A stretch of 64,000 nucleotides of DNA, taken from Pseudomonadota bacterium (GTDB lineage Bacteria > Myxococcota_A > UBA9042 > CAIXZC01). The notes beneath the pieces are model-generated. The model did no database searches. It was not told where the DNA came from and worked only from the letters and a program-made list of their open reading frames with translations. The number at the start of each line of letters is the position of its first letter. The first letter of the stretch is position 1. Location of the stretch: the NCBI GenBank assembly GCA_043815665.1, contig JBDRIT010000099.1, positions 15,987-79,986 of the forward strand, in the 5' to 3' direction. Both the position numbers and the translations under genes were made by a program. Shown here piece by piece: positions 1 through 64,000 of this stretch.

Positions 1-369
1 CACCAGGCGGCGCTTCTCCAGGGCCTTCTCGATGACGAGCTTGATCTCCTCGTTGTGGAATGGCTTGGAGAGATAGTTGAACGCACCCAGCCGCATGGCC
101 TCGATCGCCGTCTCCACGGCGGAGTAGGCGGTGATGACGATCACCTCCGTGTCAGAGCTGTACTTCTTGACACCGCCAAGCACGTCAAGCCCCGTCACCC
201 GCGGCATCTTCAGATCGGTGATCACCAGGTCGAAGGCCTGCCGCGCGATGAGTTCGAGCGCCTCCTCCCCCGAGGCGGCGGTCTGGACCTCGTGCTCCTC
301 CCGGCGGAGGAGAATGTCGAAGAAGTCCCGCATGCTCTTCTCGTCGTCGACAACCAGGATCCGACTCAT
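1..369 (-). CDS. pilR: NtrC-family response regulator PilR (5' part; runs off window)
   Basis: ATG at 369 overlaps the pilS stop (ATGA). Reads MSRILVVDDEKSMRDFF..DLVITDLKMP..VIVITAY..YLSKPF, a receiver domain. Follows pilS. Confidence 0.85.
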   Translation of the reverse strand, partial: MSRILVVDDEKSMRDFFDILLRREEHEVQTAASGEEALELIARQAFDLVITDLKMPRVTGLDVLGGVKKYSSDTEVIVITAYSAVETAIEAMRLGAFNYLSKPFHNEEIKLVIEKALEKRRLV

Positions 370-2075
370 CTCCCGTCTCCTCCAGTCAACCGGCTCAATA
401 CCACGCGGAACGTCGTCCCCTTGCCTTGGACGGAGGCCACCCGGATGGTCCCGCTGTGCTGTTCCACGTTGTGCTGTACCGTGGCGAGCCCGAGGCCCGT
501 CCCCATCTCCTTGGTGCTGAAGAACGGGTCGAAGATCTTCTCCTGCACCTCCGGTGGCATCCCCTCACCGGTGTCCTCGACCTCGAGGATGATCTGTCCA
601 ACATCCGTGCCGTCCAGGCGCAGGCTCACGCGCCCCCCGGCCGGCGTGGTGTCCACCGCGTTGTTCACGAGGTTCCACACGATCTGGCGCAGTCCGTTGG
701 CCTCACCGAAGATGACCCCGTCTCCGTGGACCTCGTAGCGGACGGCGATCTCCATCGCTCGCGGCTCGTTGGTGATGAGCTCGGTGACCTCTGCACAGAC
801 CGCGGCCAGGTCCACCCGTAGTCGTGGCGCCCTCCCGGGCTTGGCGTAGGCCAGGAACTCGGTGATCCAGTCGTTCAGGTGGTCTGCCTCCCGCACCACG
901 ATGTCCATGAGGCGCTTCTCGTCTCCCTCGGGCTGGGAGAGGCTGCGCAGGAGCTGGATGGACCCGCTCATGGACGCAAGGGGGTTGCGGATCTCGTGGG
1001 CGATGCTCGCTGCAAGGCGCCCGATGGTGGCCATACGCGCGCCGCGCTCGATGATCTTCTCCATCTCCATCACGTCGGTGACGTCCCAGAACAGGACCAC
1101 CCGGCCGAGGATCGTTCCCCGGGAATCCCGCAGGGGATTGATGGTCCAGCGGGTGAAGGTCTTGTGCCCCGCGTGCATCTGGATCGTTGTCTCACTCACC
1201 GCACGGCCGGATTTGTCCGGGTTGGTCAGGATGGGACCCAGATCCGGGAAGAAGCGCATGACCGGTTCGCCGGTCACTGCCCCCAGCTCCAGGCCCAGCC
1301 ATGTCAACGCCCAGTGGTTCGCCAGGGTGACCCGGTGCTCCGTGTCCAGGGTGATCAGCCCGTTGTCCAGACTCTGGATGATGTTCTGGTGGAGACGGCG
1401 AAGCTTCTCCATCCCCGCCCGCTGTGCCGTGAGGCGGCTGTCTGCCTCGCGGACCTGTTCGGCGAGGAAGCTGGAGAGGAACGCAACTGCGTAGAACGCA
1501 ACGATGTTCGTCGCGAAGTTCAGGACGAACTGCGACCAGTTGTTGAAGTCACTGCCCACCGCCGGGAAGAGCTGCTCCAGCAGGGGCTGCGCCGCGCCCA
1601 TCGGGAAGACGCCGCATTGGACCAACGCCACCAGCAGCAACATCACCGTGGACGCGAGGGCCGCCACGAACGCCCCGGTCCAATACAGGACGATGCTCGC
1701 GTTGATGATGAAGAGGGAGTAGAAGAAGGTGAAGACGCTGTCGAGACCCCCGGTCACCAGCACCAGCACGGACGCGAACATCGTGTCGACGACGAACTGG
1801 ACCATCCCCAGGGCCTTGAGCACCCAGCCCTCCTCCACCCACTCGATCGCGTAGGAGAAGAGGAGGGAGACGACGATCATGGCCCCCGTCGCATGGTAGA
1901 GCAGGTGCTGGGTGTTCCACAGGGGGAGCGCCCCGGTCCGCTGGCCGCCGAAGAGGAAGGTGGCCACGAGGAGGACCGTCGCCACCAGGACCCGGAAGAG
2001 ATTCAGGAGGAGAAGCCGATCCCGGGTTGATGATGGAGCGGCAGGGAGGGTGAGGGCTTGCGCCGCAGCGATCAC
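366..2075 (-). CDS. pilS: Sensor histidine kinase PilS (multi-TM, PAS, HisKA, HATPase)
   Basis: About 6 N-terminal TM segments; HEIRNPL H-box, NLVNNA N-box, DTGEG/GTGLGL G-boxes; pilC-pilS-pilR order. Confidence 0.88.
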   Translation of the reverse strand: MIAAAQALTLPAAPSSTRDRLLLLNLFRVLVATVLLVATFLFGGQRTGALPLWNTQHLLYHATGAMIVVSLLFSYAIEWVEEGWVLKALGMVQFVVDTMFASVLVLVTGGLDSVFTFFYSLFIINASIVLYWTGAFVAALASTVMLLLVALVQCGVFPMGAAQPLLEQLFPAVGSDFNNWSQFVLNFATNIVAFYAVAFLSSFLAEQVREADSRLTAQRAGMEKLRRLHQNIIQSLDNGLITLDTEHRVTLANHWALTWLGLELGAVTGEPVMRFFPDLGPILTNPDKSGRAVSETTIQMHAGHKTFTRWTINPLRDSRGTILGRVVLFWDVTDVMEMEKIIERGARMATIGRLAASIAHEIRNPLASMSGSIQLLRSLSQPEGDEKRLMDIVVREADHLNDWITEFLAYAKPGRAPRLRVDLAAVCAEVTELITNEPRAMEIAVRYEVHGDGVIFGEANGLRQIVWNLVNNAVDTTPAGGRVSLRLDGTDVGQIILEVEDTGEGMPPEVQEKIFDPFFSTKEMGTGLGLATVQHNVEQHSGTIRVASVQGKGTTFRVVLSRLTGGDGR

Positions 2076-3289
2076 TAGCCTCCGCCGACGTTGTCGGCCA
2101 TGGTGAAGATGGGCATGTACATCCCGATGAGGATCGTCCCGACAAGTCCGCCCAGGACCACGAGGATGAGGGGCTCCATGAGAGAGGTGATGCCGTCCAC
2201 CGCTTGATCCACTTCGTCGTCGTAGAAGTCTGCGATCTTCCCGAGCATGATGTCCAGCGCGCCGGTGGACTCACCCACCGCGATCATCTGGATGACCATC
2301 TTGGGGAAGATGTCCCTCTCCATGAGGGGGGCAGCGATGGTCTTTCCCTGAGACACCTTGTCCCGGGTATACAGGACGGACTCCTCGATCACCATGTTGC
2401 CGGCCGTCTTGGCGACGATCTCCATGGCATCGAGGATCGGCACGCCGGAGGAGACCAGGGTGCCCAGGGTCCGGGTGAACTTCGCGATGGAGGCCTTCCG
2501 GATCAGGTTCCCGAAGACCGGGACCCGCAGCATGAACCAGTCCATGGCGTAGTGGATCTTCTGGACCTTCATCATCTGCTTGTAGATGACGACCACCGAG
2601 ACGATCCCCGCGATCATGTACGGCGCCCAGACCAGGAACTGATCCGAGACGTCCACGAGGAACTGCGTGAGTTTGGGCAGCTCACGGTCACCGAGGCTCT
2701 TGAACATTCCGGCGAAGGTCGGCACGACCTTCCAGAGCAGGCCGGCGGTAATGGCGACGGAGATCATCAGGATGGTGAGGGGGTACTTCATGGCCCCCTT
2801 CACCCGGGCCTTGAGCTTCATGTTCTTTTCGGTGTAGGCGGCCAGGCGGTTGAGGATGGTGTCGAGGATACCGCCCATCTCGCCCGCGGCCACGAGGTTC
2901 ACGAAGAGCGCATCGAAGACCTTGGGGTGCTTCTGCAGGGAGTCTGCGAAGGTGTTCCCCCGCTCCACGGAGTCCTTCACGGCGAAGAGGACCTTCTGGA
3001 ACGCCGGATGCGGCTCCTGGCTTGCGAGGATCTCCAGGCACTGGACCAGGGGGAGGCCCGCGTCGATCATCGTCGCCATCTGCCGGGTGAAGATCACGAT
3101 GGTCTTCGACGGCACGCCCTGGAAGCCCGGGAGCTTGGCGAAGATGTCCTCTTTCTTCTTCCGCACCCGGATGACCTGGATCCTGTTGTCGACCAGGTAC
3201 TTCTCGGCCGCGGCCGCGTTCGCTGCGTCGACGGTCCCCGTCTTCAGCTCGCCGCGTTCGTTGGTCCCTTCCCAGTCCCACTTGGCCAT
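2075..3289 (-). CDS. pilC: Type IV pilus inner-membrane platform protein (GspF/PilC family)
   Basis: FTRQMATMIDAGLPL, AGEMGG, VGESTGALD, EPLI motifs. Confidence 0.95.
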   Translation of the reverse strand: MAKWDWEGTNERGELKTGTVDAANAAAAEKYLVDNRIQVIRVRKKKEDIFAKLPGFQGVPSKTIVIFTRQMATMIDAGLPLVQCLEILASQEPHPAFQKVLFAVKDSVERGNTFADSLQKHPKVFDALFVNLVAAGEMGGILDTILNRLAAYTEKNMKLKARVKGAMKYPLTILMISVAITAGLLWKVVPTFAGMFKSLGDRELPKLTQFLVDVSDQFLVWAPYMIAGIVSVVVIYKQMMKVQKIHYAMDWFMLRVPVFGNLIRKASIAKFTRTLGTLVSSGVPILDAMEIVAKTAGNMVIEESVLYTRDKVSQGKTIAAPLMERDIFPKMVIQMIAVGESTGALDIMLGKIADFYDDEVDQAVDGITSLMEPLILVVLGGLVGTILIGMYMPIFTMADNVGGG

Positions 3290-3293
3290 GGAG

Positions 3294-4391
3294 CTACCCC
3301 TTCTTGCCCTTCATGTCGGGATCCTTCCCGGCGATCATCTTGGAGAGCTCGGCCTGGTCTGGTGAGGCCTGCCAAGCCACCTCCCGAGAGATCAGGTTGT
3401 TCTCGAGGAGTCGGGCGATGGATTGGTTCATCGTGCACATGCCCGACTGCGTCTGACCCACCTGCATCGCGGAGTAGATCTGATGGGTCTTGTCATCCCG
3501 GATCTGGGCCCGGATGCCGTGGTTCGGCAAGAGAACCTCGGGGCACAGGATCCGCCCCCCATCGACCCGCCGCAGCAGCTTCTGGGTGACGATGCATTGA
3601 AGCGTGAAGGACATCTGTGTCCGGACCGCTTCCTGCTGATCCGCCGGGAAGAAATCCAGGATCCGGTGGAGCGTCTGAACCGCGGAGTTCGTGTGCAGCG
3701 TCGCGAGGGTGAGGTGTCCCGTCTCCGCGATGCGGAGCGCGATCTCCATGGTCTCCCGGTCCCGGATCTCACCAACGAGGACGAAGTCCGGGTCCTGCCG
3801 CAGCGCGTACTTCAGCGCGACGGCGAAGCTGCTCGTATCCGAGCCGACCTCGCGCTGGTTCACGATGCAGTTCTTGTGGTCGTGGAGGAACTCGATGGGG
3901 TCCTCGATGGTGAGGATGTGTCCCCGGTGGACCTCGTTGAGCTCGTTGACGATGGAGGCCAGGGTGGTGGACTTTCCCGAGCCCGTGGGGCCGGTGACCA
4001 GGACCAGGCCGTTGGGTTTCTGGATCACGTCGTTCATCGCCAAGGGAAGACCCAGCTTCGCCATGGGCAGCACGGAGTGAGGGATCTGACGGAGCGCCCC
4101 GGCCACGAACCCCTTCTGGCGGAAGAAGTTCGAGCGGAACCGGCTCTTGTCCCGCCACTTGAAGGACATGTCCACTTCGTTATAGGTCTCGAAGGTCTTC
4201 CGCTGCTTCTCTGTCATGAGGCTGTAGGCCAGATCCTGGGTGTCCGCCGCCTGGAGCGGGGCGCTCTTCAGCTTGTAGAGCTTGCCGTCGATCCGCAGTG
4301 CTGGCGGCGACCCGACGGTGAGGTGGAGATCCGTCGCCCCCTTGTCCACCACCGTCTGCAGAAGCCTATGGAGATCCACTGGCACAACCAC
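3294..4391 (-). CDS. pilT: Type IV pilus retraction ATPase
   Basis: ATDLHL, Walker A GPTGSGKST, TIEDPIE, LRQDPD, ATLHT, IRAQIRD (AIRNLIRE-like). Confidence 0.93.
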   Translation of the reverse strand: MVVPVDLHRLLQTVVDKGATDLHLTVGSPPALRIDGKLYKLKSAPLQAADTQDLAYSLMTEKQRKTFETYNEVDMSFKWRDKSRFRSNFFRQKGFVAGALRQIPHSVLPMAKLGLPLAMNDVIQKPNGLVLVTGPTGSGKSTTLASIVNELNEVHRGHILTIEDPIEFLHDHKNCIVNQREVGSDTSSFAVALKYALRQDPDFVLVGEIRDRETMEIALRIAETGHLTLATLHTNSAVQTLHRILDFFPADQQEAVRTQMSFTLQCIVTQKLLRRVDGGRILCPEVLLPNHGIRAQIRDDKTHQIYSAMQVGQTQSGMCTMNQSIARLLENNLISREVAWQASPDQAELSKMIAGKDPDMKGKKG

Positions 4392-4433
4392 TCCTCCCCC
4401 GGGGGGCGTCTGCCCCCTCGCTCCGTCACTGTT

Positions 4434-6203
4434 CTAGTCCAACCGCGTCGTACGCAGGACCTCGGCGATGGAGGTCTCCCCCGCAATCAGCTTGTTCACC
4501 GAGGCCTGCCGCAGGGTCAGCATCCCGAGCCGCATGGCCTCGCGCTTGAGCTCCATGGCGGAGAAGCCCTGGAGCACAGCCTCCCGGAGCTCGTCGTAGA
4601 ACGGCATCACCTCGTAGACCGCGATGCGGCCCTTGTACCCCGTCTCGTTGCAGATCTTGCATCCGACCGGATTGAAGACCGTGGCGCCCTCCTGGAGCTC
4701 CGGGGGGATCTTGAGCTCGGCCCACTGCTCCTCGGTCATCTCCAGGGGCTCCTTGCACTCCTTGCAGTTCTTTCGGGCGAGGCGCTGGGCGAGGATCAGG
4801 TTCACGGAGCTGGTGACCAGGAAGGGCTCCACCCCCATGTTCAGCAGACGGTTCACCGTGGACGGCGCGTCGTTGGTGTGCAGGGTCGAGAGCACGAGGT
4901 GGCCCGTGAGCGCCGCCTTGACTGCGATCTCTGCGGTCTCGAAGTCGCGGATCTCCCCAACCATGATGATGTCGGGGTCCTGCCGCAGGAACGACCGCAG
5001 GGTCGCCGCGAAGTTGAGGCCCACGGCCTCGTTGATCTGCACCTGATTCAGGCCCGGCATGTTGAACTCGACCGGGTCCTCGGCGGTGGAGATGTTGTCC
5101 TCGGCCTTGTTGAGCTCGATGAGCGCCGAGTAGAGACTCGTCGTCTTCCCGGACCCCGTGGGACCGGTCACCAGGACCATGCCCCAGGGCTGGTGGATCG
5201 CGCTCTTGAACTGCTTGAGCTGTTCGTCCTCGAAGCCCAGCTTGGTCATATCCAGCTGGAGGCTGGACTTGTCGAGGATCCGCATGACCACCTTCTCGCC
5301 GAAGAGCATCGGCAGGACGGACACGCGGAAGTCGACCTCCTTGGACTTGCCCAGGACCAGCTTGATACGGCCGTCCTGGGGCAGGCGTCGCTCGGAGATG
5401 TCCAGCTCGCTCATGATCTTGAGGCGGGAGGTGATCGCGTTCTTCAGGCGGATCGGCGGCTTCATCATCTCGTAGAGGGTGCCGTCGATCCGGTACCGGA
5501 TCCGGAACTCCTTCTCGTAGGGCTCGATGTGGATGTCCGATGCGCCGCGGCGGATCGCGTCCACGAGGATCAGGTTCACGAGCCGGACGACGGCCTCCTC
5601 CTGGGAGTCCCTCTCCAGCTGCTCGATGTCGATCCCGTCGTCCGCGCCCAGGATCTCCACGTCCTCGTCGGAGAGGTTCTCGAAGACGTCGTCGAGCTCG
5701 ACCTCCTCCTCCTCGGCGTAGTAGGTCTCGAGGGCCTCACGGATCTGGGACTCCGCAGCGACGACCATCTCGACGTTGTAGCCGGTGAGGAACTTGATGT
5801 CGTCCATCGCGTAGATGTTCGACGGGTCGCTCACGGCCACGATGAGGGACGAGCCCTCCTTGTTGATCGGAAGGATCCCGTGGCGGCGGGCCACCTCGTT
5901 GGGGATCAGCGCGAGGACCTCCGTCGGGATGGCGATCTCATCGACGTTGATCGAGGGGACGCCATACTGCTTGGAGAGGAACGACACCAGCTGGGCCTCG
6001 GAGACGTAACCCAGGTGGGCCAGGGCGCCGCCGAGCTTCCCGCCGTGCTTCTGGATCTCGTGCTTGGCGTCATCGAGCTGGTCGAGGCTGATCACGCTCT
6101 CCCGGAGCAGGAGCTCGCCGAGCCCTGTCGACGCTGCCTTCGCCCGGGGGGCCTGGACGTTGCCGTCGGTCGTTCCCTGGTTCCTGCCGCCGTTCTCTGC
6201 CAT
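4434..6203 (-). CDS. pilB: Type IV pilus extension ATPase
   Basis: MshEN-like N-terminus, ASDIHIEP, GPTGSGKTT, LRQDPD, tetra-Cys motif CKEC/CKIC, GYKGR. Confidence 0.95.
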   Translation of the reverse strand: MAENGGRNQGTTDGNVQAPRAKAASTGLGELLLRESVISLDQLDDAKHEIQKHGGKLGGALAHLGYVSEAQLVSFLSKQYGVPSINVDEIAIPTEVLALIPNEVARRHGILPINKEGSSLIVAVSDPSNIYAMDDIKFLTGYNVEMVVAAESQIREALETYYAEEEEVELDDVFENLSDEDVEILGADDGIDIEQLERDSQEEAVVRLVNLILVDAIRRGASDIHIEPYEKEFRIRYRIDGTLYEMMKPPIRLKNAITSRLKIMSELDISERRLPQDGRIKLVLGKSKEVDFRVSVLPMLFGEKVVMRILDKSSLQLDMTKLGFEDEQLKQFKSAIHQPWGMVLVTGPTGSGKTTSLYSALIELNKAEDNISTAEDPVEFNMPGLNQVQINEAVGLNFAATLRSFLRQDPDIIMVGEIRDFETAEIAVKAALTGHLVLSTLHTNDAPSTVNRLLNMGVEPFLVTSSVNLILAQRLARKNCKECKEPLEMTEEQWAELKIPPELQEGATVFNPVGCKICNETGYKGRIAVYEVMPFYDELREAVLQGFSAMELKREAMRLGMLTLRQASVNKLIAGETSIAEVLRTTRLD

Positions 6204-6298
6204 GCCTCAACCACCGTCGTGCTGAAGTGCCTGTTGGTGGCGCATGAACGCACCACCCCGAGATCCCTCCGGGATGATAGCATCGCCTTGAAATAGCG

Positions 6299-7690
6299 TC
6301 AAATTCCTGCTGGTGCACCCGGGGCCGTCTCGGAGAACTCCGGCGAGGGCGAGCCAGGGAGCGCGACCATCCAGCCGCCGAGGGCGACCGCCGCGGACTC
6401 CGCGGTCCCCTGACGCCGCTCCCGCCGGCGGCCGAGGCCGGGCGGCAACAGCCCGAAGTGCATGTTCGACGGCTGGAATCGCCCCCCGGTGCCCCGGGTG
6501 ACGTAGTTCAGGAGCCCCCCGAGCGCAGTCTCCAGCGGCGGCGCGGGCAGAGGCACGCCGGTGAGCTCCCCGTAGAGAAAGAGAGCAGCGAGGAGGCCCG
6601 TCGCCACGGACTCGACGTAGCCCTCGGAGCCGCTGAGCTGACCGCCGATCCGCACGCTCGGGCGGGCCCTGAGACGAAGCTCACCGTCCAGGACCGCCGG
6701 GGCATCCACGAAGGTGTTCCGATGGATGCTGCCGTACCGCAGGAACCTTGCGTGCTCCAGCCCGGGGATGCTGCGGAACACCTGCTCCTGGGCCGGGCGC
6801 CGCAGCCGGGTCTGGAATCCCACCAGGTTGAACGCCGTGCGGGCCCGGTCCTCGGCGCGGAGCTGTACCACGGCGGCGGGTCTGGACCCGTCCGGGGGCC
6901 TCAGGCCGACGGGCTTCAGGGGTCCGAAGGCCAGCGCGCGGGGCCCGGTGGAGGCGATGGCCTCCACGGGCTGACAGCCCGGGAAGTGGGGGATCTTGTC
7001 GTCCCCGTCGAAGGGGGCCGGCTGGATGCGATCCGCGGCCAGCAACGCGTCCACGAAGCCCCGGTACGTCTCTGCGTCCATGGGCGCATTGAGGTAGTCG
7101 TCCCCGTCGCCCCTGTCCCAGCGGGACGCGGCGAAGAGTCGATCCATGTCCAGCGAAGAGCCGTCCACGATGGGCGCGATCGCATCGAAGAAGCTCAGGT
7201 GATCCGTGCCCAGCAGCTCGGCGAGATCCGCTGCGAGCGCGTCGGAGACCAGGGGCCCCGGCGTGAGCAGCGTCGGCCCCTCCCGCGGCACCGATCGTAC
7301 CTCCTCCCGTCGGATCGTGACCCGGGGGTGCGCCTCGAGGACCCGGGTGATCTCCCGCGCGAAGAGGGCGCGGTCCACGGCCAGGGCGCTCCCAGCCGGG
7401 ACCCGGTGGTGATCCGCTGCGGCCAGGACCAGGGAGCCCAGCGCGCGGAGCTCCCGCTTGAGGAGCCCGACGGCCACCTCGGGGCTGTCGGAGCGCAGGG
7501 AGTTCGAGCAGACCAGCTCGGCGAGATCGGGGGAGGTGTGGACCAGCGTGGTGCGCGTCGGCCGCATCTCGTAGAGCTCGACGTCGACCCCCCGCGCGGC
7601 GAGCTGCCACGCCGCCTCGCAGCCAGCGAGTCCGCCGCCTACGATTCGAACAGACGGGGATGGGCCGGACCCGGTGGAGCGCAGCACCAC
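6299..7690 (-). CDS. trmFO: FAD/folate-dependent tRNA (uracil-54) methyltransferase TrmFO (Gid)
   Basis: GGGLAGCEAA FAD motif, ELVCSNS, GCQPVE, VGFQT, SIHRNTF, GSEGYVES. Confidence 0.93.
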   Translation of the reverse strand: MVLRSTGSGPSPSVRIVGGGLAGCEAAWQLAARGVDVELYEMRPTRTTLVHTSPDLAELVCSNSLRSDSPEVAVGLLKRELRALGSLVLAAADHHRVPAGSALAVDRALFAREITRVLEAHPRVTIRREEVRSVPREGPTLLTPGPLVSDALAADLAELLGTDHLSFFDAIAPIVDGSSLDMDRLFAASRWDRGDGDDYLNAPMDAETYRGFVDALLAADRIQPAPFDGDDKIPHFPGCQPVEAIASTGPRALAFGPLKPVGLRPPDGSRPAAVVQLRAEDRARTAFNLVGFQTRLRRPAQEQVFRSIPGLEHARFLRYGSIHRNTFVDAPAVLDGELRLRARPSVRIGGQLSGSEGYVESVATGLLAALFLYGELTGVPLPAPPLETALGGLLNYVTRGTGGRFQPSNMHFGLLPPGLGRRRERRQGTAESAAVALGGWMVALPGSPSPEFSETAPGAPAGI

Positions 7691-7696
7691 GGACTC

Positions 7697-9940
7697 CTAG
7701 GACTCCCGGAAGTCGCAGGCGGGGTTCGGGCAGGAGGTCACCTTGGCGCGGCCACGGGACTCCTGGAGATAGGGGTTTCCGCAGGCCGGGCACGGGCGCT
7801 TCAGGGGCACCCCGAACATCACGAACTCGCACTCGGGGGACTTCGTGCAGCGGTAGAACGTGCGGCCCTTCTTCGACTTCCGCTCCACCAGCTCACCGTC
7901 GCAGCCGGCCCGGGCGCACTTCAGATCCGTGGGGACCGGCGCCGTGTGGGTGCACTTGGGAAACTCCGGGCATGCGAGGAACGGCCCGAAGCGGCCGTTC
8001 CGCATGATCAGCTCCTGATCGTGCTCGGGACACTTGACGCCCGTCTCGACCTGCTTGATGGGCTCGATGGTGCCCTTGGGATCCCGCTTGAAGTTCATGG
8101 TGTTGCGACACTCGGGGAAGTTCGAGCAGGCGAGGAACTCGCCGTTGCGCCCGAACTTGATCACCATGCCGCTGTCACAGCGCTCACAGACGATGTCCGT
8201 GGGGATCGGGGCGCGCTTCAGGTCCTTCATGTCGACACGGGCCTTCACCAGAGCCCCGTTGAATCCGGTCCAGAACTGCTGCATGAGGACCTTCCCGGCG
8301 AGCTCTCCGTCCTCCACGCGGTCCAGCTCCTCCTCCATGGTTGCGGTGAAGCGCACGTCCACGATGTCGGGGAAGCTCTCCTGGAGGAGATCGGTCACCG
8401 CGAAGCCGAGCTCCGTAGGAAAGAACTTCCCCTGGTCCCGGTCCACGTACTTCCGCTCCTGGATCGTGCTGAGGATCATCGCGTAGGTGGAGGGGCGGCC
8501 GATGCCCTTCTCCTCCAGCATCTTGATCAGCGTGGCCTCAGTGAAGCGGGGGGGAGGCTGGGTGAAGGACTGGATCCCCTCCACGCCGTGGCGCTCGAGG
8601 GCCTGACCGTCGACGAGGATCGGCAGCTCCTTGGAGTCCCCGTTGGCGGTTTCGTTCTCGTCCTCCCGCTCCATGTAGACCTCGCGGTACCCCGTGAAGC
8701 GCAGGACCGAGCCGGAGGTCCGCAACCGGAACCGCTCCGCCGCCACGATGTCCAGCGTGGTGACATCGTAGAGGGCCGGGTTCATCTGTGAGCCGATGAA
8801 GCGCTTCCAGATCAGGGTGTAGAGCTTGAGCTGATCGGTGTCGAGGTGGGCCTTGATCCGCGCAGGGCTCCAATCCGAGCTGGTCGGGCGGATCGCCTCA
8901 TGGGCGTCCTGGGCGCTCTTCCGGTTCTTGTAGAAGTTGGGCTTCTCCGGGAGGAACTGCTCCCCGAAGGTCGCGCCGATGTAGGCTCGGGCCTCCTCGA
9001 GCACCTCTGCCGCCACCCGGGTCGAGTCGGTGCGCATGTAGGTGATCAGTCCCGTGGGCCCCTCTTCGCCCAGCTCGATGCCCTCGTAGAGCTGCTGGGC
9101 GAGGGCCATGGTCCGCTTCGCCGAGAAGCGGAAGAACCGATGGGCCTCCTGCTGGAGCCTGCTGGTGATGAACGGCGGCGGTGCGTGACGGGAGCGGGTC
9201 TTTGCGGCGACGGTGTCCACGGAGAAGCTCGCAGCCCGGAGGGCCTCCACCACGGGCGTGGCCTCGGACTCTCTTGTGATCTCGGCCTTCTTGCCGTCGA
9301 TCTCCACGAGCTGGGCCTCGAACTGCGGCGGCGCGCCGGAGGAGAGGGACGCCTTGATCGTCCAGTACTCCACAGAATCGAAGGCACGGATCTCTCGCTC
9401 CCGATCCGTGACCAGACGGACGGCGACGGACTGTACGCGACCCGCGCTCAGACCCCGCTTGACCTTCTTCCAGAGGAGGGGGCTGATCTCGTACCCCACG
9501 AGACGGTCCAGGGCCCGGCGGGCCTTCTGGGACTCGTAGCGGTTCTCGTTGAGGCGCCCCGGCGATGCCATGGCCTTCTCGACGCCGCGGCGCGTGATCT
9601 CGTGGAAGAGGACCCGGAAGATCTCGGGGGCGCCTTCGCCGGTCTTGAGCTCCTGCGCGACGTGCCATGCGATGGCCTCACCCTCGCGATCCGGGTCGGC
9701 GCCGATGAAGACCTTGTCGCACCCCTCCGCTGCATCGCGGATCCCCTGGAGGATCTTGCCCTTCCCGCGGATCACCTGGTACTTGAGGGCGAAGTCGTCG
9801 TCCACGTCCACACCGAGCTCCCGCTGCGGGAGGTCCTTGACGTGACCCACCGTGGCCTTCACCTCGAAGCCACTGCCCAAGTACCGTTTTATTGTACGAG
9901 CCTTCGAAGGGGACTCGACGATCACCAGGGATTTGCCCAT
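7697..9940 (-). CDS. topA: DNA topoisomerase I with C-terminal Zn-ribbon repeats
   Basis: LVIVESPSKA Toprim, DPDREGE, SAGRVQS, ITYMRTD catalytic Tyr, GIGRPST, C4 repeats; start taken at MGKSLVIVES. Confidence 0.96.
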   Translation of the reverse strand: MGKSLVIVESPSKARTIKRYLGSGFEVKATVGHVKDLPQRELGVDVDDDFALKYQVIRGKGKILQGIRDAAEGCDKVFIGADPDREGEAIAWHVAQELKTGEGAPEIFRVLFHEITRRGVEKAMASPGRLNENRYESQKARRALDRLVGYEISPLLWKKVKRGLSAGRVQSVAVRLVTDREREIRAFDSVEYWTIKASLSSGAPPQFEAQLVEIDGKKAEITRESEATPVVEALRAASFSVDTVAAKTRSRHAPPPFITSRLQQEAHRFFRFSAKRTMALAQQLYEGIELGEEGPTGLITYMRTDSTRVAAEVLEEARAYIGATFGEQFLPEKPNFYKNRKSAQDAHEAIRPTSSDWSPARIKAHLDTDQLKLYTLIWKRFIGSQMNPALYDVTTLDIVAAERFRLRTSGSVLRFTGYREVYMEREDENETANGDSKELPILVDGQALERHGVEGIQSFTQPPPRFTEATLIKMLEEKGIGRPSTYAMILSTIQERKYVDRDQGKFFPTELGFAVTDLLQESFPDIVDVRFTATMEEELDRVEDGELAGKVLMQQFWTGFNGALVKARVDMKDLKRAPIPTDIVCERCDSGMVIKFGRNGEFLACSNFPECRNTMNFKRDPKGTIEPIKQVETGVKCPEHDQELIMRNGRFGPFLACPEFPKCTHTAPVPTDLKCARAGCDGELVERKSKKGRTFYRCTKSPECEFVMFGVPLKRPCPACGNPYLQESRGRAKVTSCPNPACDFRES

Positions 9941-9954
9941 CTCGTGACTGCTCC

Positions 9955-11073
9955 TCACCATTGGCCGGGGTTGCGCCGAAACCGACCGCCGCTCAGCGCC
10001 TCGACGAGGCCCCCGAGCTCGAGCTCGAGGAGCGCGGCGCTCAGGTTCCCGGGATCCAACGCCGCCCGTCGCCCGATGTCATCAAGGTGGCGACCTTCGC
10101 CACCCGTATCCAGGACCGCCAACACCTTCTGCCCGACTGCGCCCACCGGTGAGGACCTCGGTGAGACCTCTCCGACCTGCCTCTCCAGGGCCTGGTTCCA
10201 GGCCGGGAGGTCCTCCGGACCTCGCAGGGGGAGGGCCCCCTCTGACAGCAGGCGACGGGCGCCTTCGGACCTCAGACAGCCCGGTTGCCCGGGGACTGTA
10301 AGCACCTTGCGTCCGCATTTCAAGGCAAACCGCGCGGTGCTCAGGGCGCCGCTACGCGGCGGCGCTTCAACCACAACGACGGCCGTGGCGAACCCAGCGA
10401 TGATGCGGTTCCGATCAAGGAAGGACCAGGGCCTCCCAGCAAAGGTCGGAGCATGTTCGCTCACGAGGGCGCCCCGACGCTCGACGGAGGCAAAGAGGCC
10501 CCGGTGCTGCTGGGGAAAGGGATGCCCCAGCCCGGTGCCGGCGACCACCACGGTGCGCCCCCCGGCAGCCAGGGCGCCGCGGTGCGCCGCCCCGTCGATC
10601 CCGAGGGCCCCCCCGCTGACCACCCACCCCCCCCGGGCGACCCACGCTGCAGCCAGCGCGGCGGCCAGGTCCTCCCCCTCCCGAGACGAGGCCCGGGTCC
10701 CGACCACGGCGAGGGCCTGGCCCGCGGGCACCTCGCCCCGGCCGACGAGGAGCGCGACGGGCTCGCTGCCGCAGTCGAGGCTCGAGGGCCAGGTCGCATC
10801 CCCGGGCGCAAGAACCCAGCCCCCCAGGGTCTCCAGGTACTCCAGCGCGTCCCGGGTCGCCCGGTGGGCCCGGCGCCAACGCCGGGGATCGGGTTCCGCA
10901 GAGACCATGGCGGCGGCACGCTCAGCGGCCCCCCCCTCCGCATGGATCCGTGCGGCGAGGGACCGGCTCGCACCAGGATCCGTCGCCGCGAGCGCCAGAC
11001 GCCGACGGGGCTCGTCGAGCCCCTCCACGAGCCGGAGCCAGCGTGCCCCAGCGTCCTCCTCCCGTGCCCGCAT
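9955..11073 (-). CDS. dprA: DNA processing protein DprA (Smf)
   Basis: AVVGTR, VSGGALGIDGAAH, RNRIIAG, SGALST, LLELEL; GGAGG upstream of ATG 11073; dprA-topA synteny. Confidence 0.93.
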   Translation of the reverse strand: MRAREEDAGARWLRLVEGLDEPRRRLALAATDPGASRSLAARIHAEGGAAERAAAMVSAEPDPRRWRRAHRATRDALEYLETLGGWVLAPGDATWPSSLDCGSEPVALLVGRGEVPAGQALAVVGTRASSREGEDLAAALAAAWVARGGWVVSGGALGIDGAAHRGALAAGGRTVVVAGTGLGHPFPQQHRGLFASVERRGALVSEHAPTFAGRPWSFLDRNRIIAGFATAVVVVEAPPRSGALSTARFALKCGRKVLTVPGQPGCLRSEGARRLLSEGALPLRGPEDLPAWNQALERQVGEVSPRSSPVGAVGQKVLAVLDTGGEGRHLDDIGRRAALDPGNLSAALLELELGGLVEALSGGRFRRNPGQW

Positions 11074-11169
11074 CAAACACCTCCTCCCGCCCCGGGATTT
11101 GCCCTTCCCCGCGGACCCGGCGACGGGTATATTCACTGTTATTCGACCCGGACACTCGGAGGGGAAGCG

Positions 11170-12429
11170 TTGTTCGCATCGAAAGTCGATTCCAACGGTC
11201 CTCCAGGGCACGTCCGGGTGCTCTTCCTGGCCGCGGTGACCCTCACCATCGCCGCCTGCGACGGGGGCGGCCCCGAGCCCGTGCTCGACCTCGGGGGGGG
11301 ACTCCCGGGGGTCGACACGATCCAGGGGGTGGACACACCCCCGGTGACACCCCCGGTGGTTGACATCGAGACCGTTGGTGACCAGCTCGTGTCCATCTCC
11401 GGCGTCGGCGGGACGATCAAAGCCCGGTTCTATACCCCCCACGGATGCGATGCGGATGATCCCTGCCCCGGCCTGGTGCTGGTGCCGGACCTCGGCGAGG
11501 CAGGAACGGAGCGGTACCCGACAGACCTCGTCAAGGGGTTGGCGGTGCTCACGGAGACGGTGATCGCCGTCTACAATCCACCCGGCTTCGGCGATGGCGC
11601 GGAGCGGAGCGCCGGCGACGAGGACTTCGGCGGTGTTCGGGATCAGGACGCACTCAAGGACGTGCTGGACCGGCTCGCGGACGCAGCGGGCGTCGAGGAG
11701 GACCACATGGGGGTCCTCTCCTTCGGCGGCGGGCTGGCCGCTGCCGCCGGGGCCGTCGCACGCTTCGGCCCCACGAACCTCACCTACGTGGACTACATCA
11801 TCGATCTCGAGGGCGTGACCAACCGCTGCTACCTCTCACAGTCCCCCTACACCATCGACCCCGGGGGCAACCACGTGAACACCGACGGCCCCGGACCCAC
11901 CCTGAGCCGCTGCGACTTCCAATGGTTCCCTCGGGAGGTGAAGTTCCCCGCTGGCACCTCCTCCAACGGCAAGGGCACCGACGGGACCCCGAACGCCTAC
12001 ATCTGCAACAAGTTCGCATTTCCCCTGGCCGAGGCAGGGAGCACCTGCGCGGACGACCCCTGGTGGAAGGAGCGGGAGGCCCGCACCTACCTGCCGGACC
12101 TCGAGGTCCATTACCTCCGTCTCCAGTTCCTCCACGACCACTGGCAACCCACCCGCTACGCGGCCAGGGAGACGATCCGATGGCTGGTGCAGGGCAGCCG
12201 CCAGGCCAGCTTCCAGCTCAACGACTTCGCGAAGGACGCCATGCTCGCCGGGTACACCGAGGTGCAGCTGGAGGGCGCGGGGGCCTACCTGGCACCGCCG
12301 GGCATCGGCAACGGACTCGGGTCGGCGATCTACGACGACGACGGGAACTTTGAGGCGGTGACCCCGGAGGAGCTCCTCCTCCTGGTCCTCCCCAAGTACG
12401 TCGAACGGATGCAGAAGAGGGTCAAATGA
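11170..12429 (+). CDS. Putative lipoprotein, alpha/beta-hydrolase-like
   Basis: Lipobox-like TIAAC; YNPPGFG; GVLSFGGG nucleophile-elbow-like motif; TTG start after GGAGG inferred within ORF 10285..12429. Confidence 0.6.
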   Translation: MFASKVDSNGPPGHVRVLFLAAVTLTIAACDGGGPEPVLDLGGGLPGVDTIQGVDTPPVTPPVVDIETVGDQLVSISGVGGTIKARFYTPHGCDADDPCPGLVLVPDLGEAGTERYPTDLVKGLAVLTETVIAVYNPPGFGDGAERSAGDEDFGGVRDQDALKDVLDRLADAAGVEEDHMGVLSFGGGLAAAAGAVARFGPTNLTYVDYIIDLEGVTNRCYLSQSPYTIDPGGNHVNTDGPGPTLSRCDFQWFPREVKFPAGTSSNGKGTDGTPNAYICNKFAFPLAEAGSTCADDPWWKEREARTYLPDLEVHYLRLQFLHDHWQPTRYAARETIRWLVQGSRQASFQLNDFAKDAMLAGYTEVQLEGAGAYLAPPGIGNGLGSAIYDDDGNFEAVTPEELLLLVLPKYVERMQKRVK

Positions 12430-13106
12430 AGATCGGCCTGGAGCGGGCGGAGGGCTGTCGGTTCATCGCGGTCGCGGGGAACATCGGCGCGGGAAAGAGC
12501 ACGCTGGTCCACTTCGTCGAGCAGCGGTTCGGGGTGAAGCCCTTCTTCGAGCCCAACGAGCTGAACCCCTACCTCAAGGACTTCTACCGGGACATGAAGC
12601 GCTGGGCCTTCCACTCCCAGATGCACTTCCTGGCCCTGCGCCTGGCCCACCACCAGCGGCTCCTCGAGGAACCCGGGGTGGTGATCCAGGACCGGACGAT
12701 CTACGAGGACGCAGAGATCTTCGCGACGAACCTCTACCGCTCCCGGATCATGTCCAAGCGGGAGTACGAGAGCTACCGCGCGATGTACGAGGCGATCATG
12801 GTGCAGCTCCCAGCCCCGGATCTCCTGATCTACCTGCGCTGCTCGGTCCGCACCGCGCGGCGACGCATCCGGGAGCGGGGACGCCCCGAGGAGCGTGCGA
12901 TCCCCTACCGCTATGTGCGGCGGATCCATGACCTGTACGAGGAGTGGCTCACCTCGTGGGATCGGTCCCCGACCCTGGTGCTCGAGTCCGACAAGATGGA
13001 CTACATCCACGACCTGGCCTATCGCGCGGATCTGCTGCAGATCATCGCCAACACCCTGGGCGTCAACCCCAACGACAAGGTGTACGGCCGCCGCTCCTCG
13101 CGCTGA
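12426..13106 (+). CDS. Deoxynucleoside kinase (Dck/Dgk family)
   Basis: IAVAGNIGAGKST P-loop, NPYLKDFY, QDRTIYED, PDLLIYL, RIRERGR. Confidence 0.9.
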   Translation: MKIGLERAEGCRFIAVAGNIGAGKSTLVHFVEQRFGVKPFFEPNELNPYLKDFYRDMKRWAFHSQMHFLALRLAHHQRLLEEPGVVIQDRTIYEDAEIFATNLYRSRIMSKREYESYRAMYEAIMVQLPAPDLLIYLRCSVRTARRRIRERGRPEERAIPYRYVRRIHDLYEEWLTSWDRSPTLVLESDKMDYIHDLAYRADLLQIIANTLGVNPNDKVYGRRSSR

Positions 13107-13111
13107 GGGGG

Positions 13112-14047
13112 CTACAGCTTCCGGACGGTCTTGGGATCCATGTCGATGGACATGAGACCGATGCGGAGCTTGACGCGACCACGGGCGTCGACCCCGGCGA
13201 CTTCGCCCCGCTGGCCTGACAGGAGGCCCTGGATCACCTCGACGCTGTCCCCCGGCTTGAGCCCGGTGGCCTTCTTGACCCGCTCCTTCCGCTCCTCCTT
13301 GAGCTTCCGGGCGAGGCCCAGCCGATCCGTCCCGGGGGACCACGCGGCGTAGCGATACAAGCCGACGAGGCCCGGCAGGGCCGCGGCCACCGCGTCAGCG
13401 AGCTCCGCTCCGGCGGCCACCACTGCGTCCCGGTCCCAGCTGAGGGCGACCCGGAACCAGCAGGCGAGGTCGCTCAAGGGCGCTGCCTCACCGTCGGCCC
13501 ACTGGGCCGGGGTCCAGGTGCATCCGTCCATGGAGACCGTAGCGCCCTCCGGCAGGCCCTCGAGGACCACGGGCAGGCGGCTCCTCTCCATGGGGTCATC
13601 CAGCGCCGCGGCCAGGTTCCGGCGATCCAGCACCGCCCGGGAATGGAGCCAGAATCCTACGCAGAGGCCGCCCTGATCCAGGCGGACCCCGACGAACGCG
13701 AAGCGGTGCATCGCGTGGGGGTCCCGGAGGGTGTCCGCGAGGGAGATCTCACGGTCGACCACGCGACCCACCTCACTCCGCTCCGACCCGGTGCGCTCGA
13801 GATACAACCACAGCCCGTCGACCCGGTGACCGTTGAAGACCCCCGGCGTCGGGTCGGTCCGAATCCACGCGAGCCCCTCGGTCTCTCCGAGCCGGGCGGC
13901 CGACAACCTCCGCTCCAGCGCAGCGAGGGCCCCCGCTGCGCGCATCCGCTCCAGGCCGAACCGGTGGGAGGACCACTTGCGCTCCTCGAATGCATCGAGA
14001 TGCGCCACGGTGATCCCGTTGAACTCCCTCGGCTCCAGATCGAACAT
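13112..14047 (-). CDS. Hypothetical protein with C-terminal NusG-like KOW domain
   Basis: C-terminus LKPGDSVEVIQGLLSGQRGEV..DARGRVKLRIG matches a KOW pattern; N-terminal domain unassigned. Confidence 0.65.
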   Translation of the reverse strand: MFDLEPREFNGITVAHLDAFEERKWSSHRFGLERMRAAGALAALERRLSAARLGETEGLAWIRTDPTPGVFNGHRVDGLWLYLERTGSERSEVGRVVDREISLADTLRDPHAMHRFAFVGVRLDQGGLCVGFWLHSRAVLDRRNLAAALDDPMERSRLPVVLEGLPEGATVSMDGCTWTPAQWADGEAAPLSDLACWFRVALSWDRDAVVAAGAELADAVAAALPGLVGLYRYAAWSPGTDRLGLARKLKEERKERVKKATGLKPGDSVEVIQGLLSGQRGEVAGVDARGRVKLRIGLMSIDMDPKTVRKL

Positions 14048-14128
14048 CGAACCCCCCACCCCGGCAGGCCGGGCGTCGGTGAGTATAGCGACACTCATCG
14101 GAGGGGCCAATGAAAATCGGGGGCGGCG

Positions 14129-14158
14129 TTGACCCCCTCCTTCCGTTCTATGTATACT
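14129..14158 (+). promoter_or_regulatory. Putative sigma70 promoter of the C25 surface-protein locus
   Basis: TTGACC-N18-TATACT, 42 nt upstream of ATG 14200. Confidence 0.45.
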
Positions 14159-14199
14159 TCTGCGGTTTGACGCCTCGATCCGGGGAAGGAGTGACAACC

Positions 14200-17100
14200 A
14201 TGCACGCCCGCCTGCTCGGTCTCGCCCTCCTGGTCTGCATGTCCCCGAACCCGGCGAAGGCAACGCCCACGTGGGTGGGCCTCGAGCGGGAGGCCCCTGA
14301 CGACGGGACCCCCTGGTCGATCCAGCTGCAGCGCCTCGACGGCGATCTCGTGCGGGTGGAGATGACCCTGGACGGCTTCCTCCGCGTCCCCGTCGACCAG
14401 GGCGGCTCCCGGTTCGAGGAGATCCGCCTCCCCGGCGCCGGCACCACCCGGACCCCGGGTCTCCCGGCCCTTCCCATGCTCCGGCAACGCCTCCTCGGCG
14501 CGCTGGACGGCACGCCACAGATCCTCCAGATCGAGGCAGACACCGTGCGCATCGACGACGTCATCCCCGCCCCGCACACCCCGCGACCCAAGCGCTGTGG
14601 CGGTGAGTGGTCCGAACGCACGACCTGCGACGCGGAGTGGTACCAGTCCGGGGAGGTCTTTCCCGAGACCTGGGCCGAGGTCCACCGGGGGGGCCTCCTG
14701 CGCTCGATCCCCGTGGTGGAGCTCACCCTGTCCCCGTTCCGCTACCACCCCGCGACCCGGGAACTGGAGGTCGCACGCCGCCTGGTAATCACCCTCTCCA
14801 TGGCCCCACTGGACGGCGCAGCCCTGCCCGCTCGGGCCTTCTCCCGGCCCTTCACGGAGGAGGTGAAGCGCACGTTCCTGGACCCGTTCCCGGCGCTCCG
14901 GGAGGGCCCCCAGGGAGCGACGGAGCGCCTCCTCGTCCTGGCCCACGACGACCTGGCCCCGGCCTTGGACGAGTACATCACCTGGAAGCGCAACTCCGGC
15001 CTGGACGTAGACCTGGTGCTCCTGAGCTCCGTGGGATCGACCTGGACCGATGTCGCTCAGTTCCTGTCCGACGAGTACTTCGACGCAGCCGTCGCGCCCA
15101 CCTACGTGCTCCTGGTGGGAGACGGGGAGGGCCCGACCACGGTGCCTTACGTGCCCAGCCCCTTCGGCTGCGCGTCGGACTTCCTCTACACCACCGTGGA
15201 CGGAGGGGACCTCTACTCCGACTTCCTCATCGGGCGCTTCTCCGCGGACGCCCTCTCCCAGGCAGCCCTCCAGGCCGGGAAGGTGATCTGGTACGAGCGG
15301 GACCTGCTCCCCGAGGCGGGGTCCTGGGTCCCGCGCTCGATCTGCATCTCCTCCAGCGAGGGCTCCGGCGGATCCAACGACGACGTCCGCTCGGACATCG
15401 TCTGCGGTCTGCAGGACGCCGCGGGGTACGAGACCTCCAAGCTCTACAACTCCATGGGCAACGACACCGCGGCCAACATCTCCTCTTCGATCAACGAGGG
15501 GTTGGGCTGGATCACCTACCTCGGGCACGGCTCCGGGACCTCCTGGGCCACCACCAGCCCGCCCTACAGCAGCAGCCACATCACCCAGCTCCAGAACACG
15601 GATATGCTGCCGGTGATCATGGACGTCTCCTGCTCCAACGGCGGGTTCGACAGCGGGGACGGCGACTGCTTCGCCGAGGCCTGGCTGAAGACCGGGGCGG
15701 TGGGGGACCTCCGGGCTGCGATCGGCTCCTACTCCGCGTCCACCCCCGCCGCCTGGGACGAGCCAGCGGAGATGGCCATCGGCTTCGCCAAGGCGATCCT
15801 CGAGGAGGACATCTCCCGCTACGGAGAGGCCTGCCTCTTCGCCCGGGGCTACATGATGGACGTGCTCCCGGGGTACGGCTCCATCGAGGAGGTCTGTCAC
15901 CAGTACGTGATCTTCGGGGATCCCTCGCTCCAGCTCCGCTCCGAGGTGCCCTGGACCCCCGAGGTCCAGCTCCCCGCGGTGATCCCCGTGGGCCTGCCGA
16001 GCATCGAGGTGACCGTGACCCGGGCCGGCCTCCCCGCGGTGGGGGCCTCGGTGGTGGCGCGGAAGGGCGCAGAGTTCTACACCGCGGCGCTCACCGGTGC
16101 GGACGGCGTGGCCGTCCTGGCCATCACACCCGTCGCGCCGGGCACGGTGGAGGTGTGGGTCACCGCACCCAACGCGGCCACGTGGGAGGGGACGGTCCTG
16201 GTCACCGCCACGGGCTGCGGCGTCCTCCTCGCTGCCCCGAAGATGATCGGCTGCGACGGGACCCTGTCCTTCACCCTCTTCGACGAGGATCTCAACCTGT
16301 CAGCGGGGCAGGCGGAGACGATCCAGATCCTGGCCGCCGCGGGGGGCGCACCGATGGCGTTCACCCTCACCGAGGACGGCCCCGACGCGGGCAAGTTCAC
16401 CGGCACCCTCCCCCTCTCCGCCACCCCCCACCAGGGCAAGCTCGTGGTCGCGCACGGAGACACGGTCACGGCGAGCTACACCGACGCGGACTGCGACGGC
16501 GCGCCGGCCATGGCCTCCGTGGAGGTGTTGGTGGACTGCCTCTCCCCCGGGATCAGCGACGTCTCGTTCGACGAGATCACCGCGGGGAGCGCCCGGGTCC
16601 TGTTCACCACCGACGAGCCCGCCGACGGCCTGGTCCGGTACGGTGCTCAGACGCCCCCGTCCACCGATGTGTCCGGCCCGGCGGGCGCCACGGCCCACCA
16701 GATGGTGCTCGGCCCCCTCGAGCCCGCCACCACCTACTCCGTGGAGATCCGGGCCCAGGACGCTGCGGGCAACCTCGCCGTGGACGACGCCGGGGGCGCC
16801 TACCACGTCTTCACGACGCCGAGCTGCACCCCCCAGTGCGCGGGGAAGCAATGCGGCGACAATGGGTGCGGAGGGGTCTGTGGATCCTGCTGTGCGGACC
16901 AGGTCTGCCAGGGCGGCCAGTGCGTCGGCGGCCTGGGCTGTGAGGCCACGGACGAGAGCGGCTGCGGCGGCTGCCCCTGCGAGGTCTGCGTCTGCGAGAT
17001 GGACGCCTACTGCTGCAACGGGCAGTGGGACGATATCTGCGCGACGGAGTGCGTGGAGCACTGCGGCGGCTGCCCCACCGAGGGGGACTGCACCGAAAAG

Positions 17101-18102
17101 GAGTGCGGGGACGACGGCTGCGGAGGATCCTGCGGCGGGTGTTCCCAGGGCGAGGAGTGCGTCCTCGGTCATTGCGGAGCCCCCTGCCAACCCGATTGTG
17201 CGGGCAAGGAATGCGGCGGGGACGGCTGCGGAGGCCCTTGCGGCGACTGCGCCGAGGGCACCACCTGCAGCGAGGACCAGGAATGCCTCGATCCCTGCGT
17301 CGGTGTCGGCTTCGAGGGCTGCTGCAACGGAACCACCCTCCATTACTGCGACGCGAACCACGTCATGGAGGTCGACTGCGCGGCCCAGGGCCTCGTCTGC
17401 GGGTGGATGGACAACGTCGGCTGGTACGACTGCACGACGCAGGTCCTCGAAGACCCGTCGGGGGAGCATCCCCTCTGGTGCGACACCGCCTGCAAGCCGG
17501 ACTGTGAAGACAAGGGATGTGGCACCGACGGGTGCGGTGGGACCTGCGGCGACTGCGACGCCGGTGAGACCTGCGGTGACGAGGGCGTCTGTGAGCCGCC
17601 GTGCCCCGATCTCCCGCTGACGGGCTGCTGCGACGGCGACGTCCTGGCCTACTGCGACATCATGGGCGGCGGTGAGGACCAGGCGGACTGCTCCGCCGAC
17701 GGTCTGCGCTGCGGTTGGGACCCGAACGTCGAGAGGTACAACTGCGTCGCGAACCAGACCGCGGACCCCTCCGGGGAGCACCCCCTCTGGTGCCCCGGGG
17801 CCTGCGACCCGGACTGCGAGGGACGGAGCTGCGGCGACGACGGCTGCGGCGGATCCTGCGGCAGCTGCGTGCCGGGCTTCACCTGCGGCGGGGACTTCAT
17901 CTGCACCCTCATGATGCCTGGGGATGACGTCGTCACGGGAGACGGGAGCGGCGGGAACGGCGAGGGGAACGGCGGCGGGACCCGCAGCTCCGGCGGCTGT
18001 GCGGCGGCCGCGCCCGGCGCCGACCCGGGGACGCCTGCGGCCCTGCTGCTAGGAGCGTGTTGCGCATTGCTTCTCCTGCTGCGAATCCGCCTGGAGGCAC
18101 CG
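14200..18102 (+). CDS. Module 1 of ORF 14200..21000: secreted gingipain-like C25 cysteine peptidase with propeptide, Ig/FN3-like domains, Cys-rich repeats and a MYXO-CTERM-like anchor (no stop codon)
   Basis: Signal peptide MHARLLGLALLVCMSPNPAKA; PGLPALP propeptide; YVLLVGD, IGRFS, YLGHGS (His), DVSCSNG (Cys), YVIFGDP; ends GGCAAA..ALLLGACCALLLLLRIR. Confidence 0.8.
17293..17793 (+). repeat. Two copies of a ~63-aa Cys-rich unit (GCCxG..L.YC...DC...GL.CGW....Y.C.....DPSGEHPLWC) separated by a CGxDGCGGxCG unit
   Basis: Seen in translation; both copies end in near-identical DNA (GGGGAGCAyCCCCTCTGGTGC). Confidence 0.75.
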
Positions 18103-21000
18103 ATGCGATTCGTCCTCTTCCTCGCACTTTGTGGTCTCTGGGCCAGCGCCGCATCCGCCGCGCCAGGTCCCGAGCTCACGCCCCACCCGCAGCTCCCCGG
18201 CGTGCTCCTGGTGAACCCGGTGGTGCTGGAGCTCCCGCTCCTCTCGCCGCCGCTCCTTCGTCCCGCAGCGCCGATGGGACCGCCCGAGATCCCCCCGACC
18301 ACCCCGATCCCCGAGGCCGCGGACGTCCAGGCCCACCTCCGCCACGCGGTGCGTCTCCCCGCCGGGGAGGCCCTGGTCTTCCGCTACGACCCTGAGGAGG
18401 GTGCCTGGTCCCGGCTGTCGGGCCCCGGGGGCCTGGTGGACGAGGCCTGGGACGCGGTGGACGCGGCCCCTGCGTGGATCCGTGAGGCCCTGGCCGCCAA
18501 CCTGGCCGATCTCCCGGCGGACCGCCAGATCGCGCTGGCGCTCCTGGTGACGGACCCGGCGGATCCACGTCACCGGGACGAGCTGGCCTTCCTCCTGGCC
18601 CGGATCGCGCCGGAGGATCTCGCCCGCCCGCAGCTCTCCCCGGACTACCTGGCCGCGCACGTTGCGCAGCTCCACGCCATGGACGCGGCCCTCGACCACG
18701 TGGAGCTCGTGGACACCGGTGACCCGGCCATGGACGACGACTTCCACACCACCGCCCGGTACATGGGGACCGAGGACGGCGAGACGATCACCTGGGAGAT
18801 CCCCCGGGAGGACTACTACTGGTCCGTGGTCCACCCCAAGCTCGACGGCGAGGAGCTCTACACCATCTCCCCCGTCACCGGCGGCTTCGCGCCCCCCCCG
18901 GCGGGGCACGACTTCCGGAGCTACTTCCTCGATCCACCACAGAGCGCCGAGACCTACACCCTCCACTGGGTCCTCCGGGCCCAGGCCTCCCACGGCCTCG
19001 GCGAGATCCCGCCAGGGTCCCTCCAGGGCTGGGGCCCGGTGAGCCGTGGTCACCTCATGGACTTCGCCGTGGATCCCCTGGTGATCACCGCGGATCCCGA
19101 GGGACGTCCGACCACCATCGAGTTCCGGGTGGGCAAGGGCACGGTCCTCGCCACCACCCTCGAGGTGGAGCGGGCCTGGGCCGACGGCACCTCCGATCTC
19201 CTCGAGAACCTCCTGCGCTACGGCCCCGGGAACGTGGTCCAGAACAAGTTCCAGAAGCACCTGATGATCCGCGACCGTGCCCCCTTCGGCCAGGAGGGGA
19301 TCACCGTCGACGTCCTGGACTCCCAGTACGTCGTCTGGCACGAGATCACCTCGGACCAGCTCGGGGAGACGGACCTCTCCGGGTACCGGAAGATCATCAT
19401 CCCCTCGGACCAGCCCGCGGCGCTGTACGAGGCCCTCGACGATCATGGTGAGGCCCTGGACGCTTGGCTGAAGGACGGCTGGCGGATCCTGGAGCTCCAC
19501 CTCGCCGCCCCCACCGCAGGGGACGCGCCCGTGGGCCTCACCCTGCCGGGAGGCTTCGCCCTGGCCGCGCCGGAGGAGACCGCAGACGCCGCCGTGGTCC
19601 TCGGGCAGCCGCCGCTGGCGTCGATCCTCAGCGGCGCCGCGATGGTCTGGGACGGGATGGACTACCCGGGCCTCTCCGGGGACCGCCCTCTGGATCCCGA
19701 CACTTTCCTCCTCGATCGGATCGGGTGGTGGGTCACCCAGAACATGTTCGACAACGTGGCCGAGTGGGGCGAGAAGCACGGGCTCCAGCCCGAGCGGTCG
19801 CTCCAGCCCGTGCGCATCGTCTTCAACCACTTCGGCAACTGCGGCGAGCTCCAGGACATGCTCACCTCCGCGTCCCGGACCCTCCTGCTGCCGGTGGTGA
19901 ACGTCGCCGACTCCAACGAGGACCACGTCTGGAACGAGTTCCTCGCAGGGGACGGGTGGCACACCTACCAGGTCTCCTGGTCCGACAGCAGCACCCACGT
20001 GGACGCGCCCTCGGTGAGTGCGGACGACCAGACCGGGGGCGGCAAGGACGTCTCCATGGTCACAGCGTACCGGGGGGACGGCCGCGTCCACAGCGTGTCA
20101 GCGCACTACACGGACACGATCACCATCACCGTCCAGGTCAAGGACGCGGCGGATCAGCCCATGGAAGGAGTCGAGATCCTCCTGTTCAGCGAGAGCTACT
20201 ACGATGACACCCAGCTCATCAGCGGCCTCTGGGGCCTCACGGACGAGGCCGGGTCCTGGACCGCGGAGGTGGGGGAGGACAACAGCTACTACGTGCGGGC
20301 TTACAGCCGCCTCGGTGAGGAGCCGGCGGATGGGGTGGCGAAGGTCATCAACGCAGCCCAGGCCCTCGCCGGGACCAAGGTCCCCGTGACCCTGCAGATC
20401 GGCGGCGCCCCGACCCCCGTCGGGCCGACCGCCCTCCAGGAGCTCCCCGCCGCCGCGGAGGACCGCTGGGTCCGGGTGCACAGCCGTCCGGTGCGGACCC
20501 TGGCCTGCGGCCTGAGCCCCTACGGCGGCATCACCTTCTGCGACGACGTCGGCGGCGGGACCGTTGATCTCCTTGTCCTGGACGAGGCGAACCACGCGGC
20601 CTGGGCGGCGGGGGAGCCCTTCGACGCCTTCTCCTTCGGCGACGACCTCGACGGAATCGAGGTGGCCGCTGCGGCCCCTCTGGACGGCCCCTGGTACGTG
20701 GTCGTACTCAACCAGGACGCCCACGACACCCGCCGCTATGTCGAGCTGGAACTGGAGGTGTTGGGCCCGCCTGAGATCCCCGAGCCCGAGCCCGAGCCCG
20801 ATCTCCGGTCCGAGCCCGATTCCGCGCCCGGCCCCGCCGACACCACGGGCCGCGCAGATTCCGGTGAAGCCAGTGCCTCTGTGGGCGGCTCTTCCTCCGG
20901 CTGCAGCGCCGGGACAACCCCCACGGGCTGGCCGCTCCTCCTGCTCCTCCTCGCCCTGACCGGGCTGCGGCGCCGTCGCGGGCAGGGAGGGCAGGCCTGA
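18103..21000 (+). CDS. Module 2 of ORF 14200..21000: secreted transglutaminase-like protein with a C-terminal MYXO-CTERM-like anchor
   Basis: GGAGG (18093-18097) then ATG 18103; signal peptide MRFVLFLALCGLWASAASA; GNCGE...DHVWNEF....WH transglutaminase-like Cys/His; tail SSGCSAG..WPLLLLLLALTGLRRRRG. Confidence 0.7.
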   Translation: MRFVLFLALCGLWASAASAAPGPELTPHPQLPGVLLVNPVVLELPLLSPPLLRPAAPMGPPEIPPTTPIPEAADVQAHLRHAVRLPAGEALVFRYDPEEGAWSRLSGPGGLVDEAWDAVDAAPAWIREALAANLADLPADRQIALALLVTDPADPRHRDELAFLLARIAPEDLARPQLSPDYLAAHVAQLHAMDAALDHVELVDTGDPAMDDDFHTTARYMGTEDGETITWEIPREDYYWSVVHPKLDGEELYTISPVTGGFAPPPAGHDFRSYFLDPPQSAETYTLHWVLRAQASHGLGEIPPGSLQGWGPVSRGHLMDFAVDPLVITADPEGRPTTIEFRVGKGTVLATTLEVERAWADGTSDLLENLLRYGPGNVVQNKFQKHLMIRDRAPFGQEGITVDVLDSQYVVWHEITSDQLGETDLSGYRKIIIPSDQPAALYEALDDHGEALDAWLKDGWRILELHLAAPTAGDAPVGLTLPGGFALAAPEETADAAVVLGQPPLASILSGAAMVWDGMDYPGLSGDRPLDPDTFLLDRIGWWVTQNMFDNVAEWGEKHGLQPERSLQPVRIVFNHFGNCGELQDMLTSASRTLLLPVVNVADSNEDHVWNEFLAGDGWHTYQVSWSDSSTHVDAPSVSADDQTGGGKDVSMVTAYRGDGRVHSVSAHYTDTITITVQVKDAADQPMEGVEILLFSESYYDDTQLISGLWGLTDEAGSWTAEVGEDNSYYVRAYSRLGEEPADGVAKVINAAQALAGTKVPVTLQIGGAPTPVGPTALQELPAAAEDRWVRVHSRPVRTLACGLSPYGGITFCDDVGGGTVDLLVLDEANHAAWAAGEPFDAFSFGDDLDGIEVAAAAPLDGPWYVVVLNQDAHDTRRYVELELEVLGPPEIPEPEPEPDLRSEPDSAPGPADTTGRADSGEASASVGGSSSGCSAGTTPTGWPLLLLLLALTGLRRRRGQGGQA

Positions 21001-21004
21001 CCCC

Positions 21005-23009
21005 ATGCGCCCCCCCCCGACCAGCCGTGCCCGGTTCCTCCGGACGAGCCTCGTCCTCCTGGCCCTGCTCACCGCCTGCGGAGAGTTCCATACGCGGCGC
21101 TTCACCGAGCCCCTCGACACCAGCCCGGACCTGAGCCCGGACACGGACGGGGGACCACCCCGATGCCCCTCGTCCATCGCCCTGCAGATCGCGGAGGATC
21201 GGGACCTGTCGGATCTGGTCGTCGGGTCCCCCTACCACCGGCTCCTCGAGGAGGAGACCGGGGAGGCCACGCTCTGGCTCATCACCGCCGGGGCCCTCCC
21301 GCTCGGGCTCTCCCTGGACCCCCTCACCGGCGCGCTCTCGGGGATCCCGAAGGAGGGGGGGGGGGGGCAGCTTCACCGTGCGCGTCACCGCGGAGGATCA
21401 GCCCTACGTCGTCTGCTACGTCCTCGACGAGGAAGTGATCCCGTGGACCGTGACCGCCCAGTGCGACGGCGACGGAGACTGCTCCGCGCTGGTGTCCGAG
21501 GCCTTCAAGGAGGAGGGGGGCAATGCCTGGTGCGACGACGGGAGGTGCTCCGTCTCGGACGACTGCCCCAACGATCCCCGCCAGCGGGTGGGCTTCTTCC
21601 TGGGCGGAGACGCACCGCCCCCGCCGGGGGACGACGGCCTCGTCACCGGCGGTGAGGTGATCCGCCACGCCCGGATCCAAGGCCAGAAGAACCCCTACGA
21701 TCTCCGTCGTCAGGTGCTGATCCTCTTCGAGGGGCCCGACGGCGCGGTGGTGCGATTGGACTACACCCTCCCGGACAACTGGCCCCTCCCCCTGCGGGTG
21801 GGGGACGCGGTCTCTCTGGGCCTGGAGGAGGGCGTCCTGGAGAGCGGGACCCTCCACATCGACGGCCCGGACGGACCGGCCCACCTCCTGCAGGGCTTCC
21901 GGGTCCCAGGTGGCCTGCCCGACACGTTGCCCGTCTCCGACCTCGCGTCCCTCCTGCCCATGGACTGCCTGCCCTTCTGGGACCACTGTGGGTCCCAGGT
22001 GCCCGCCACGGTGACCTTCTCGGACGGCGCCGCAGCGTGGACCCTGACCCCCGGTGACGTCGCGTGGATCCCGGATCCGGCGCGGCCGGAGACCGGGGTC
22101 GAGGCGCTCCTCGTCCGCCTCGGGTGGTCCATGTTCAGCGAGGAGCTCGTGCTCACCCCAGCGTGCGCCTGGGCCCCGCGGGTGGAGGTGTCCGCGCTCT
22201 TCCTCCCCACAGATTCCTGCCCCGGCGCGGTGGCGAAGGCGGAGTCCGCCCAGGATCTCGTGGCTGGCCAGGCTCTTGCGGAGCCGCCGGCCTTCGAGGT
22301 CTCCGGCTGGGCGAGTTTTTCACCGAAGCAGGGCGGAGCGATCGAAGCCGCGACCTGGACGGTGGAGGAAGATCCCTTCGGGGGGGGGTTCGGTCGCCTC
22401 GAGGTTCTCCCCCTCGCCATCCCGGATCCCCTGGGACTGGGGAACCGCCGCCTCCGGGCCGGCGCCGTGGGCGAGTACCAGGTCGGTCTGACGGTGATGG
22501 ATCGCAAGGGCCGGGAGAGCTGCATCACCGATACAGTCCGGTTCCGGGTCTTTCCGGATTCGGAGATCGCCCTGCGCGCGGAGCTGGTCTGGCTGCCCTT
22601 CGGCCTGCCCAGCGCAGACGGGGACGATCGGATCGAGCTCTCCATGCGGCCCTCGGGGAGCGCCGCCTGGGAGGACGAGGACCGGGTCTGCAGCCCCGCC
22701 TCGCCCCTGCCGAAGTCCTTCGAGGGCGCGCAGTGCGCCGCGGCCGATCTCCCGGGAGGACGCCCTGCGCTGGCCACCCTCCAGGCCCTCGCACCGAGCA
22801 AGACCTACGGCTTCGCGCTCCGTGCGCCGCACACCAACGCGGCGCCGATGGTCAACGCCGTCGGGGAAGGGCGACAGATCTTCCTGCGCCTCTACTGCAA
22901 CACGGAGCTCCTGGAGTTCACGCTCCCCGAGGGCTTCTCCCTGGCCCCCGGGGACCTCGTAGAGGTCGCCCGCGTCGCGCCCGGCTGCCTGCTGGAGCCG
23001 CTGCTCTGA
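21005..23009 (+). pseudogene. Lipoprotein with putative Ig (He_PIG-like) and PKD-like domains, frameshifted at a G13 tract
   Basis: Lipobox LLTAC. The Ig motif GALPLGLSLDPLTGALSGIP continues as GSFTVRVT only if one G is removed from 21355-21367, joining ORFs 21005..21655 and 21378..23009. Confidence 0.72.
21355..21367 (+). repeat. G13 homopolymer at frameshift
   Basis: Counted from sequence: GGA-G13-CAGC. Confidence 0.9.
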
Positions 23010-23023
23010 GGGGAAGCCTCCGG

Positions 23024-24194
23024 TCAGGGCAAGGAATGATCCACAGACAACTCGAAGCGACGCAGGAGCATCGCCGCGCTCTTGCAGAGATTCTCGAGGA
23101 GGTCCAGGTCCTCCCGAGTGAAGGACGCGTCTCGGACGCTGCCCAGGAGCTGGATCGCCCCAAGCACGTAGTGGTCGTGGATCAGGGGTGCGCAGAGCAC
23201 CGATCGCTCCAGGCTGGCCCTCTGGTTCGGCATCAGGGACACCGGATGGCGGCTCTTCTGGAGATCGGAGATGCGGATCGAGATCCCCCCCTGGACACAG
23301 ACCGAGGCCAGATCCTTGTCGCCGGCGATGCGCCGGCCCAGGAAGTGACGGGCCCCCTCCCCAGCGGCTCCGGAGACCCCGAGCTCCCGCCCGTCGGGGG
23401 TGGAGAGCAGGAGCCAGGCCATGCGGGACGGAATCGCTGCGGTGGTGAGCTGGAGGAGGCCCTCGATGAAGGCCTCCAGGTCCTTCGCGTGGCGACCCAG
23501 CGCGGCCACGGACTCCCGCACCCAGCCCGTCCGGTAGTCGCCGGGAGCCGCCCCGGGGGGCGGTCGCAGATCTGCCCGATCTCCCTCCCCACCCTTGAGC
23601 GCGCTGCGAAGCTCGGAGAGATCCAGGTTCATGAAGGAGATCCTCCCCCGCGGCGGGAGCTCGACCTCCACGTACGGAAGATAGCGGACGGGCCGCTTCA
23701 CCTGGTGTCGGGGTTGCTGCTGCGGATCCACGGGCGCCCTGGGCGCGTTGTAGACCCTCCTCAGCTCCTCGGAGACCTCCGCGGGGATCTGGAAGAAGGG
23801 CAGCGGCTGGGAGAACCGTCGCTCCCCGGCCGGGGTCGGCGTCCCCCCCCCCGGCGGCCTCGACCCGATGACGCAGCTCCTTCACGATCTGTGCGTCCAG
23901 GTAGGTGAGCGTCGGGGTCCCGGGCTTCGGCTCCCCGGGCCGCGTGGGGGGCATGCCTCCTGGGCGGGTGGCATCCCGGGGCCGCACCTCGATCCGACGA
24001 TCGAGATGCGTGTCCTGCAGGACCACCGCCCCATCGGGCTGGATGTCGCAGAGGACCCTGCTCATGACGAGGGCTGGCAGGTCCAGCTCAGCGAGGCCCT
24101 CGCGGAGCGCGACCATCCAGTTCTCTGCCTCGACCTCGATCCGATGGGCGCGTACCCGCTCGGATCGGGCCGGTATGGTCACCTCAAACCGCAT
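23024..24194 (-). pseudogene. GAF-domain protein, frameshifted at a G10 tract (C10 on + strand)
   Basis: N-terminus MRFEVTIP..EVEAENWMVALREGL continues into TPTPAGERRF.. and the GAF domain (SVLCAPL..VLGAIQL..FTREDLDLL) only after removing one base at 23843-23852. Confidence 0.7.
23843..23852 (-). repeat. G10 homopolymer (minus strand) at frameshift
   Basis: gt-C10-gg on + strand. Confidence 0.85.
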
Positions 24195-24232
24195 GCCCGG
24201 CGATGTTAACAGATGTGCCGGGCCCATTCAAT

Positions 24233-24260
24233 TTGAAGCGACCGGCCAGATTTGTATACT
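24233..24260 (+). promoter_or_regulatory. Putative sigma70 promoter
   Basis: TTGAAG-N16-TATACT upstream of ATG 24299. Confidence 0.4.
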
Positions 24261-24298
24261 GGGGTGTTCGGATTGCTCAGCGCGCTTCGGGGGACCCC

Positions 24299-25414
24299 AT
24301 GGATCGATGTCTGACATTCGTCTTCGTCTTCATGTTTGTCGCTGCAGCGCCGGAGATCGCCAGCGGCAGCTGCGCCGGAGCGTGCGGTGCCCAGTCTGCG
24401 GAGGGCTGCTACTGCGACGACGCCTGCGCCGGGTACGGCGACTGCTGCCCCGACGTCTGCGACATGTGCCCCACGCTGGAGAGCTGCGGCGGCGGCAGCA
24501 GCAGCGGCAGCTGCGCCGGCGTATGCGGCGCCCAGTCTGCGACGGGCTGTTTCTGCGACGACGCGTGCGCCGAGTACGGCGATTGCTGCCCTGACGTCTG
24601 CGACAAGTGCCCCACGCTGGCCACCTGTGGCGGCGGCACCTCCCCGATCTGCGGCAACGGCGCCTGCGAGGCCGGCGAGACGGCGGGCACCTGCCCCACT
24701 GACTGCGGCGGCGGGACCTGCACGCCGAGCTGCGTCGGCAAGGAGTGTGGGGACAACGGCTGCGGGGGCTCCTGCGGGACCTGCGCATCGCCGGGCTTCT
24801 GCAACTGGGAGGGCCTGTGCGAGTCCCTCTGCACGACGACCTGCCAAGCCGGGGGCGTGACAAAGGAGTGCGGCCCCGATGGCTGCGGGGGCCAGTGCGG
24901 TGCCTGCGGCATCGGCGAGATCTGCGACGAGGCCACGGGCTCCTGCGGGGCGGGCCCCACGGAGTGCGCCGCGGACTGCCTGGGCAGGCAGTGCGGCCCC
25001 GACGGCTGCGGCGGCGCCTGCGGGGAGTGCCCCGACGAGCTGACCTGCAGCGTGGACGGCCTCTGCGTCGACCCCTCGGATCCCGGCGTCTGCACCCCGG
25101 ACTGCACCGGCGTCGTCTGCGGAAACGATGACTGCGGAGACACCTGCGGGATCTGCCCCGGGGGGACCTTCTGCAACACCTCTGGGCTCTGCGAGCCCGG
25201 CGAGGGACCCGACGGCAGCGTCGACAGGAACCCGTACACCTCCGAGTGCCCTCTGGGCCAATCCCTCCTCTACGGAAAATGCATCTCCGCGGGCGAGGCG
25301 GATGCGGACGGCGGCGGCAGCGGCTGCGGCACCGGCGCCGGCGCGGCCCCCCTGTGGGCGCTCCTCTTCCTGGTGCCGGCGCTCGGTCGGCGGCGGATCA
25401 GTCGCGCAGGCTGA
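24299..25414 (+). CDS. Secreted Cys-rich surface protein: two somatomedin-B-like domains, CGxDGCGG repeats, MYXO-CTERM-like tail
   Basis: Hydrophobic signal; two copies of SCAGxCG...CxCDDACxxYGDCCPD; tail GSGCGTG..LWALLFLVPALGRRR. Confidence 0.75.
   Translation: MDRCLTFVFVFMFVAAAPEIASGSCAGACGAQSAEGCYCDDACAGYGDCCPDVCDMCPTLESCGGGSSSGSCAGVCGAQSATGCFCDDACAEYGDCCPDVCDKCPTLATCGGGTSPICGNGACEAGETAGTCPTDCGGGTCTPSCVGKECGDNGCGGSCGTCASPGFCNWEGLCESLCTTTCQAGGVTKECGPDGCGGQCGACGIGEICDEATGSCGAGPTECAADCLGRQCGPDGCGGACGECPDELTCSVDGLCVDPSDPGVCTPDCTGVVCGNDDCGDTCGICPGGTFCNTSGLCEPGEGPDGSVDRNPYTSECPLGQSLLYGKCISAGEADADGGGSGCGTGAGAAPLWALLFLVPALGRRRISRAG
24362..24640 (+). repeat. Tandem ~141-bp intragenic duplication (SMB-like units)
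   Basis: AGCGGCAGCTGCGCCGG..GCCCAGTCTGCG begins at both 24362 and 24503. Confidence 0.8.
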
Positions 25415-26201
25415 CGAGGTTCGGATCGAACCGGGATCCGGTCAGGAACACCTTCCCCATGTCCAGGGTCTTCGATGCCCGCAGGAGGACGTCCGTGGCC
25501 CAGCGGGCGCCGCGGAGGCGCTGATCCAAGTTGCCCAGGGCCCGGGCGAGGGCGGGCAGGGGGAGCGGCGCGTCCGCGAGGCCGGGCGCCAGACGGTTGA
25601 GCCGCGCCAGGAGCGGCCCGGCGGGGACCACCTCCTCCACCTTGAGGAAACGGCCCAGATCCTCCTGGAGCGCGGCGAGGGTCACGGCGCCCCGGGGGAA
25701 GAGGGCGTCCCCGGCGATGCGCTCGATGCGCTCGACCGCGGGGAGGAGCCGCGCCGCGGGGCCACCTGCAAGGCGCGGCGCCAGCCCCAGGGGGGCCGAG
25801 GACCGGACCGGCACCCGCAGGTAGAGGTTCGACCCAGCCTTGAGCTCCCGCCGGATCTTCTTGCCGAAGGAGGAGACATCCATGCCCTCGGGGATCCCCT
25901 CCCAGGCCAGGGCGAAGTTGTAGGAGCTGGCCTCGAACTGGATCGACTCGTAGGGACGCGGGTCGAAGCCGAGGCGTCGGTTGGTCCCCACCGCGGCCCG
26001 GGTCTCCACCTGGAAGCGCTCCATGCGACGGATGTCCGGGTCCACCACCATCACCGAGATGCCGCGGCCGAGCATGTCCGCTGCGAGTTCCGGGAACCGC
26101 GCCCCCAGGAAGAGCACGTTCCCGATCCGGTTGTCGATCCAGTCGAAGAGGGCGCGGACCAGGGGCCGCTCCGATGCGGCCCGGAGGGTGTCGTCGGACA
26201 T
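25398..26201 (-). CDS. Class I SAM-methyltransferase-like fold protein (degenerate motif I)
   Basis: VLFLGA...ISVMVVDPD...IQFEASSYNF...RRELKAGSNLYL spacing resembles Methyltransf_11. Confidence 0.5.
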   Translation of the reverse strand: MSDDTLRAASERPLVRALFDWIDNRIGNVLFLGARFPELAADMLGRGISVMVVDPDIRRMERFQVETRAAVGTNRRLGFDPRPYESIQFEASSYNFALAWEGIPEGMDVSSFGKKIRRELKAGSNLYLRVPVRSSAPLGLAPRLAGGPAARLLPAVERIERIAGDALFPRGAVTLAALQEDLGRFLKVEEVVPAGPLLARLNRLAPGLADAPLPLPALARALGNLDQRLRGARWATDVLLRASKTLDMGKVFLTGSRFDPNLVSLRD

Positions 26202-26248
26202 TCAGTCTCCTGTGCACCCAGAGGGCATGAACTTCGTAAGAGCGGAAC

Positions 26249-28174
26249 TCATCCGCTCAACTCAGTTACAATGCGTCGTTCGCGGATCTCCTCGAGGCAG
26301 CGCGCCAGGAAGTCATCCAGGGGGAGGCTCCCGAGCTGCTCGTTGCCCCGGGTCCGCACGGACACGGTGCCCGCCTCGGCCTCCCGCTCCCCCACCACGA
26401 GCTGGTAGTTCACCCGGGCGAGCTGCGCCTCCCGGATCTTCTTTCCCACCGTCTCGTTCCTCTGGTCGAGCTCCGCCACGAGCCCGCCGGCCTTCAGCCG
26501 GGCCGTGACCTCCTTCCCGTAGTCGAGGAACGCGTCGGTGACCGGGATCACCCGCGCCTGGCGCGGCGAGAGCCAGAGGGGGAACTTCCCTGCGTAGTGC
26601 TCGATGAGGATCCCGATGAAGCGCTCGAGGCTGCCCAGGATCGCCCGGTGGACCATGACGGGCTGGTGCCGCTGTCCGTCCGCACCCTCGTAGGTCATGT
26701 TGAACCGCTCCTCCGAGGGGAGGGAGAAGTCCACCTGGACCGTGCCGCACTGCCAGGACCGGTTCATGCAGTCCCGGATGTGGAAGTCGATCTTGGGGCC
26801 GTAGAACGCACCGTCTCCGACGTTGACCTTGTACGCCAGCTCCATGCGCTTGAGCGCGCCCTCCAGGGTCGTCTCTGCGAGATCCCAGACGGCGTCCGCA
26901 CCGATGCGCTTCGCGGGGCGGGTGCTGAGCTCCACCTCCACGTCCTCGAAGCCGAAGGTGCGGTATATCTCCAGCACGAGGTTGACCACCCCGATCACCT
27001 CGTCCTCGAGCTGCGCCTCGGTGCAGTAGATGTGGGCGTCATCCTGGGTGAAGGAGCGCACCCGGAAGAGCCCGTGGAGCACCCCGGACATCTCGTGGCG
27101 ATGGACCAGGCCCAGCTCCGCGATGCGCAGGGGCAGCTCCCGGTAGGAGCGCCGGCGGTCCTTGTACACCAGGACACCGCCGGGGCAGTTCATGGGCTTG
27201 ATCGCGAAGCTCCGCTCGTCGATGTCCATGAAGTACATGTTCTCGCGGTAGTAGTTCGCGTGGCCCGAGGTCTGCCAGAGGCTCTCGTCCAGCGCCACGG
27301 GGGTGGAGATCTCCTCGTAGCCATCCCGCCGGTGGAGCCCCCGCCAGTAGGTGACGATGGTCTCCTTCAGGCGCATCCCGTTGTCGTGCCAGAAAGGGAA
27401 GCCGGGCCCCACGGTCTGGAACGAGAACAGGTCGAGCTCCTTGCCGAGGCGCCGGTGGTCCCGCTTCTTCGCCTCCTCGAGGAGGTGCAGGTGCCCCTTG
27501 AGCAGCTTCTTGTCCGGGAAGGCGATCGCATAGATCCGCTGAAGCTGCTGGTTCGCCGCGTCCCCGCGCCAGTACGCGCCGGCGACCTTGAGCACCTTGA
27601 CGGCCTTGATCTGCCCCGTGGAGGGCACGTGGGGGCCCCGGCACAGGTCGATGAAGTCGCCCTGGCGATACGCGGTGATCCCGCCCTCCAGGCCCTGGAT
27701 CATCTCGACCTTGTAGGGGTTGGCGGCGAAGGCCTCGAGGGCCTCCTCACGGGTCATCTCCACGCGCTCCACGGGGATCTTCGCCTTGACCAGCTCCTTC
27801 ATGCGGTCCTCGATGCGGGCGAGGTCCTCCTCGGTGAAGGGGGCGTGGTCGAAGTCGTAGTAGAACCCCTCGTCCACCGGCGGACCGATGGTGGGCTTCG
27901 CGTCGGGGAAGAGGTCCGTCACCGCCTGGGCGAGGACGTGGGCCGCGGAGTGCATGAACACGTCCCGCCCCTCCGCATCCCTGAAGGTGAGGATCCTGAC
28001 CCGGGCGTCTCCCTCGATGGGACGCTGGAGATCCACGAGCTCGTCGTTCACTGTCACGGCCACTGCAGCGCGGGCCAGCCCTTCGGAGATCTGCAGGGCG
28101 ACATCGAGTCCGGTGGAGCCCAGCGGGAGCTCCCGAACGGACTCGTCCGGAAGGGTGATCCGGATCGCTTCCAT
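26249..28174 (-). CDS. thrS: Threonine--tRNA ligase
   Basis: TGS domain, HSAAH, DLCRGPHV, RDHRRLG, KPMNCP, GAFYGPKID, HRAILGSLERF. Confidence 0.98.
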   Translation of the reverse strand: MEAIRITLPDESVRELPLGSTGLDVALQISEGLARAAVAVTVNDELVDLQRPIEGDARVRILTFRDAEGRDVFMHSAAHVLAQAVTDLFPDAKPTIGPPVDEGFYYDFDHAPFTEEDLARIEDRMKELVKAKIPVERVEMTREEALEAFAANPYKVEMIQGLEGGITAYRQGDFIDLCRGPHVPSTGQIKAVKVLKVAGAYWRGDAANQQLQRIYAIAFPDKKLLKGHLHLLEEAKKRDHRRLGKELDLFSFQTVGPGFPFWHDNGMRLKETIVTYWRGLHRRDGYEEISTPVALDESLWQTSGHANYYRENMYFMDIDERSFAIKPMNCPGGVLVYKDRRRSYRELPLRIAELGLVHRHEMSGVLHGLFRVRSFTQDDAHIYCTEAQLEDEVIGVVNLVLEIYRTFGFEDVEVELSTRPAKRIGADAVWDLAETTLEGALKRMELAYKVNVGDGAFYGPKIDFHIRDCMNRSWQCGTVQVDFSLPSEERFNMTYEGADGQRHQPVMVHRAILGSLERFIGILIEHYAGKFPLWLSPRQARVIPVTDAFLDYGKEVTARLKAGGLVAELDQRNETVGKKIREAQLARVNYQLVVGEREAEAGTVSVRTRGNEQLGSLPLDDFLARCLEEIRERRIVTELSG

Positions 28175-28193
28175 TCGCGCCTCTCTGTGGTGT

Positions 28194-28535
28194 CTAGATT
28201 GCGATCTTGCCCTGGAGCAGGAACGCGATGATGAGCGCGTAGATGACCAGGGACTCGATCAGGGCCAGCGCCAGGATCATGGGTGCCATGATCTTGTTCT
28301 GCGCGCCGGGGTTCCGGGCGATGCCCTCGAGCGCGGCCGCGGCGGCCTTGCCCTGGCCGAGCGCACCGCCGAAGGCCGTGATGGCGATGGCGAGGCCGGC
28401 GCTGATCGCTAGGTACATCTTCGTGGACTCGGCGTTGTCCGCCGCACCCTCGGCAGCGAAGGCCATCGCCGGCAACAACACCGCGGTCAGCAGGAAGAAG
28501 CCCACACCACTCAGTCCAGTCATCACCTTACGCAT
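28194..28535 (-). CDS. atpE: ATP synthase F0 subunit c (with N-terminal leader)
   Basis: [23 protein letters not shown] with the ion-binding Glu. Confidence 0.95.
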
Positions 28536-28576
28536 CTCGTCATTCCTCCTTCGTGGCCGGCGGACCATCCGCCGGG

Positions 28577-29464
28577 TCAATGCTCTTCAGCGTGCTCGAT
28601 GGCCAACGCGATGTACACCATCGAGAGCAGGCAGAATACCAGGGTCTGGACCACCGCGACCACGGTCCCGAGGACCATGACCGGCAGTGGCAGGAACAGG
28701 ATCCCGAAGCCCAGGAAGATCCCGAGGACCTTGTGGTCCCCCATGATGTTGCCCATGAGACGCACGCCCAGGGACATGGGGCGCACCATGTGGCTGATCG
28801 TTTCGATGACCAGCATGAGGATCATCAGAGGCAGCGCGTACCACGCGATGATGGGCCCCAGGAAGTGCTTGAAGTAGGCCAGGCCGTGCTCCTTGACGCC
28901 CAGGTAGTGGGTCGCCATGAAGACGACAGCGCCCAGGGCCAGGGTCGTGTCCAGGGTGTCCGTCGGGGGCAGGAAACCCGGGATCATCCCCAGGACGTTG
29001 GAGAAGAAGATGAACACGGCCAGAGAGGCGATGAGCGGGAAGTACCGCTTCGCGGCCGCCTCGCCCATGAGGCCCTCCATGAGGCCGAGGACCGTGCCCG
29101 CCAGGGCCTCCATGAACGTGAACACGCCGAAGGTCTCGTCGGGCACCAGGGGCGGATCCTTGCGGGTGCGCCGGTACACCACCCAGCCGGCGCCGAGGGC
29201 CAGTCCGAAGACCACGAGCCCCATGAAGAGATGGATCACCTTGTCCGGGGCGATGCCCTCCACGTAGGTCGGGTGTGGCTCCACCAACGCGTACACGTTG
29301 GAGACCAGCCCCGGGAAGACCTGCGCGATGATGCTCCAGTGGTCTCCCGTGGGCCAGGGACCGTCGTGGTGCGCCTCCAGGTGCTTGTCAGGGATCAGGG
29401 CGGACCCCACGGCGACCGCCAGGAAGGCCACAACCACGAGGATGATCTTGGTCCGTCGACTCAT
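28577..29464 (-). CDS. atpB: ATP synthase F0 subunit a
   Basis: [38 protein letters not shown]. Confidence 0.95.
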
Positions 29465-29853
29465 CCGGGACTCCGTTCGTTGCGTACCCCGAGGTCCATG
29501 GGGAGGCGTCCCACCAGGACCCCGATCACCAGGGCCATCGGGAGGCTGCCGAAACCCAGCGCCAGCCCCACCGGGTGCAACACCAGTGAGACGATCAGGA
29601 GGTAGAGGACGCCGGCGAGCACGGGGAACTTCAGGGCCAGCAACAGCCCAAGCGCCCCCGACCCTCGCACCCCGGACCGCCGACCGAGCCCCGCGGCGAC
29701 CAGGGCCAGGAGCCCCAGGTCCAGCACGGCGAGTCCGGTCCCGGCGAGGGCTCCGATCGCGCCGCGCGAGCCCGCGAGCGCGGCGCTCGCGCCCACGACA
29801 AGCGCCGCGAAGACCAGGAGCATCCAGAGCACCTGGGCGAAAAAGGGTCTCAC
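29461..29853 (-). CDS. atpI: ATP synthase protein I-like membrane protein
   Basis: Four hydrophobic segments; lies between atpZ and atpB; GTG overlaps the upstream stop. Confidence 0.7.
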   Translation of the reverse strand: MRPFFAQVLWMLLVFAALVVGASAALAGSRGAIGALAGTGLAVLDLGLLALVAAGLGRRSGVRGSGALGLLLALKFPVLAGVLYLLIVSLVLHPVGLALGFGSLPMALVIGVLVGRLPMDLGVRNERSPG

Positions 29854-30113
29854 TCTCCTCCCCTGTCGTCCGGGGGGTCCTCTTCGGTCCGCATCAGCCG
29901 CTTCAAGGCTCGATGGAGGCTCAAAAACCCCGCTCCAATACCGACGCCTATCATGGCGAGGGTCAGCCACGGCGTCGTCCCAAACTGCCTGTCCAGCCAG
30001 TCTCCGGCGAGGTAGCCGAGGAAGATGGACAGGGCCAGCTCCAGCCCAACCGAGCTGAAGCGGGCCGTGCTCTTGAGCCCGGATCCATACCGCTGCCAGC
30101 GGTCGCTGTTCAA
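29850..30113 (-). CDS. AtpZ/AtpI (ATPase gene 1) family protein
   Basis: GLELA..GYLAGDWLDRQFGTTPW..G.GAGF signature. Confidence 0.85.
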   Translation of the reverse strand: MNSDRWQRYGSGLKSTARFSSVGLELALSIFLGYLAGDWLDRQFGTTPWLTLAMIGVGIGAGFLSLHRALKRLMRTEEDPPDDRGGE

Positions 30114-30290
30114 GGCACCCTCCGATCAACGTCAGTTTGTAACACGGCGCGGTATGGCAGTCAAAGGAAAGTTCCCCGCCCAAGGGCTCCCTGGGGGGAG
30201 GTCGCTGCGACACGCCGCGTCGTCGAGAAAGGGGTTGGCTCCCCCCCGCCGGAGGGCCTATGATGCAACCCGCTTCCGGCAGGAGGAGGA

Positions 30291-31103
30291 ATGGTCGGGA
30301 TGGACCCCGCCGAGCAACGCAGCATCCATGGAGCGACGATCCTGGGTCTGGTCCTGGTGAGCGCGCTCCTTCTCCTGGAGGTCCGCCCGCTCCTCGACGA
30401 AGTCCGCGGCGCCGCCCTCCTCGATCGGGAGGCGCTGGAGTCCATCTGGACCTACATCAACACCCTGAATACGGGGTTCACCTTCGCGGTCCTCTTCGCC
30501 GTCCTCTTCGTCTCCGGCGCGGGCATCCCCATCCCCGAGGACCTCCCCCTCACCTTCACCGGGATCCTCCTGAGCCTGCCACAGACCGCGGCCTACTTCG
30601 GGGGCTTCATCCCCGCCCTGGTGACCACCGGCTCCATGATCTACATCTCGATCATCACCGGGGACCTCGTCGCGTACTGGCTGGGCCACAGGTTCGGCAG
30701 GGACATCGCCAGCTGGCGCGGGCTGCGCCGGGCCCTGAGTCCGAAGCGGCTGGCCCGCCTGGAGCGCTGGTTCGCACGTTACGGAAACTGGGCGGTGTTC
30801 CTCGGCCGCATGATGGCCGGGGTGCGCTTCGTGACCTTCGTCAGCGCGGGGATCGCCCGGATGCCGGTGCATCGCTTCGTCATCTTCGACACCCTCGCCT
30901 CCCTGATCACCGTCCCCGCGTGGATCTACCTGGGGTACATGATCGGGACCCACTTCGACCGGCTCAAGGTCTGGATGGGCCGGGTCAACACCACGACCTG
31001 GATCATCGCCGCTGCTGGAATCCTGGCCTTCTTCGTGGTGCGGAAGATCCTGCAACGTCGCAGGGAGCGCGAGACCGAGGCCAACCCCCCTCAGTCGGGC
31101 TGA
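30291..31103 (+). CDS. DedA family membrane protein
   Basis: GIPIPED, GDLVAYWLG, FARYGNWAVFLGR..GVR..AG. Confidence 0.88.
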   Translation: MVGMDPAEQRSIHGATILGLVLVSALLLLEVRPLLDEVRGAALLDREALESIWTYINTLNTGFTFAVLFAVLFVSGAGIPIPEDLPLTFTGILLSLPQTAAYFGGFIPALVTTGSMIYISIITGDLVAYWLGHRFGRDIASWRGLRRALSPKRLARLERWFARYGNWAVFLGRMMAGVRFVTFVSAGIARMPVHRFVIFDTLASLITVPAWIYLGYMIGTHFDRLKVWMGRVNTTTWIIAAAGILAFFVVRKILQRRRERETEANPPQSG

Positions 31104-32065
31104 GTCAACGCGAACGCGGGAGCGAGGGCCGCGTCCAGGCCCGCGGTCCAGGCCTCCAGGCGGAAGGCACGAACCCAGACGGCGAGGGGCGCGTCCGAGG
31201 CCTGGATGACCGCCAGCTGGGCCCCGTACCAGCCCCTGATCCCCGCCCGGGGATCGCCGCCGACCGCATCGAGTTCACCGCATCTGGCCTGCAGGATCCG
31301 CCCGGCGGCGCCGCGGCGCCCGGTGTCATGGACCACCCCCTCCATGAGGCACTGGCCCATGATCTCGGCGTCGGGATCGGGCAGACAGAGCACGGCCATG
31401 AGGCCCGCCGCACCCCGGGGGCAGGGGAAACCGAGGGTGGTCAGGACGTGACCCCGCCAGTTCCGTGGGCCCGGACGGAGCAGCTCCCCCAGACGCACCA
31501 TCGCCGCGCGGTGCGCGTACCGACCGTCGAGCGCTGTCTCCAGCTCGACCAGGGTCTTGAGGAGGCGGTCCTTCTTCACGAAGACGACGGCCTGGACATC
31601 CCGGAGGAGGCCCGACATCAGCGCTGCACGCACGGCCCGGGGATCGTCGTCCCCGAGCTCCCGGTGGACCAGGTCGAAGATCTCCTGGATCTCCTGGGCA
31701 AGGATCTGGAGGTTCCGGGGCCGGTCGAGGCCCCCCTCCAGCTCCCAGTCGGTCACAGCCTCCAGGGTCTCGGCCAGCAAGGGTTCGCCCGTGGCCCGGG
31801 CCGCGAGGAAGAGGTCCGTGAGGGCCTCGGCCTGGAGGAGGAACGCGTCCATGGCCACGTCCTTCGCCACGCCCTCGGCCTTCGGGAGCGCCCGGAGCGC
31901 GGCGATCCCCTCCTGGAACCGCGGCCCGAAGTCATAGGGGTCGAGGAGCTCCCGTGCCCGGGACAGCTCCGCCTCGGGGGTCCTGGGCGGGGCGTCGTCC
32001 CCGCCCTTGCAGCCCACCAGCGTGAGAAGGAGCAGGCAGGTTGTCGTGGAGCGAAGGCCGATCAC
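31091..32065 (-). CDS. Hypothetical lipoprotein
   Basis: GTG overlaps the upstream stop; LLLLTLVGC lipobox; several Cys in the C-terminal half. Confidence 0.6.
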   Translation of the reverse strand: MIGLRSTTTCLLLLTLVGCKGGDDAPPRTPEAELSRARELLDPYDFGPRFQEGIAALRALPKAEGVAKDVAMDAFLLQAEALTDLFLAARATGEPLLAETLEAVTDWELEGGLDRPRNLQILAQEIQEIFDLVHRELGDDDPRAVRAALMSGLLRDVQAVVFVKKDRLLKTLVELETALDGRYAHRAAMVRLGELLRPGPRNWRGHVLTTLGFPCPRGAAGLMAVLCLPDPDAEIMGQCLMEGVVHDTGRRGAAGRILQARCGELDAVGGDPRAGIRGWYGAQLAVIQASDAPLAVWVRAFRLEAWTAGLDAALAPAFALTQPD

Positions 32066-32484
32066 TTCTTCTTGCACTCGGCCATGAGGTTCAGGAGGCC
32101 GGCGCGCTGCTTCTCCCACCACACGGGCACCGCCTCCTTGAACCACTGGTCCTTCTCGAGGAAGGCCTTCGCCGAGGCGTAGCCGTGGCGCGCCAGGATC
32201 GGCAGGTAGTACTTGATCCGCGTGTCGTCGTTCTCGACCATCATCTTGAGCTGCTCCACGGGCTCGTGGATCGTCGCGTAGTCGTCCAGGGGATCGTAGT
32301 CGAGGTTGATCCGACAGGCCAGCTCCCGGTAGCAGTCGGCGAAGGCCTGTCGCTCCGGCGACACCTCCTTGTTGTCTGCCACCGCCACGGGCGCCGGCTT
32401 CGGCTCCACCTTCACCACCTGGCCGCTGCCGCCGCAGGCGGCCGCAAACAGGGCGAACATCGCGAACGTGATGAGCATCTTCAT
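32062..32484 (-). CDS. Hypothetical lipoprotein
   Basis: AAGGAGGA RBS; MKMLITFAMFALFAAAC lipobox. Confidence 0.7.
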   Translation of the reverse strand: MKMLITFAMFALFAAACGGSGQVVKVEPKPAPVAVADNKEVSPERQAFADCYRELACRINLDYDPLDDYATIHEPVEQLKMMVENDDTRIKYYLPILARHGYASAKAFLEKDQWFKEAVPVWWEKQRAGLLNLMAECKKK

Positions 32485-32664
32485 CAAGGGTCCTCCTTGG
32501 GAACAGATCCTCAGATCTTCCTGACGACTCCAAGCTACGCCGGGCCGAGGGGGCCGTCAACCCCGCTGAGTCCCGGGGACATCGCGCTCCCGTCATCCTT
32601 GAGCTGCCCATCCGGCTCTGCCGGACGAGGTGGTGTTCAGAAACAAATGCACGGCGGACGGTTT

Positions 32665-32711
32665 TAACCAGCGTAACCTGATATAACCAGCGCAGCCTCA
32701 CTTAACCAGCG
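32665..32711 (+). repeat. Three direct repeats of TAACCAGCG with exact 19-bp period
   Basis: Copies at 32665, 32684 and 32703; 8-mer AACCAGCG again at 32873. Confidence 0.85.
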
Positions 32712-32947
32712 AGTGATATCAACGATCTCCAGTAACGACGTAGGGTGCCTTCCACCTTCACACGGTGGAAGTCACAAATCCTCCCGTCGTCCATGGCAAC
32801 CGGAGGCCCTGCCCGATTCTTCGCTTGGCAAGGACGGGTACAGGTCCGGTCGATTTTCATGCGGATTGCGTGAACCAGCGCTCAATGGCGAGGTGAAAAC
32901 CGACCGGACCTGTACCCGCACATGCAACATCGCAACTGCGTTTGGCA

Positions 32948-33253
32948 TCATCGCGGAAAGTGAAAGTGACCGGAACCGTCCCCGAGTCCGCTGAGCACCA
33001 CCCGCGCCGGGAGGAAGGGAAACTCCCGGGAGGTGTCATCGAGCACACCCGCCGCCAGGCGAACGTCATCGGCGGTCACCAGCGCGCCGTCCTCGTGGCG
33101 CAGGGCCCCCTCCAGGAGGATCCGGCGGGAGTACGGGAGGCGGGCGAGATCGGCCACGCCGCGCTCCTCGAGGGCGCCCAGCCGAAAGTACCGCGCCGCA
33201 CCCGCAGAGGTCTCGAGACGGGACAGCGTCCCAAAGGTATCTTTGGATTCCAT
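32948..33253 (-). pseudogene. acnA: 5' fragment of aconitate hydratase AcnA
   Basis: YFRLGALE..LARLPYSRRILLE.ALR.EDG..VT..D..EFPFLPARVVL matches the AcnA N-terminus; breaks off before QDFTG and stops after about 101 aa. Confidence 0.85.
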
Positions 33254-33372
33254 GGGCATCAGCTCCTCGGGTTCAACTGTTCGAAGGAGACACGAAGAAT
33301 AGGGGCCCCCTCCGGCCGATTCAAGCCCGCCGAGGGGCGGCCGTGAATGCACCAAACACCGCCGACGACCCG

Positions 33373-33405
33373 AGAAATGAGCCATCGACTTGATGGCTCA
33401 TTTCT
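33373..33405. promoter_or_regulatory. Perfect 14-bp inverted repeat (operator or hairpin) between the divergent acnA' and acn genes
   Basis: AGAAATGAGCCATC-gactt-GATGGCTCATTTCT. Confidence 0.7.
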
Positions 33406-33513
33406 GATATACGACGCCTTGGCCCGGGAATAGTGGTTGCAACTTTTCGTTCCCTGGTGAGTAATCCGGTTCGGGGACCAAAAACTGTTTGAACGCTGAG
33501 GGGAGGTAGCGCA

Positions 33514-35457
33514 ATGAGCGGCAAGAACGTGGCGAGGAAGATTCTCGAGTCCCATATCGTCGAAGGCAAGTGGGCCCCCGGCGAAGAGATCGCCATCAGA
33601 ATCGATCAGACCCTGACCCAGGACGCGACGGGAACAATGGCCTACCTCCAGTTCGAGGCCATGGGGCTGCCCCGGGTGAAGACCGAGCTGAGCGTCAGCT
33701 ATATCGATCACAACACGATCCAGATCGGCTACGAGAACGCGGACGACCACAAATACCTCCAGGGCGTGGCCTCGAAGTACGGCATCTTCCTCTCCCGCGC
33801 GGGCAACGGAATCTGCCACCAGGTCCATCTCGAGCGCTTCGGAAAGCCCGGCAAGACCCTCCTGGGTTCGGACAGCCACACGCCCACCGGCGGCGGGATC
33901 GGCATGATCGCCATGGGCGCGGGCGGCCTCGACGTCGCGGTTGCCATGGGCGGCGGCTCCTTCTACCTCACCTGCCCGAGGGTGGTGAAGATCCACCTCA
34001 CCGGGAAGTTGTCCCCCTGGGTCGCGGCCAAGGACGTGGTCCTCAAGGTGCTCGAGATCTTCAGCACCAAGGGCAACGTGAGCACGATCTTCGAGTACGG
34101 CGGGCCGGGTGTGGCCAGCCTCACGGTCCCGGAGCGGGCCACGATCACCAACATGGGCGCCGAGTGCGGCGTGACCACGTCGGTCTTCCCCAGTGACGGT
34201 GAGACCCTCCGGTTCCTCAAGGCCCAGGCCCGCGGAAGCGACTGGGTGGAACTCCTCCCCGACGCCGATGCAGCGTACGATCGCGTCGTTGAGATCGATC
34301 TCGGCGCGGTCGAGCCCATGGCTGCCGCGCCCCACAGCCCCGGAAACATCAAGACCGTCCGGGAGATCGCCGGGATCGCCGTGGACCAGGTGGCCATCGG
34401 GAGCTGCACCAACTCCTCCTACGTGGACCTCACCACCGCGGCGCGCATCCTCAAGGGGAAGACCATCAACCCCGCGGTGAGCCTGATCATCGCCCCCGGA
34501 TCCCGCCAGGTGCTGACCATGCTGACCAAGGAGGGCTCCCTCTTCGACCTCCTGTCCGCGGGGGCGCGCCTCGCCGAGAACACCTGCGGTTTCTGCATCG
34601 GGAACAGCCAATCCCCCAAGTCGGACGCCGTCTCGATCCGGACCTCGAACCGCAACTTCCTGGGCCGCTCCGGGACCAAGTCGGCCCAGGCCTACCTGGT
34701 GAGCTGCGAGACCGCCGCTGCGGCGGCGCTGACGGGGAAGCTCACGGATCCGAGGACCCTGGACATGGAGTACCCCGTGGTGGCCATGCCGGATTCATTC
34801 CTGGTGGACGACTCGATGATCGTCGCCCCGTCGGCCGAACCCGAGTCTGTGACCATCGTCCGGGGACCCAACATCGGCGATCCCCCGGTCAACGGCCCGC
34901 TCCCGGACACCCTGGACGCCAAGGTCGGGATCCACGCGGGGGACGAGATCACCACGGACCACATCATCCCCGCCGGCGCCCGCATGAAGTACCGCTCCAA
35001 CGTCCCGAAGTACTCGGAGTACCTCTTCGAGATCTACGATCCGGACTTCTACGGGCGGGCCAAGGCGATCAAGGAAGAGGGGCTTCAGGACGTCTTCGTC
35101 GCCGGGCTGAGCTACGGCCAGGGCTCGAGTCGGGAGCACGCCGCCCTCTGCCCGATGTACATGCAGGTGAAGGCGGTCATCACGAAGTCCTTCGAGCGGA
35201 TCCACATGGCCAACCTCGTGAACTTCGGAATCGTCCCCTTCGTCTTCGCCGACGTCGCCGACTACGAGCGGGTCCAGCAGGGAGACCGGCTGCAGATCGT
35301 CAACCTCCGGAGCTGCATCGCCGGCGACGGCAAGGCCCTGGTGAAGAACCTCACCCAGGGGACGGAGTTCGGGGTCACCACGGACCTCTCCGAGCGGGCC
35401 AGCCGGGTTGTCCTGGCCGGGGGCATGCTCAACTACATCAAGGAGCAGACAGCGTAA
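33514..35457 (+). CDS. Aconitate hydratase, short (~650 aa) type
   Basis: TQDATGTM, YIDHN, GNGICHQ, GSDSHT, GSCTN, CGFCIG (Fe-S Cys), TSNRNF, ITTDHI, GQGSSREHAA. Confidence 0.9.
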   Translation: MSGKNVARKILESHIVEGKWAPGEEIAIRIDQTLTQDATGTMAYLQFEAMGLPRVKTELSVSYIDHNTIQIGYENADDHKYLQGVASKYGIFLSRAGNGICHQVHLERFGKPGKTLLGSDSHTPTGGGIGMIAMGAGGLDVAVAMGGGSFYLTCPRVVKIHLTGKLSPWVAAKDVVLKVLEIFSTKGNVSTIFEYGGPGVASLTVPERATITNMGAECGVTTSVFPSDGETLRFLKAQARGSDWVELLPDADAAYDRVVEIDLGAVEPMAAAPHSPGNIKTVREIAGIAVDQVAIGSCTNSSYVDLTTAARILKGKTINPAVSLIIAPGSRQVLTMLTKEGSLFDLLSAGARLAENTCGFCIGNSQSPKSDAVSIRTSNRNFLGRSGTKSAQAYLVSCETAAAAALTGKLTDPRTLDMEYPVVAMPDSFLVDDSMIVAPSAEPESVTIVRGPNIGDPPVNGPLPDTLDAKVGIHAGDEITTDHIIPAGARMKYRSNVPKYSEYLFEIYDPDFYGRAKAIKEEGLQDVFVAGLSYGQGSSREHAALCPMYMQVKAVITKSFERIHMANLVNFGIVPFVFADVADYERVQQGDRLQIVNLRSCIAGDGKALVKNLTQGTEFGVTTDLSERASRVVLAGGMLNYIKEQTA

Positions 35458-35511
35458 GGACTGCTGCTCGGAGATCGACGGAAATCATGGGCACCAACTA
35501 AGGAGTTGAAG

Positions 35512-36777
35512 ATGGCACAGAAGGGAATCAGAGAGTACGACGCCAAGCGGATGCTGGCGCGCAACCTGGAGAAGTACTTCGGTGGAACCTACGGTTATCA
35601 GGGCCAGATCGTCCTGACCGATCAGGGAACCGACTGGGACGCGCTCGCGGCGCAGAACCCGTGGCTCCTCAACACTCCGCTCGTCGCCAAGCCGGATCAG
35701 CTCTTCGGCAAGCGGGGCAAGCACGGGCTCCTCTACGTCAACAAGTCCTACGCCGAGGTGAAGGAGTGGATTCAGGGGCGGATGGAGAAGGAGGTCACCG
35801 TCGGGAAGACCACCGGCACCCTCACGCACTTCATCATCGAGCCCTTCGTGCCCCACGACAACGAGTACTACGTCGCGATCAAGTCGACCGTGACCGGGGA
35901 CACGATCTTCTTCTCGACCCAGGGCGGCATCGACATCGAGTCCGTGTGGGACACCGTGGTCGAGATCCCCGTGGCGGTGGACGAAGACGTCGAGGACATC
36001 GACATCGGCGCCAGGCTCCCCGTGAGCCTGGGCGATGCGAACAAGGCCCTGGTGGCGAACTACATCAAGGGCCTCTTCAAGTTCTACGTCGACTTCCACT
36101 TCGCCTACCTGGAGATCAACCCCTTCGCGGTGAGCGGCGACCAGGTCATCCCCCTGGATCTCGTGGCCAAGCTCGACGACACGGCCCAGTTCGAATGCGT
36201 CGTGCAGTGGGGAGACCTCTCCTTCCCAGCGCCCTTCGGCCTCCAGATGAGTCCCGAGGAGGCCTACATTCGGGACCTGGACGAGAAGACCGGCGCCTCC
36301 CTGAAGCTCACGGTCCTCAACAAGGACGCCCGGATCTGGTCCCTCGTCGCGGGGGGCGGCGCCAGCGTGATCTTCGCGGACACCATCGCCGACCTCGGGG
36401 CCGCCGGGGACCTTGCCAACTATGGTGAGTACAGCGGGGATCCGAGCAAGGAGTTCACCTACGAGTACACCAAGACCGTGCTCGACCTGATGACCCGGAC
36501 GAAGCACCCGGACGGCAAGGTCCTGCTCATCGGCGGCGGCATCGCCAACTTCACCGACATCGCCAAGACCTTTGCGGGCATCATCCAGGCGCTGACGGAG
36601 TATGCCGTTCGTCTCGCCGATCACGGCGTCAAGATCTACGTGCGCCGCGCAGGTCCCAACTACCAGGAGGGCCTCCGGCTCATGCGGGAGCTGGGGGAGC
36701 GGACTGCGCTCCCCATCGAGGTCTACGGACCCGAGACCCACATGACGAAGATCGTCTCCATGGCCCTGGGCAAGTAG
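35512..36777 (+). CDS. aclB: ATP-citrate lyase beta subunit (ATP-grasp plus citrate-binding domain)
   Basis: MAQKGIREYDAK, LVAKPDQLFGKRGKHGL, YLEINP, ASLKLTVLN, VAGGGAS, NYGEYSG, GGGIANFT, GPNYQEGL. Confidence 0.93.
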   Translation: MAQKGIREYDAKRMLARNLEKYFGGTYGYQGQIVLTDQGTDWDALAAQNPWLLNTPLVAKPDQLFGKRGKHGLLYVNKSYAEVKEWIQGRMEKEVTVGKTTGTLTHFIIEPFVPHDNEYYVAIKSTVTGDTIFFSTQGGIDIESVWDTVVEIPVAVDEDVEDIDIGARLPVSLGDANKALVANYIKGLFKFYVDFHFAYLEINPFAVSGDQVIPLDLVAKLDDTAQFECVVQWGDLSFPAPFGLQMSPEEAYIRDLDEKTGASLKLTVLNKDARIWSLVAGGGASVIFADTIADLGAAGDLANYGEYSGDPSKEFTYEYTKTVLDLMTRTKHPDGKVLLIGGGIANFTDIAKTFAGIIQALTEYAVRLADHGVKIYVRRAGPNYQEGLRLMRELGERTALPIEVYGPETHMTKIVSMALGK

Positions 36778-36782
36778 GAGGA

Positions 36783-38639
36783 ATGACAATGGAGAATTAC
36801 AGGCTGTTCGACAGAAATACCCAGGCGGTGATTTTCGGACTTCAGACCAACGCGATCCAGCGCATGCTGGACTTCGACACCATCTGCAAGCGGGATCTCC
36901 CCAGCGTGGCCGCCATCATCAACCCCACCTCCAAGGGCGGGCTGCACAAGGCCTTCTTCGCGAAGACCGAGGTCATGATCCCGATCTACCGGACCACAGG
37001 AGAGGCCCTGAAGGCCAACCCGGCCATCGACACCATGGTCAACTTCGCGTCCTTCCGCTCCGCCTATCCGACGACTATGGAGGCCCTGGATCATGATCAG
37101 CTGCGGGTGATCGCGGTCATCGCCGAGGGCATCCCGGAGCGTTACTCCAAGGCCATCCGCGCCAAGGCCCAGAAGAAGGGCGGCAAAATCCTCATCGGAC
37201 CCGCCACCGTCGGCGGCATGACCGCGGGGGCCTTCAAGATCGGCAACTCCGCCGGCATGCTCGACAACATCATCGAGTGCAAGCTGCACATGAGCGGCTC
37301 CGTCGGCTTCGTCTCGAAGTCGGGCGGACTCTCCAACGAGGCCAACAACATCATCGCCCGGAACGCGGACGGTCTCTGCGAGGGCATCGCCATCGGCGGG
37401 GACCGCTACCCCTTCAGCACCCTGTCCGAGCAGCTCATCCGCATGAACAAGAACCCGGACATCAAGATGCTGGTGCTCCTGGGCGAGGTCGGCGGCGAGG
37501 ACGAGTACTTGGTCATCGAGGCCATGAAGAATGGCCAGATCACCAAGCCCATCGTGGCCTGGTGCATCGGAACCTGCGCGGACATCTTCCCTGATGGGGT
37601 CCAGTTCGGCCACGCTGGCGCCCGCGCCGACGCCTCCCGGGAGACGTCCAGGGTCAAGAACAAGGCCCTCGCCGAGGCCGGGGCGATCGTCCCCGACTCC
37701 TTCGACGACTATGGTCTCAAGATCAACCAGGTCTACAAGAAGCTCGTCGCGGACGGCGTGATCATCGAGAAGCCTCTGCCTGCGCCACCCACGATCCCCA
37801 AGGACCTGAAGACCGCCCTCGCAGACGGCTCGGTACGCAAGGCGGCGAACTTCGTCTCCTCCATCTCCGACGATCGGGGCGACGAGCTGGCCTACGGCGG
37901 GCCCTACGGCGATCCGCGGTCCATGACCATCTCCGAAGTGTTCGAGAAGGACATCGGCCTGGGCGGCGTCATCAGCCTCCTCTGGTTCAAGAAGCTCCTG
38001 CCCCCCTGGGCGACGAAGTTCATCGAGATGGTCATCTGCATGACCGCGGATCACGGCCCCGCCGTGTCCGGCGCGCACAACGCCATCGTCACCGCGCGGG
38101 CGGGCAAGGACGTCATCTCCTGCATCGTCTCCGGCATGATGACCATCGGCCCCCGGTTCGGCGGCGCGGTGGCGGGCGCGGCGACCAACTTCAGCCAGGC
38201 CTTCGAGAGCGGCCTGAGCCCCCTGGAGTTCGTCACCAGCATGAAGAAGGCCGGGGCCAACATCCCGGGCATCGGGCATCGCATCAAGAGCGTGCAGAAC
38301 CCCGACAAGCGCGTGGAGCTCCTCGTCGACTACGGCAAGAAGAACTTCCCATCGACGACCCTCCTGGACTACGCCCTGGAGGTCGAGAAGATCACGACGT
38401 CCAAGCGCAACAACCTGATCCTCAACGTCGACGGCTGCATCGGGATCCTCTTCGTCGATCTGATGCACGCCTCGGACATGTTCTCCAAGGCGGAGATCGA
38501 CGAGGTCCTCTCCATGGAGGGCTTGAACGCCCTCTTCGTCCTGGGTCGTACCATCGGCATGATGGGACACGTGTTCGATCAGAAGCGGCTCAAGCAGCCC
38601 CTCTATCGGCACCCCTGGGACGACATCCTGTACATCTGA
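36783..38639 (+). CDS. aclA: ATP-citrate lyase alpha subunit
   Basis: MLDFD, NFASFRSA, IAEGIPE, IGPATVGG, QFGHAGA (phospho-His), ADHGPAVSGA, GIGHRIKS, LILNVDG, YRHPWDDI. Confidence 0.93.
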   Translation: MTMENYRLFDRNTQAVIFGLQTNAIQRMLDFDTICKRDLPSVAAIINPTSKGGLHKAFFAKTEVMIPIYRTTGEALKANPAIDTMVNFASFRSAYPTTMEALDHDQLRVIAVIAEGIPERYSKAIRAKAQKKGGKILIGPATVGGMTAGAFKIGNSAGMLDNIIECKLHMSGSVGFVSKSGGLSNEANNIIARNADGLCEGIAIGGDRYPFSTLSEQLIRMNKNPDIKMLVLLGEVGGEDEYLVIEAMKNGQITKPIVAWCIGTCADIFPDGVQFGHAGARADASRETSRVKNKALAEAGAIVPDSFDDYGLKINQVYKKLVADGVIIEKPLPAPPTIPKDLKTALADGSVRKAANFVSSISDDRGDELAYGGPYGDPRSMTISEVFEKDIGLGGVISLLWFKKLLPPWATKFIEMVICMTADHGPAVSGAHNAIVTARAGKDVISCIVSGMMTIGPRFGGAVAGAATNFSQAFESGLSPLEFVTSMKKAGANIPGIGHRIKSVQNPDKRVELLVDYGKKNFPSTTLLDYALEVEKITTSKRNNLILNVDGCIGILFVDLMHASDMFSKAEIDEVLSMEGLNALFVLGRTIGMMGHVFDQKRLKQPLYRHPWDDILYI

Positions 38640-38774
38640 GAGGCCACACAGCTCATGTACGACGGCTGCACGCAGTTCTACTCGGCCGGGAACAATCTGA
38701 CCACGGACCTGGGCGGCGACGGAACGACAAACAGCGTCGGCGCCGCGGTGCAGGAGATCATCCGCGCCGGATAG
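38640..38774 (+). pseudogene. 3' remnant of an isocitrate/isopropylmalate dehydrogenase-family gene
   Basis: Translates EATQLMYDGCTQFYSAGNNLTTDLGGDGTTNSVGAAVQEIIRAG*; LTxDLGGxxTT is the family's C-terminal signature; no N-terminal part present. Confidence 0.65.
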
Positions 38775-38807
38775 GATCTTCCGTCAGAGCCGCGGGGGGA
38801 GTTCTAC

Positions 38808-41800
38808 ATGGCCAGAAAGACGTGGCAGGACATCTACGCCGACAAGCTGGTCCCCCCTCAGGAGGCCCTCTCGAGGATCCGGAGCGGTCAAACCATCTTC
38901 GTCGGAGCCGGCGCATCGGAGCCCCTCCTGCTCTCCGATGCGCTGGCAGACATGGCCAGGCAGTTCGCGGACATCGACATCATCCGCCTCTTTGCGCCGG
39001 GCAAGAGATCCAGGCTCGCCGATCCGGATCTGGCTCGGAGCTTCCACACCAACACCTTCTACCACGGCCGCGGGGTCTCCGGGGTGAAGGTCAACGCCAT
39101 CGGCGACTACACCCCCATGAACCTGGTGGATCTCCCCCGGGCGTTCACCTCGGGGATCGTCCGCGTCGACGCAGCCCTCGTTCAGGTGGCCCCGCCCAAC
39201 GCGCTCGGTCTCTGCAGCCTCGGGGTCTCCGTGGACGCGACGAAGGCCGCCGTGGAGAGCGCCCCCCTGGTCATCGCCCAGGTCAACGAGAACATGCCGG
39301 AAACCACTGGGGATTCCCTGATCCCCGTGGACAGCATCGACTTCCTCGTGGAGGGAACGGCGGAGCTCTCCGAGGTACCCATCACCGAGATCGACCCGGT
39401 GTCCCTCACCATCGGACGGCACATCGCCGGCCTCATCGAGAACGGGATGACCCTCCACTTCGACCGGGGTCCCATCGGGGCCGCCACCATGCGGTACCTG
39501 GACACCCGGCGGGACCTTGGGATCCACACGGACATCCTCACCGACGACATCCTGCGCCTCATCGAGTCCGGCGCCATCAACAACCGCAAGAAGCGGGTCC
39601 ATAAGGGGAAGACCATCGCGACCACGGCCCTGGGGACCCGGCGCCTCTACGATGCCGTGAACCAGAGCCCCGCCATTGAGTTCTACCCCGTGGACCACGT
39701 CAACGACCCCTGGGTCATCGCAGAGAACGACGAGATGGTGTGCGTCCACGCCATCCAGCGGATCGAGCTGACGGGCCTGGCCCGGATGGATGACGAATAT
39801 GTCACCCAGAGGCAGAACCTCCCGAGCAGCACGGACTTCGTCCACGGCGCCAGGCGCTCGAAGAACGGATTCAATATCATGGCCCTCCCATCCACCACCG
39901 AGGACGGACGCCAGTCCCGGATCGTGGGCCTCAGCATCGGCCGGGGGGCTGCGATCCCGCGGTCCATGGCGGAGTATGTCGTCACGGAGTACGGGATCGT
40001 CAACCTCTTCGGGCTGTCGATCCGGGAGCGCGCCATCGCGCTGATCTCCATCGCCCATCCGAAGTTCCGCGGCCAACTCCAGGACGAAGCCCGGAAATTC
40101 GGCTACGTCGGCCCCGAGGAGATCGTGGCGCCGGATTCTGGTCGGCTCTACCCCCACCATTATGAGTCCACCCACACCTTCGACGACGGCACCGAGGTCT
40201 TCTTTCGCCCTGTCCGCCCGGGGGACGCGAGGAGACTGCAGCAGCTCTTCTACTCCCTCTCCCCGGAGGCGACGCGCCTGCGGTACCACGGAACCAAGAG
40301 CGCCCTCCCCAGAGGAGAAGCGCAACAACTGGCGACAGTGGACTACAGCCAGGACATGGCCATCGTCGGGCTGGTGGGCCCCCGCGCGAACCCGTGGATC
40401 GTCGGGGAGGGCAGATATACCTACAATCCGGCCAACAACATGGGGGAGTTCGACATCGTGGTCCACGGGGAGTACCGGGGACGCGGCGTAGCGACCTTCC
40501 TGGCGGCCTACCTCAACAAGATCGCGTACTCCGCCGGCCTCTCCGGGATGTACGCCCTGGTCATTCAGCAGAACTCCGGAACCATGGCTCTCCTGAACAA
40601 AGCCTGGCCGACGGCCCTGAAGACCTTCGATTCCGGAGTCTGCACCTTCACGGTTCGCTTCCCGGAGGACGACGTCAAGCGGCCCAAGGACAGCATCTTC
40701 ATCTACTCCGGCCGTTTCAGCGAACACAGCTTCGGCGAGAATCATCCCTTCGATCCGAGTCGGGCCCGGGAGACCCGCAGGACGATCGTCGAAGGAGGCA
40801 TGCTCAACGAGCCGTGGATCCGGGAAGAGGAACCCGTCATGATCCCGAAGGAGCGCCTCGTCGAATCCCACAACCCTGAGTACATCGACGCCCTTGAGGC
40901 GGCCGATCCGAACGAGTGGCGGGATGAGCTCATCCTGTTCAATCTGGGGACGGACGACTGTCCGATCTTCCACGGCCTCTTCGACTTCGTCCTCCTCTAC
41001 TCCTCGGCCACGGCGACCGGTGTCGACCTGATCATGAAGGAGAACGCCAACGTCGTCTTCAACCCCATCGGAGGGTTCCACCACGCCAGCCGATCCCGGG
41101 CGGAGGGCTTCTGCTACGTCAACGACGCGATCCTGGCCATCGACATGTTCCTCGCCGGAGGATACCGGGTCGCGTACGTCGACATCGACGCCCACCACGG
41201 CAACGGCGTCCAGGACGCCTACTACAAGGACGATCGAGTCCTCGTCATCTCCACCCACGAGAGCGGAGAGACCCTCTATCCATGGTCGGGCTTCGAGACC
41301 GAGATCGGAGAGGACGGCGGCGAGGGCTTCACCCTGAACATCCCGCTCCTCGCGGGCTGCGACGACGAGACGTTCCTGCGCGCCATCGACCGCCTGGTGA
41401 CCCCCGCGGTCACCGCCTTCGAGCCGACGGTGGTCGTGGCGGTCATCGGGACCGACACCCATCGCGCGGATCCCCTCTCCAACCTCTCGCTGACCAACAA
41501 CGGCATGTTCTCCGCGGTGGAACGGATCCGGGAGTACAGCAAGCACCTGCTCCTCCTCGGTGGTGGCGGATACGAGACCCGCACCGCGTCACGAGGATGG
41601 AGCCGGATGTGGGGCGCTGCGAACCGCATCGGGTCCCTCCCGGACTGGCTCCTCCTCATGGGGGGTCGCTTCCTGGAGGGCAGCTCCATGGATGGCGGCA
41701 GCAGCATCGTCGACATGAACTACGTCGTCTCCGGAAAGGCAAAGACAGAGATGTTCGCAGATCTGGACAGGATCATCGCGTTCCACGAGGAGCACACGCT

Positions 41801-41831
41801 CCCGCGCATCCGCACCCGGTTCAAGAGCTGA
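38808..41831 (+). CDS. Triple fusion: acetyl-CoA hydrolase/CoA-transferase-like domain, GNAT acetyltransferase and AcuC/HDAC-family deacetylase
   Basis: aa ~1-430: SLGVSVD, IAQVN..MP.T.G, YVVTEYG, RA.ALI.IAHP.FR. aa ~450-620: FRPVRPGD, YRGRGVA motif A. aa ~630-1007: GGFHHA, GFCYVND, DIDAHHGNG, DTHRADPL, GGGGY. Confidence 0.9.
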   Translation: MARKTWQDIYADKLVPPQEALSRIRSGQTIFVGAGASEPLLLSDALADMARQFADIDIIRLFAPGKRSRLADPDLARSFHTNTFYHGRGVSGVKVNAIGDYTPMNLVDLPRAFTSGIVRVDAALVQVAPPNALGLCSLGVSVDATKAAVESAPLVIAQVNENMPETTGDSLIPVDSIDFLVEGTAELSEVPITEIDPVSLTIGRHIAGLIENGMTLHFDRGPIGAATMRYLDTRRDLGIHTDILTDDILRLIESGAINNRKKRVHKGKTIATTALGTRRLYDAVNQSPAIEFYPVDHVNDPWVIAENDEMVCVHAIQRIELTGLARMDDEYVTQRQNLPSSTDFVHGARRSKNGFNIMALPSTTEDGRQSRIVGLSIGRGAAIPRSMAEYVVTEYGIVNLFGLSIRERAIALISIAHPKFRGQLQDEARKFGYVGPEEIVAPDSGRLYPHHYESTHTFDDGTEVFFRPVRPGDARRLQQLFYSLSPEATRLRYHGTKSALPRGEAQQLATVDYSQDMAIVGLVGPRANPWIVGEGRYTYNPANNMGEFDIVVHGEYRGRGVATFLAAYLNKIAYSAGLSGMYALVIQQNSGTMALLNKAWPTALKTFDSGVCTFTVRFPEDDVKRPKDSIFIYSGRFSEHSFGENHPFDPSRARETRRTIVEGGMLNEPWIREEEPVMIPKERLVESHNPEYIDALEAADPNEWRDELILFNLGTDDCPIFHGLFDFVLLYSSATATGVDLIMKENANVVFNPIGGFHHASRSRAEGFCYVNDAILAIDMFLAGGYRVAYVDIDAHHGNGVQDAYYKDDRVLVISTHESGETLYPWSGFETEIGEDGGEGFTLNIPLLAGCDDETFLRAIDRLVTPAVTAFEPTVVVAVIGTDTHRADPLSNLSLTNNGMFSAVERIREYSKHLLLLGGGGYETRTASRGWSRMWGAANRIGSLPDWLLLMGGRFLEGSSMDGGSSIVDMNYVVSGKAKTEMFADLDRIIAFHEEHTLPRIRTRFKS

Positions 41832-41833
41832 CG

Positions 41834-44356
41834 CTACGCAACCTCGGGGGGCTCGTCGTCGCCCTCGGGGGTCGAGTGGAAGCGGGAGTCGTCGACCGCG
41901 GGGAACGGCTCGGTCTCGTCCTCTTCCTCGTCATCCTCGGCCAGCCGCTCCAGCCCGATGACCCGCTCACCCTTCTCGAGGTTGATCAGCTTCACGCCCT
42001 GGGTGTTCCGGCTCAGGACGGGGATCTCGTTCACCCGGGTGCGGATGATCTTGCCGCCGTCCGTGGCGAGCATGACGTTGTCCTCGTCGAGGACCTGGAT
42101 CGCACCTGCCACGAGGCCGTTGCGCTCGGAAGTCTTGATCGTGATGATGCCCGTCCCGCCCCGGTTCTGGATACGGTACTCCTCGGGGCTGGAGCGCTTT
42201 CCGTAGCCCAGCTCGGAGACCGAGAGGATCGTCTCCTGCTCGTTCAGGACCTCGGCGCCGACCACCTCGTCCCCCTTGCGCAGGCGGACGCCGCGGACGC
42301 CGCGGGTGGCCCGGCCCATCTGCCGGGCGTCGTCGACGTTGAAGCGGATCGACATGCCCTGACGGGTCACCAGGAGAATCTCCTGGTCATCCCGCACCTC
42401 CCGGGCCCGGATCAGATCGTCGTCCTCGTCGAGACGCAGGCCGATGATCCCCGTAGATCGGATGTTGGTGTAGTCGGTCTGCGCGGTACGCTTCACGTAG
42501 CCCTTGCGGGTCACGGTGAGGATCGAGTAGCCCTCCTTGAGCTCCCGCAGACGAACGATGGCCTTGGGGATCTCACCCTTCACGACGGGGATCAGGTTGA
42601 TGATCGGACGGCCCCGCGCGGAGCGTCCGGCCTCGGGGATCTGGAAGACCTTGAGCTTGTAGACCTTCCCGACGCTGGTGAAGATCAGCAGATCGTCGTG
42701 GGTGGACGCGACGAAGAGCTTCACCACGAAGTCCTCTTCCTTGGTCGTCATCCCCATCTTTCCCCGACCGCCGCGGCGCTGGCTGCGGTACAGGGAGATT
42801 GGCGTTCGCTTGACGTAGCCCGTCGAGGAGATGGTCACCACCATCTCCTCCTCCGCGATGAGATCGAGGATGTCGATGTCCCCGAGGTCGTCCACGATCT
42901 CGGTGCGGCGCTCGTCCCCGAACCTCTCCCGAACCTCCCTCAGCTCGCCGATGATCACGTTCAGCATCACCACCTGGTCGGCGAGGATCTGCTTGAGACG
43001 TGAAATCTCCGCCCGGACCGCCTCGAGCTCCTCGAGGATCTTGTCACGCTCCATCCCGGTGAGCCGGTGCAGACGCAGGTCCAGGATGGCCTTGGCCTGG
43101 ATCTCAGAGAATTCGAACTGCCCCTGGAGGGCGATCTCGGCCTCGACGCGGTCCTTGGACCTTCGGATCAGCTCGATGATCGCGTCGATGTTGTCCAGCG
43201 CGATCTTGAAGCCCTCGAGGACGTGGGCCCTCTCTTCTGCCTTGCGCAGCTCGAAGATCGATCGGCGGGTCACCACGTCCCGGCGGTGATCCACGAAGCG
43301 CTCGAGCATCTGCTTGAGGTTGAGGACCTTGGGCTGGCCCTGGTCGATGGCCAGCATGTTGATCCCGAAGGAGGACTGCATGGGGGTATGCGCGAACAGG
43401 GAGTTCAGCACCACGTCGGAGATCGCATCCTTCTTCAGGTCGATCACCATGCGCATGCCGTCGCGATCCGACTCGTCCCTGAGGTCGCTGATGCCGGTGA
43501 GGATCTTGTCCTTCACCAGCTCGGCCATGCGCTCCAGGAGCTTGGCCTTGTTCACCTGATAGGGCAGCTCCGTGACGACGATCGACTCGCGGTCCGTGCG
43601 CTCGCTGCGCTCCATGTGGACCCGCGCCCGCAGCTTGATGACGCCACGGCCCACCTGGTACGCGGACAGGATCCCTGCGCGTCCATAGATGAAGCCCGCG
43701 GTGGGGAAATCGGGGCCGGGGACGATCCGCATCAGATCGAGGATCGTGCAGTCGGGGTTCAGCGCGACGTGGACCGTTGCGTCGATGATCTCCCGCATGT
43801 TGTGGGGCGGGATGTTGGTGGCCATGCCCACCGCAATACCGGAGGAGCCGTTGACCAGCAGGTTGGGGAAGCGGGCAGGGAGAACCATGGGCTCCCGGAG
43901 GGAGCCGTCGTAGTTCTCCCCGAAATCCACGGTCTCCTTTTCGAGATCCGCCAGCATCTCGCTCGCGAGACGTTCCATGCGGACCTCGGTGTACCGCATC
44001 GCCGCAGGCGGATCGCCGTCGACGGATCCGAAGTTCCCCTGGCCGTCCACCAGGAGATAGCGCATGGAGAAGTCCTGGGCCATACGCACGATGGTGTCGT
44101 ACACCGCCTGGTCACCATGGGGGTGATACTTTCCGATCACGTCACCGACGACGCGAGCGCTCTTCTTGTACGCCGTGGACCATGTGTTCCGCAGCTCGCT
44201 CATCGCGAAGAGCACGCGCCGGTGCACGGGCTTCAAGCCGTCCCGCACATCGGGCAACGCGCGCCCCACGATGACGCTCATCGCGTAGTCGAGGTACGAG
44301 GTTCGTACCTCCTTGACGATGTTGACTGGAATGCCTTTCCTGGTCGTCTGGTCCAT
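41834..44356 (-). CDS. gyrA: DNA gyrase subunit A
   Basis: [27 protein letters not shown]; GyrA-box QRRGGRG distinguishes it from ParC. Confidence 0.97.
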
Positions 44357-44469
44357 CGGCCTGACACCCTCCCGGGGTGGCTACGGACCTGGGGCCGTGG
44401 CCAGCCCCCTCTCTCAGGACGTAAACGCCGGGCCCGCAGTGACGGGCGCCGACTGTTCCACGGCAGATG

Positions 44470-44865
44470 CTAGCGCTTGGAGTACTGGTACCGCTTGCGT
44501 GCGCCAGGCTGACCGTACTTCTTCCGCTCCTTGGTCCGGGAATCCCGGGTCATGAAGCCCCCGCGCTTCAGCGCCGTCCGAAGGGTCGCGTCCATCTCCA
44601 CCAGGGCCCTGGCGAGGCCGTGCCGGATCGCGCCGGCCTGGCCCGAGAGACCTCCGCCCTTCACGGACGCGGTGATGTCGATGCGGTCCGCCATCTCGAC
44701 CAGCTCCAGAGGCTGGCGAAGCAGCATGAGGAGAACGGGACGACGGAAGTACTCATCGCCGTCGCGCCCGTTGACAATTACCTTCCCGGTGCCTTCGGTG
44801 ATCCGGACACGGGCTGCCGCCTCTTTGCGCTTCCCGGTGGCGGCGATCTGGGTCATCTCGGTCAT
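44470..44865 (-). CDS. rpsI: 30S ribosomal protein S9
   Basis: [38 protein letters not shown]. Confidence 0.97.
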
Positions 44866-44890
44866 GTCCTGCTCCGTGTCTCCACGCGGC

Positions 44891-45334
44891 CTAGCGGGCC
44901 TTCGCGGTGAGATCCAGGGTCTCAGGTTTCTGCGCGATGTGCGGATGCTCCGGCCCGACATAGATCTTGAGCTTCCGAATCATCTGGCGGCCCAATGTGG
45001 TCTTGGGCAGCATGCCCTTCACCGCGTTGACGATGAGGAACTCGGGCTTTCGGGCCTGCATCTCTCGGGCTGTCTGGCTCTTGATGCTGCCGATGTAGCC
45101 CGTGTGCTTGTAGTATCTCTTCCCGTCCAGCTTGTTCCCCGTGAGCTTGACCTTGTCGCAGTTCACCACGATCACAAAGTCACCCACGTCGGTGTGGAAG
45201 GTGTATTCTGGCCGATTCTTTCCACGCAGCACGAGGGCGATCCGGGAGGCCATGCGTCCCAGGCTCTGCCCCGCGGCGTCGACGACGAACCAGCGCCGTT
45301 CGATGTCGTCCGGGGTCACACTAACGGTCTTCAT
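44891..45334 (-). CDS. rplM: 50S ribosomal protein L13
   Basis: W.VVDA....[26 protein letters not shown]. Confidence 0.97.
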
Positions 45335-45375
45335 CTCAGTCTCCTGACAGCGATACCGTCACAAAAAGTCAGGCT

Positions 45376-45404
45376 CTTTTATAGGAGGAGGCTGGCAATG
45401 TCAA
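45376..45404 (-). promoter_or_regulatory. Putative sigma70 promoter of rplM-rpsI
   Basis: Minus strand TTGACA, then TATAAAAG 15-17 nt downstream. Confidence 0.5.
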
Positions 45405-45422
45405 GGGGTTTGGGGCATCGGA

Positions 45423-46586
45423 TCATCCAGCCTGGAGATCTTTGACCGCGTCGGTGACCTCCCAACTGAACTCCACGTCGTCCCGACCGAAGTGACCGAA
45501 GGCCGCGGTGGCCTGGTAGATCGGGCGGAGCAGGTTCAGACGCTCGATGATCGCGGCCGGACGGAAGTCGAAGTGCTTCCGGATCAGGCCCTCGATGCTG
45601 GCGTCGGAGGTCCCGGCCGTGCCGTAGGTGTTCACCAGGATGCCCACGGGCTGGGCCACCCCGATCGCATAGGCCACCTGGATGGAGCACTGGTCCGCCA
45701 GCCCTGCGGCGACGATGTTCTTCGCGACGTAGCGGGCGAAGTAGGTCGCGGAGCGGTCAACCTTGGACGGGTCCTTGCCCGAGAAGGCGCCACCCCCGTG
45801 CCGAGCCCACCCGCCGTAGGTGTCAACGATGATCTTCCGGCCGGTCACGCCGGAATCCCCGTGGGGGCCGCCGACGACGAAACGCCCGGTGGGGTTCACG
45901 AAGAACTTGGTGTCCCGATCGATCATGCCCGCGGGGATGATCGGGGTGATGACCTTCTCCATCACCGCTTCGCGGATCTCCTCGTAGGTCGGCTCCGGGT
46001 CGTGCTGGATCGACACCACGATCGCATCGCAGCGGATCGGCTTGCCGTCACGATATTCCACGGTGACCTGGGACTTGCCGTCGGGCCGGAAGAAGCCCAC
46101 GTCCCCCGCCCTGCGCACATCGGACAGGCGCTTGGTCAGGCGATGGGCCAGGATGATGGGCGTCGGCATGAGGACTTCGGTCTCGTTGGACGCGTACCCG
46201 AACATCAGGCCCTGGTCACCGGCGCCCTGCTCCTTGAAGAGCCCCTCACCGACGGTGACACCCTGGCTGATGTCGCTGGATTGCTGATCCACGGCGACCA
46301 CGACGCCGCAGCTCCGGTAATCGAAGCCATACTCCGGCTTGTCGTATCCGATCCCCTTGATCGTGTCGCGTGCGACCTGCTGGAGGTCCGCGTATGTGGT
46401 CGTGGAGATCTCTCCGGCCAGGACGACCAGACCCGTGGTGACCAGAGTCTCGCATGCGACCCGGCCCTGGGGGTCCTCCCGGAGGATCGCGTCGAGGACG
46501 CCGTCCGAGATCATGTCACAGACCTTGTCGGGGTGACCCTCGGTGACGGACTCTGAGGAGAAGAGGAACCGTTCTTTGCTGAGCAT
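45423..46586 (-). CDS. metK: S-adenosylmethionine synthetase
   Basis: [44 protein letters not shown]. Confidence 0.98.
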
Positions 46587-46715
46587 TGCAACTCCTTGTC
46601 CGGAATGTGCGCGGGGGCGCACGGAACGTTGCGCAAGATAACGCCTGACCCGGATCCGGTCAAGGTCAAAGAGGACAACGTCGAGCGTGGATGCCCTTGC
46701 GAACGCGCTCGATGG

Positions 46716-47990
46716 TCAGCGGAGAGCGGGGTTGAAGTACCCATGACGTAGATCAGGAAAGCGCTCCCGGATGCGCTGGATCATCGCAAGCAGTCCCAGG
46801 GACGCGTGGTCGCCACCGGAGCTGTATCCCACGGTGTCCATGTAGAGGGTCGGATCGATGTTGAGGTTGCGCCACTGGATCATGTCCACGTGGTGTTCCG
46901 CGATCCAGGCCTCCAATGCCTCCACCTCCTCCTCCCGGTCGGTGACCCCGGGGAAGACCAGGAGGTTGAGGCTGATGAAGCCCCCCGCAGCCTTGGCCCG
47001 ACGCGCGCTCTCCTCGACGTCCTCGAAAGCATAGCTGGCGGGTCGGTGATAGGCCTCGTAGGCCCCCTTGCGGGCTGAATTCAGGCTGATGCGAATGCTG
47101 TCCAGACCCGCGTCGAACAAGGCGGCGACCGCGTCGGGCCGGCTGGCGTTTGTGTTGAGGTTCATGGTCCCCGTCCCGCCACCTTCCCGGATCAGGCGTA
47201 CGGCCTCCTCGAGCACCGGGGCCCGCGTCAGCGGCTCCCCCTCACAGCCCTGTCCGAAGCTGGCCACGGGATGCTTCACCCGACCAAAATGGGTCAGCGC
47301 GACCTCGGCGATGTCCTGCGGGGGGGGCGGATCGGTGAGACGCTCCTGGGTGACCGGGATCTCCCCCTCCTGCTCGGAGATGCAGCCCACACACCGGGCG
47401 TTGCAACTCCTGGAGGTCGGCAGAGGGGCCTCCCAGCGATGCAGGAAGTAGTTCTGAGCGGCCCTGCACTCGTACTCCAGCGCGCAGCGCTCAAGTTGAC
47501 GCAGGAGAACATTCTTCGGGCGCTCGGCCCGTTCTTCCTGCACGCGCCGGCGGATCATCTTGAGATCAAAGAGGACGGGATCCTGGCGACGCTCCGGGTC
47601 GATCCGCGTGCCCGTCGTCCAGAAGCGGCCATCCATCCATCCCAGCGGTGCATAGGCAAAGAGGGGCAGCGCGGGTGCGCCCTCCCCTGACTCGAAGGCC
47701 GGATGGCAGAGGCGGAGCCAGGCCGGCGCCAGAAAAGCACTCACCGCCTGCACCGGCCCCGTGTCCGGTTCGCCGCTGTAGGCGAGGAGATTGTTCTTCC
47801 GGCCTGCGAAGCCCATGGGGATCCGCCCCGGCAGGAGGAAGACATCGGAGCCCTCGGGGAGGGGGATCAGCTCCTCCTCCAGGGGAGGGCGGATCGCCAC
47901 GCCGTCCCAGACCGCCATGGAGAGCCGGGGGTGGTCGAAGACCTCCCCGCTGCCCGTGGCCGCGACCATGCTTGGGATCCGTGCAGGCAT
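46716..47990 (-). CDS. Radical SAM protein
   Basis: CNARCVGC (CxxxCxxC), SFGQGCEGEP, NLNTNAS, DSIRISLNS. Confidence 0.88.
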   Translation of the reverse strand: MPARIPSMVAATGSGEVFDHPRLSMAVWDGVAIRPPLEEELIPLPEGSDVFLLPGRIPMGFAGRKNNLLAYSGEPDTGPVQAVSAFLAPAWLRLCHPAFESGEGAPALPLFAYAPLGWMDGRFWTTGTRIDPERRQDPVLFDLKMIRRRVQEERAERPKNVLLRQLERCALEYECRAAQNYFLHRWEAPLPTSRSCNARCVGCISEQEGEIPVTQERLTDPPPPQDIAEVALTHFGRVKHPVASFGQGCEGEPLTRAPVLEEAVRLIREGGGTGTMNLNTNASRPDAVAALFDAGLDSIRISLNSARKGAYEAYHRPASYAFEDVEESARRAKAAGGFISLNLLVFPGVTDREEEVEALEAWIAEHHVDMIQWRNLNIDPTLYMDTVGYSSGGDHASLGLLAMIQRIRERFPDLRHGYFNPALR

Positions 47991-48114
47991 CTCCCCGCTC
48001 CTCTGCGCACGTTCCGCACCAGTATTGCATCCCAAAAGATCACGCACAAGCCCGGGACGCCGACGCTCGAGTTCCGGTTCTACCCTCTTCTGACAGCCAT
48101 ATACCATTTTCCTC

Positions 48115-48142
48115 TTGAACTCCTGCTCCAACCCCATATAAT
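48115..48142 (+). promoter_or_regulatory. Putative sigma70 promoter of the tRNA
   Basis: TTGAAC-N16-TATAAT followed by a GC-rich discriminator. Confidence 0.55.
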
Positions 48143-48157
48143 CCCGCGCCGTACGCT

Positions 48158-48230
48158 GGGCCTATAGCTCAGTTGGTAGAGCCGCCGGCTCATAACCGGC
48201 TGGTCCCAGGTTCGATTCCTGGTGGGCCCA
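48158..48230 (+). tRNA. tRNA with CAT anticodon, most likely tRNA-Ile2 (lysidine); CCA not encoded
   Basis: Cloverleaf GGGCCTA..TGGGCCC-A; anticodon arm GCCGG-CTCATAA-CCGGC; TTCGA T-loop; C4:G69/C5:G68 typical of Ile2 rather than Met. Confidence 0.9.
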
Positions 48231-48307
48231 CTGGTTGGTGGAATTTGACAGACAGGTGATGCCTTGCACGAACATTCGCACGTGCCTGACAACATCAGCG
48301 TGATACG

Positions 48308-48337
48308 AAAGGGGCGCCCCGCGGGCGCCCCTTTTTT
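48308..48337 (+). terminator. Rho-independent terminator
   Basis: AAAGGGGCGCCC-cgc-GGGCGCCCCTTTTTT. Confidence 0.8.
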
Positions 48338-48367
48338 CGTCGGTGAACCGCTGTTCTCAAGGGGGCG

Positions 48368-49129
48368 ATGTTGAAAGAGGTAATGGATACAATGATCCGA
48401 CTCCAGCAGATCGACAACGAGCTGCACCGCTACCAGGTGCAGCGCGATGAGTTGGCTGGCAAGCTGGGCCAGCTCCAGGAGCTGGTGGCTCGGATGGAGA
48501 ATAGCCTCGACGAGAAGCGCGGCAAGCTCGGCGAGGTCGAGGCCTGGTACAAAGACCAGGTCGAGGCGATCCGCAAGGACTCCGAGCGCATCTCCAAGCT
48601 CAAGGGCAGCCTGGGTGCGGTGACCAAGACCAAGGAATACCTTCTCCGTCAGCGGGAGATCGAGACCCTTCGCAAGGCCAAGCAGGCCAAGGAGGACGAG
48701 CTCGGGAAGGCCGAAGAGGCCATCGAGGACTTCCGCCAGACGATCCAGGAGGAGGAGAAGCGCCAGGACGCCCTCCGCGGGGAGACCGAGGAGGAGGGCG
48801 GCGAGGGCTGGAAGCAGGTCAAGGCCATCGAAGCCCTCCTCTCAGAGATCCACGAACGCCGTGAGGCGGTCATCCCCGAGCTGCCGAAGCAGATCTACAA
48901 CAAGTACAAGCGGATCTCGAAGCGCCGCGAAGGGCTCGCCGTGGTGCCGGTGCTCGACGGCTCCTGCAGCGGCTGCCAGCGGCACATCCGCCCCCAGCAG
49001 TACAACATCCTCCTGCGGGCGGAGACCCTCGAGCACTGCCCGTCCTGCACCCGCGTGGTGTACATCCCCCCGGACCTCGCCGAGGCCGAGCTGAACGGCG
49101 AGACCGAGGAGGTCGAGGCCGAGGCCTGA
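48368..49129 (+). CDS. Coiled-coil protein with C4 zinc ribbon (DUF164/zf-RING_7 family)
   Basis: LQQID..coiled coil..G.AVV.V..GSCSGC...HCPSCTRVVY. Confidence 0.85.
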   Translation: MLKEVMDTMIRLQQIDNELHRYQVQRDELAGKLGQLQELVARMENSLDEKRGKLGEVEAWYKDQVEAIRKDSERISKLKGSLGAVTKTKEYLLRQREIETLRKAKQAKEDELGKAEEAIEDFRQTIQEEEKRQDALRGETEEEGGEGWKQVKAIEALLSEIHERREAVIPELPKQIYNKYKRISKRREGLAVVPVLDGSCSGCQRHIRPQQYNILLRAETLEHCPSCTRVVYIPPDLAEAELNGETEEVEAEA

Positions 49130-49131
49130 TT

Positions 49132-52100
49132 TTAGTCATCCAGGCATTTCGTAGGAATCACGCACTCACGGGCGGAGGGATGGCCCTCGGCGTCCAGGCC
49201 CCCCAGGACGAGGCCCGTACGGGCCTTGGTGTCCCAGATCGTGAGGAGCGCCTCACCGGCGGTGCACTCCGCCGGCGGCGCGTCGAGAGGAATGACCTGG
49301 GCGGGATCGTCCCCGTCCAGGATCAGGACTGCGGCCCGGGCCCCATCGGCGATCAGGAGACGATCCGCCTGGGGGTCGAAGGCCGCAGGGAGCCAGGGGG
49401 AGGCCGTCCACGGCAACGATCCCAGGAGCTTCACGGTCCCCAGGTTCGTACGGATCAGGTTGACGGCCCCACCGCTGCCCTGCCCACCCGCGACGATCAG
49501 ATCGCCATCAGCGCGCACGAAGAGGTGGTGGCCATACCGGGCCGCGGGGGGCGCGGCGAGGGGGACCAGGGACCAGGCGCCGGTCTCCAGCTCCAACCGC
49601 CAGAGATCGTTCGCCATCCCCGTAGCGGTCAGGCCCCCGAACACCCAGAGGGTCGCATCGGACAATCGCACAGCGGCGGCGTGTCCCGCGCGCTGGAGGG
49701 GCGCCTGGGGGGCAAGAGGTCCGCAGCCCCCCAGGTCCTCCCAGACGCCGCTGGCCCGGTGGAAGGCGTGGAAACCACAGATGGGCACCAGGGGAACCGG
49801 CGCGTCCGCCGCATCCGCGGCGACGCCTCCGATCAGCAGGTACCGATCCTGAACTGGATCGTGACTCAGGGAGGAGAACGCGGCAGGAGGTCCTCCCGTC
49901 GGTGCCGCGAGGGTCCACGGGGCGCCGGGGCCCTCGCGGCACCAGACGTCCTCGGTCCACACGGGCCCCTCGGTCCCGGTGGCGACGCCACCGGCGAGAC
50001 AGATCTCCCCATGGAGCACGTCCACAGCCGCGGCAGCACCCACGCGGGCGGACGGACGCGGGCCATCCACGGGAACCCACGCCGGGCCGCCGCCGGTGAG
50101 CGGCGTCATCCACGCGTCCTGCAGGGCCGCGCCGGCCGGGTCGAAGCCACCGGCGAGGAGGAGCCCGTCCCCGATCACCCCCAGGAGTGGCTCGGTCCGC
50201 TGGGGACCACCCTCGCCCAGCAGGGTCCACTGGTGGTGGTCGAGCTCGTAGACCCAGAGATCCCCGTGGACCGTGCCGTCAGGGGTGCGACCGCCATAGA
50301 GCACGACCCCCGTCGGAACTGCGGTGAGTCCGAAGCCATCCCTGGGCAGGGGAGATGGACCATCGGGCTCCATCGGAGCGACCACCGACGCGTCCAGCTC
50401 CACTTCCCACAGGAGGTGGAAAGGCAGATCTGCGGCGAGGCTCCCCAGGACCAGCGCGATCGCGCCGCCGGGGCACTGGACCGCGACGGATCGGGCCGGT
50501 GCGTTGAAGCCGTCGAGGGGCTCTACGGAGGACAGGTCCGGGCTGAGGCGGAGATCCGGCGCCGGGGACTTGCTGGAGGTGAGACCGCCGATGAACCAGA
50601 TCGCACCGGTCCCTGGCTCCACCAGGGCGGAGTGACCGGCGCGATTCGCCACCCCCGGGGGCAGCTCCACCGCTGCGCCGGCGCTCAGGGGATCCGGGAG
50701 CAGCCACGCGCCTTCGGCGGGCCCGGCGCCGCAGCGGCCCCCGACCAGGAGATGCCCGCCGGCGGCCCACGCGTGGACCAGGGTCCCCTCCGACCGCGGC
50801 GCCGCACCGACGTCGCCCTTCGCTGTCCATGCTCCGTCGGGCCCGAGGAGCCAGAGATCGCCGCTGCACGCGCTCTCCCCCGCAGACGGCAGGGTCTCCT
50901 GCTCCAGGCCACCCAGGACCACGAGCCCCCCGGCGCCTGCGCCCACCGAGGCTGCGCCCCGCGTGGGAGGCGGCGTCCCCGGGAAGGCTGCCTCCCACGC
51001 GGGGGAGAGGGTCTTGTCGAGGAACTCGTCCACCTTGCCGTCGCAGTCGTTGTCCAGACCGTCGCAGATCCCTTCCGAGGCCTGGTAGCCCGGGATCCCG
51101 TCGAACTCACAGACCCAGCTCCCCTCTTCGCAGAGCGCGATGGTGGCCAGGGCCCCCCTGCACACACCCTTCGAGGGGCAGACATCCAGGGGTGGAGCCG
51201 GATCCTCGTCGATGGCCCCGTCGCAGTCGTTGTCCACGAGATCGCAGGCCTCGGGGAGGGCCTCGTCGGCCGACCCCCCGGGATCCGTGGAGCAGATCGT
51301 CGCGCCGGTGTCCGAGCGGCACTCCACCTTGCCGTTGCCGCAGGGGCCCACCCCGTTGCAGGGATCGCCGAGCCCCTTGCCGTCGTAGGTCAGCTCCTCG
51401 TCGGTCTCCCCGTCGCAGTCATTGTCCAGGCTGTCGCAGGACTCCGCTTCGAGGATCGACCAGGAGGAGCAAACGGCCTCGCTGCGATCCGCGGAACAGA
51501 TCACCTTTCCGCTCGCACAGGTGCCGGTGCCACACTCCTCGCCGATGCCCTTCGCTGCCCCGTCGAAGTCCTCGATCTCGAAGCCCTCGTCGGTCTCCCC
51601 GTCGCAGTCGTTGTCTTTTGCGTCGCACGAGGCCTCCTCGCCGGGCTCGAAGGGGGCGTCCACCTCGGGAGCCAGCGCGCAGGACCAGTTGCCCGTATCG
51701 CACCGTGCCAGGAGGGCCTCCCAGTGGACTGCGCAGACCCCTGTGTCGGGGCAGGCCAGCTCCGCGGGACCGATGAGGTCCTCGTCGGTCTTGCCGTCGC
51801 AGTCGTTGTCCAGCGCGTCGCATTGCTCAGGCTGGGACTTGTCCTTGGTGCCATAGGGACCCGTGGAGCAGAACGCGGAGAGGCCGTTGTACGCACACTC
51901 CACGACACCGGCGCCGCAGATCCCCGGCGCGACGCAGGACTCCCCCATGTGATGGCCCTGGTAGAGGTAGCCGTCGTCGATGATGCTGTCGCAGTCGTCG
52001 TCCTTGCCGTTGCAGAACTCGGTCACCGCTGGGCTCTCAGAGCCCCCGGGCGCGGTGGAGCAGAGGGGAGCGAGGAGCTCCGGGTGGCACTCCACGGTTC

Positions 52101-52743
52101 CGGGGCCGCAGATCCCCGCAGCGAGGCAGCCCTCCCCGAGGGGATATCCTTCCCAAGCCAGGCCCTCGTCGGTCTCTCCGTCGCAGTCCTCGTCCTGCTG
52201 ATCGCAGTCCTCCTCCTGCCTCGGCACGGGCGTCCCGTCAGGCCAGGCGCACACGGCGTCCCCGTCCACACAGACCAGGGTGAGGTCGTCCCATAGCGCA
52301 GCGCAGCGGCCTTGGGTCGGACAGAGCAGCAACCGGGCGAAGCTCTGATCCGCCGGGTCCGCAGCGGCATCGTTGGGGTCGAGATGATCGGGGATGCAGT
52401 CCCCGTCCGCGTCGTCCAGTGCGCTCTCCAGAACATCGGGGATGCCGTCCCCGTCCGTGTCCTTCGGGGTCACATCGGCGCCCCACTCCTCGCCATCCCC
52501 GTACCCGTCACCGTCGGTGTCGAAGTTCAGCGGAGAGGAGCCCACCGCCACCTCCCAGCCCGTGGGGATCCCGTCCCAGTCCGGATCCCCGTCCTCGTCG
52601 CGGCACTCACCGAGCGCACAGACCGTGCCCTTGAGGCAATCCCCCTGCGTAATGCAGGACCCGGGCGCGTCCGTCCCGGTCGGCTCCGCGCACGCGGCGA
52701 ACCCGAGGGTCATGAGAATGGAGAGTAGATGGCGTCGTGACAT
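49132..52743 (-). CDS. Large lipoprotein: TSP3-like Ca-binding motifs, seven MopE-like repeats and a Kelch-type beta-propeller
   Basis: LGFAAC lipobox; DTDGDG motifs; seven C(D/N)xxD(N/E/D)DCD repeats; C-terminal GG..W Kelch blades. Confidence 0.75.
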   Translation of the reverse strand: MSRRHLLSILMTLGFAACAEPTGTDAPGSCITQGDCLKGTVCALGECRDEDGDPDWDGIPTGWEVAVGSSPLNFDTDGDGYGDGEEWGADVTPKDTDGDGIPDVLESALDDADGDCIPDHLDPNDAAADPADQSFARLLLCPTQGRCAALWDDLTLVCVDGDAVCAWPDGTPVPRQEEDCDQQDEDCDGETDEGLAWEGYPLGEGCLAAGICGPGTVECHPELLAPLCSTAPGGSESPAVTEFCNGKDDDCDSIIDDGYLYQGHHMGESCVAPGICGAGVVECAYNGLSAFCSTGPYGTKDKSQPEQCDALDNDCDGKTDEDLIGPAELACPDTGVCAVHWEALLARCDTGNWSCALAPEVDAPFEPGEEASCDAKDNDCDGETDEGFEIEDFDGAAKGIGEECGTGTCASGKVICSADRSEAVCSSWSILEAESCDSLDNDCDGETDEELTYDGKGLGDPCNGVGPCGNGKVECRSDTGATICSTDPGGSADEALPEACDLVDNDCDGAIDEDPAPPLDVCPSKGVCRGALATIALCEEGSWVCEFDGIPGYQASEGICDGLDNDCDGKVDEFLDKTLSPAWEAAFPGTPPPTRGAASVGAGAGGLVVLGGLEQETLPSAGESACSGDLWLLGPDGAWTAKGDVGAAPRSEGTLVHAWAAGGHLLVGGRCGAGPAEGAWLLPDPLSAGAAVELPPGVANRAGHSALVEPGTGAIWFIGGLTSSKSPAPDLRLSPDLSSVEPLDGFNAPARSVAVQCPGGAIALVLGSLAADLPFHLLWEVELDASVVAPMEPDGPSPLPRDGFGLTAVPTGVVLYGGRTPDGTVHGDLWVYELDHHQWTLLGEGGPQRTEPLLGVIGDGLLLAGGFDPAGAALQDAWMTPLTGGGPAWVPVDGPRPSARVGAAAAVDVLHGEICLAGGVATGTEGPVWTEDVWCREGPGAPWTLAAPTGGPPAAFSSLSHDPVQDRYLLIGGVAADAADAPVPLVPICGFHAFHRASGVWEDLGGCGPLAPQAPLQRAGHAAAVRLSDATLWVFGGLTATGMANDLWRLELETGAWSLVPLAAPPAARYGHHLFVRADGDLIVAGGQGSGGAVNLIRTNLGTVKLLGSLPWTASPWLPAAFDPQADRLLIADGARAAVLILDGDDPAQVIPLDAPPAECTAGEALLTIWDTKARTGLVLGGLDAEGHPSARECVIPTKCLDD

Positions 52744-52775
52744 CGGGGGTATTCTGCCAGGAGAGGCGTCCGTTT

Positions 52776-54086
52776 TCAACGGACGGACCGTGGGCTGCTT
52801 CGGAGGGGCGACTCGATCAGCAGCTGCACGACACGTTTCTTCCCGGCCCTGAGGAGAATCCCGGAGCCGAGCTCTGCGGGGACGACGGTGGCGGTCTCGT
52901 CCCGGATCGCATCGTCCCCGATCCGCGCGCCCCCCTGGCGCATCAGGCGCCGGGCCTCACCCTTGCTCTCGCAGAGGCCCGCCCGGACGAAGAGATCGAT
53001 GAGGGAGATCGGGGTCGCTGCCTCGGCCGCGGGCAGGATGACCTCCGGCCAGGAGACCACCGCAGTGGCGGCCTTCAGGGCGACGATGTCCGACGACGTC
53101 TCCACGATCCGTCCGGGATCCGCCTCGCCATACTCCCCGGACGCCGCAGCGAAGGCCATGGCCGCGACGGCCGCGCCGTGGGTGAGCTTCGTTACCTCGT
53201 AGGCGAGAATCTCCTTGGCCCGGTTGAGGAGCGGGGGCTGCAGGGCCCCGAGTCGCTCGCCCTCGACCGGAGGGAGATCGGTGAAGAGCTTGAGGAACCG
53301 CGCCACGTCTTCGTCCTCGGTGTTCCGCCAGAACTGGTAGTAGTCAAAGGGCTTCGTGTGCTCCGCGTCGAGCCAGATCGCGCCGGCCACGGACTTGCCG
53401 AACTTCTCCCCCGACGCGTTGGTCAGGAGGGGCAGGGTGAGGCCGCAGGCCTCCGCCTGCCGGACGCGCCGGATCAGATCCGTCCCGGCGACGATGTTCC
53501 CCCACTGGTCCTGGCCCCCGACCTGAAGGACGCAGCCCTCCTCTTCGTTCAGGACCAGGAAGTCGTACGCCTGGAGGAGCATGTAGTTGAACTCCAGGAA
53601 CGAGAGCCCGGTCTCCAGGCGGATCCTGTAGGACTCCGCGGAGAGCATCCGGTTCACGCTGAAGTGCCGACCGATGTCCCGCAGGAAGGGGATGTACTGC
53701 AGCTTCGTCAGCCAGTCCGCGTTGTTCCGCATCAGGCCGTGCACACCGTCGAGGGTCAGAAAACGGGAGAGTTGGGCTTCGAGGCCCCGCGCGTTGGCCT
53801 CGATCTCCTCGGGGGTCATCAGACGGCGGGTCTCGGTCTTCCCGCTGGGGTCCCCCACCATCGCGGTGCCCCCTCCCACCAGCCCGATGGGTCGATGGCC
53901 CCAGCGCTGGAGGATCCGCATGGCGAGGATCGGCACCAGGCTGCCCACGTGGAGGGTGACAGCGGTGGGGTCGAACCCCACGTAGAAGGTCTGGGGCCCC
54001 TCGCTCAGGAGCTCCCGCACGCGGACCTCGTCCGTGACCTGGTAGAGGAAGCCTCGCGCTTCCAGCTCGGCGTACGCGTCGTTCAT
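52776..54086 (-). CDS. tyrS: Tyrosine--tRNA ligase
   Basis: YVGFDPTA..LHVG, LLQAYDF, GGQDQWGNI, KFGKS, S4 domain. Confidence 0.97.
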   Translation of the reverse strand: MNDAYAELEARGFLYQVTDEVRVRELLSEGPQTFYVGFDPTAVTLHVGSLVPILAMRILQRWGHRPIGLVGGGTAMVGDPSGKTETRRLMTPEEIEANARGLEAQLSRFLTLDGVHGLMRNNADWLTKLQYIPFLRDIGRHFSVNRMLSAESYRIRLETGLSFLEFNYMLLQAYDFLVLNEEEGCVLQVGGQDQWGNIVAGTDLIRRVRQAEACGLTLPLLTNASGEKFGKSVAGAIWLDAEHTKPFDYYQFWRNTEDEDVARFLKLFTDLPPVEGERLGALQPPLLNRAKEILAYEVTKLTHGAAVAAMAFAAASGEYGEADPGRIVETSSDIVALKAATAVVSWPEVILPAAEAATPISLIDLFVRAGLCESKGEARRLMRQGGARIGDDAIRDETATVVPAELGSGILLRAGKKRVVQLLIESPLRSSPRSVR

Positions 54087-54128
54087 CGTGTCTCTCTCTT
54101 CCGGTGATCCCCGGGACGGCGTGCCCCG

Positions 54129-55085
54129 TCAGTCGTCGTCGTCCGCGTCCAGGTCCGTGTCCAGCTCCTCGAGATCCGCGTCCAGCTCCACCCTGAGATC
54201 CCGGGTGACATCGAGATCCTCGCCTTCGAGCTTCGAGCTGAAGAGCTGGTCGGTGTCCGGGCCGCCCCGCTCGAGCTCGCTGGTGATCTCACGATCCAGC
54301 GCAGCGATGCCCTCATCGCCCCCCGCGACAAAACGGACGGCCACGACGGTGACGTTGTCCTTTCCCCCGGCGTCGTTGGCCATATTGATCAGGCGGGAAC
54401 AGACCCGGGTCAGGTTCTGCTCCTCGATGAGCACCCGACGGATCGCCTCATCGTCGATCTCGCCGTTGAGCCCGTCGGAGCAGAGGAGGATCACGTCCCC
54501 AGGCAGGGGCCGGGTCTTCCGCACATCCACCTCGACCGTGTCCTTCATCCCCAGGGCACGGACGATGATGTTCTTGTACGGGAACCGCTCCTCGTCCTCC
54601 TGGGACATGCGGATGTTCTTCTTGAAGTCGTTGAGCAGAGAGTGGTCCTCGGTGAGCTGCTCGAGGGTGCCGCCCCGCAGCCGGTATGCGCGGCTGTCGC
54701 CCACGTGACCGATGTAGAGGTCCCCATCGCCGTAGCAGGCGCCCACCAACGTGGTCCCCATGCCCTTGTACTGCCGCCCGGACTGGGAGGTCTCGAAGAC
54801 CCGGAGGTTGGCCAGCTTGATCCCGACGATGAGGCGGCTCGCGTGGTAACCAAACTCGCCCTCGGTGCGAAAGGGCCAGGTGATCTCGGCGTCTTCGCCC
54901 GAGTCGACGTAGAAATCCTTCATCGTGTCGACGGCCAGCTTGGATGCGACCTCTCCGGAGAGATGACCGCCCATGCCGTCTGCGACGACAAAGAGATCCT
55001 CCTCGGGGAGGAGGAGGAGCGCGTCCTGGTTCGTGTCGCGCTTCTGCCCTACATGCGTGTCGCCTGCGAACTCGATCCGTAACAT
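54129..55085 (-). CDS. PP2C-family Ser/Thr phosphatase (Stp1/PrpC-like)
   Basis: NQD, VADGMGGH, MGTT, HVGDSRAY, LCSDGL, GGKDNVT. Confidence 0.93.
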   Translation of the reverse strand: MLRIEFAGDTHVGQKRDTNQDALLLLPEEDLFVVADGMGGHLSGEVASKLAVDTMKDFYVDSGEDAEITWPFRTEGEFGYHASRLIVGIKLANLRVFETSQSGRQYKGMGTTLVGACYGDGDLYIGHVGDSRAYRLRGGTLEQLTEDHSLLNDFKKNIRMSQEDEERFPYKNIIVRALGMKDTVEVDVRKTRPLPGDVILLCSDGLNGEIDDEAIRRVLIEEQNLTRVCSRLINMANDAGGKDNVTVVAVRFVAGGDEGIAALDREITSELERGGPDTDQLFSSKLEGEDLDVTRDLRVELDADLEELDTDLDADDDD

Positions 55086-55165
55086 GTCTACCGCCGCGTC
55101 AAACGCGTCCCAATGATTCGAACAAGATGCATCTTCCCCCGTTGTGCGTCAACGGGAAATCCGCT

Positions 55166-56071
55166 TCAGGGGCCCCCGGTCCGCGCGAGCCAACCGAGCC
55201 AAAAACGCACGAGCTCCGGCCGGTACCCCGCGTCGAGGGCCCGCTGGAATGAGGCTCTGGCCTCGTCCACGAGGCCGTACCGGCTGGCCAGGACGCCGAG
55301 AACATAGTCCGCCGGATAATCCGGCGCCGCGGCGCGCACCTCCTCCATGATGGCGCGCCGGCGCTGCCAGCTCAGGTGGGTCGCGTCCTCCACCTTCCAC
55401 AGACGCACCAGGAGGCGCTCCTCCGGGGACATCACCTCCGCGGCCAGCCCTGCACGCGCGGTCTCGAACCAGTGGGTGGTCCACAGGATGCGGGCCACCT
55501 CGCGCCGGTCCGGATCCAGGGGTCCCACGGGCGACAGGAGCCCCGAGGCCAGGGCCCGCTCGGGGAACTGTCCGCCCAGGGCCCGGACCTCACGGGCCAC
55601 CCCGTGATCCCGATGGCTCGCGAGCCACGTGGCCTTGTGCCCGTCCCCCGCCACCTCAGCCAGCCCGTCGAGGGCCTCCATGAACGGACCCGCCAGGGCC
55701 TCGCCCACGGCCGCGTGGGCCGGAGCCCCGTGGTCAGCGAGGAACCGGGTCGCCACCTGCTGGAAGCGCAGCTCCGCGCTCCGGACCCGGCGCTGCGGGG
55801 AGGGCCCCGTGGAGAACGGGGCTGCGCTCGCGGCCCGCCATGCGTCGATGAGCTCCCGGGCCGCCTCCACGGGGACCTCGACGTCCGCCCGGCGCAATCG
55901 GATCTCCTGCAGGCGAAGGCGCACCTGCGCCCCCGGGCGCCAGGAGTCGAGGCGCCCGTCCAACTCCGGTGGTCCCTGGCCGGTCAGCAGGGCCGCGCCG
56001 GCGAGGACCAGGAGGATCGCGCCGAGGGCAACCGCAGGGCCCGCTGCCTGCACACCGGAGCCTTCGCTCAC
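55166..56071 (-). CDS. Hypothetical membrane-anchored protein with C-terminal TPR-like helix
   Basis: GTG overlaps the upstream stop; N-terminal TM; Y.LGV...R.G...EA...FQRAL. Confidence 0.55.
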   Translation of the reverse strand: MSEGSGVQAAGPAVALGAILLVLAGAALLTGQGPPELDGRLDSWRPGAQVRLRLQEIRLRRADVEVPVEAARELIDAWRAASAAPFSTGPSPQRRVRSAELRFQQVATRFLADHGAPAHAAVGEALAGPFMEALDGLAEVAGDGHKATWLASHRDHGVAREVRALGGQFPERALASGLLSPVGPLDPDRREVARILWTTHWFETARAGLAAEVMSPEERLLVRLWKVEDATHLSWQRRRAIMEEVRAAAPDYPADYVLGVLASRYGLVDEARASFQRALDAGYRPELVRFWLGWLARTGGP

Positions 56072-58326
56072 CGACCACCTCCGTCCTCTGCGCCGAGGGT
56101 GCAGCGGCCCCCTGCCTCGTCCAGGAAGGGGTTCAGCGCCTCGGGGATTCCGAAGGCCACCGCCTCGGGGCCGACCTCGCGGCCCAGCGCGGGCCAGTAG
56201 AGGGAGCGGTAGCCGCCGGCCGCACCCAGGATCCGCTTCACGTACCCCACGGTGTTGGGGTAGGTGATCTGCTCCACCCACTCGTCGGCCTCGAGCCCCG
56301 CAAAGCGCGCCAGCCAGGACCGCGTGGTCCCGGTGCCCGCGTTGAACGCAGCCAGGGCCACGAGCCAGTTCCCATGGTGACGATGCAGGACCTCACGGAG
56401 GAACTGGGCCCCGATCCGGAGGTTGAGATCGGGATCCCGCAGATCCCGGCGCCGCCACTGGCGGCCCATGCAACCCTCGGCCACCTGCCGGGCGACGTGG
56501 GGACGGAGCTGCATGAGCCCGTGCGCATCGGCGCCGGACACGGCGGCCGGGTTCCAGGAGCTCTCGAACTTGATCAGGGCCGCGATCACCGCGGGATCCA
56601 TCCCGCCGCCGTCGGCCGCCATCACTGGGGCGAGGCGGTCCAGGTAGCCCACGGGCAAGCTGGAAAGCCAGAGCCTGGCGCCGCTCCGCCAGGGCGGCGG
56701 CAGGAGGGTGCCGATGCTCGCGCGCAGGGACGCCGCGCGGGCGATCCGGTCCCCGCGGAGCTCCAGCGAGGTATACAGCGCCGGGAGGGCCGGGCTCAGG
56801 GCCCCGCGGCGGAGCAAGGCCCCGGTCTCCTCCCGGGCCTCGTCGTAGCGGCCCAGACGCCAGAGGGCCAGGGGCAGGGCCAGGACCTCGCGATCCCCGG
56901 ATCCGAGGGAGCCGACCTCGAGGGGGGGGGTGGTCCACTGCGCCGGCCCCGGCGGGGTTGTCGCGACGCCGGCCTCGACCAGACGCACCCGGGCCAGGAC
57001 CCCGTAGTAGTTCAGCGGCGCCGCGTCCCAGAGCAGCGCGTACAGCCCCCGGGCCCGGGTCCCCTGCCCCAGGTCCTCCAGGGTCCGCGCCTCCCAGTAG
57101 AGGGCCAGGGGCCCCCAGGTCTGCCAGGGGCTCCGCTCCACGACGAAGGACCGCCGCCGGATCAGGCGGAGGAGCCCCAGCGCGTCAGCGGGATCCCCCG
57201 CGACCCGGTGGAACCGGGCCAGGGTCCAGGCAGCCTCGGCCAGGTCCTCGCCGGGGAGTGCCTCCCCGAGGGCCCGCTCCATGTGGGCCCGCGCCCGAAA
57301 GGGCAGCTCCTCCCTCAGACAGAGCCGCCCGAGGCGAACCCGGAGCTCCGTGGCGAAGGGCAGGGGCCCCTCCTGGAGGAGCCCGTCCATGAGGTCCATG
57401 GCCTCCAGATCCCGATCCAGCTTCTCCAGGGCCCGGGCCGCGTGCCAGGTCGCGGCGGTCCGGAGGGTCCCGGTCCCCGCGTCCCTGGCGGCCAGGAGAT
57501 GGGCCAGGGCGGGCTCCCGATCCCGACGGTTCCGCAGGAGGGCCAGCCCCTCCCAGAACCGTTGATCCGCGGTCCAGGTCCCGGGATCGCCGTCGGGGCG
57601 CCGGGCGGCGGCGTCCTGCGGCGTGGCGCGGATCCGGCGTCGGAGATCCCGGAGGTCCAGGGCGGCCGCTGGATCCTCCGCGCGGAGGGCCGCCTCTGCG
57701 GGGCCGTGGCCCTCCCAGGCCAGCCGGGTGAGGAGCGCGAGGCCCCGTTCCCGATCTCCGTAGTCCAGTCGCGCCCGGGCGAGGAGGAACCGGATCTCGA
57801 GGCGCTCCGACGCCGAAAGCGGCGCAGCGAGGGCCCGGGTGAGGACGCTGGCCACGGCGCGGTTGCGTCCCGAACCGGCGAGCTCCATGGCCTGGGCCAG
57901 CGCGACCCGGCCGGCGAGGCCCGGCGACGTGGCCCGGGGGAGCCAACGGGAACCTGCCCCGGCCTTGCCGTCCTTCTGGGGATCCAGGAGGTAGAGCCGC
58001 CACGCTGCCCGGGGCGCCAGCGGATGGTCTGCGTTGGCGACGCGGACGTAGCAGCGCCGCGCCTCGTCCCGCCGCCCCGCCTGTTCGAAGAGCACCCCCC
58101 CCAGGTACGCTGCGTGGGGAGCCACCGCGCCCATGCACTGCCCGGCCACGGTCTGCGCAGCGACCCGGAACTTCCCCTCCAGCTCCAGGTACCGGGCCTG
58201 CTCGAAGGTCTTGTCGGTGACCATCCAGGGCTGGAGGGGGGAGGGATCATCGCCGGCATAGACGCCGGTGGTGCTGGACAGGACCAGAAGGACTGCGAAC
58301 AGCCCTGTTGAGAGGCGAGGACACAT
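56068..58326 (-). CDS. Soluble lytic transglycosylase with N-terminal TPR-like region
   Basis: Signal peptide; ALIKFESS, A.GLMQL, LAAFNAG, YVKRI. Confidence 0.88.
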   Translation of the reverse strand: MCPRLSTGLFAVLLVLSSTTGVYAGDDPSPLQPWMVTDKTFEQARYLELEGKFRVAAQTVAGQCMGAVAPHAAYLGGVLFEQAGRRDEARRCYVRVANADHPLAPRAAWRLYLLDPQKDGKAGAGSRWLPRATSPGLAGRVALAQAMELAGSGRNRAVASVLTRALAAPLSASERLEIRFLLARARLDYGDRERGLALLTRLAWEGHGPAEAALRAEDPAAALDLRDLRRRIRATPQDAAARRPDGDPGTWTADQRFWEGLALLRNRRDREPALAHLLAARDAGTGTLRTAATWHAARALEKLDRDLEAMDLMDGLLQEGPLPFATELRVRLGRLCLREELPFRARAHMERALGEALPGEDLAEAAWTLARFHRVAGDPADALGLLRLIRRRSFVVERSPWQTWGPLALYWEARTLEDLGQGTRARGLYALLWDAAPLNYYGVLARVRLVEAGVATTPPGPAQWTTPPLEVGSLGSGDREVLALPLALWRLGRYDEAREETGALLRRGALSPALPALYTSLELRGDRIARAASLRASIGTLLPPPWRSGARLWLSSLPVGYLDRLAPVMAADGGGMDPAVIAALIKFESSWNPAAVSGADAHGLMQLRPHVARQVAEGCMGRQWRRRDLRDPDLNLRIGAQFLREVLHRHHGNWLVALAAFNAGTGTTRSWLARFAGLEADEWVEQITYPNTVGYVKRILGAAGGYRSLYWPALGREVGPEAVAFGIPEALNPFLDEAGGRCTLGAEDGGGR

Positions 58327-58423
58327 GGTGCGCAGTTTGTGCGCGCGTGGGGGGTTCTGTCAAACCTGGGCGAGTCGATGCCGCAACAAACGAAAGACGA
58401 GCGGTGGAGACGTCACCGTCCGC

Positions 58424-60115
58424 CTACGGCTGCGTCTCCTCGTCCTCGTGGGAGAAGCGGGGGAGGGTGAAGGTGAAGGTGGTGCCCTGGTCGCCGGTGT
58501 CGGTCACCGAGATCGTCCCGGAGTGCGCGTCCGCGATGCGCTGGACCAGGGTGAGACCGAGGCCGGCGCCGCCGTGCTTGCGGGTGAGGAGGGGCTGCTC
58601 CTGGACGAAGGGGGAGAAGAGCTCGTCGATGCGGGTGTGGTCAATGCCGGGGCCAGTGTCGATGACCTCGAAGGTGATCACGTCCGACCGGACGGTGACC
58701 CGGTGGGTCACGGCGCCGCCGTCCGGGGTGAACCGCACCGCGTTGGAGAGGAGGGCCTTGAGGGCCCGCCGCACCGCGGCCCCGTCGACCTGGATGAAGC
58801 CCGACTCGCCGTGGAACTCCGTAGTGATCGCCAGATCCCGACCCTCGGCGAGGCGCTCGAGCATCTCCTTCGAGATCTCCACGAGGCTCCCGACGTCCAC
58901 CGGGTACTTGCGCCACGAGTCCAGCCGCCCGTCCAGGCGGGTGAGGGTCAGGAGATCCTCGACGAGCTCCAGGAGCCGATTCGCCGACTCCCGCACCCGG
59001 CGGATCATGTCGACGCGGGTCTCGTCTCCACAGTTGCAGGAGTCCTCCAGGAGCTGGGTGAAGCCCACCAGGGGGTTGAGGGGCGTGCGGAGCTCGTGGC
59101 TGATCAGGGCGATGAAATCAGAACGGGCTGCAGCGGCCCGCTCCGCGTCCTCCCGGGCCACCTGAAGCTCCCGGAACATCTGCTCCTTGTGCATCCAGGC
59201 GCCGAGGATGTTGGCCGCGGCCTGGAAGAACCGGACCTCGTCCCGCTCCCACCGGAGGGGGACCTCGTCGTTGGAATCCAGGACCAGGAATCCGAGGAGC
59301 CGGTCGGGGCTCTTGATCACCGCAACGAGCCAGTCGTCCGCGCCCCGGAGGGTCATCACGTCCCGGAGCCGCTCGTCGTCCAGGGAGGCGCGGTGCAGGA
59401 CCCGGGCCCGATCCCAGGGGGAACCCATGATGTCCAGGAGGGACCGCACGAGATCCGAGGAGAGGTCCGGGGTGGGCTCCGCAGCGCCCTCCCTGTCGAA
59501 GCTGCAGTGGTAGTGCGGCAGGGCCCGATGACGATCGTCCATGAGCCAGACCACCGCGCCGATGCCCCCCACGGCCCGACAGAGCAGGGGCAACGCGTCG
59601 GAGACCATGCCGGACTCCGGCGCCGCGGAGATCAACTCTGTGGCGAGGTACCGCAGCATCTCCTCGAGCGCGGCGCGACGCTTGAGCCTGCCCTTGAGCT
59701 GTTCCTGCTTGGTCACGTCCCGGAACATCCAGATCCGACCGCCCTCGACGACGCCGCCGGGATCGTCCACGTGAGACGTGAAGCGCTCAAGGATCAGCTC
59801 CTGGGGGTCGTCGATGCGCAGGAAGTCCATGCGCATCTCCAACGGCCTGCTCTGGAGGCGGACGAGATCGGCCCGCACGGAGAGGGGATTGTGGCACCGG
59901 GGGATCACCCGGTTCCAGAAGGTCTCCTCGTTCTCCTCCACCAGGCTCCCGGGGTCCAGGTCGAAGAGGCGGTAGAGGGTCGCGTTCGCGTCGAGGATCA
60001 TCCGCTGACCACCGACCTCCCCCACCAGAAGGAGTCCCTGTTCCACGTGGTCGAGCAGGGTGTTCGGAAGGATCAGATCCTTGGGAAGGCGCCCTTTCTT
60101 GCGGCCAGCGCTCAT
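58424..60115 (-). CDS. Cytoplasmic PAS-GAF sensor histidine kinase
   Basis: FRDVT PAS end; GAF; SHELRTPL; NAVRFT; DTGPGI; GAGLGL; no TM segment. Confidence 0.88.
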   Translation of the reverse strand: MSAGRKKGRLPKDLILPNTLLDHVEQGLLLVGEVGGQRMILDANATLYRLFDLDPGSLVEENEETFWNRVIPRCHNPLSVRADLVRLQSRPLEMRMDFLRIDDPQELILERFTSHVDDPGGVVEGGRIWMFRDVTKQEQLKGRLKRRAALEEMLRYLATELISAAPESGMVSDALPLLCRAVGGIGAVVWLMDDRHRALPHYHCSFDREGAAEPTPDLSSDLVRSLLDIMGSPWDRARVLHRASLDDERLRDVMTLRGADDWLVAVIKSPDRLLGFLVLDSNDEVPLRWERDEVRFFQAAANILGAWMHKEQMFRELQVAREDAERAAAARSDFIALISHELRTPLNPLVGFTQLLEDSCNCGDETRVDMIRRVRESANRLLELVEDLLTLTRLDGRLDSWRKYPVDVGSLVEISKEMLERLAEGRDLAITTEFHGESGFIQVDGAAVRRALKALLSNAVRFTPDGGAVTHRVTVRSDVITFEVIDTGPGIDHTRIDELFSPFVQEQPLLTRKHGGAGLGLTLVQRIADAHSGTISVTDTGDQGTTFTFTLPRFSHEDEETQP

Positions 60116-60121
60116 GCGCGA

Positions 60122-60736
60122 CTACCGGACGTTCTCCCAGTCGTCACACTCCCCGTCCTTGTTCGTGTCACGCCCCTTCCGCACGAGGCGCTGGCCCTTG
60201 AACCACTCCTCACAACGATCGGCGATCCCGTCGCCGTTGTCGTCCTGCTGGACGCGGGAGAGGGTCCCCTCCTCGAAGAACTTCCAGATGAAGACGCGGT
60301 TCGTCCCGGGAGCGTAAACCCGCTTCTCTCTGATCTTCGATTCCACGTAGAAGTTCTCCTGATCCACGCGGCCGTCGTAGTCGAAGTCAAAGGCCTCGTG
60401 GGCCACGATCTCCTCTTTGTATTCGATGAAGACGTCCTTCTTCCCGTCGAAGTTGAGGTCCGCCTCCTTCTTGACCACCATGGGCTTCGTGGTTCCGGGT
60501 GCGCCGGGGTCCGGCACTTCCTTGGTGTACTTCCAGACGTCGGGGTGCCCGTCCGCGTTCATGTCGCCGCGCTCCACCTCGACGTCCGGCGACGTCCCGC
60601 CCTTGTTCATCTTTCCAGCGGTCTGGATCTTGACCCCCGCACCTTCGGTCGACCCGTCGTTGCCCTTCTTCTCGTCGGCGCCGGAGCACCCCAGGATCAG
60701 CATCAGTGTGGCGAGGCATGAAAGCGATCTCATCAT
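60122..60736 (-). CDS. Lipoprotein with repeated DxxxDG (EF-hand-like) motifs
   Basis: LILGC lipobox; DMNADG, DLNFDG, DFDYDG, DDNGDG, DTNKDG. Confidence 0.7.
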   Translation of the reverse strand: MMRSLSCLATLMLILGCSGADEKKGNDGSTEGAGVKIQTAGKMNKGGTSPDVEVERGDMNADGHPDVWKYTKEVPDPGAPGTTKPMVVKKEADLNFDGKKDVFIEYKEEIVAHEAFDFDYDGRVDQENFYVESKIREKRVYAPGTNRVFIWKFFEEGTLSRVQQDDNGDGIADRCEEWFKGQRLVRKGRDTNKDGECDDWENVR

Positions 60737-60843
60737 GGTTCCCCTGGACGTTCTGTATTCGGTCAACATGCGCTGAGATGATCGTGTGCGAGGAAGGGAA
60801 TGTCAAGAGTGGAAGGGAATGTCGGGGACTGGGGAGGGAGAAG

Positions 60844-60917
60844 CGGGCGTTACAGGGTTCGAACCTGTGGCCTTCGGCTCCGGAGGCCGACGCTCTATCC
60901 AGCTGAGCTAAACGCCC
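60844..60917 (-). tRNA. tRNA-Arg(CCG); CCA not encoded
   Basis: Reverse complement GGGCGTTTAGCTCAGCTGGATAGAGCGTCGGCCTCCGGAGCCGAAGGCCACAGGTTCGAACCCTGTAACGCCCG. Confidence 0.95.
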
Positions 60918-60994
60918 TCATGACCGACGGCGAAGAGTTGCACAGGTCTCGGGGGCTGTCAAGAGGTTTGGATCTGCCATCGAGGAGAAAGTCA

Positions 60995-61022
60995 TTGACA
61001 GCCGGCGCCATTTCCCCATAAT
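60995..61022 (+). promoter_or_regulatory. sigma70 promoter of the rpmH operon
   Basis: TTGACA-N16-CATAAT; a divergent TTGACA at 60962-60957 faces tRNA-Arg. Confidence 0.6.
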
Positions 61023-61067
61023 TTTGCGGGTCGAAAAGTACATGCGCACGAGCCAAGGAGTCAGGCC

Positions 61068-61217
61068 GTGAAAAGAACATATCAGCCACACAACACGAAG
61101 CGGATTCGGAAGCACGGCTTCCGTGCCCGGATGGCCACCGCCACGGGTCGGAAGGTGATCAGCGCCCGACGGGCCAAGGGACGCAAGCGGCTCGCTGTCT
61201 CGATCCCGAAGAAGTGA
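61068..61217 (+). CDS. rpmH: 50S ribosomal protein L34 (absent from the ORF track)
   Basis: GTG start after AAGGAG: [49 protein letters not shown]. Confidence 0.97.
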
Positions 61218-61238
61218 TCCGGCAGACTGCGACGCTGA

Positions 61239-61595
61239 ATGACCCCGGGACCCTTCACACCTGAGCATCGGCTCCGCCGGAGCGTCCAATTCCAGTGGGT
61301 CCTCCGTGAGGGACAGAAGATCTATACCAGAAACCTCCTGGTCTTCGCCGCTGCAGGTCCGACGGGAGAGCGCCGCTTGGGAATCACCGTCACCCGCAAG
61401 GTGGGCAACGCGGTCTTCAGGAATCGGGCGAAGCGGGTGACCCGTGAGGTGTTCCGGCGCACTCGGGAGGAACTCCCCCCCGGCACGGACGTGGTGATCA
61501 TCGTCAAGCGTGACACCGCATGGCCCTGCATGGAACAGTACGAGAAGGACATCGCGCATGCCTTCAGTCTCTACACCCGCCGCGCTCGCCGCTAG
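61239..61595 (+). CDS. rnpA: Ribonuclease P protein component
   Basis: [21 protein letters not shown]. Confidence 0.95.
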
Positions 61596-61872
61596 GCTCC
61601 TGCGCGCACCGGCCCTGGTGCTCCTGGCGCTGGTTCGCCTGTATCAGCGCCTCGTTCGCCCCCTGCTGCCGCCGAGCTGCCGGTTCCACCCGACCTGCTC
61701 CGACTACGCCTCCGAGGCGATCCGACGCTACGGTGCGGCCCGGGGTTCCCTCCTCGCCGCCGCTCGCGTCGCGCGCTGCCACCCATTCAATCCCGGGGGC
61801 GTCGACCCTGTTCCAGAACGCTTCACCCTGCGCGCCGCAACCCGAGGCACCCCCGAGGAGGCCACGCCGTGA
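61558..61872 (+). CDS. yidD: Membrane protein insertion efficiency factor YidD
   Basis: YQ....P....[10 protein letters not shown]...[14 protein letters not shown]. Confidence 0.95.
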
Positions 61873-63803
61873 GATCCCAGCGAACGCTGTGCACCGCACT
61901 CATCCTCTGCATCCTGGCCCTCACTCCCATACGGGCCCATGCAGCCGGAGAGGCGACCGAGACCGTCGCCGGCCTCTCCGGGGGCTGCGGTGCGGATGCT
62001 CCCTCGCCCTCCCTGTGGAATGCGGTGGGCGATCCCCCCTTGTATCGGGCCCTCATCACGGGCCAGGGTGCGACGATCGCCTGCCTGGAGTTGATCCACG
62101 ACCAGTACCGCCAGACGGGGGACGCAGAGGCCATCGAGGGCGTCCCATCCTGGCTCTCGGCGGAGGGACCGCTGCACCTGATCTCCACGTGGGATGTCTC
62201 CTTCCTGCCCTTCCAGCTCCTGCTCCTCTCCGGCGAGGAGGCCAGCGCCGGGGTCACGGTGATCCGCACCCTCCAGGCCCCCAACGTCAGAGAGGCGAAG
62301 CGCATCGGGAAGGCCGAGACCTGGACCACGGGCGTGAAGATCGAGGCCGATCTGCTGGACGTCTACCGGGTGGACCCGGTGTACACCCGCATCTCCGCAC
62401 TGGACGCGGAGGAGGCCGTCTACGTGTGGCCCGATCCGGCGAAGGATGCGTCTAGCATCTTCATCGAGCGCCGCCTGAGGCCCATCGACGACTACCGGAT
62501 CCATCTCGAAGTGACCCTCTACAACTTCGGCGAGCAGCCCATCGCCCTCCAGCCTGCGCTGGAGGTCCACGCATGGGAGCGTCCCGGCACGAAGCAGAGC
62601 ATGTTCTCCCCGCCACCGGACCTGCTCCAGTCCATGTGCCAGGCCGGAGGCAGCCTCACACGGGAGGACGGCGGCGACCTGGCCGAAGAGGGCGTGCCGG
62701 TGAACCCCGCCGGCGAGGCGGAGTGGATCGGCGTGGGCGGACGCTACTTCTTCCAGGCGTTGGTCAACCGCAAGATGCCGAAGGCCGCCTGTCAACTCTA
62801 TGCCTCGACCAACGGCGTGGCCAGCGCGCGCATGTACCGGCCCCTCACGGACCTCGACCCCCTGCCTCTGGACAACGGCTGCGTCCCGTTCTGGCTCGAC
62901 GCACCGGGGCGGGTCACCTGCAAGGAGCTGGCGTCACGGCTGGGGATGGAGCGGGAGGATCTCAGTCACGCGGCGAAGGTCGAGGAGGCCCTCAAGGCCA
63001 ATCGAGATCTCCCCGAGGCGGAGCTGAAGCGGGTGCAGGGCTTCCTGCGGGGGACCGGCCGACGGACCTACGCCTTCGAGCTCTACGTCGGCCCCAAGGA
63101 CATCAACCTGCTGAAGAAGGCCGAGGTGGGCCTCGAGGACTCCATCGACTTCTGGATCGTGGGCGTCCTGGCGAAGCCCATGCTCCAGGTGCTCAAGTGG
63201 TGCTACTCGGTGTTCCCGAGCTGGACCCTGGCCATCATCCTCCTGACCGTCCTCGTGAAGCTCCTCCTCCTCCCCCTGACCCAGAAGTCCTTCGGCCAGA
63301 TGCAGCGGATGGCCTCGCTCAAGCCGCAGATGGACGCGGTCCGGGAGAAGTACGGGAAGGACAAGGCTCGGCTCAACCAGGAGATGATGAACCTCTACAA
63401 GCGGGAGAAGGTCAACCCCCTCGGGGGCTGCCTCCCCATGCTCCTGCAGATGCCGATCTGGATCGCGCTCTACCGCACGATCTACTCCTCCGCGGAGCTG
63501 TACCAGGCCCCCATGGGGCTCTGGATCCATGACCTCTCCGCGCCGGATCCCTACTTCGTGATGCCGCTCCTCCTGGGCGGCCTGATGTTCCTGCAGCAGA
63601 AGATGACGCCCACCGCGACGGACTCGCAGCAGGCCAAGATGATGCTCTACATCATGCCCGTGATGTTCACCCTGTTCATGCTGTTCCTGCCGGCCGGCCT
63701 GAACCTCTACATCCTGGTGAACACCATGCTGTCGCTGGTCCAGCAGTACTACCTGAAGCGGAAGTTCACCCCGCCGACGGAGCCCGCAGCGAGCCGGGCT
63801 TGA
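61869..63803 (+). CDS. yidC: Membrane protein insertase YidC
   Basis: [46 protein letters not shown]. Confidence 0.93.
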
Positions 63804-63840
63804 GTTTGATGATCACCCAGTGGAGATAAGGAGGCCCAAG

Positions 63841-64000
63841 GTGGAAGAGAGACAACGTTTCACCGGAAAGAACGAGGAGCAGGCCCTGGAGCGGGCGGCC
63901 CGGGTCCTGGGAGTTCCCAGGGACGAGCTCGACTGGACCCTGGTGAGCCAGGAGAAGGGATTCCTGGGGCTCGGAGGCAGCGCAACGATCGAGGTCGTGG
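63841..64000 (+). CDS. jag: RNA-binding protein Jag/KhpB (5' part; runs off window)
   Basis: AAGGAGG plus GTG; FTGKNEEQALERA...LG....L....V....KGFLGLG (Jag_N); follows yidC. Confidence 0.85.
   Translation, partial: MEERQRFTGKNEEQALERAARVLGVPRDELDWTLVSQEKGFLGLGGSATIEVV

Follow-up and report, generated by a model that had tools for sequence, protein, structure and literature searches.

The window, the whole 64,000-nt stretch of DNA analysed here, carries the genes for ATP-citrate lyase (ACL), followed by a gene that encodes a CoA-transferase-like domain, a GNAT acetyltransferase domain, and a histone deacetylase (HDAC)-like domain in a single polypeptide of 1007 aa (38808..41831, + strand). 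In the reading that we favor, with somewhat less than even confidence, this fusion would be a sensor-writer-eraser switch that sets the acetylation of the adjacent acetyl-CoA-producing enzyme. The first domain would read acyl-CoA, CoA, or a carboxylate, and would set the balance between the writer (GNAT) and the eraser (HDAC). The protein would then determine how far its neighbor is acetylated and thereby how active it is; this neighbor is ACL in the window and the ADP-forming acetyl-CoA synthetase (ACD), a homologue of ACL, in sister clades. Since the family recurs beside acetyl-CoA-making enzymes, it may switch them on or off. More than 120 family proteins were present in public data, named only as "GNAT family N-acetyltransferase" or "AcuC-like/acyl-CoA hydrolase", and our literature search turned up no paper that describes a fused writer-eraser or a CoAT-GNAT-HDAC architecture. 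The family is widespread and uncharacterized, with three predicted functions in one chain.

The four genes of the cluster are all encoded on the + strand, as the sequence-only reading had stated. The first, acn (33514..35457), encodes an aconitate hydratase of 647 aa of the PRK07229/TIGR01342 type, with matches to Aconitase and Aconitase_C and to NCBIfam PRK07229 at 912 bits (cut-off 612). It heads a conserved acn-aclB-aclA order that was also found at six other loci (L086, L095, L093, L006, L148, and L212). The aclB gene (35506..36777; TTG start with AAGGAG just upstream) encodes the ACL beta subunit of 423 aa with ATP-grasp and citrate-binding domains (Citrate_synth_N and Citrate_bind; PF24948, 275 bits against a cut-off of 83; PF16114, 286 bits). 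The aclA gene (36783..38639) encodes the alpha subunit of 618 aa, comprising CoA_binding (PF02629), Ligase_CoA (PF00549), and Citrate_synt (PF00285); residues 276-280 read GHAGA, which we take to be the phosphohistidine site. The domain make-up of AclB and AclA is that of a two-subunit ACL. The GC3 values of the four ORFs range from 0.89 to 0.93.

The spacings between the genes are 48, 5, and 168 nt; the latter two agree with the earlier description, while the first had been given as about 54 nt. A simple scan of the + strand over 33514-41831 detected no terminator-like sites, in line with the claim that no U-tailed hairpin separates the genes. Because the genes share the + strand without a terminator-like site, the sole longer gap is a deletion scar (see below), and a ribosome-binding-site-like stretch (GGGGGGAG, 38794..38801, + strand) lies 6 nt ahead of the ATG of the fusion gene, we regard the fusion as the final gene of an acn-aclB-aclA-(idh)-fusion cluster, with which it is probably co-transcribed. 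A simple scan of the cluster for sigma-70-like sites yielded 0 against 1.4 expected, which is uninformative either way, and a 14-nt palindrome upstream of acn had no match in 205 loci, few of which reach that region.

The 168-nt gap between aclA and the fusion gene is not an empty spacer, since it holds a remnant of an isocitrate dehydrogenase (IDH) gene, namely the last 44 codons and the stop codon of a 581-aa Iso_dh-type gene (38640..38774, + strand). In L009, an 89% relative in which the fusion copy is interrupted, an intact idh encoding 581 aa separates aclA from the fusion, as is also the case in L138 and L140. Residues 537-580 of the L009 IDH align to the remnant at 77% amino acid identity (tblastn), and by blastn the window positions 38501-38644 and 38641-38900 correspond to L009 positions 154-297 and 1941-2216, respectively. 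A contig of X3, a run that belongs to a different study, covers 38471-38714 and spans the junction. These alignments identify the gap as a deletion scar in an acn-aclB-aclA-idh-fusion order that the relatives keep.

The CoAT-GNAT(-HDAC) gene was observed 3′ of aclA, with or without an intervening idh, and in the same orientation in the window and at seven further loci (L009, L008, L138, L140, L150, L086, and L102), and 2.3-3.4 kb from the ACL cluster at three others (L006, L148, and L212). The ACL-linked cases group in two clades of the tree, each with its own SH-aLRT support of 100. None of the 57 metagenome ACL loci from other AclA clades (55-69% AclA identity) carried the gene; it is absent within 3.6-3.8 kb downstream of aclA in L146 and L194, and genome G137 has an ACL cluster without it. 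The linkage to aclBA suggested by the sequence-only reading is therefore real in several lineages but not general; it recurs without being universal, and that reading as a whole has partial support. The survey of genome contigs was seeded by HDAC motifs, so that HDAC-bearing forms are over-represented, and 60 of its 80 loci were HDAC-only.

At the genome level, the AclB citrate-binding domain was found in 8 of the 11 genomes with a window-type fusion. In a phylum sample of 301 genomes, it occurred in 32 of the 49 that have the family versus 44 of the 252 that lack it, and in the window's own phylum the figures were 4/40 versus 2/361; related genomes are not independent, and the Fisher values for this co-occurrence are consequently overstated. 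The co-occurrence of ACL with the family is enriched in both phyla, yet ACL was not found in the remaining 3 of the 11 fusion-bearing genomes (G401, G403, and G404). The fusions of these genomes (L001, L003, and L004) are the nearest relatives of the window fusion in the tree, and ACL cannot, for this reason, be the sole target. In five genomes (G402, G405, G407, G485, and G581), the contig that holds the fusion is not the one that holds ACL. Two candidate fusion-specific lysines, AclB K101 and AclA K131, failed once more carriers were added: the former position is occupied by E in L208 and L210 and by P in L091, and the latter by E in L207. No lysine of AclA or AclB tracked with the presence of the fusion.

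The broader family lies mostly beside ACD. In the sample of the window's phylum, 19 of 50 CoAT-GNAT genes adjoin ACD, which also adjoins the gene in L041, L073, and L075, and at 7 of 10 loci in a second phylum an ACD gene lies no more than 1.6 kb away in the same orientation. Other clades adjoin universal stress protein genes (L110, L118, L123, and L137) or Pta-type genes (L111 and L124).

These neighborhoods bear on an alternative that we consider rather unlikely, in which the fusion would be a general, acetyl-CoA-responsive writer and eraser with other or many targets, AMP-forming synthetases and stress proteins being two examples. In that case it would stand behind aclBA because it is expressed together with a source of acetyl-CoA; ACL would feed acetylation, as in the sequence-only reading, and would not itself be controlled by it. 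The three fusion genomes in which ACL was not detected, the unlinked arrangement in at least five others, the stress protein and Pta neighbors, and the failure to find a fusion-specific lysine in AclA or AclB all suit this alternative. Against it, in several clades and in two phyla the gene stands repeatedly and directly 3′ of aclA or ACD, a pattern that resembles regulator-target pairs such as acsA with acuABC, as set out in the accessible part of PMC13121692. Moreover, bacteria have a single acetyl-CoA pool, to which a dedicated supplier would presumably add little.

The Pfam matches of the fusion are AcetylCoA_hydro, AcetylCoA_hyd_C, Acetyltransf_1/3, and Hist_deacetyl, which bears out the three-part composition claimed for it, except that the "CoA" part lacks the catalytic set of a working transferase. 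This first domain, which resembles 4-hydroxybutyrate CoA-transferases (38808..40127, + strand; fusion residues 1-440), belongs to a region (residues 5-452) homologous to PDB 9vag, 3eh7, 2oas, 3gk7, and 3qli. The match to 9vag (E 9e-92, residues 10-452) covers both halves of the fold. Overall homology to the family I transferases is accordingly clear, and the differences lie in the catalytic Glu, the G-x-G loop, and GGQxDF. In the alignment to 9vag, 3eh7, and 2oas, the enzymes have HTE/GIG/GGQ versus HTD/DRG/PSS in the window fusion, where Asp242 occupies the position of the catalytic Glu, FDRGPI replaces the G-x-G loop that lies 22 residues N-terminal to the Glu, and LPSSTDF replaces GGQxDF. 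The three PDB enzymes and most two-domain (CoAT-GNAT) relatives carry GIG and GGQxDF; in most of these relatives the transferase motif set is complete and the gene adjoins ACD. Among the 121 family members, the catalytic Glu position is occupied by Asp in 109, Glu in 7, and other residues in 5, and the tally over the same members showed the G-x-G and GGQ motifs to be lost in the family. In the family I enzyme RipA, the catalytic residue is Glu249 within HTE, and the loop is G-V227-G, as given in the portion of PMC3180442 available to us. Replacement of Glu with Asp in family I enzymes abolishes CoA transfer and leaves hydrolysis, according to an extract of PMC12400318. Judged from these positions, the first domain is not a working CoA-transferase. 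It is most likely a sensor that binds acyl-CoA, CoA, or a carboxylate, with thioester hydrolysis as the most that it would catalyze. The conserved Asp at the catalytic position suits a hydrolase as well as a sensor.

The GNAT domain (40179..40673, + strand; residues 458-622; PF00583 and PF13302) is probably a Pat-type lysine acetyltransferase, the predicted writer. All nine of its PDB matches are Pat-type (9it0, 9isq, 4nxy, 4u5y, 4ava, 4orf, 4oll, 4onu, and 3f8k), the best being residues 711-878 of 9it0 (E 1.7e-9). The NCBIfam model of mycobacterial Pat also matched (E 9e-16), its 57 bits falling well short of the equivalog cut-off (460). The acetyl-CoA loop (R/Q-x-x-G-x-G/A) is present as YRGRGVA, and the acidic residue aligned with the "AEF" of Pat lies within GEFD, this position being Glu in 108 and Asp in 13 of the 121 members. 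We take these two positions to be the functional sites of a Pat GNAT.

The third domain is a class-I HDAC/AcuC-like zinc deacetylase domain (40695..41807, + strand; residues 630-1000; PF00850, 252 bits). It contains GGFHHA, DIDAHHGNG, GTDTH, and GGGGYE, which presumably supply the His-His pair, the Asp-His-Asp metal ligands, and the catalytic Tyr in GGGGY. The His-His, Asp/His/Asp, and Tyr positions are kept in about 119-121 of the 121 members. The best PDB matches were HDAC2 (E 3.5e-60), HDAC1, HDAC3, Rpd3, HDLP, Clr6, and HDAC8. The predicted eraser hence appears to have all its catalytic residues and is nearest to class I among the PDB matches. In the window's clade, the HDAC forms part of the fusion; in L010, L011, L015, L017, L032, L054, L059/L088, and L075, it is encoded by a separate adjacent gene.

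It is improbable that the fusion is instead a small-molecule enzyme, that is, an Asp-bearing acyl-CoA hydrolase whose GNAT and HDAC parts acetylate and deacetylate a metabolite, for instance an amino acid or a polyamine. Such an enzyme would account for the Asp in 109 of 121 members, given that the Glu-to-Asp change turns family I CoA-transferases into hydrolases in the same extract of PMC12400318. It would also fit the two-domain relatives, most of which pair a full transferase motif set with ACD in a sensible metabolic arrangement, and the HDAC superfamily includes small-molecule amidohydrolases, as noted in the accessible text of PMC11532494. However, the G-x-G loop and the GGQ motif have gone as well, the GNAT part matches solely Pat-type protein acetyltransferases among solved structures, and the closest PDB matches of the HDAC part are class I protein deacetylases; a writer and an eraser acting on one metabolite would, we infer, merely burn acetyl-CoA. 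That the adjacency has no functional meaning, the gene having arrived by transfer or rearrangement and been kept by chance, would agree with its identity of only 38% to the three-part system found in a genome of the same genus, versus 60-69% to proteins from MAGs with other phylum labels, and with the deletion of the IDH gene at exactly the aclA-fusion junction, but is very improbable in view of the same gene order recurring with fusion relatives merely 39-57% identical (L086, L102, and L008) and in the second clade, and of the co-occurrence enriched in two phylum samples.

Control of acetyl-CoA synthetase by reversible lysine acetylation is the prokaryotic textbook case, with Pat/CobB and AcuABC acting on the AMP-forming enzyme. 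We know of no comparable acetylation control of ACL or of ADP-forming acetyl-CoA synthetase. Extended to its full scope, the sensor-writer-eraser reading would have one polypeptide sense acyl-CoA or CoA through a dead CoA-transferase domain and flip between acetylating and deacetylating ACL and ACD; in bacteria and archaea, it would constitute an undescribed control of citrate cleavage in the reductive TCA cycle and an acetylation counterpart of AceK. We regard this extended proposal as doubtful, though worth stating. If true, it would provide a compact, expressible system for the balance of opposing acetylation activities, a candidate for the regulation of an enzyme central to carbon fixation, and a case of a CoA-transferase turned sensor.

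The closest parallel is AcuA-AcuB-AcuC of Bacillus, whose genes lie by acsA and whose products set AcsA activity by lysine acetylation, as described in the part of PMC13121692 at hand. Both systems bring a GNAT writer, a sensor (putative in the fusion), and a zinc deacetylase of class-I type together at one locus, beside the gene for an enzyme that forms acetyl-CoA. The fusion-family gene, with ACL or ACD immediately ahead of it, shows an AcuABC-like arrangement, in which the neighbor would be the regulated enzyme and the sensor is of another family. The fusion differs in being one polypeptide in the order sensor-writer-eraser, in its putative sensor, a CoA-transferase relic in place of the Bateman/ACT protein, in its neighbor, ATP-citrate lyase or ADP-forming ACD instead of AMP-forming AcsA, and in the Pat type of its GNAT.

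Pat itself, which acts with CobB on Acs (Salmonella, E. coli type I Pat), offers a second likeness, in that the GNAT of the fusion matches the 711-878 segment of a Pat structure (9it0, 886 aa). Both proteins have a large, CoA-enzyme-derived, and probably non-catalytic domain ahead of the GNAT (for Pat, as stated in the accessible portion of PMC3195501). This domain derives from an ADP-forming acyl-CoA synthetase in Pat and from a 4-hydroxybutyrate CoA-transferase in the fusion, and the eraser is a separate sirtuin in the former and a fused zinc HDAC in the latter. The family I 4-hydroxybutyrate/butyryl CoA-transferases AbfT and RipA share the homology over residues 5-452 and differ by the Asp for Glu, the D-R-G in the G-x-G gating loop, and the PSSxDF for GGQxDF.

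Mammalian ACLY, which is itself acetylated and feeds histone acetylation, likewise ties an ATP-citrate lyase to lysine acetylation. Its reported acetylation sites lie in a linker that the two-subunit bacterial ACL lacks, and bacteria have no compartments that would make ACL a private source of acetyl-CoA. AceK, the bifunctional isocitrate dehydrogenase kinase/phosphatase, combines opposing activities in one metabolite-responsive protein. The fusion would act by acetylation and not phosphorylation, the folds are unrelated, and ACL is a putative target; the likeness lies in the idea of opposing modifying activities in one protein directed at an enzyme of central carbon metabolism, and the ancestral cluster of the fusion holds an IDH gene.

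The four co-directional ORFs at 33514–41831 showed strong third-position G+C bias and were assigned as acn (aconitase, PRK07229/TIGR01342 type), aclB and aclA (AclB and AclA of ATP-citrate lyase, ACL), and a 1007-aa fusion with AcetylCoA_hydro/AcetylCoA_hyd_C, GNAT, and Hist_deacetyl domains. The sequence-only reading had described the same gene order and direction, gaps of about 54, 5, and 168 nt, and no U-tailed hairpin between the genes. We confirmed the ORFs and their shared direction, and a consensus scan of the + strand found no terminator-like site within the cluster; the gaps of 5 and 168 nt stood, while the first is 48 nt. The gyrA gene is convergent with the fusion, 2 nt from its stop codon, and the other surrounding genes are housekeeping (thrS, ATP synthase a and c, rpsI, rplM, and metK). 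The source assembly measures 5.8 Mb (completeness 95.7%), and the G+C content of the window is 0.63–0.75.

Non-coding DNA 640–850 nt upstream of acn carries three copies of TAACCAGCG with 19-nt spacing (32665–32711) and a fourth copy, AACCAGCG (32873–32880), inside the 34 nt that separate the arms of a 32-nt inverted repeat (32828–32859/32894–32925, 88% complementary). The window holds eight copies of the 8-mer versus 1.75 expected. A perfect 14-nt palindrome with a 5-nt spacer (33373–33405), ~110 nt ahead of the acn start, may serve as an operator or as a terminator for the minus-strand ORF that lies upstream; it had no match in the other loci compared (n = 205, few reaching that region). Also in the window are an ORF of 2296 aa (14110–21000) and, at 49132–52779, a protein of 1215 aa bearing Kelch and MopE-type metal-binding repeats.

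The 168-nt gap between aclA and the fusion is the scar of a lost isocitrate dehydrogenase (IDH) gene. Immediately 3' of the aclA stop codon, 38640–38774 codes for 44 residues and a stop; these residues are 77% identical to the C-terminal end of an Iso_dh-family gene of 581 aa. That gene occupies the aclA-fusion interval in L009, the closest relative fetched (an uncultured Myxococcales MAG), where the fusion has 89% amino acid identity and the neighbours are likewise gyrA and rpsI. By blastn, the 3' ends of the L009 aclA and IDH genes lie side by side in the window, and therefore ~1.6 kb has been lost. The aclA-idh-fusion order is also intact in two metagenome contigs (L138 and L140), and locus L150 has an IDH of another type at this place. 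Since the junction (38471–38714) is spanned by a contig from a run of a separate study, the join is unlikely to be an artefact of this one assembly. Between the scar and the ATG of the fusion lie 31 nt, including GGGGGGAG; a promoter or terminator of the fusion's own would have little space here. Elsewhere, the genome has a monomeric IDH, a citrate synthase, and six POR_N matches. No member of PF00180 (Iso_dh family, LeuB included) was found in this 95.7% complete genome, and the 44-codon remnant is the sole trace of the family.

All nine solved-structure matches of the GNAT domain (residues 458–622) were Pat-type protein acetyltransferases, the best being residues 711–878 of an 886-aa Pat; the mycobacterial Pat model was also matched, with a score far under its equivalog cut-off. 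The HDAC domain (residues 630–1000) is closest to HDAC2/1/3, Rpd3, and HDLP, and its catalytic positions are retained in 119–121 of 121 members. Judged by its domains, the fusion is a putative lysine-acetylation writer and eraser joined to a CoA-enzyme relic. Public data contain 120 or more homologues of full or nearly full length (53–71% identity, 861–1103 aa); the labels of the few with a source name are Deltaproteobacteria, Myxococcota, Aminicenantes, Planctomycetes, or Thermoplasmatota. In a 401-genome sample of the window's phylum, few genomes have the three-part form (the window's genome, G003, and G259, in the last as two adjacent genes); a two-domain form, CoA-transferase-like (CoAT) plus GNAT, occurs in 40, mostly with the full transferase motif set. 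In L009, the fusion gene (2124–5161) is split into three ORFs by an in-frame stop ~229 codons into the gene and by a change of frame within the HDAC part, and is either decaying or badly assembled.

We compared the neighbours of 50 CoAT-GNAT genes in the 401-genome sample, the window's gene included. Three lie directly behind aclA with gaps of ~130–170 nt (the window, L086 in G237, and L102 in G382), and 19 directly beside a gene for ADP-forming acetyl-CoA synthetase (ACD), which matched NCBIfam TIGR02717 with 564 bits versus a cut-off of 567 and has the SSHTGS segment. At L092 (1/50), ACD is 3.4 kb away. The remaining genes adjoin neither aclA nor ACD, or meet contig ends; among them, Pta-type genes adjoin CoAT-GNAT in two loci (L111 and L124). 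ACD also precedes the three-domain arrangement, as ACD-CoAT-GNAT-HDAC or as ACD followed by the fusion, in L041, L059/L088, L073, and L075. In a sample of a second phylum, 7 of 10 fetched loci (of 44 two-domain matches) had ACD on the same strand no more than 1.6 kb away; in one of them, L212 (G432:C70, 176–10437), CoAT-GNAT, ACD, acn, aclB, and aclA share one strand over 10.4 kb. The ACL synthetase module and ACD are both members of the succinyl-CoA-synthetase (SCS) superfamily; AclA and AclB match SCS models. The window's genome has its own CoAT-GNAT paralogue behind ACD, on contig C138 (L096; ACD at 6759–8861, CoAT-GNAT at 8851–10728). This second gene is 40% identical, with complete transferase motifs and without HDAC; the ACD gene has an in-frame TAG where relatives carry Glu, which could reflect a pseudogene, a strain variant, or a sequencing error.

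CoAT-GNAT(-HDAC) genes are repeatedly found directly beside genes for enzymes making or spending acetyl-CoA. Because of this placement and the parallel with AcuA-AcuB-AcuC/acsA, we rate as most likely, although tentatively, that the fusion is a sensor-writer-eraser switch, which would set the acetylation of ACL and perhaps of its cluster partners as well; in sister clades, ACD would be acted on instead. A broader role, with ACL merely a co-expressed acetyl-CoA source, seems rather unlikely given the same recurrent placement. Among the rest of the 50 CoAT-GNAT genes, one two-domain clade (L110, L118, L123, and L137) has universal stress protein genes and a P-type ATPase as neighbours; a universal stress protein is one of the substrates known for mycobacterial Pat.

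Residues 5–452 showed clear homology to 4-hydroxybutyrate CoA-transferases (9vag, E 9e-92; also 3eh7, 2oas, 3gk7, and RipA 3qli). Three aligned enzymes have GIGxIP, HTE, and GGQxDF, whereas the window's protein has DRGPIG, HTD, and PSSTDF. The GIG-HTE spacing equals that in RipA, where, in the available text, the G-V227-G loop lies 22 residues ahead of the catalytic Glu249 (PMC3180442). Of 121 proteins (the window's and its 120 best homologues), 109 have Asp at the catalytic-Glu position, 7 have Glu, and 5 carry some other residue, and both glycine motifs are substituted throughout. For family I CoA-transferases, the available part of PMC12400318 reports that Glu to Asp kills transfer and that CoA-ester hydrolase activity remains. 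Because Asp replaces the catalytic Glu, the glycine motifs are lost, and this exchange abolishes transfer, the first domain is predicted to lack transferase function and to be a ligand-binding relic or thioesterase. A small-molecule or thioesterase role for the fusion as a whole is improbable in view of the Pat-type GNAT and the closeness of the HDAC part to class I protein deacetylases.

Linkage to aclBA in other genomes, which the sequence-only reading had proposed as a check, recurs but is not general. An ACL-seeded survey covered 68 metagenome loci; AclA identity to the window's was 70% or more in 11 and 55–69% in 57. Of the 11, L138, L140, and L150 carry the fusion on the same strand, and L148 carries it on the opposite strand, 3.2 kb downstream; it is absent from the 3.6–3.8 kb visible downstream in L146 and L194, and the other five are too short to judge. 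None of the 57 carried the fusion gene. The genes adjacent to ACL fall into two clades of the family tree (SH-aLRT 100 each), the three-domain clade (10 rows) and that of L086/L089/L102, whose sister relation is not resolved in this quick tree, from which L009 (broken), L082 (= L096), L088 (= L059), and everything below 430 aa were omitted. The AclB citrate-binding domain was detected in 8 of 11 genomes with a window-type fusion. It occurs in 4/40 genomes with the family versus 2/361 without in the window's phylum, and in 32/49 versus 44/252 in the second, with significance inflated by relatedness in both. G137 has an ACL cluster and no fusion-family gene, no ACL was found in three carriers of the closest fusion relatives (G401, G403, and G404), and fusion and ACL lie on separate contigs in G402, G405, G407, G485, and G581. 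No AclA/AclB lysine tracks the presence of the fusion. That the adjacency to ACL is without meaning is nonetheless very improbable, given the two well-supported clades.

The literature searches yielded no publication describing a fused acetyltransferase-deacetylase or a CoA-transferase-GNAT family. The main texts of PMC11532494 and PMC13121692, as available, are silent on an acetyltransferase-deacetylase fusion, and their supplements might list such architectures. The described system that comes closest to the proposed switch on ACL is AcuA-AcuB-AcuC with acsA, in which a writer, an eraser, and a sensor are likewise encoded next to a CoA-enzyme gene. In the available text, the synthetase is switched off by the GNAT and reactivated by a deacetylase of class-I type, which is in turn tuned by a sensor protein (PMC13121692). 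The novelty of the fusion lies in a variant of this described system type, not in a new principle.

What the first reader, a model, noticed from the sequence alone, without database searches (positions are those of the whole stretch)
38808..41831. Single-chain acetylation switch: degenerate CoA-transferase 'sensor' + GNAT writer + HDAC eraser
Seen: one uninterrupted 1007-aa ORF holds three domains. The HDAC/AcuC domain keeps all catalytic motifs (HH, DxH/D Zn ligands, GGGGY). The GNAT keeps the acetyl-CoA-binding motif YRGRGVA and resembles the GNAT of Pat-type protein lysine acetyltransferases. The CoA-transferase domain looks altered: the usual GIHTE catalytic Glu of the 4-hydroxybutyrate/acetyl-CoA hydrolase family is GIHTD (D242, nt 39531), QxGIG reads HFDRG, and GGQxDF reads SSTDF. 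Known: Pat/CobB and AcuA/AcuC are normally separate opposing enzymes, and CoA-transferase-GNAT two-domain fusions occur. Inference: the inactive CoA-transferase fold binds acyl-CoA/CoA and tilts a bifunctional acetylase/deacetylase, analogous to GlnD or AceK. I do not recall a characterised example of this architecture.
Basis: partly seen in the sequence, partly recalled or inferred. Interest (0 to 1): 0.9.

Follow-up and report, generated by a model that had tools for sequence, protein, structure and literature searches.

The report
Fused lysine acetylase-deacetylase beside citrate lyase
One 1007-residue protein joins a remodelled CoA-transferase domain, a Pat-type protein acetyltransferase and an AcuC-type deacetylase, sits next to ATP-citrate lyase, and probably switches acetyl-CoA-making enzymes on and off by reversible lysine acetylation.

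Summary
Window 38808-41831 (+) is one open 1007-aa frame with three domains: a 4-hydroxybutyrate-CoA-transferase-like domain, a GNAT and an HDAC. They are conserved in the family (Asp242 in 105 of 117 homologues).

New here:
- The architecture is a family of at least 120 listed full-length proteins. All named records come from uncultured genomes, bacterial and archaeal.
- It is one well-supported clade, derived among two-domain CoA-transferase+GNAT proteins that keep the canonical catalytic motifs.
- The remodelled active-site stretch is the best-conserved part of the protein, so it looks repurposed rather than decayed.
- The only recurrent neighbours are acetyl-CoA-forming enzymes: ATP-citrate lyase (as here), AMP-forming Acs and ADP-forming ACS. 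They occur in 13 of 44 three-domain loci.
- The GNAT's best solved relatives are Pat lysine acetyltransferases, and the HDAC is class-I/AcuC-like.

Best reading: a single-chain Pat/AcuA-AcuC-type writer-eraser for acetyl-CoA-forming enzymes, with the N-domain as a non-catalytic regulatory module. No activity, ligand or substrate is shown. My searches found no paper describing it.

The parts
38808..41831 (+). Whole 1007-aa three-domain ORF (P0001)
38808..40112 (+). N-domain, residues 1-435: 4-hydroxybutyrate-CoA-transferase-like fold with a remodelled active site
   Evidence: Pfam. PDB sequence search, (E 3.9e-92). Fold search, (2oas_A, TM 0.89 on the target).
39456..39470 (+). H217-F-D219-R220-G221. 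Replaces the Q-x-G-x-G loop that gates the acyl-CoA pocket in RipA.
   Evidence: RipA Gly226-Val227-Gly228 loop: PMC3180442, passages.
39531..39533 (+). Codon of Asp242, at the position of the catalytic Glu of class I CoA-transferases
   Evidence: alignment. Among 117 homologues: D 105, E 7, L 2, A 1, G 1, I 1.
39819..39839 (+). L338-PSSTDF-344. Replaces the glycine-rich GGQxDF motif. The model is low-confidence just before it (330-340).
40188..40667 (+). GNAT domain, residues 461-620. E547 aligns with the Glu of Pat; RGRGVA lies at 557-562.
40743..41615 (+). HDAC/AcuC-like domain, residues 646-936, with H758 H759 D794 H796 D883 Y922
36783..38639 (+). aclA, ATP-citrate lyase alpha subunit, 168 bp upstream on the same strand
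   Evidence: Pfam. PDB.
35506..36777 (+). aclB, ATP-citrate lyase beta subunit
   Evidence: Citrate_bind E 9.9e-86; Citrate_synth_N E 5.7e-82
33514..35457 (+). Aconitase gene, first gene of the acn-aclB-aclA-fusion row
38655..38774 (+). 39-codon relic of the 3' end of an isocitrate/isopropylmalate-dehydrogenase-family gene. In the closest relative, L001, that gene lies whole between aclA and the fusion gene.

Best explanation
The gene encodes a single-chain reversible lysine-acetylation enzyme of the Pat/AcuA-AcuC kind.

- Writer: the central GNAT uses acetyl-CoA to acetylate a lysine on an acetyl-CoA-forming enzyme.
- Eraser: the C-terminal zinc deacetylase removes the mark.
- Regulator: the N-terminal CoA-transferase-like domain has lost CoA-transfer chemistry. 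It serves as a ligand-binding or oligomerising module, the role that the inactive NDP-forming acyl-CoA-synthetase-like domain plays in enterobacterial Pat.

In this genome the most likely client is the ATP-citrate lyase encoded directly upstream. In other genomes the client would be AMP-forming Acs or ADP-forming acetyl-CoA synthetase.

Shown: architecture, intact GNAT and HDAC catalytic residues, conserved remodelling of the CoA-transferase site, and the recurrent neighbourhood.

Inferred: protein (not small-molecule) substrates, the identity of the client, ligand sensing by the N-domain, and reciprocal control. Some reciprocal control is expected, because both activities running on one lysine would simply hydrolyse acetyl-CoA.
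For: 1. GNAT. The best solved relatives are all protein lysine acetyltransferases: 9it0_A/9isq_A 'Protein acetyltransferase' (E 4.9e-11 / 6.9e-11), 4nxy, 4ava, 4orf and 3f8k. Small-molecule GNATs appear only at E of 0.05 or worse. NCBIfam 'acetyltransferase Pat' matches at E 3.5e-14, far below that model's cut-off. E547 aligns with the Glu of the Pat chain and is E in 104 and D in 13 of 117 homologues.

2. HDAC. The best 60 solved matches are class I HDACs, Rpd3, Clr6 and HDLP. IGGFHH and GGGGY fit the XGGLHH / (G/A)GGY pattern that PMC11532494 gives for the AcuC / class-I cluster (passages).

3. Neighbours. ORFs of 59 loci plus the window were clustered. The only recurrent neighbour families were:
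- AclA in 8 sources
- AMP-forming Acs in 9
- ADP-forming ACS in 8
- an MFS transporter in 7
Among 44 three-domain sources, 13 have such a gene in the held flank (ACL 7, Acs 5, ACD 1). Among the 22 with at least 5 kb on both sides, 8 do. All 9 adjacent Acs carry RSGKIMR, which is the acetylation-site motif of B. subtilis AcsA (PMC11532494).

4. Split forms. In 12 loci a two-domain CoA-transferase+GNAT gene lies beside a separate HDAC gene, in either order. L041 reads ACD, CoAT-GNAT, HDAC, Acs, MFS.

5. N-domain. The catalytic Glu is Asp in 105 of 117. Four of 117 have L, A, G or I, so a carboxylate is not always needed. The G-x-G gating loop and GGQxDF are replaced. This stretch is nevertheless the most conserved part of the protein.

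6. Origin. The three-domain forms are one clade (40 rows, SH-aLRT 100, stem 0.77) among two-domain forms that keep the canonical motifs. The window's own genome holds both: a canonical two-domain gene 13 bp after an ACD gene (C138), and this three-domain gene after aclBA.

7. Model. AlphaFold2 gives mean pLDDT 84.6 and pTM 0.84 for the whole chain, suggesting a defined arrangement of the three domains.

8. Analogy. In S. enterica Pat the non-GNAT domain contributes to oligomerisation, activity and cooperativity with acetyl-CoA (PMC6456759, passages).
Against: - No enzymatic activity, ligand or substrate has been measured for any member of the family.
- 31 of 44 three-domain loci show no acetyl-CoA-forming neighbour in the held flank. 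That includes 14 of the 22 loci with at least 5 kb on both sides.
- Of the 28 flanking ORFs picked for those 14 loci, 20, from 11 of the loci, were scanned against Pfam; the 8 ORFs of L039 (downstream), L040, L045, L047 and L013 (upstream) were not scanned in these calls. The 20 scanned are unrelated to each other: peptidase C69, GH130, TonB receptor, MTHFR, asparagine synthase, PNPase and others.
- Nothing is known about acetylation of prokaryotic ACL or ADP-forming ACS. In human ACLY, acetylation at K540/K546/K554 affects stability, not catalysis (PMC4905055, passage).
- Glu-to-Asp keeps a carboxylate that can support thioester hydrolysis in class I CoA-transferases (PMC12400318), so the N-domain may still be catalytic.
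- The GNAT Pfam scores are modest.
- I could not inspect the model's coordinates, so I could not check whether the CoA pocket survives.
- The loci were found through HDAC peptide patterns. The frequency of HDAC genes beside two-domain genes is therefore biased upward.
Confidence: 0.55

Rival explanations
1. The N-domain is a working acyl-CoA (acetyl-CoA) hydrolase. The Glu-to-Asp change has turned a CoA-transferase into a thioesterase. The protein is then mainly a metabolic enzyme that drains acetyl-CoA, with the GNAT and HDAC as accessory or independent activities.
For: - In class I CoA-transferases, Glu-to-Asp abolishes CoA transfer but allows hydrolase activity. PMC12400318 (passages) cites Mack and Buckel 1997 for this.
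- Asp is fixed in 105 of 117 homologues.
- The fold is fully kept.
- The changed region is under strong constraint.
- GNAT plus HDAC acting on one lysine would also sum to acetyl-CoA hydrolysis (inference).
Against: - The G-x-G loop beside the catalytic residue and the glycine-rich GGQxDF motif are both replaced.
- 5 of 117 homologues have L, A, G or I at position 242, and 7 keep Glu without restoring the other motifs.
- An acetyl-CoA hydrolase encoded next to ATP-spending acetyl-CoA-forming enzymes would be a futile cycle.
Confidence: 0.15
2. The GNAT and HDAC act on a small molecule such as a polyamine, an amino sugar or an acetoin-pathway intermediate. The fusion would be a metabolic acetylation/deacetylation cycle, not a protein switch.
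For: - Both superfamilies contain small-molecule enzymes.
- 14 of 22 well-flanked three-domain loci have no acetyl-CoA-enzyme neighbour.
- PMC6456759 notes that several small GNAT lysine acetyltransferases also have small-molecule activities.
Against: - The GNAT's solved relatives with E below 0.001 are all protein acetyltransferases. Spermidine, diamine and aminoglycoside GNATs score E 0.1-0.4.
- The HDAC matches class I HDACs/HDLP, not acetylpolyamine amidohydrolases.
- The only recurrent neighbours are known or plausible Pat/AcuA clients.
Confidence: 0.12
3. It is a protein acetylase/deacetylase, but with broad or different clients. Its position beside ATP-citrate lyase in this window is then historical and not functional.
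For: - Gene order varies. ACL is adjacent here with a 168-bp gap. It is 2.3-4.6 kb away and on the other strand in L031 and L037, and 2.6 kb away in L042.
- In the closest relative an Iso_dh-family gene lies between aclA and the fusion gene.
- The same genome has an Acs with RSGKIMR elsewhere, on C127.
Against: - ACL is rare. It recurs beside the family in at least three separate parts of the three-domain clade, including archaeal-labelled loci, and beside one degenerate two-domain form, L052.
- No terminator-like site was found on the + strand between aclA and the fusion gene. That scan is weak evidence.
Confidence: 0.15

Closest known systems
B. subtilis AcuA / AcuB / AcuC system acting on AcsA
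   Same: - A GNAT writer and a class-I-like zinc deacetylase eraser are encoded together, next to an acetyl-CoA-forming enzyme.
- The HDAC carries the AcuC-type motifs (PMC11532494).
- In nine loci the adjacent Acs carries the RSGKIMR site.
- A sensor module, AcuB, controls the eraser (abstracts and passages of PMC13121692 and PMC13039410).
   Different: - Here writer and eraser are one polypeptide.
- The GNAT is of the Pat clade and not the small AcuA type.
- There is no CBS/ACT AcuB. A remodelled CoA-transferase domain takes the third place.
- The neighbour in this window is ATP-citrate lyase, not Acs.
Enterobacterial Pat (YfiQ/PatZ/Pka), class I-alpha lysine acetyltransferase
   Same: - A large N-terminal domain derived from a CoA-handling enzyme, followed by a C-terminal-side GNAT.
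- The GNAT and the linker before it align to the 886-aa 'Protein acetyltransferase' chain 9it0_A at E 4.9e-11, including the Glu at the catalytic position.
- Pat's non-GNAT domain drives oligomerisation and cooperativity with acetyl-CoA (PMC6456759).
   Different: - The N-domain is a class I CoA-transferase fold, not an NDP-forming acyl-CoA-synthetase fold.
- An HDAC domain is appended.
- This domain type is not among those listed in the 2019 classification, which names NDP-forming ACS, ACT, cAMP-binding and NADP-binding domains.
4-hydroxybutyrate / butyryl-CoA:acetate CoA-transferases (AbfT, RipA; Pfam AcetylCoA_hydro + AcetylCoA_hyd_C)
   Same: Clear homology over the whole 430 residues (E 3.9e-92). 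The predicted fold matches (TM 0.86-0.94 on the targets).
   Different: - The catalytic Glu is Asp.
- The G-x-G gating loop reads D-R-G, preceded by His.
- GGQxDF reads SSTDF.
- These changes are fixed across the three-domain clade but absent from the two-domain relatives.
Two-domain CoA-transferase+GNAT proteins (about 620 aa; sources name them only 'GNAT family N-acetyltransferase' or 'acyl-CoA hydrolase/GNAT')
   Same: - They share the same first two domains at 33-40% identity.
- They have the same kinds of neighbours (ACD, Acs, HDAC genes).
- One paralogue lies in the same genome.
   Different: - They keep the canonical QxGIG, HTE and GGQxDF motifs, so they may be active CoA-transferases.
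- They have no fused HDAC.
- They also appear uncharacterised in the papers I searched.
Bifunctional opposing-activity regulators (GlnD, GlnE, AceK, HprK/P), recalled from general knowledge
   Same: One polypeptide that both adds and removes a covalent mark, with the balance set by metabolites.
   Different: Different chemistry and folds. This is an analogy only. No such enzyme for lysine acetylation was found in my literature searches.

Membership tests
Class I CoA-transferase (4-hydroxybutyrate CoA-transferase / acetyl-CoA hydrolase-transferase family) | Two-domain alpha/beta fold with sequence homology over the whole length | tested here: met
   Pfam PF02550 + PF13336. PDB E 3.9e-92. Foldseek 2oas_A E 2.6e-43, TM 0.89 on the target.
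Class I CoA-transferase (4-hydroxybutyrate CoA-transferase / acetyl-CoA hydrolase-transferase family) | Catalytic glutamate that forms the acyl-anhydride and the CoA thioester (Glu249 of RipA; PMC3180442) | tested here: not met
   Asp242 in the window. Among 117 homologues: D 105, E 7, other 5.
Class I CoA-transferase (4-hydroxybutyrate CoA-transferase / acetyl-CoA hydrolase-transferase family) | G-x-G loop beside the catalytic Glu, and the glycine-rich GGQxDF motif | tested here: not met
   LHFDRG and LPSSTDF replace them. Both are canonical in the two-domain relatives. NCBIfam butyryl-CoA:acetate CoA-transferase scores 179 bits against a cut-off of 675.
Pat-type GNAT protein lysine acetyltransferase | GNAT fold with the acetyl-CoA-binding R/Q-x-x-G-x-G/A motif | tested here: met
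   Pfam Acetyltransf_1 E 1.2e-5, above its cut-off. RGRGVA at 557-562. G560 is kept in 116 of 117.
Pat-type GNAT protein lysine acetyltransferase | Closest relatives are protein (not small-molecule) acetyltransferases, with a Glu at the catalytic-base position | tested here: met
   9it0, 9isq, 4nxy, 4ava, 4orf and 3f8k are the only hits with E below 0.001. E547 aligns with the Glu of 'DAEFAV' in 9it0. That this is Pat's catalytic Glu809 is recalled, not given by a call.
Pat-type GNAT protein lysine acetyltransferase | Class I-alpha architecture: an NDP-forming acyl-CoA-synthetase-like domain fused to the GNAT (PMC6456759) | tested here: not met
   The N-domain is a CoA-transferase fold. NCBIfam Pat (mycobacterial) scores 52 bits against a cut-off of 460.
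Pat-type GNAT protein lysine acetyltransferase | Acetylates the active-site lysine of Acs or another protein | not testable with these tools
   Only context is available: Acs with RSGKIMR is adjacent in 9 loci.
AcuC / class I HDAC-type zinc deacetylase | Zinc ligands Asp-His-Asp, the tandem His pair, and the catalytic Tyr in (G/A)GGY | tested here: met
   D794, H796, D883, H758, H759 and Y922 are each kept in 116-117 of 117. Pfam Hist_deacetyl E 1.1e-74.
AcuC / class I HDAC-type zinc deacetylase | Cluster-2 motifs XGGLHH and (G/A)GGY, as opposed to the RPP / XGGY of other clusters (PMC11532494) | tested here: met
   IGGFHH (Phe in place of Leu) and GGGGY. The best solved matches are HDAC2/1/3, Rpd3 and HDLP.
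AcuC / class I HDAC-type zinc deacetylase | Deacetylates acetyl-lysine on a protein client | not testable with these tools
acuABC-type operon | Separate acuA, acuB (CBS+ACT) and acuC genes next to acsA | tested here: not met
   Writer and eraser are fused. No CBS/ACT gene is adjacent in the window. The neighbour is aclBA.

The most novel reading that the evidence does not exclude
A single-polypeptide acetyl-CoA homeostat. The repurposed CoA-transferase pocket, newly lined by H217, D219, R220 and D242, reads a metabolite such as acetyl-CoA/CoA, citrate or acetate. It then reciprocally gates the fused Pat-type writer and AcuC-type eraser acting on ATP-citrate lyase. This would be the first fused writer-eraser for lysine acetylation. 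It would also be the first post-translational control of prokaryotic ATP-citrate lyase, and so of the reverse TCA cycle's acetyl-CoA exit, present in both bacteria and archaea.
Probability: 0.25. Interest if true: 0.85.

Novelty: new variant of a known kind. Interest (0 to 1): 0.68.

Why it matters
Reversible lysine acetylation of acetyl-CoA synthetase is the textbook case of metabolic control by acetylation in bacteria. In every described case the writer, the eraser and the sensor are separate proteins.

If this protein works as proposed, three things follow:
- Writer and eraser can be fused and governed by one built-in sensor, as in GlnD or AceK but for acetylation.
- A third kind of CoA-enzyme-derived regulatory domain would be added to the Pat family.
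- Such control would extend from Acs to ATP-citrate lyase and ADP-forming acetyl-CoA synthetase. ATP-citrate lyase is a key enzyme of reverse-TCA carbon fixation.

The family is widespread in uncultured Myxococcota-like bacteria, Planctomycetota, Latescibacteria, Nitrospirales-labelled genomes and Thermoplasmata-labelled archaea. The much larger two-domain family, equally unstudied, would be explained with it.

The compact single chain would also be a convenient model for asking how opposing acetylation activities are kept from running a futile cycle.

Tried and rejected
- Complex prediction, AclA (alignment A2, 5 rows) with the GNAT part (residues 440-640 of A1): 'no answer', score 0.00. This counts neither for nor against binding.
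- Sequencing runs: no RNA holder was listed. The three DNA runs gave only short contigs over parts of the gene, so expression and full-length continuity could not be read from them.
- Promoter/terminator scan of 32600-42200: 0 promoter-like sites, and 6 terminator-like sites against 5.1 expected. None lies on the + strand between aclA and the fusion gene. Uninformative.
- Rfam scan of 32500-42500: no family reached its gathering score.
- The 920-aa ORF on the minus strand (38784-41546) was set aside without a search. I take it as the usual antisense open frame of a 68% G+C gene, because the + frame has homologues at E = 0.
- The apparent frameshifts of the closest relative L001 coincide with runs of N at 4330-4375 and 4633-4642. 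They are not evidence of a broken gene.
- My first look at the small ORF in the aclA-fusion gap used the wrong frame. It was redone.
- My first translation of the C242 paralogue was out of frame and was corrected.
Distances between the three pockets, and the state of the CoA pocket, could not be measured.
- Mapping of human ACLY acetylation sites: window AclA K56 aligns with human K540. K61 lies one residue before the column of K546, and R70 aligns with K554. This is only a lead, since the human sites act on protein stability.
- Literature: five searches aimed at the architecture, plus term look-ups inside PMC11532494, PMC8556138, PMC6456759, PMC13121692 and PMC13039410, found no description of a CoA-transferase+GNAT+HDAC protein. 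Subscription journals are not covered.
- Supplements were closed. The cluster lists in the supplementary data of PMC11532494 could include such fusions, and I could not see them.

Full report
**1. The observation**

Window 38808-41831 (+) is a single open frame of 1007 codons. Pfam finds four domain matches:
- AcetylCoA_hydro, residues 9-182
- AcetylCoA_hyd_C, 276-428
- GNAT models, 464-598
- Hist_deacetyl, 646-936

The first 445 residues match solved 4-hydroxybutyrate CoA-transferases at E 3.9e-92.
- LHFDRGPIG where the enzymes have l-q-m-G-i-G-a-i-P
- GIHTD where they have G-v-H-T-E
- LPSSTDFVHGA where they have g-f-G-G-Q-l-D-F-i-r-G-A

D242 is encoded at nt 39531-39533. The HDAC part keeps H758, H759, D794, H796, D883 and Y922. 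The GNAT keeps RGRGVA.

**2. It is a family, not an accident**

A search of the 5.8-billion-cluster protein collection gave 272 proteins with E of 0.001 or better among 8000 scored candidates. All 120 listed (53-71% identical, 861-1103 aa) carry both the CoA-transferase C-domain and the HDAC domain. The only source names are 'GNAT family N-acetyltransferase', 'hypothetical protein' or strings of COG-style names.

A scan of one genome per prokaryotic species returned 80 loci, of which 43 hold the three-domain gene. All record titles are metagenome-assembled genomes. The labels include Myxococcales/Myxococcota/Deltaproteobacteria, Polyangia, Planctomycetota, Latescibacteria, Fibrobacterota, Krumholzibacteriia, Nitrospirales and Aminicenantes. 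Seven are labelled Thermoplasmata, Thermoplasmatota or archaeon. Bin labels such as 'Enterobacterales' or 'Bacteroidaceae' should not be trusted.

In the window's own order, which has 13 species genomes, a full-length match occurs in 4. A split form occurs in one more.

**3. The N-domain is remodelled, not decayed**

I aligned 117 full-length homologues (4 of the 121 sequences were left out for length). The counts are:

| Position | Residues among 117 |
|---|---|
| 242 | D 105, E 7, L 2, A 1, G 1, I 1 |
| H217 | kept in 113 |
| D219 | kept in 110 |
| H240, T241 | kept in 117 |
| D246 | kept in 111 |

Mean pairwise identity is highest in residues 201-275, the stretch that carries these changes. 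It is 0.69 there, against 0.68 for the HDAC, 0.63 for the GNAT and 0.56-0.59 for the rest of the N-domain.

In RipA, the loop Gly226-Val227-Gly228 lies beside the catalytic Glu249 and gates the acyl-CoA pocket (PMC3180442, passages). By spacing, the window's D219-R220-G221 takes that place. So a His, an Asp and mostly an Arg have been fixed in what was the thioester pocket.

Glu-to-Asp alone converts class I CoA-transferases into hydrolases (PMC12400318, passages). Here, however, the glycine-rich motifs are gone too, and five family members lack a carboxylate at 242. I therefore rate 'non-catalytic, ligand-binding or structural' above 'hydrolase'. Neither reading was tested.

**4. Relatives with two domains**

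About 620-aa CoA-transferase+GNAT proteins are far more numerous. All 8000 scored candidates reached E of 0.001 or better, a set not limited to two-domain forms, and all 120 listed have the two-domain architecture. They are likewise named only generically.

In the loci fetched here they keep the canonical or near-canonical motifs: QxGIG-like, HTE/HSE and GGQ/GGSxDF. Two are exceptions: L052, which is degenerate and lies directly after acn-aclB-aclA, and L053, which reads HTR at the catalytic position and ISGMVDF for the glycine-rich motif.

A quick maximum-likelihood tree was built on the shared 610 residues (57 rows, LG+G4, SH-aLRT only). Partial rows L001, L033-L035, L037, L043, L044 and L059 were left out. 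The tree puts all 40 three-domain rows in one clade (support 100, stem 0.77 changes per site) among the two-domain forms. The placement of the long rows L052 and L053 is unsure. Loss of the canonical motifs thus goes with acquisition of the HDAC.

The window's genome holds both types. On contig C138 a canonical two-domain gene starts 13 bp after an ADP-forming acetyl-CoA synthetase gene. The three-domain gene follows aclBA.

In 12 loci a separate HDAC gene lies beside the two-domain gene, upstream or downstream. This is a split version of the fusion. Its frequency cannot be judged, because the loci were retrieved through HDAC peptide patterns.

**5. What the catalytic domains resemble**

The GNAT and its preceding linker align best to solved protein lysine acetyltransferases:

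| Chain | Name given by the tool | E-value |
|---|---|---|
| 9it0_A | 'Protein acetyltransferase', 886 aa | 4.9e-11 |
| 9isq_A | 'Protein acetyltransferase', 877 aa | 6.9e-11 |
| 4nxy, 4u5y | | 3.6e-8 (4nxy), 7.1e-8 (4u5y) |
| 4ava | 'lysine acetyltransferase' | 5.6e-6 |
| 4orf | 'Acetyltransferase Pat' | 7.7e-6 |
| 3f8k | | 5.9e-4 |

Spermidine, diamine and aminoglycoside acetyltransferases appear only at E 0.1-0.4. The organism assignments of these entries are recalled, not given by the tool.

The HDAC matches class I HDACs, Rpd3 and HDLP. It carries the motifs that PMC11532494 assigns to the AcuC / class-I cluster.

The AlphaFold2 model of the whole chain has mean pLDDT 84.6 and pTM 0.84. 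Low confidence falls at 86-98, 330-340 (just before the former GGQ motif), 833-838 and 949-965. Its parts match 2oas_A (TM 0.89) and HDAC2 (TM 0.86).

**6. Neighbourhood**

In the window the gene is the last of a same-strand row: aconitase (33514-35457), aclB (35506-36777), aclA (36783-38639), then the fusion gene. It is convergent with gyrA.

I clustered all stop-to-stop ORFs of 90 aa or more from 59 loci and the window. The recurrent neighbour families, with loci counted out of 60 sources, were:
- AclA, 8
- AMP-forming Acs, 9
- ADP-forming acetyl-CoA synthetase, 8
- an MFS transporter, 7
- a PAS/HAMP histidine kinase, 6

Smaller families (3 or 4 loci each) were phosphofructokinase, a glycosyltransferase, NuoF-like proteins and LarA.

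For three-domain genes alone, 13 of 44 have ACL (7), Acs (5) or ACD (1) in the held flank. Among the 22 with at least 5 kb on both sides, 8 do. Of the 28 flanking ORFs picked for the other 14 well-flanked loci, I scanned 20, from 11 of those loci; they are unrelated to one another. The rest of that set was not scanned in these calls.

The association is therefore real but far from universal. It is the only functional theme. ACL adjacency occurs in at least three separated parts of the clade (window+L003, L031, L030+L042) and beside L052. All nine adjacent Acs proteins carry RSGKIMR, the acetylation-site motif of B. subtilis AcsA.

**7. Mechanism proposed**

- By homology, the GNAT acetylates and the HDAC deacetylates a lysine of an acetyl-CoA-forming enzyme.
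- By position, the client here is ATP-citrate lyase.
- By analogy with Pat, whose non-GNAT domain drives oligomerisation and cooperativity with acetyl-CoA (PMC6456759), and with AcuB, which controls AcuC (PMC13039410 and PMC13121692), the remodelled N-domain would set the balance.

Some such control is needed. Writer plus eraser on one lysine otherwise amounts to acetyl-CoA hydrolysis.

The first step rests on sequence similarity and context. The client, the ligand and the reciprocal control are inference. I put the overall reading at 0.55 and 'ACL is the client here' at roughly 0.35.

**8. Novelty**

Five literature searches and look-ups in two broad reviews, a 2024 survey of bacterial deacylases and two 2026 AcuB papers found no mention of this architecture. 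The 2019 classification of prokaryotic lysine acetyltransferases lists no CoA-transferase or HDAC fusion. Supplements and subscription journals were not visible.

I class it as a new variant of a known kind, reversible lysine acetylation of acetyl-CoA-forming enzymes. Three features are unusual: the fused writer-eraser, a repurposed CoA-transferase module, and the link to ATP-citrate lyase.

Noticed in passing
window 38655-38774 (+); L001 293-2074: The 168-bp gap between aclA and the fusion gene holds a 39-codon ORF. It is 79% identical to the C-terminal end of an Iso_dh-family (isocitrate/isopropylmalate dehydrogenase) ORF that lies whole between aclA and the fusion gene in the closest relative, L001. 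DNA alignment shows a clean gap of about 1.64 kb in the window. tblastn with the L001 protein found no other copy in the window's genome at E of 1e-5 or better.
   Followed up: partly
own genome G000 contig C138, 128761-132727 (outside the window): An ADP-forming acetyl-CoA synthetase gene is followed 13 bp later by a 618-aa two-domain CoA-transferase+GNAT gene with canonical motifs (TIQVGIGVIP, GIHTE, GGQVDF). It is a paralogue of the window's three-domain gene. The contig ends about 770 bp after it.
   Followed up: partly
own genome G000 contig C242, 24057-25367 (outside the window): A stand-alone 436-aa CoA-transferase-family protein also lacks the catalytic Glu: it reads GVFSD where the enzymes have GIHTE. 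Its glycine-rich motifs are altered too. So Asp-bearing variants of this fold also exist unfused.
   Followed up: no
L017, L019, L020 (about 7900-15400 in each): Three related loci carry Acs, then a three-domain gene 4-19 bp later. This gene keeps Glu at position 242 but has the other motifs changed. A canonical two-domain CoA-transferase+GNAT gene follows, convergent on the other strand.
   Followed up: no
L041 5483-14864: A row of ADP-forming ACS, two-domain CoA-transferase+GNAT, a separate HDAC gene, AMP-forming Acs and an MFS transporter. This is the fullest 'split' version of the system. The locus is labelled Verrucomicrobiota.
   Followed up: partly
own genome G000 contig C99, 80882-82951 (just beyond the window's right end): A further ADP-forming acetyl-CoA-synthetase-like gene (31% identical to the L056 ACD) lies on the minus strand, about 23 kb downstream of the fusion gene.
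   Followed up: no
window 31091-32701 (-): A 536-aa ORF upstream of the aconitase gene has no Pfam match at E of 1e-5 or better. In a 68% G+C genome it may not be a real gene.
   Followed up: no
window 32835-32848 (+) and 32905-32918 (-): The same 14-base hairpin-forming word (CGGGTACAGGTCCG) occurs on both strands 57 bases apart, each followed by a T-rich tail. This is an inverted pair in the region upstream of the aconitase gene.
   Followed up: no
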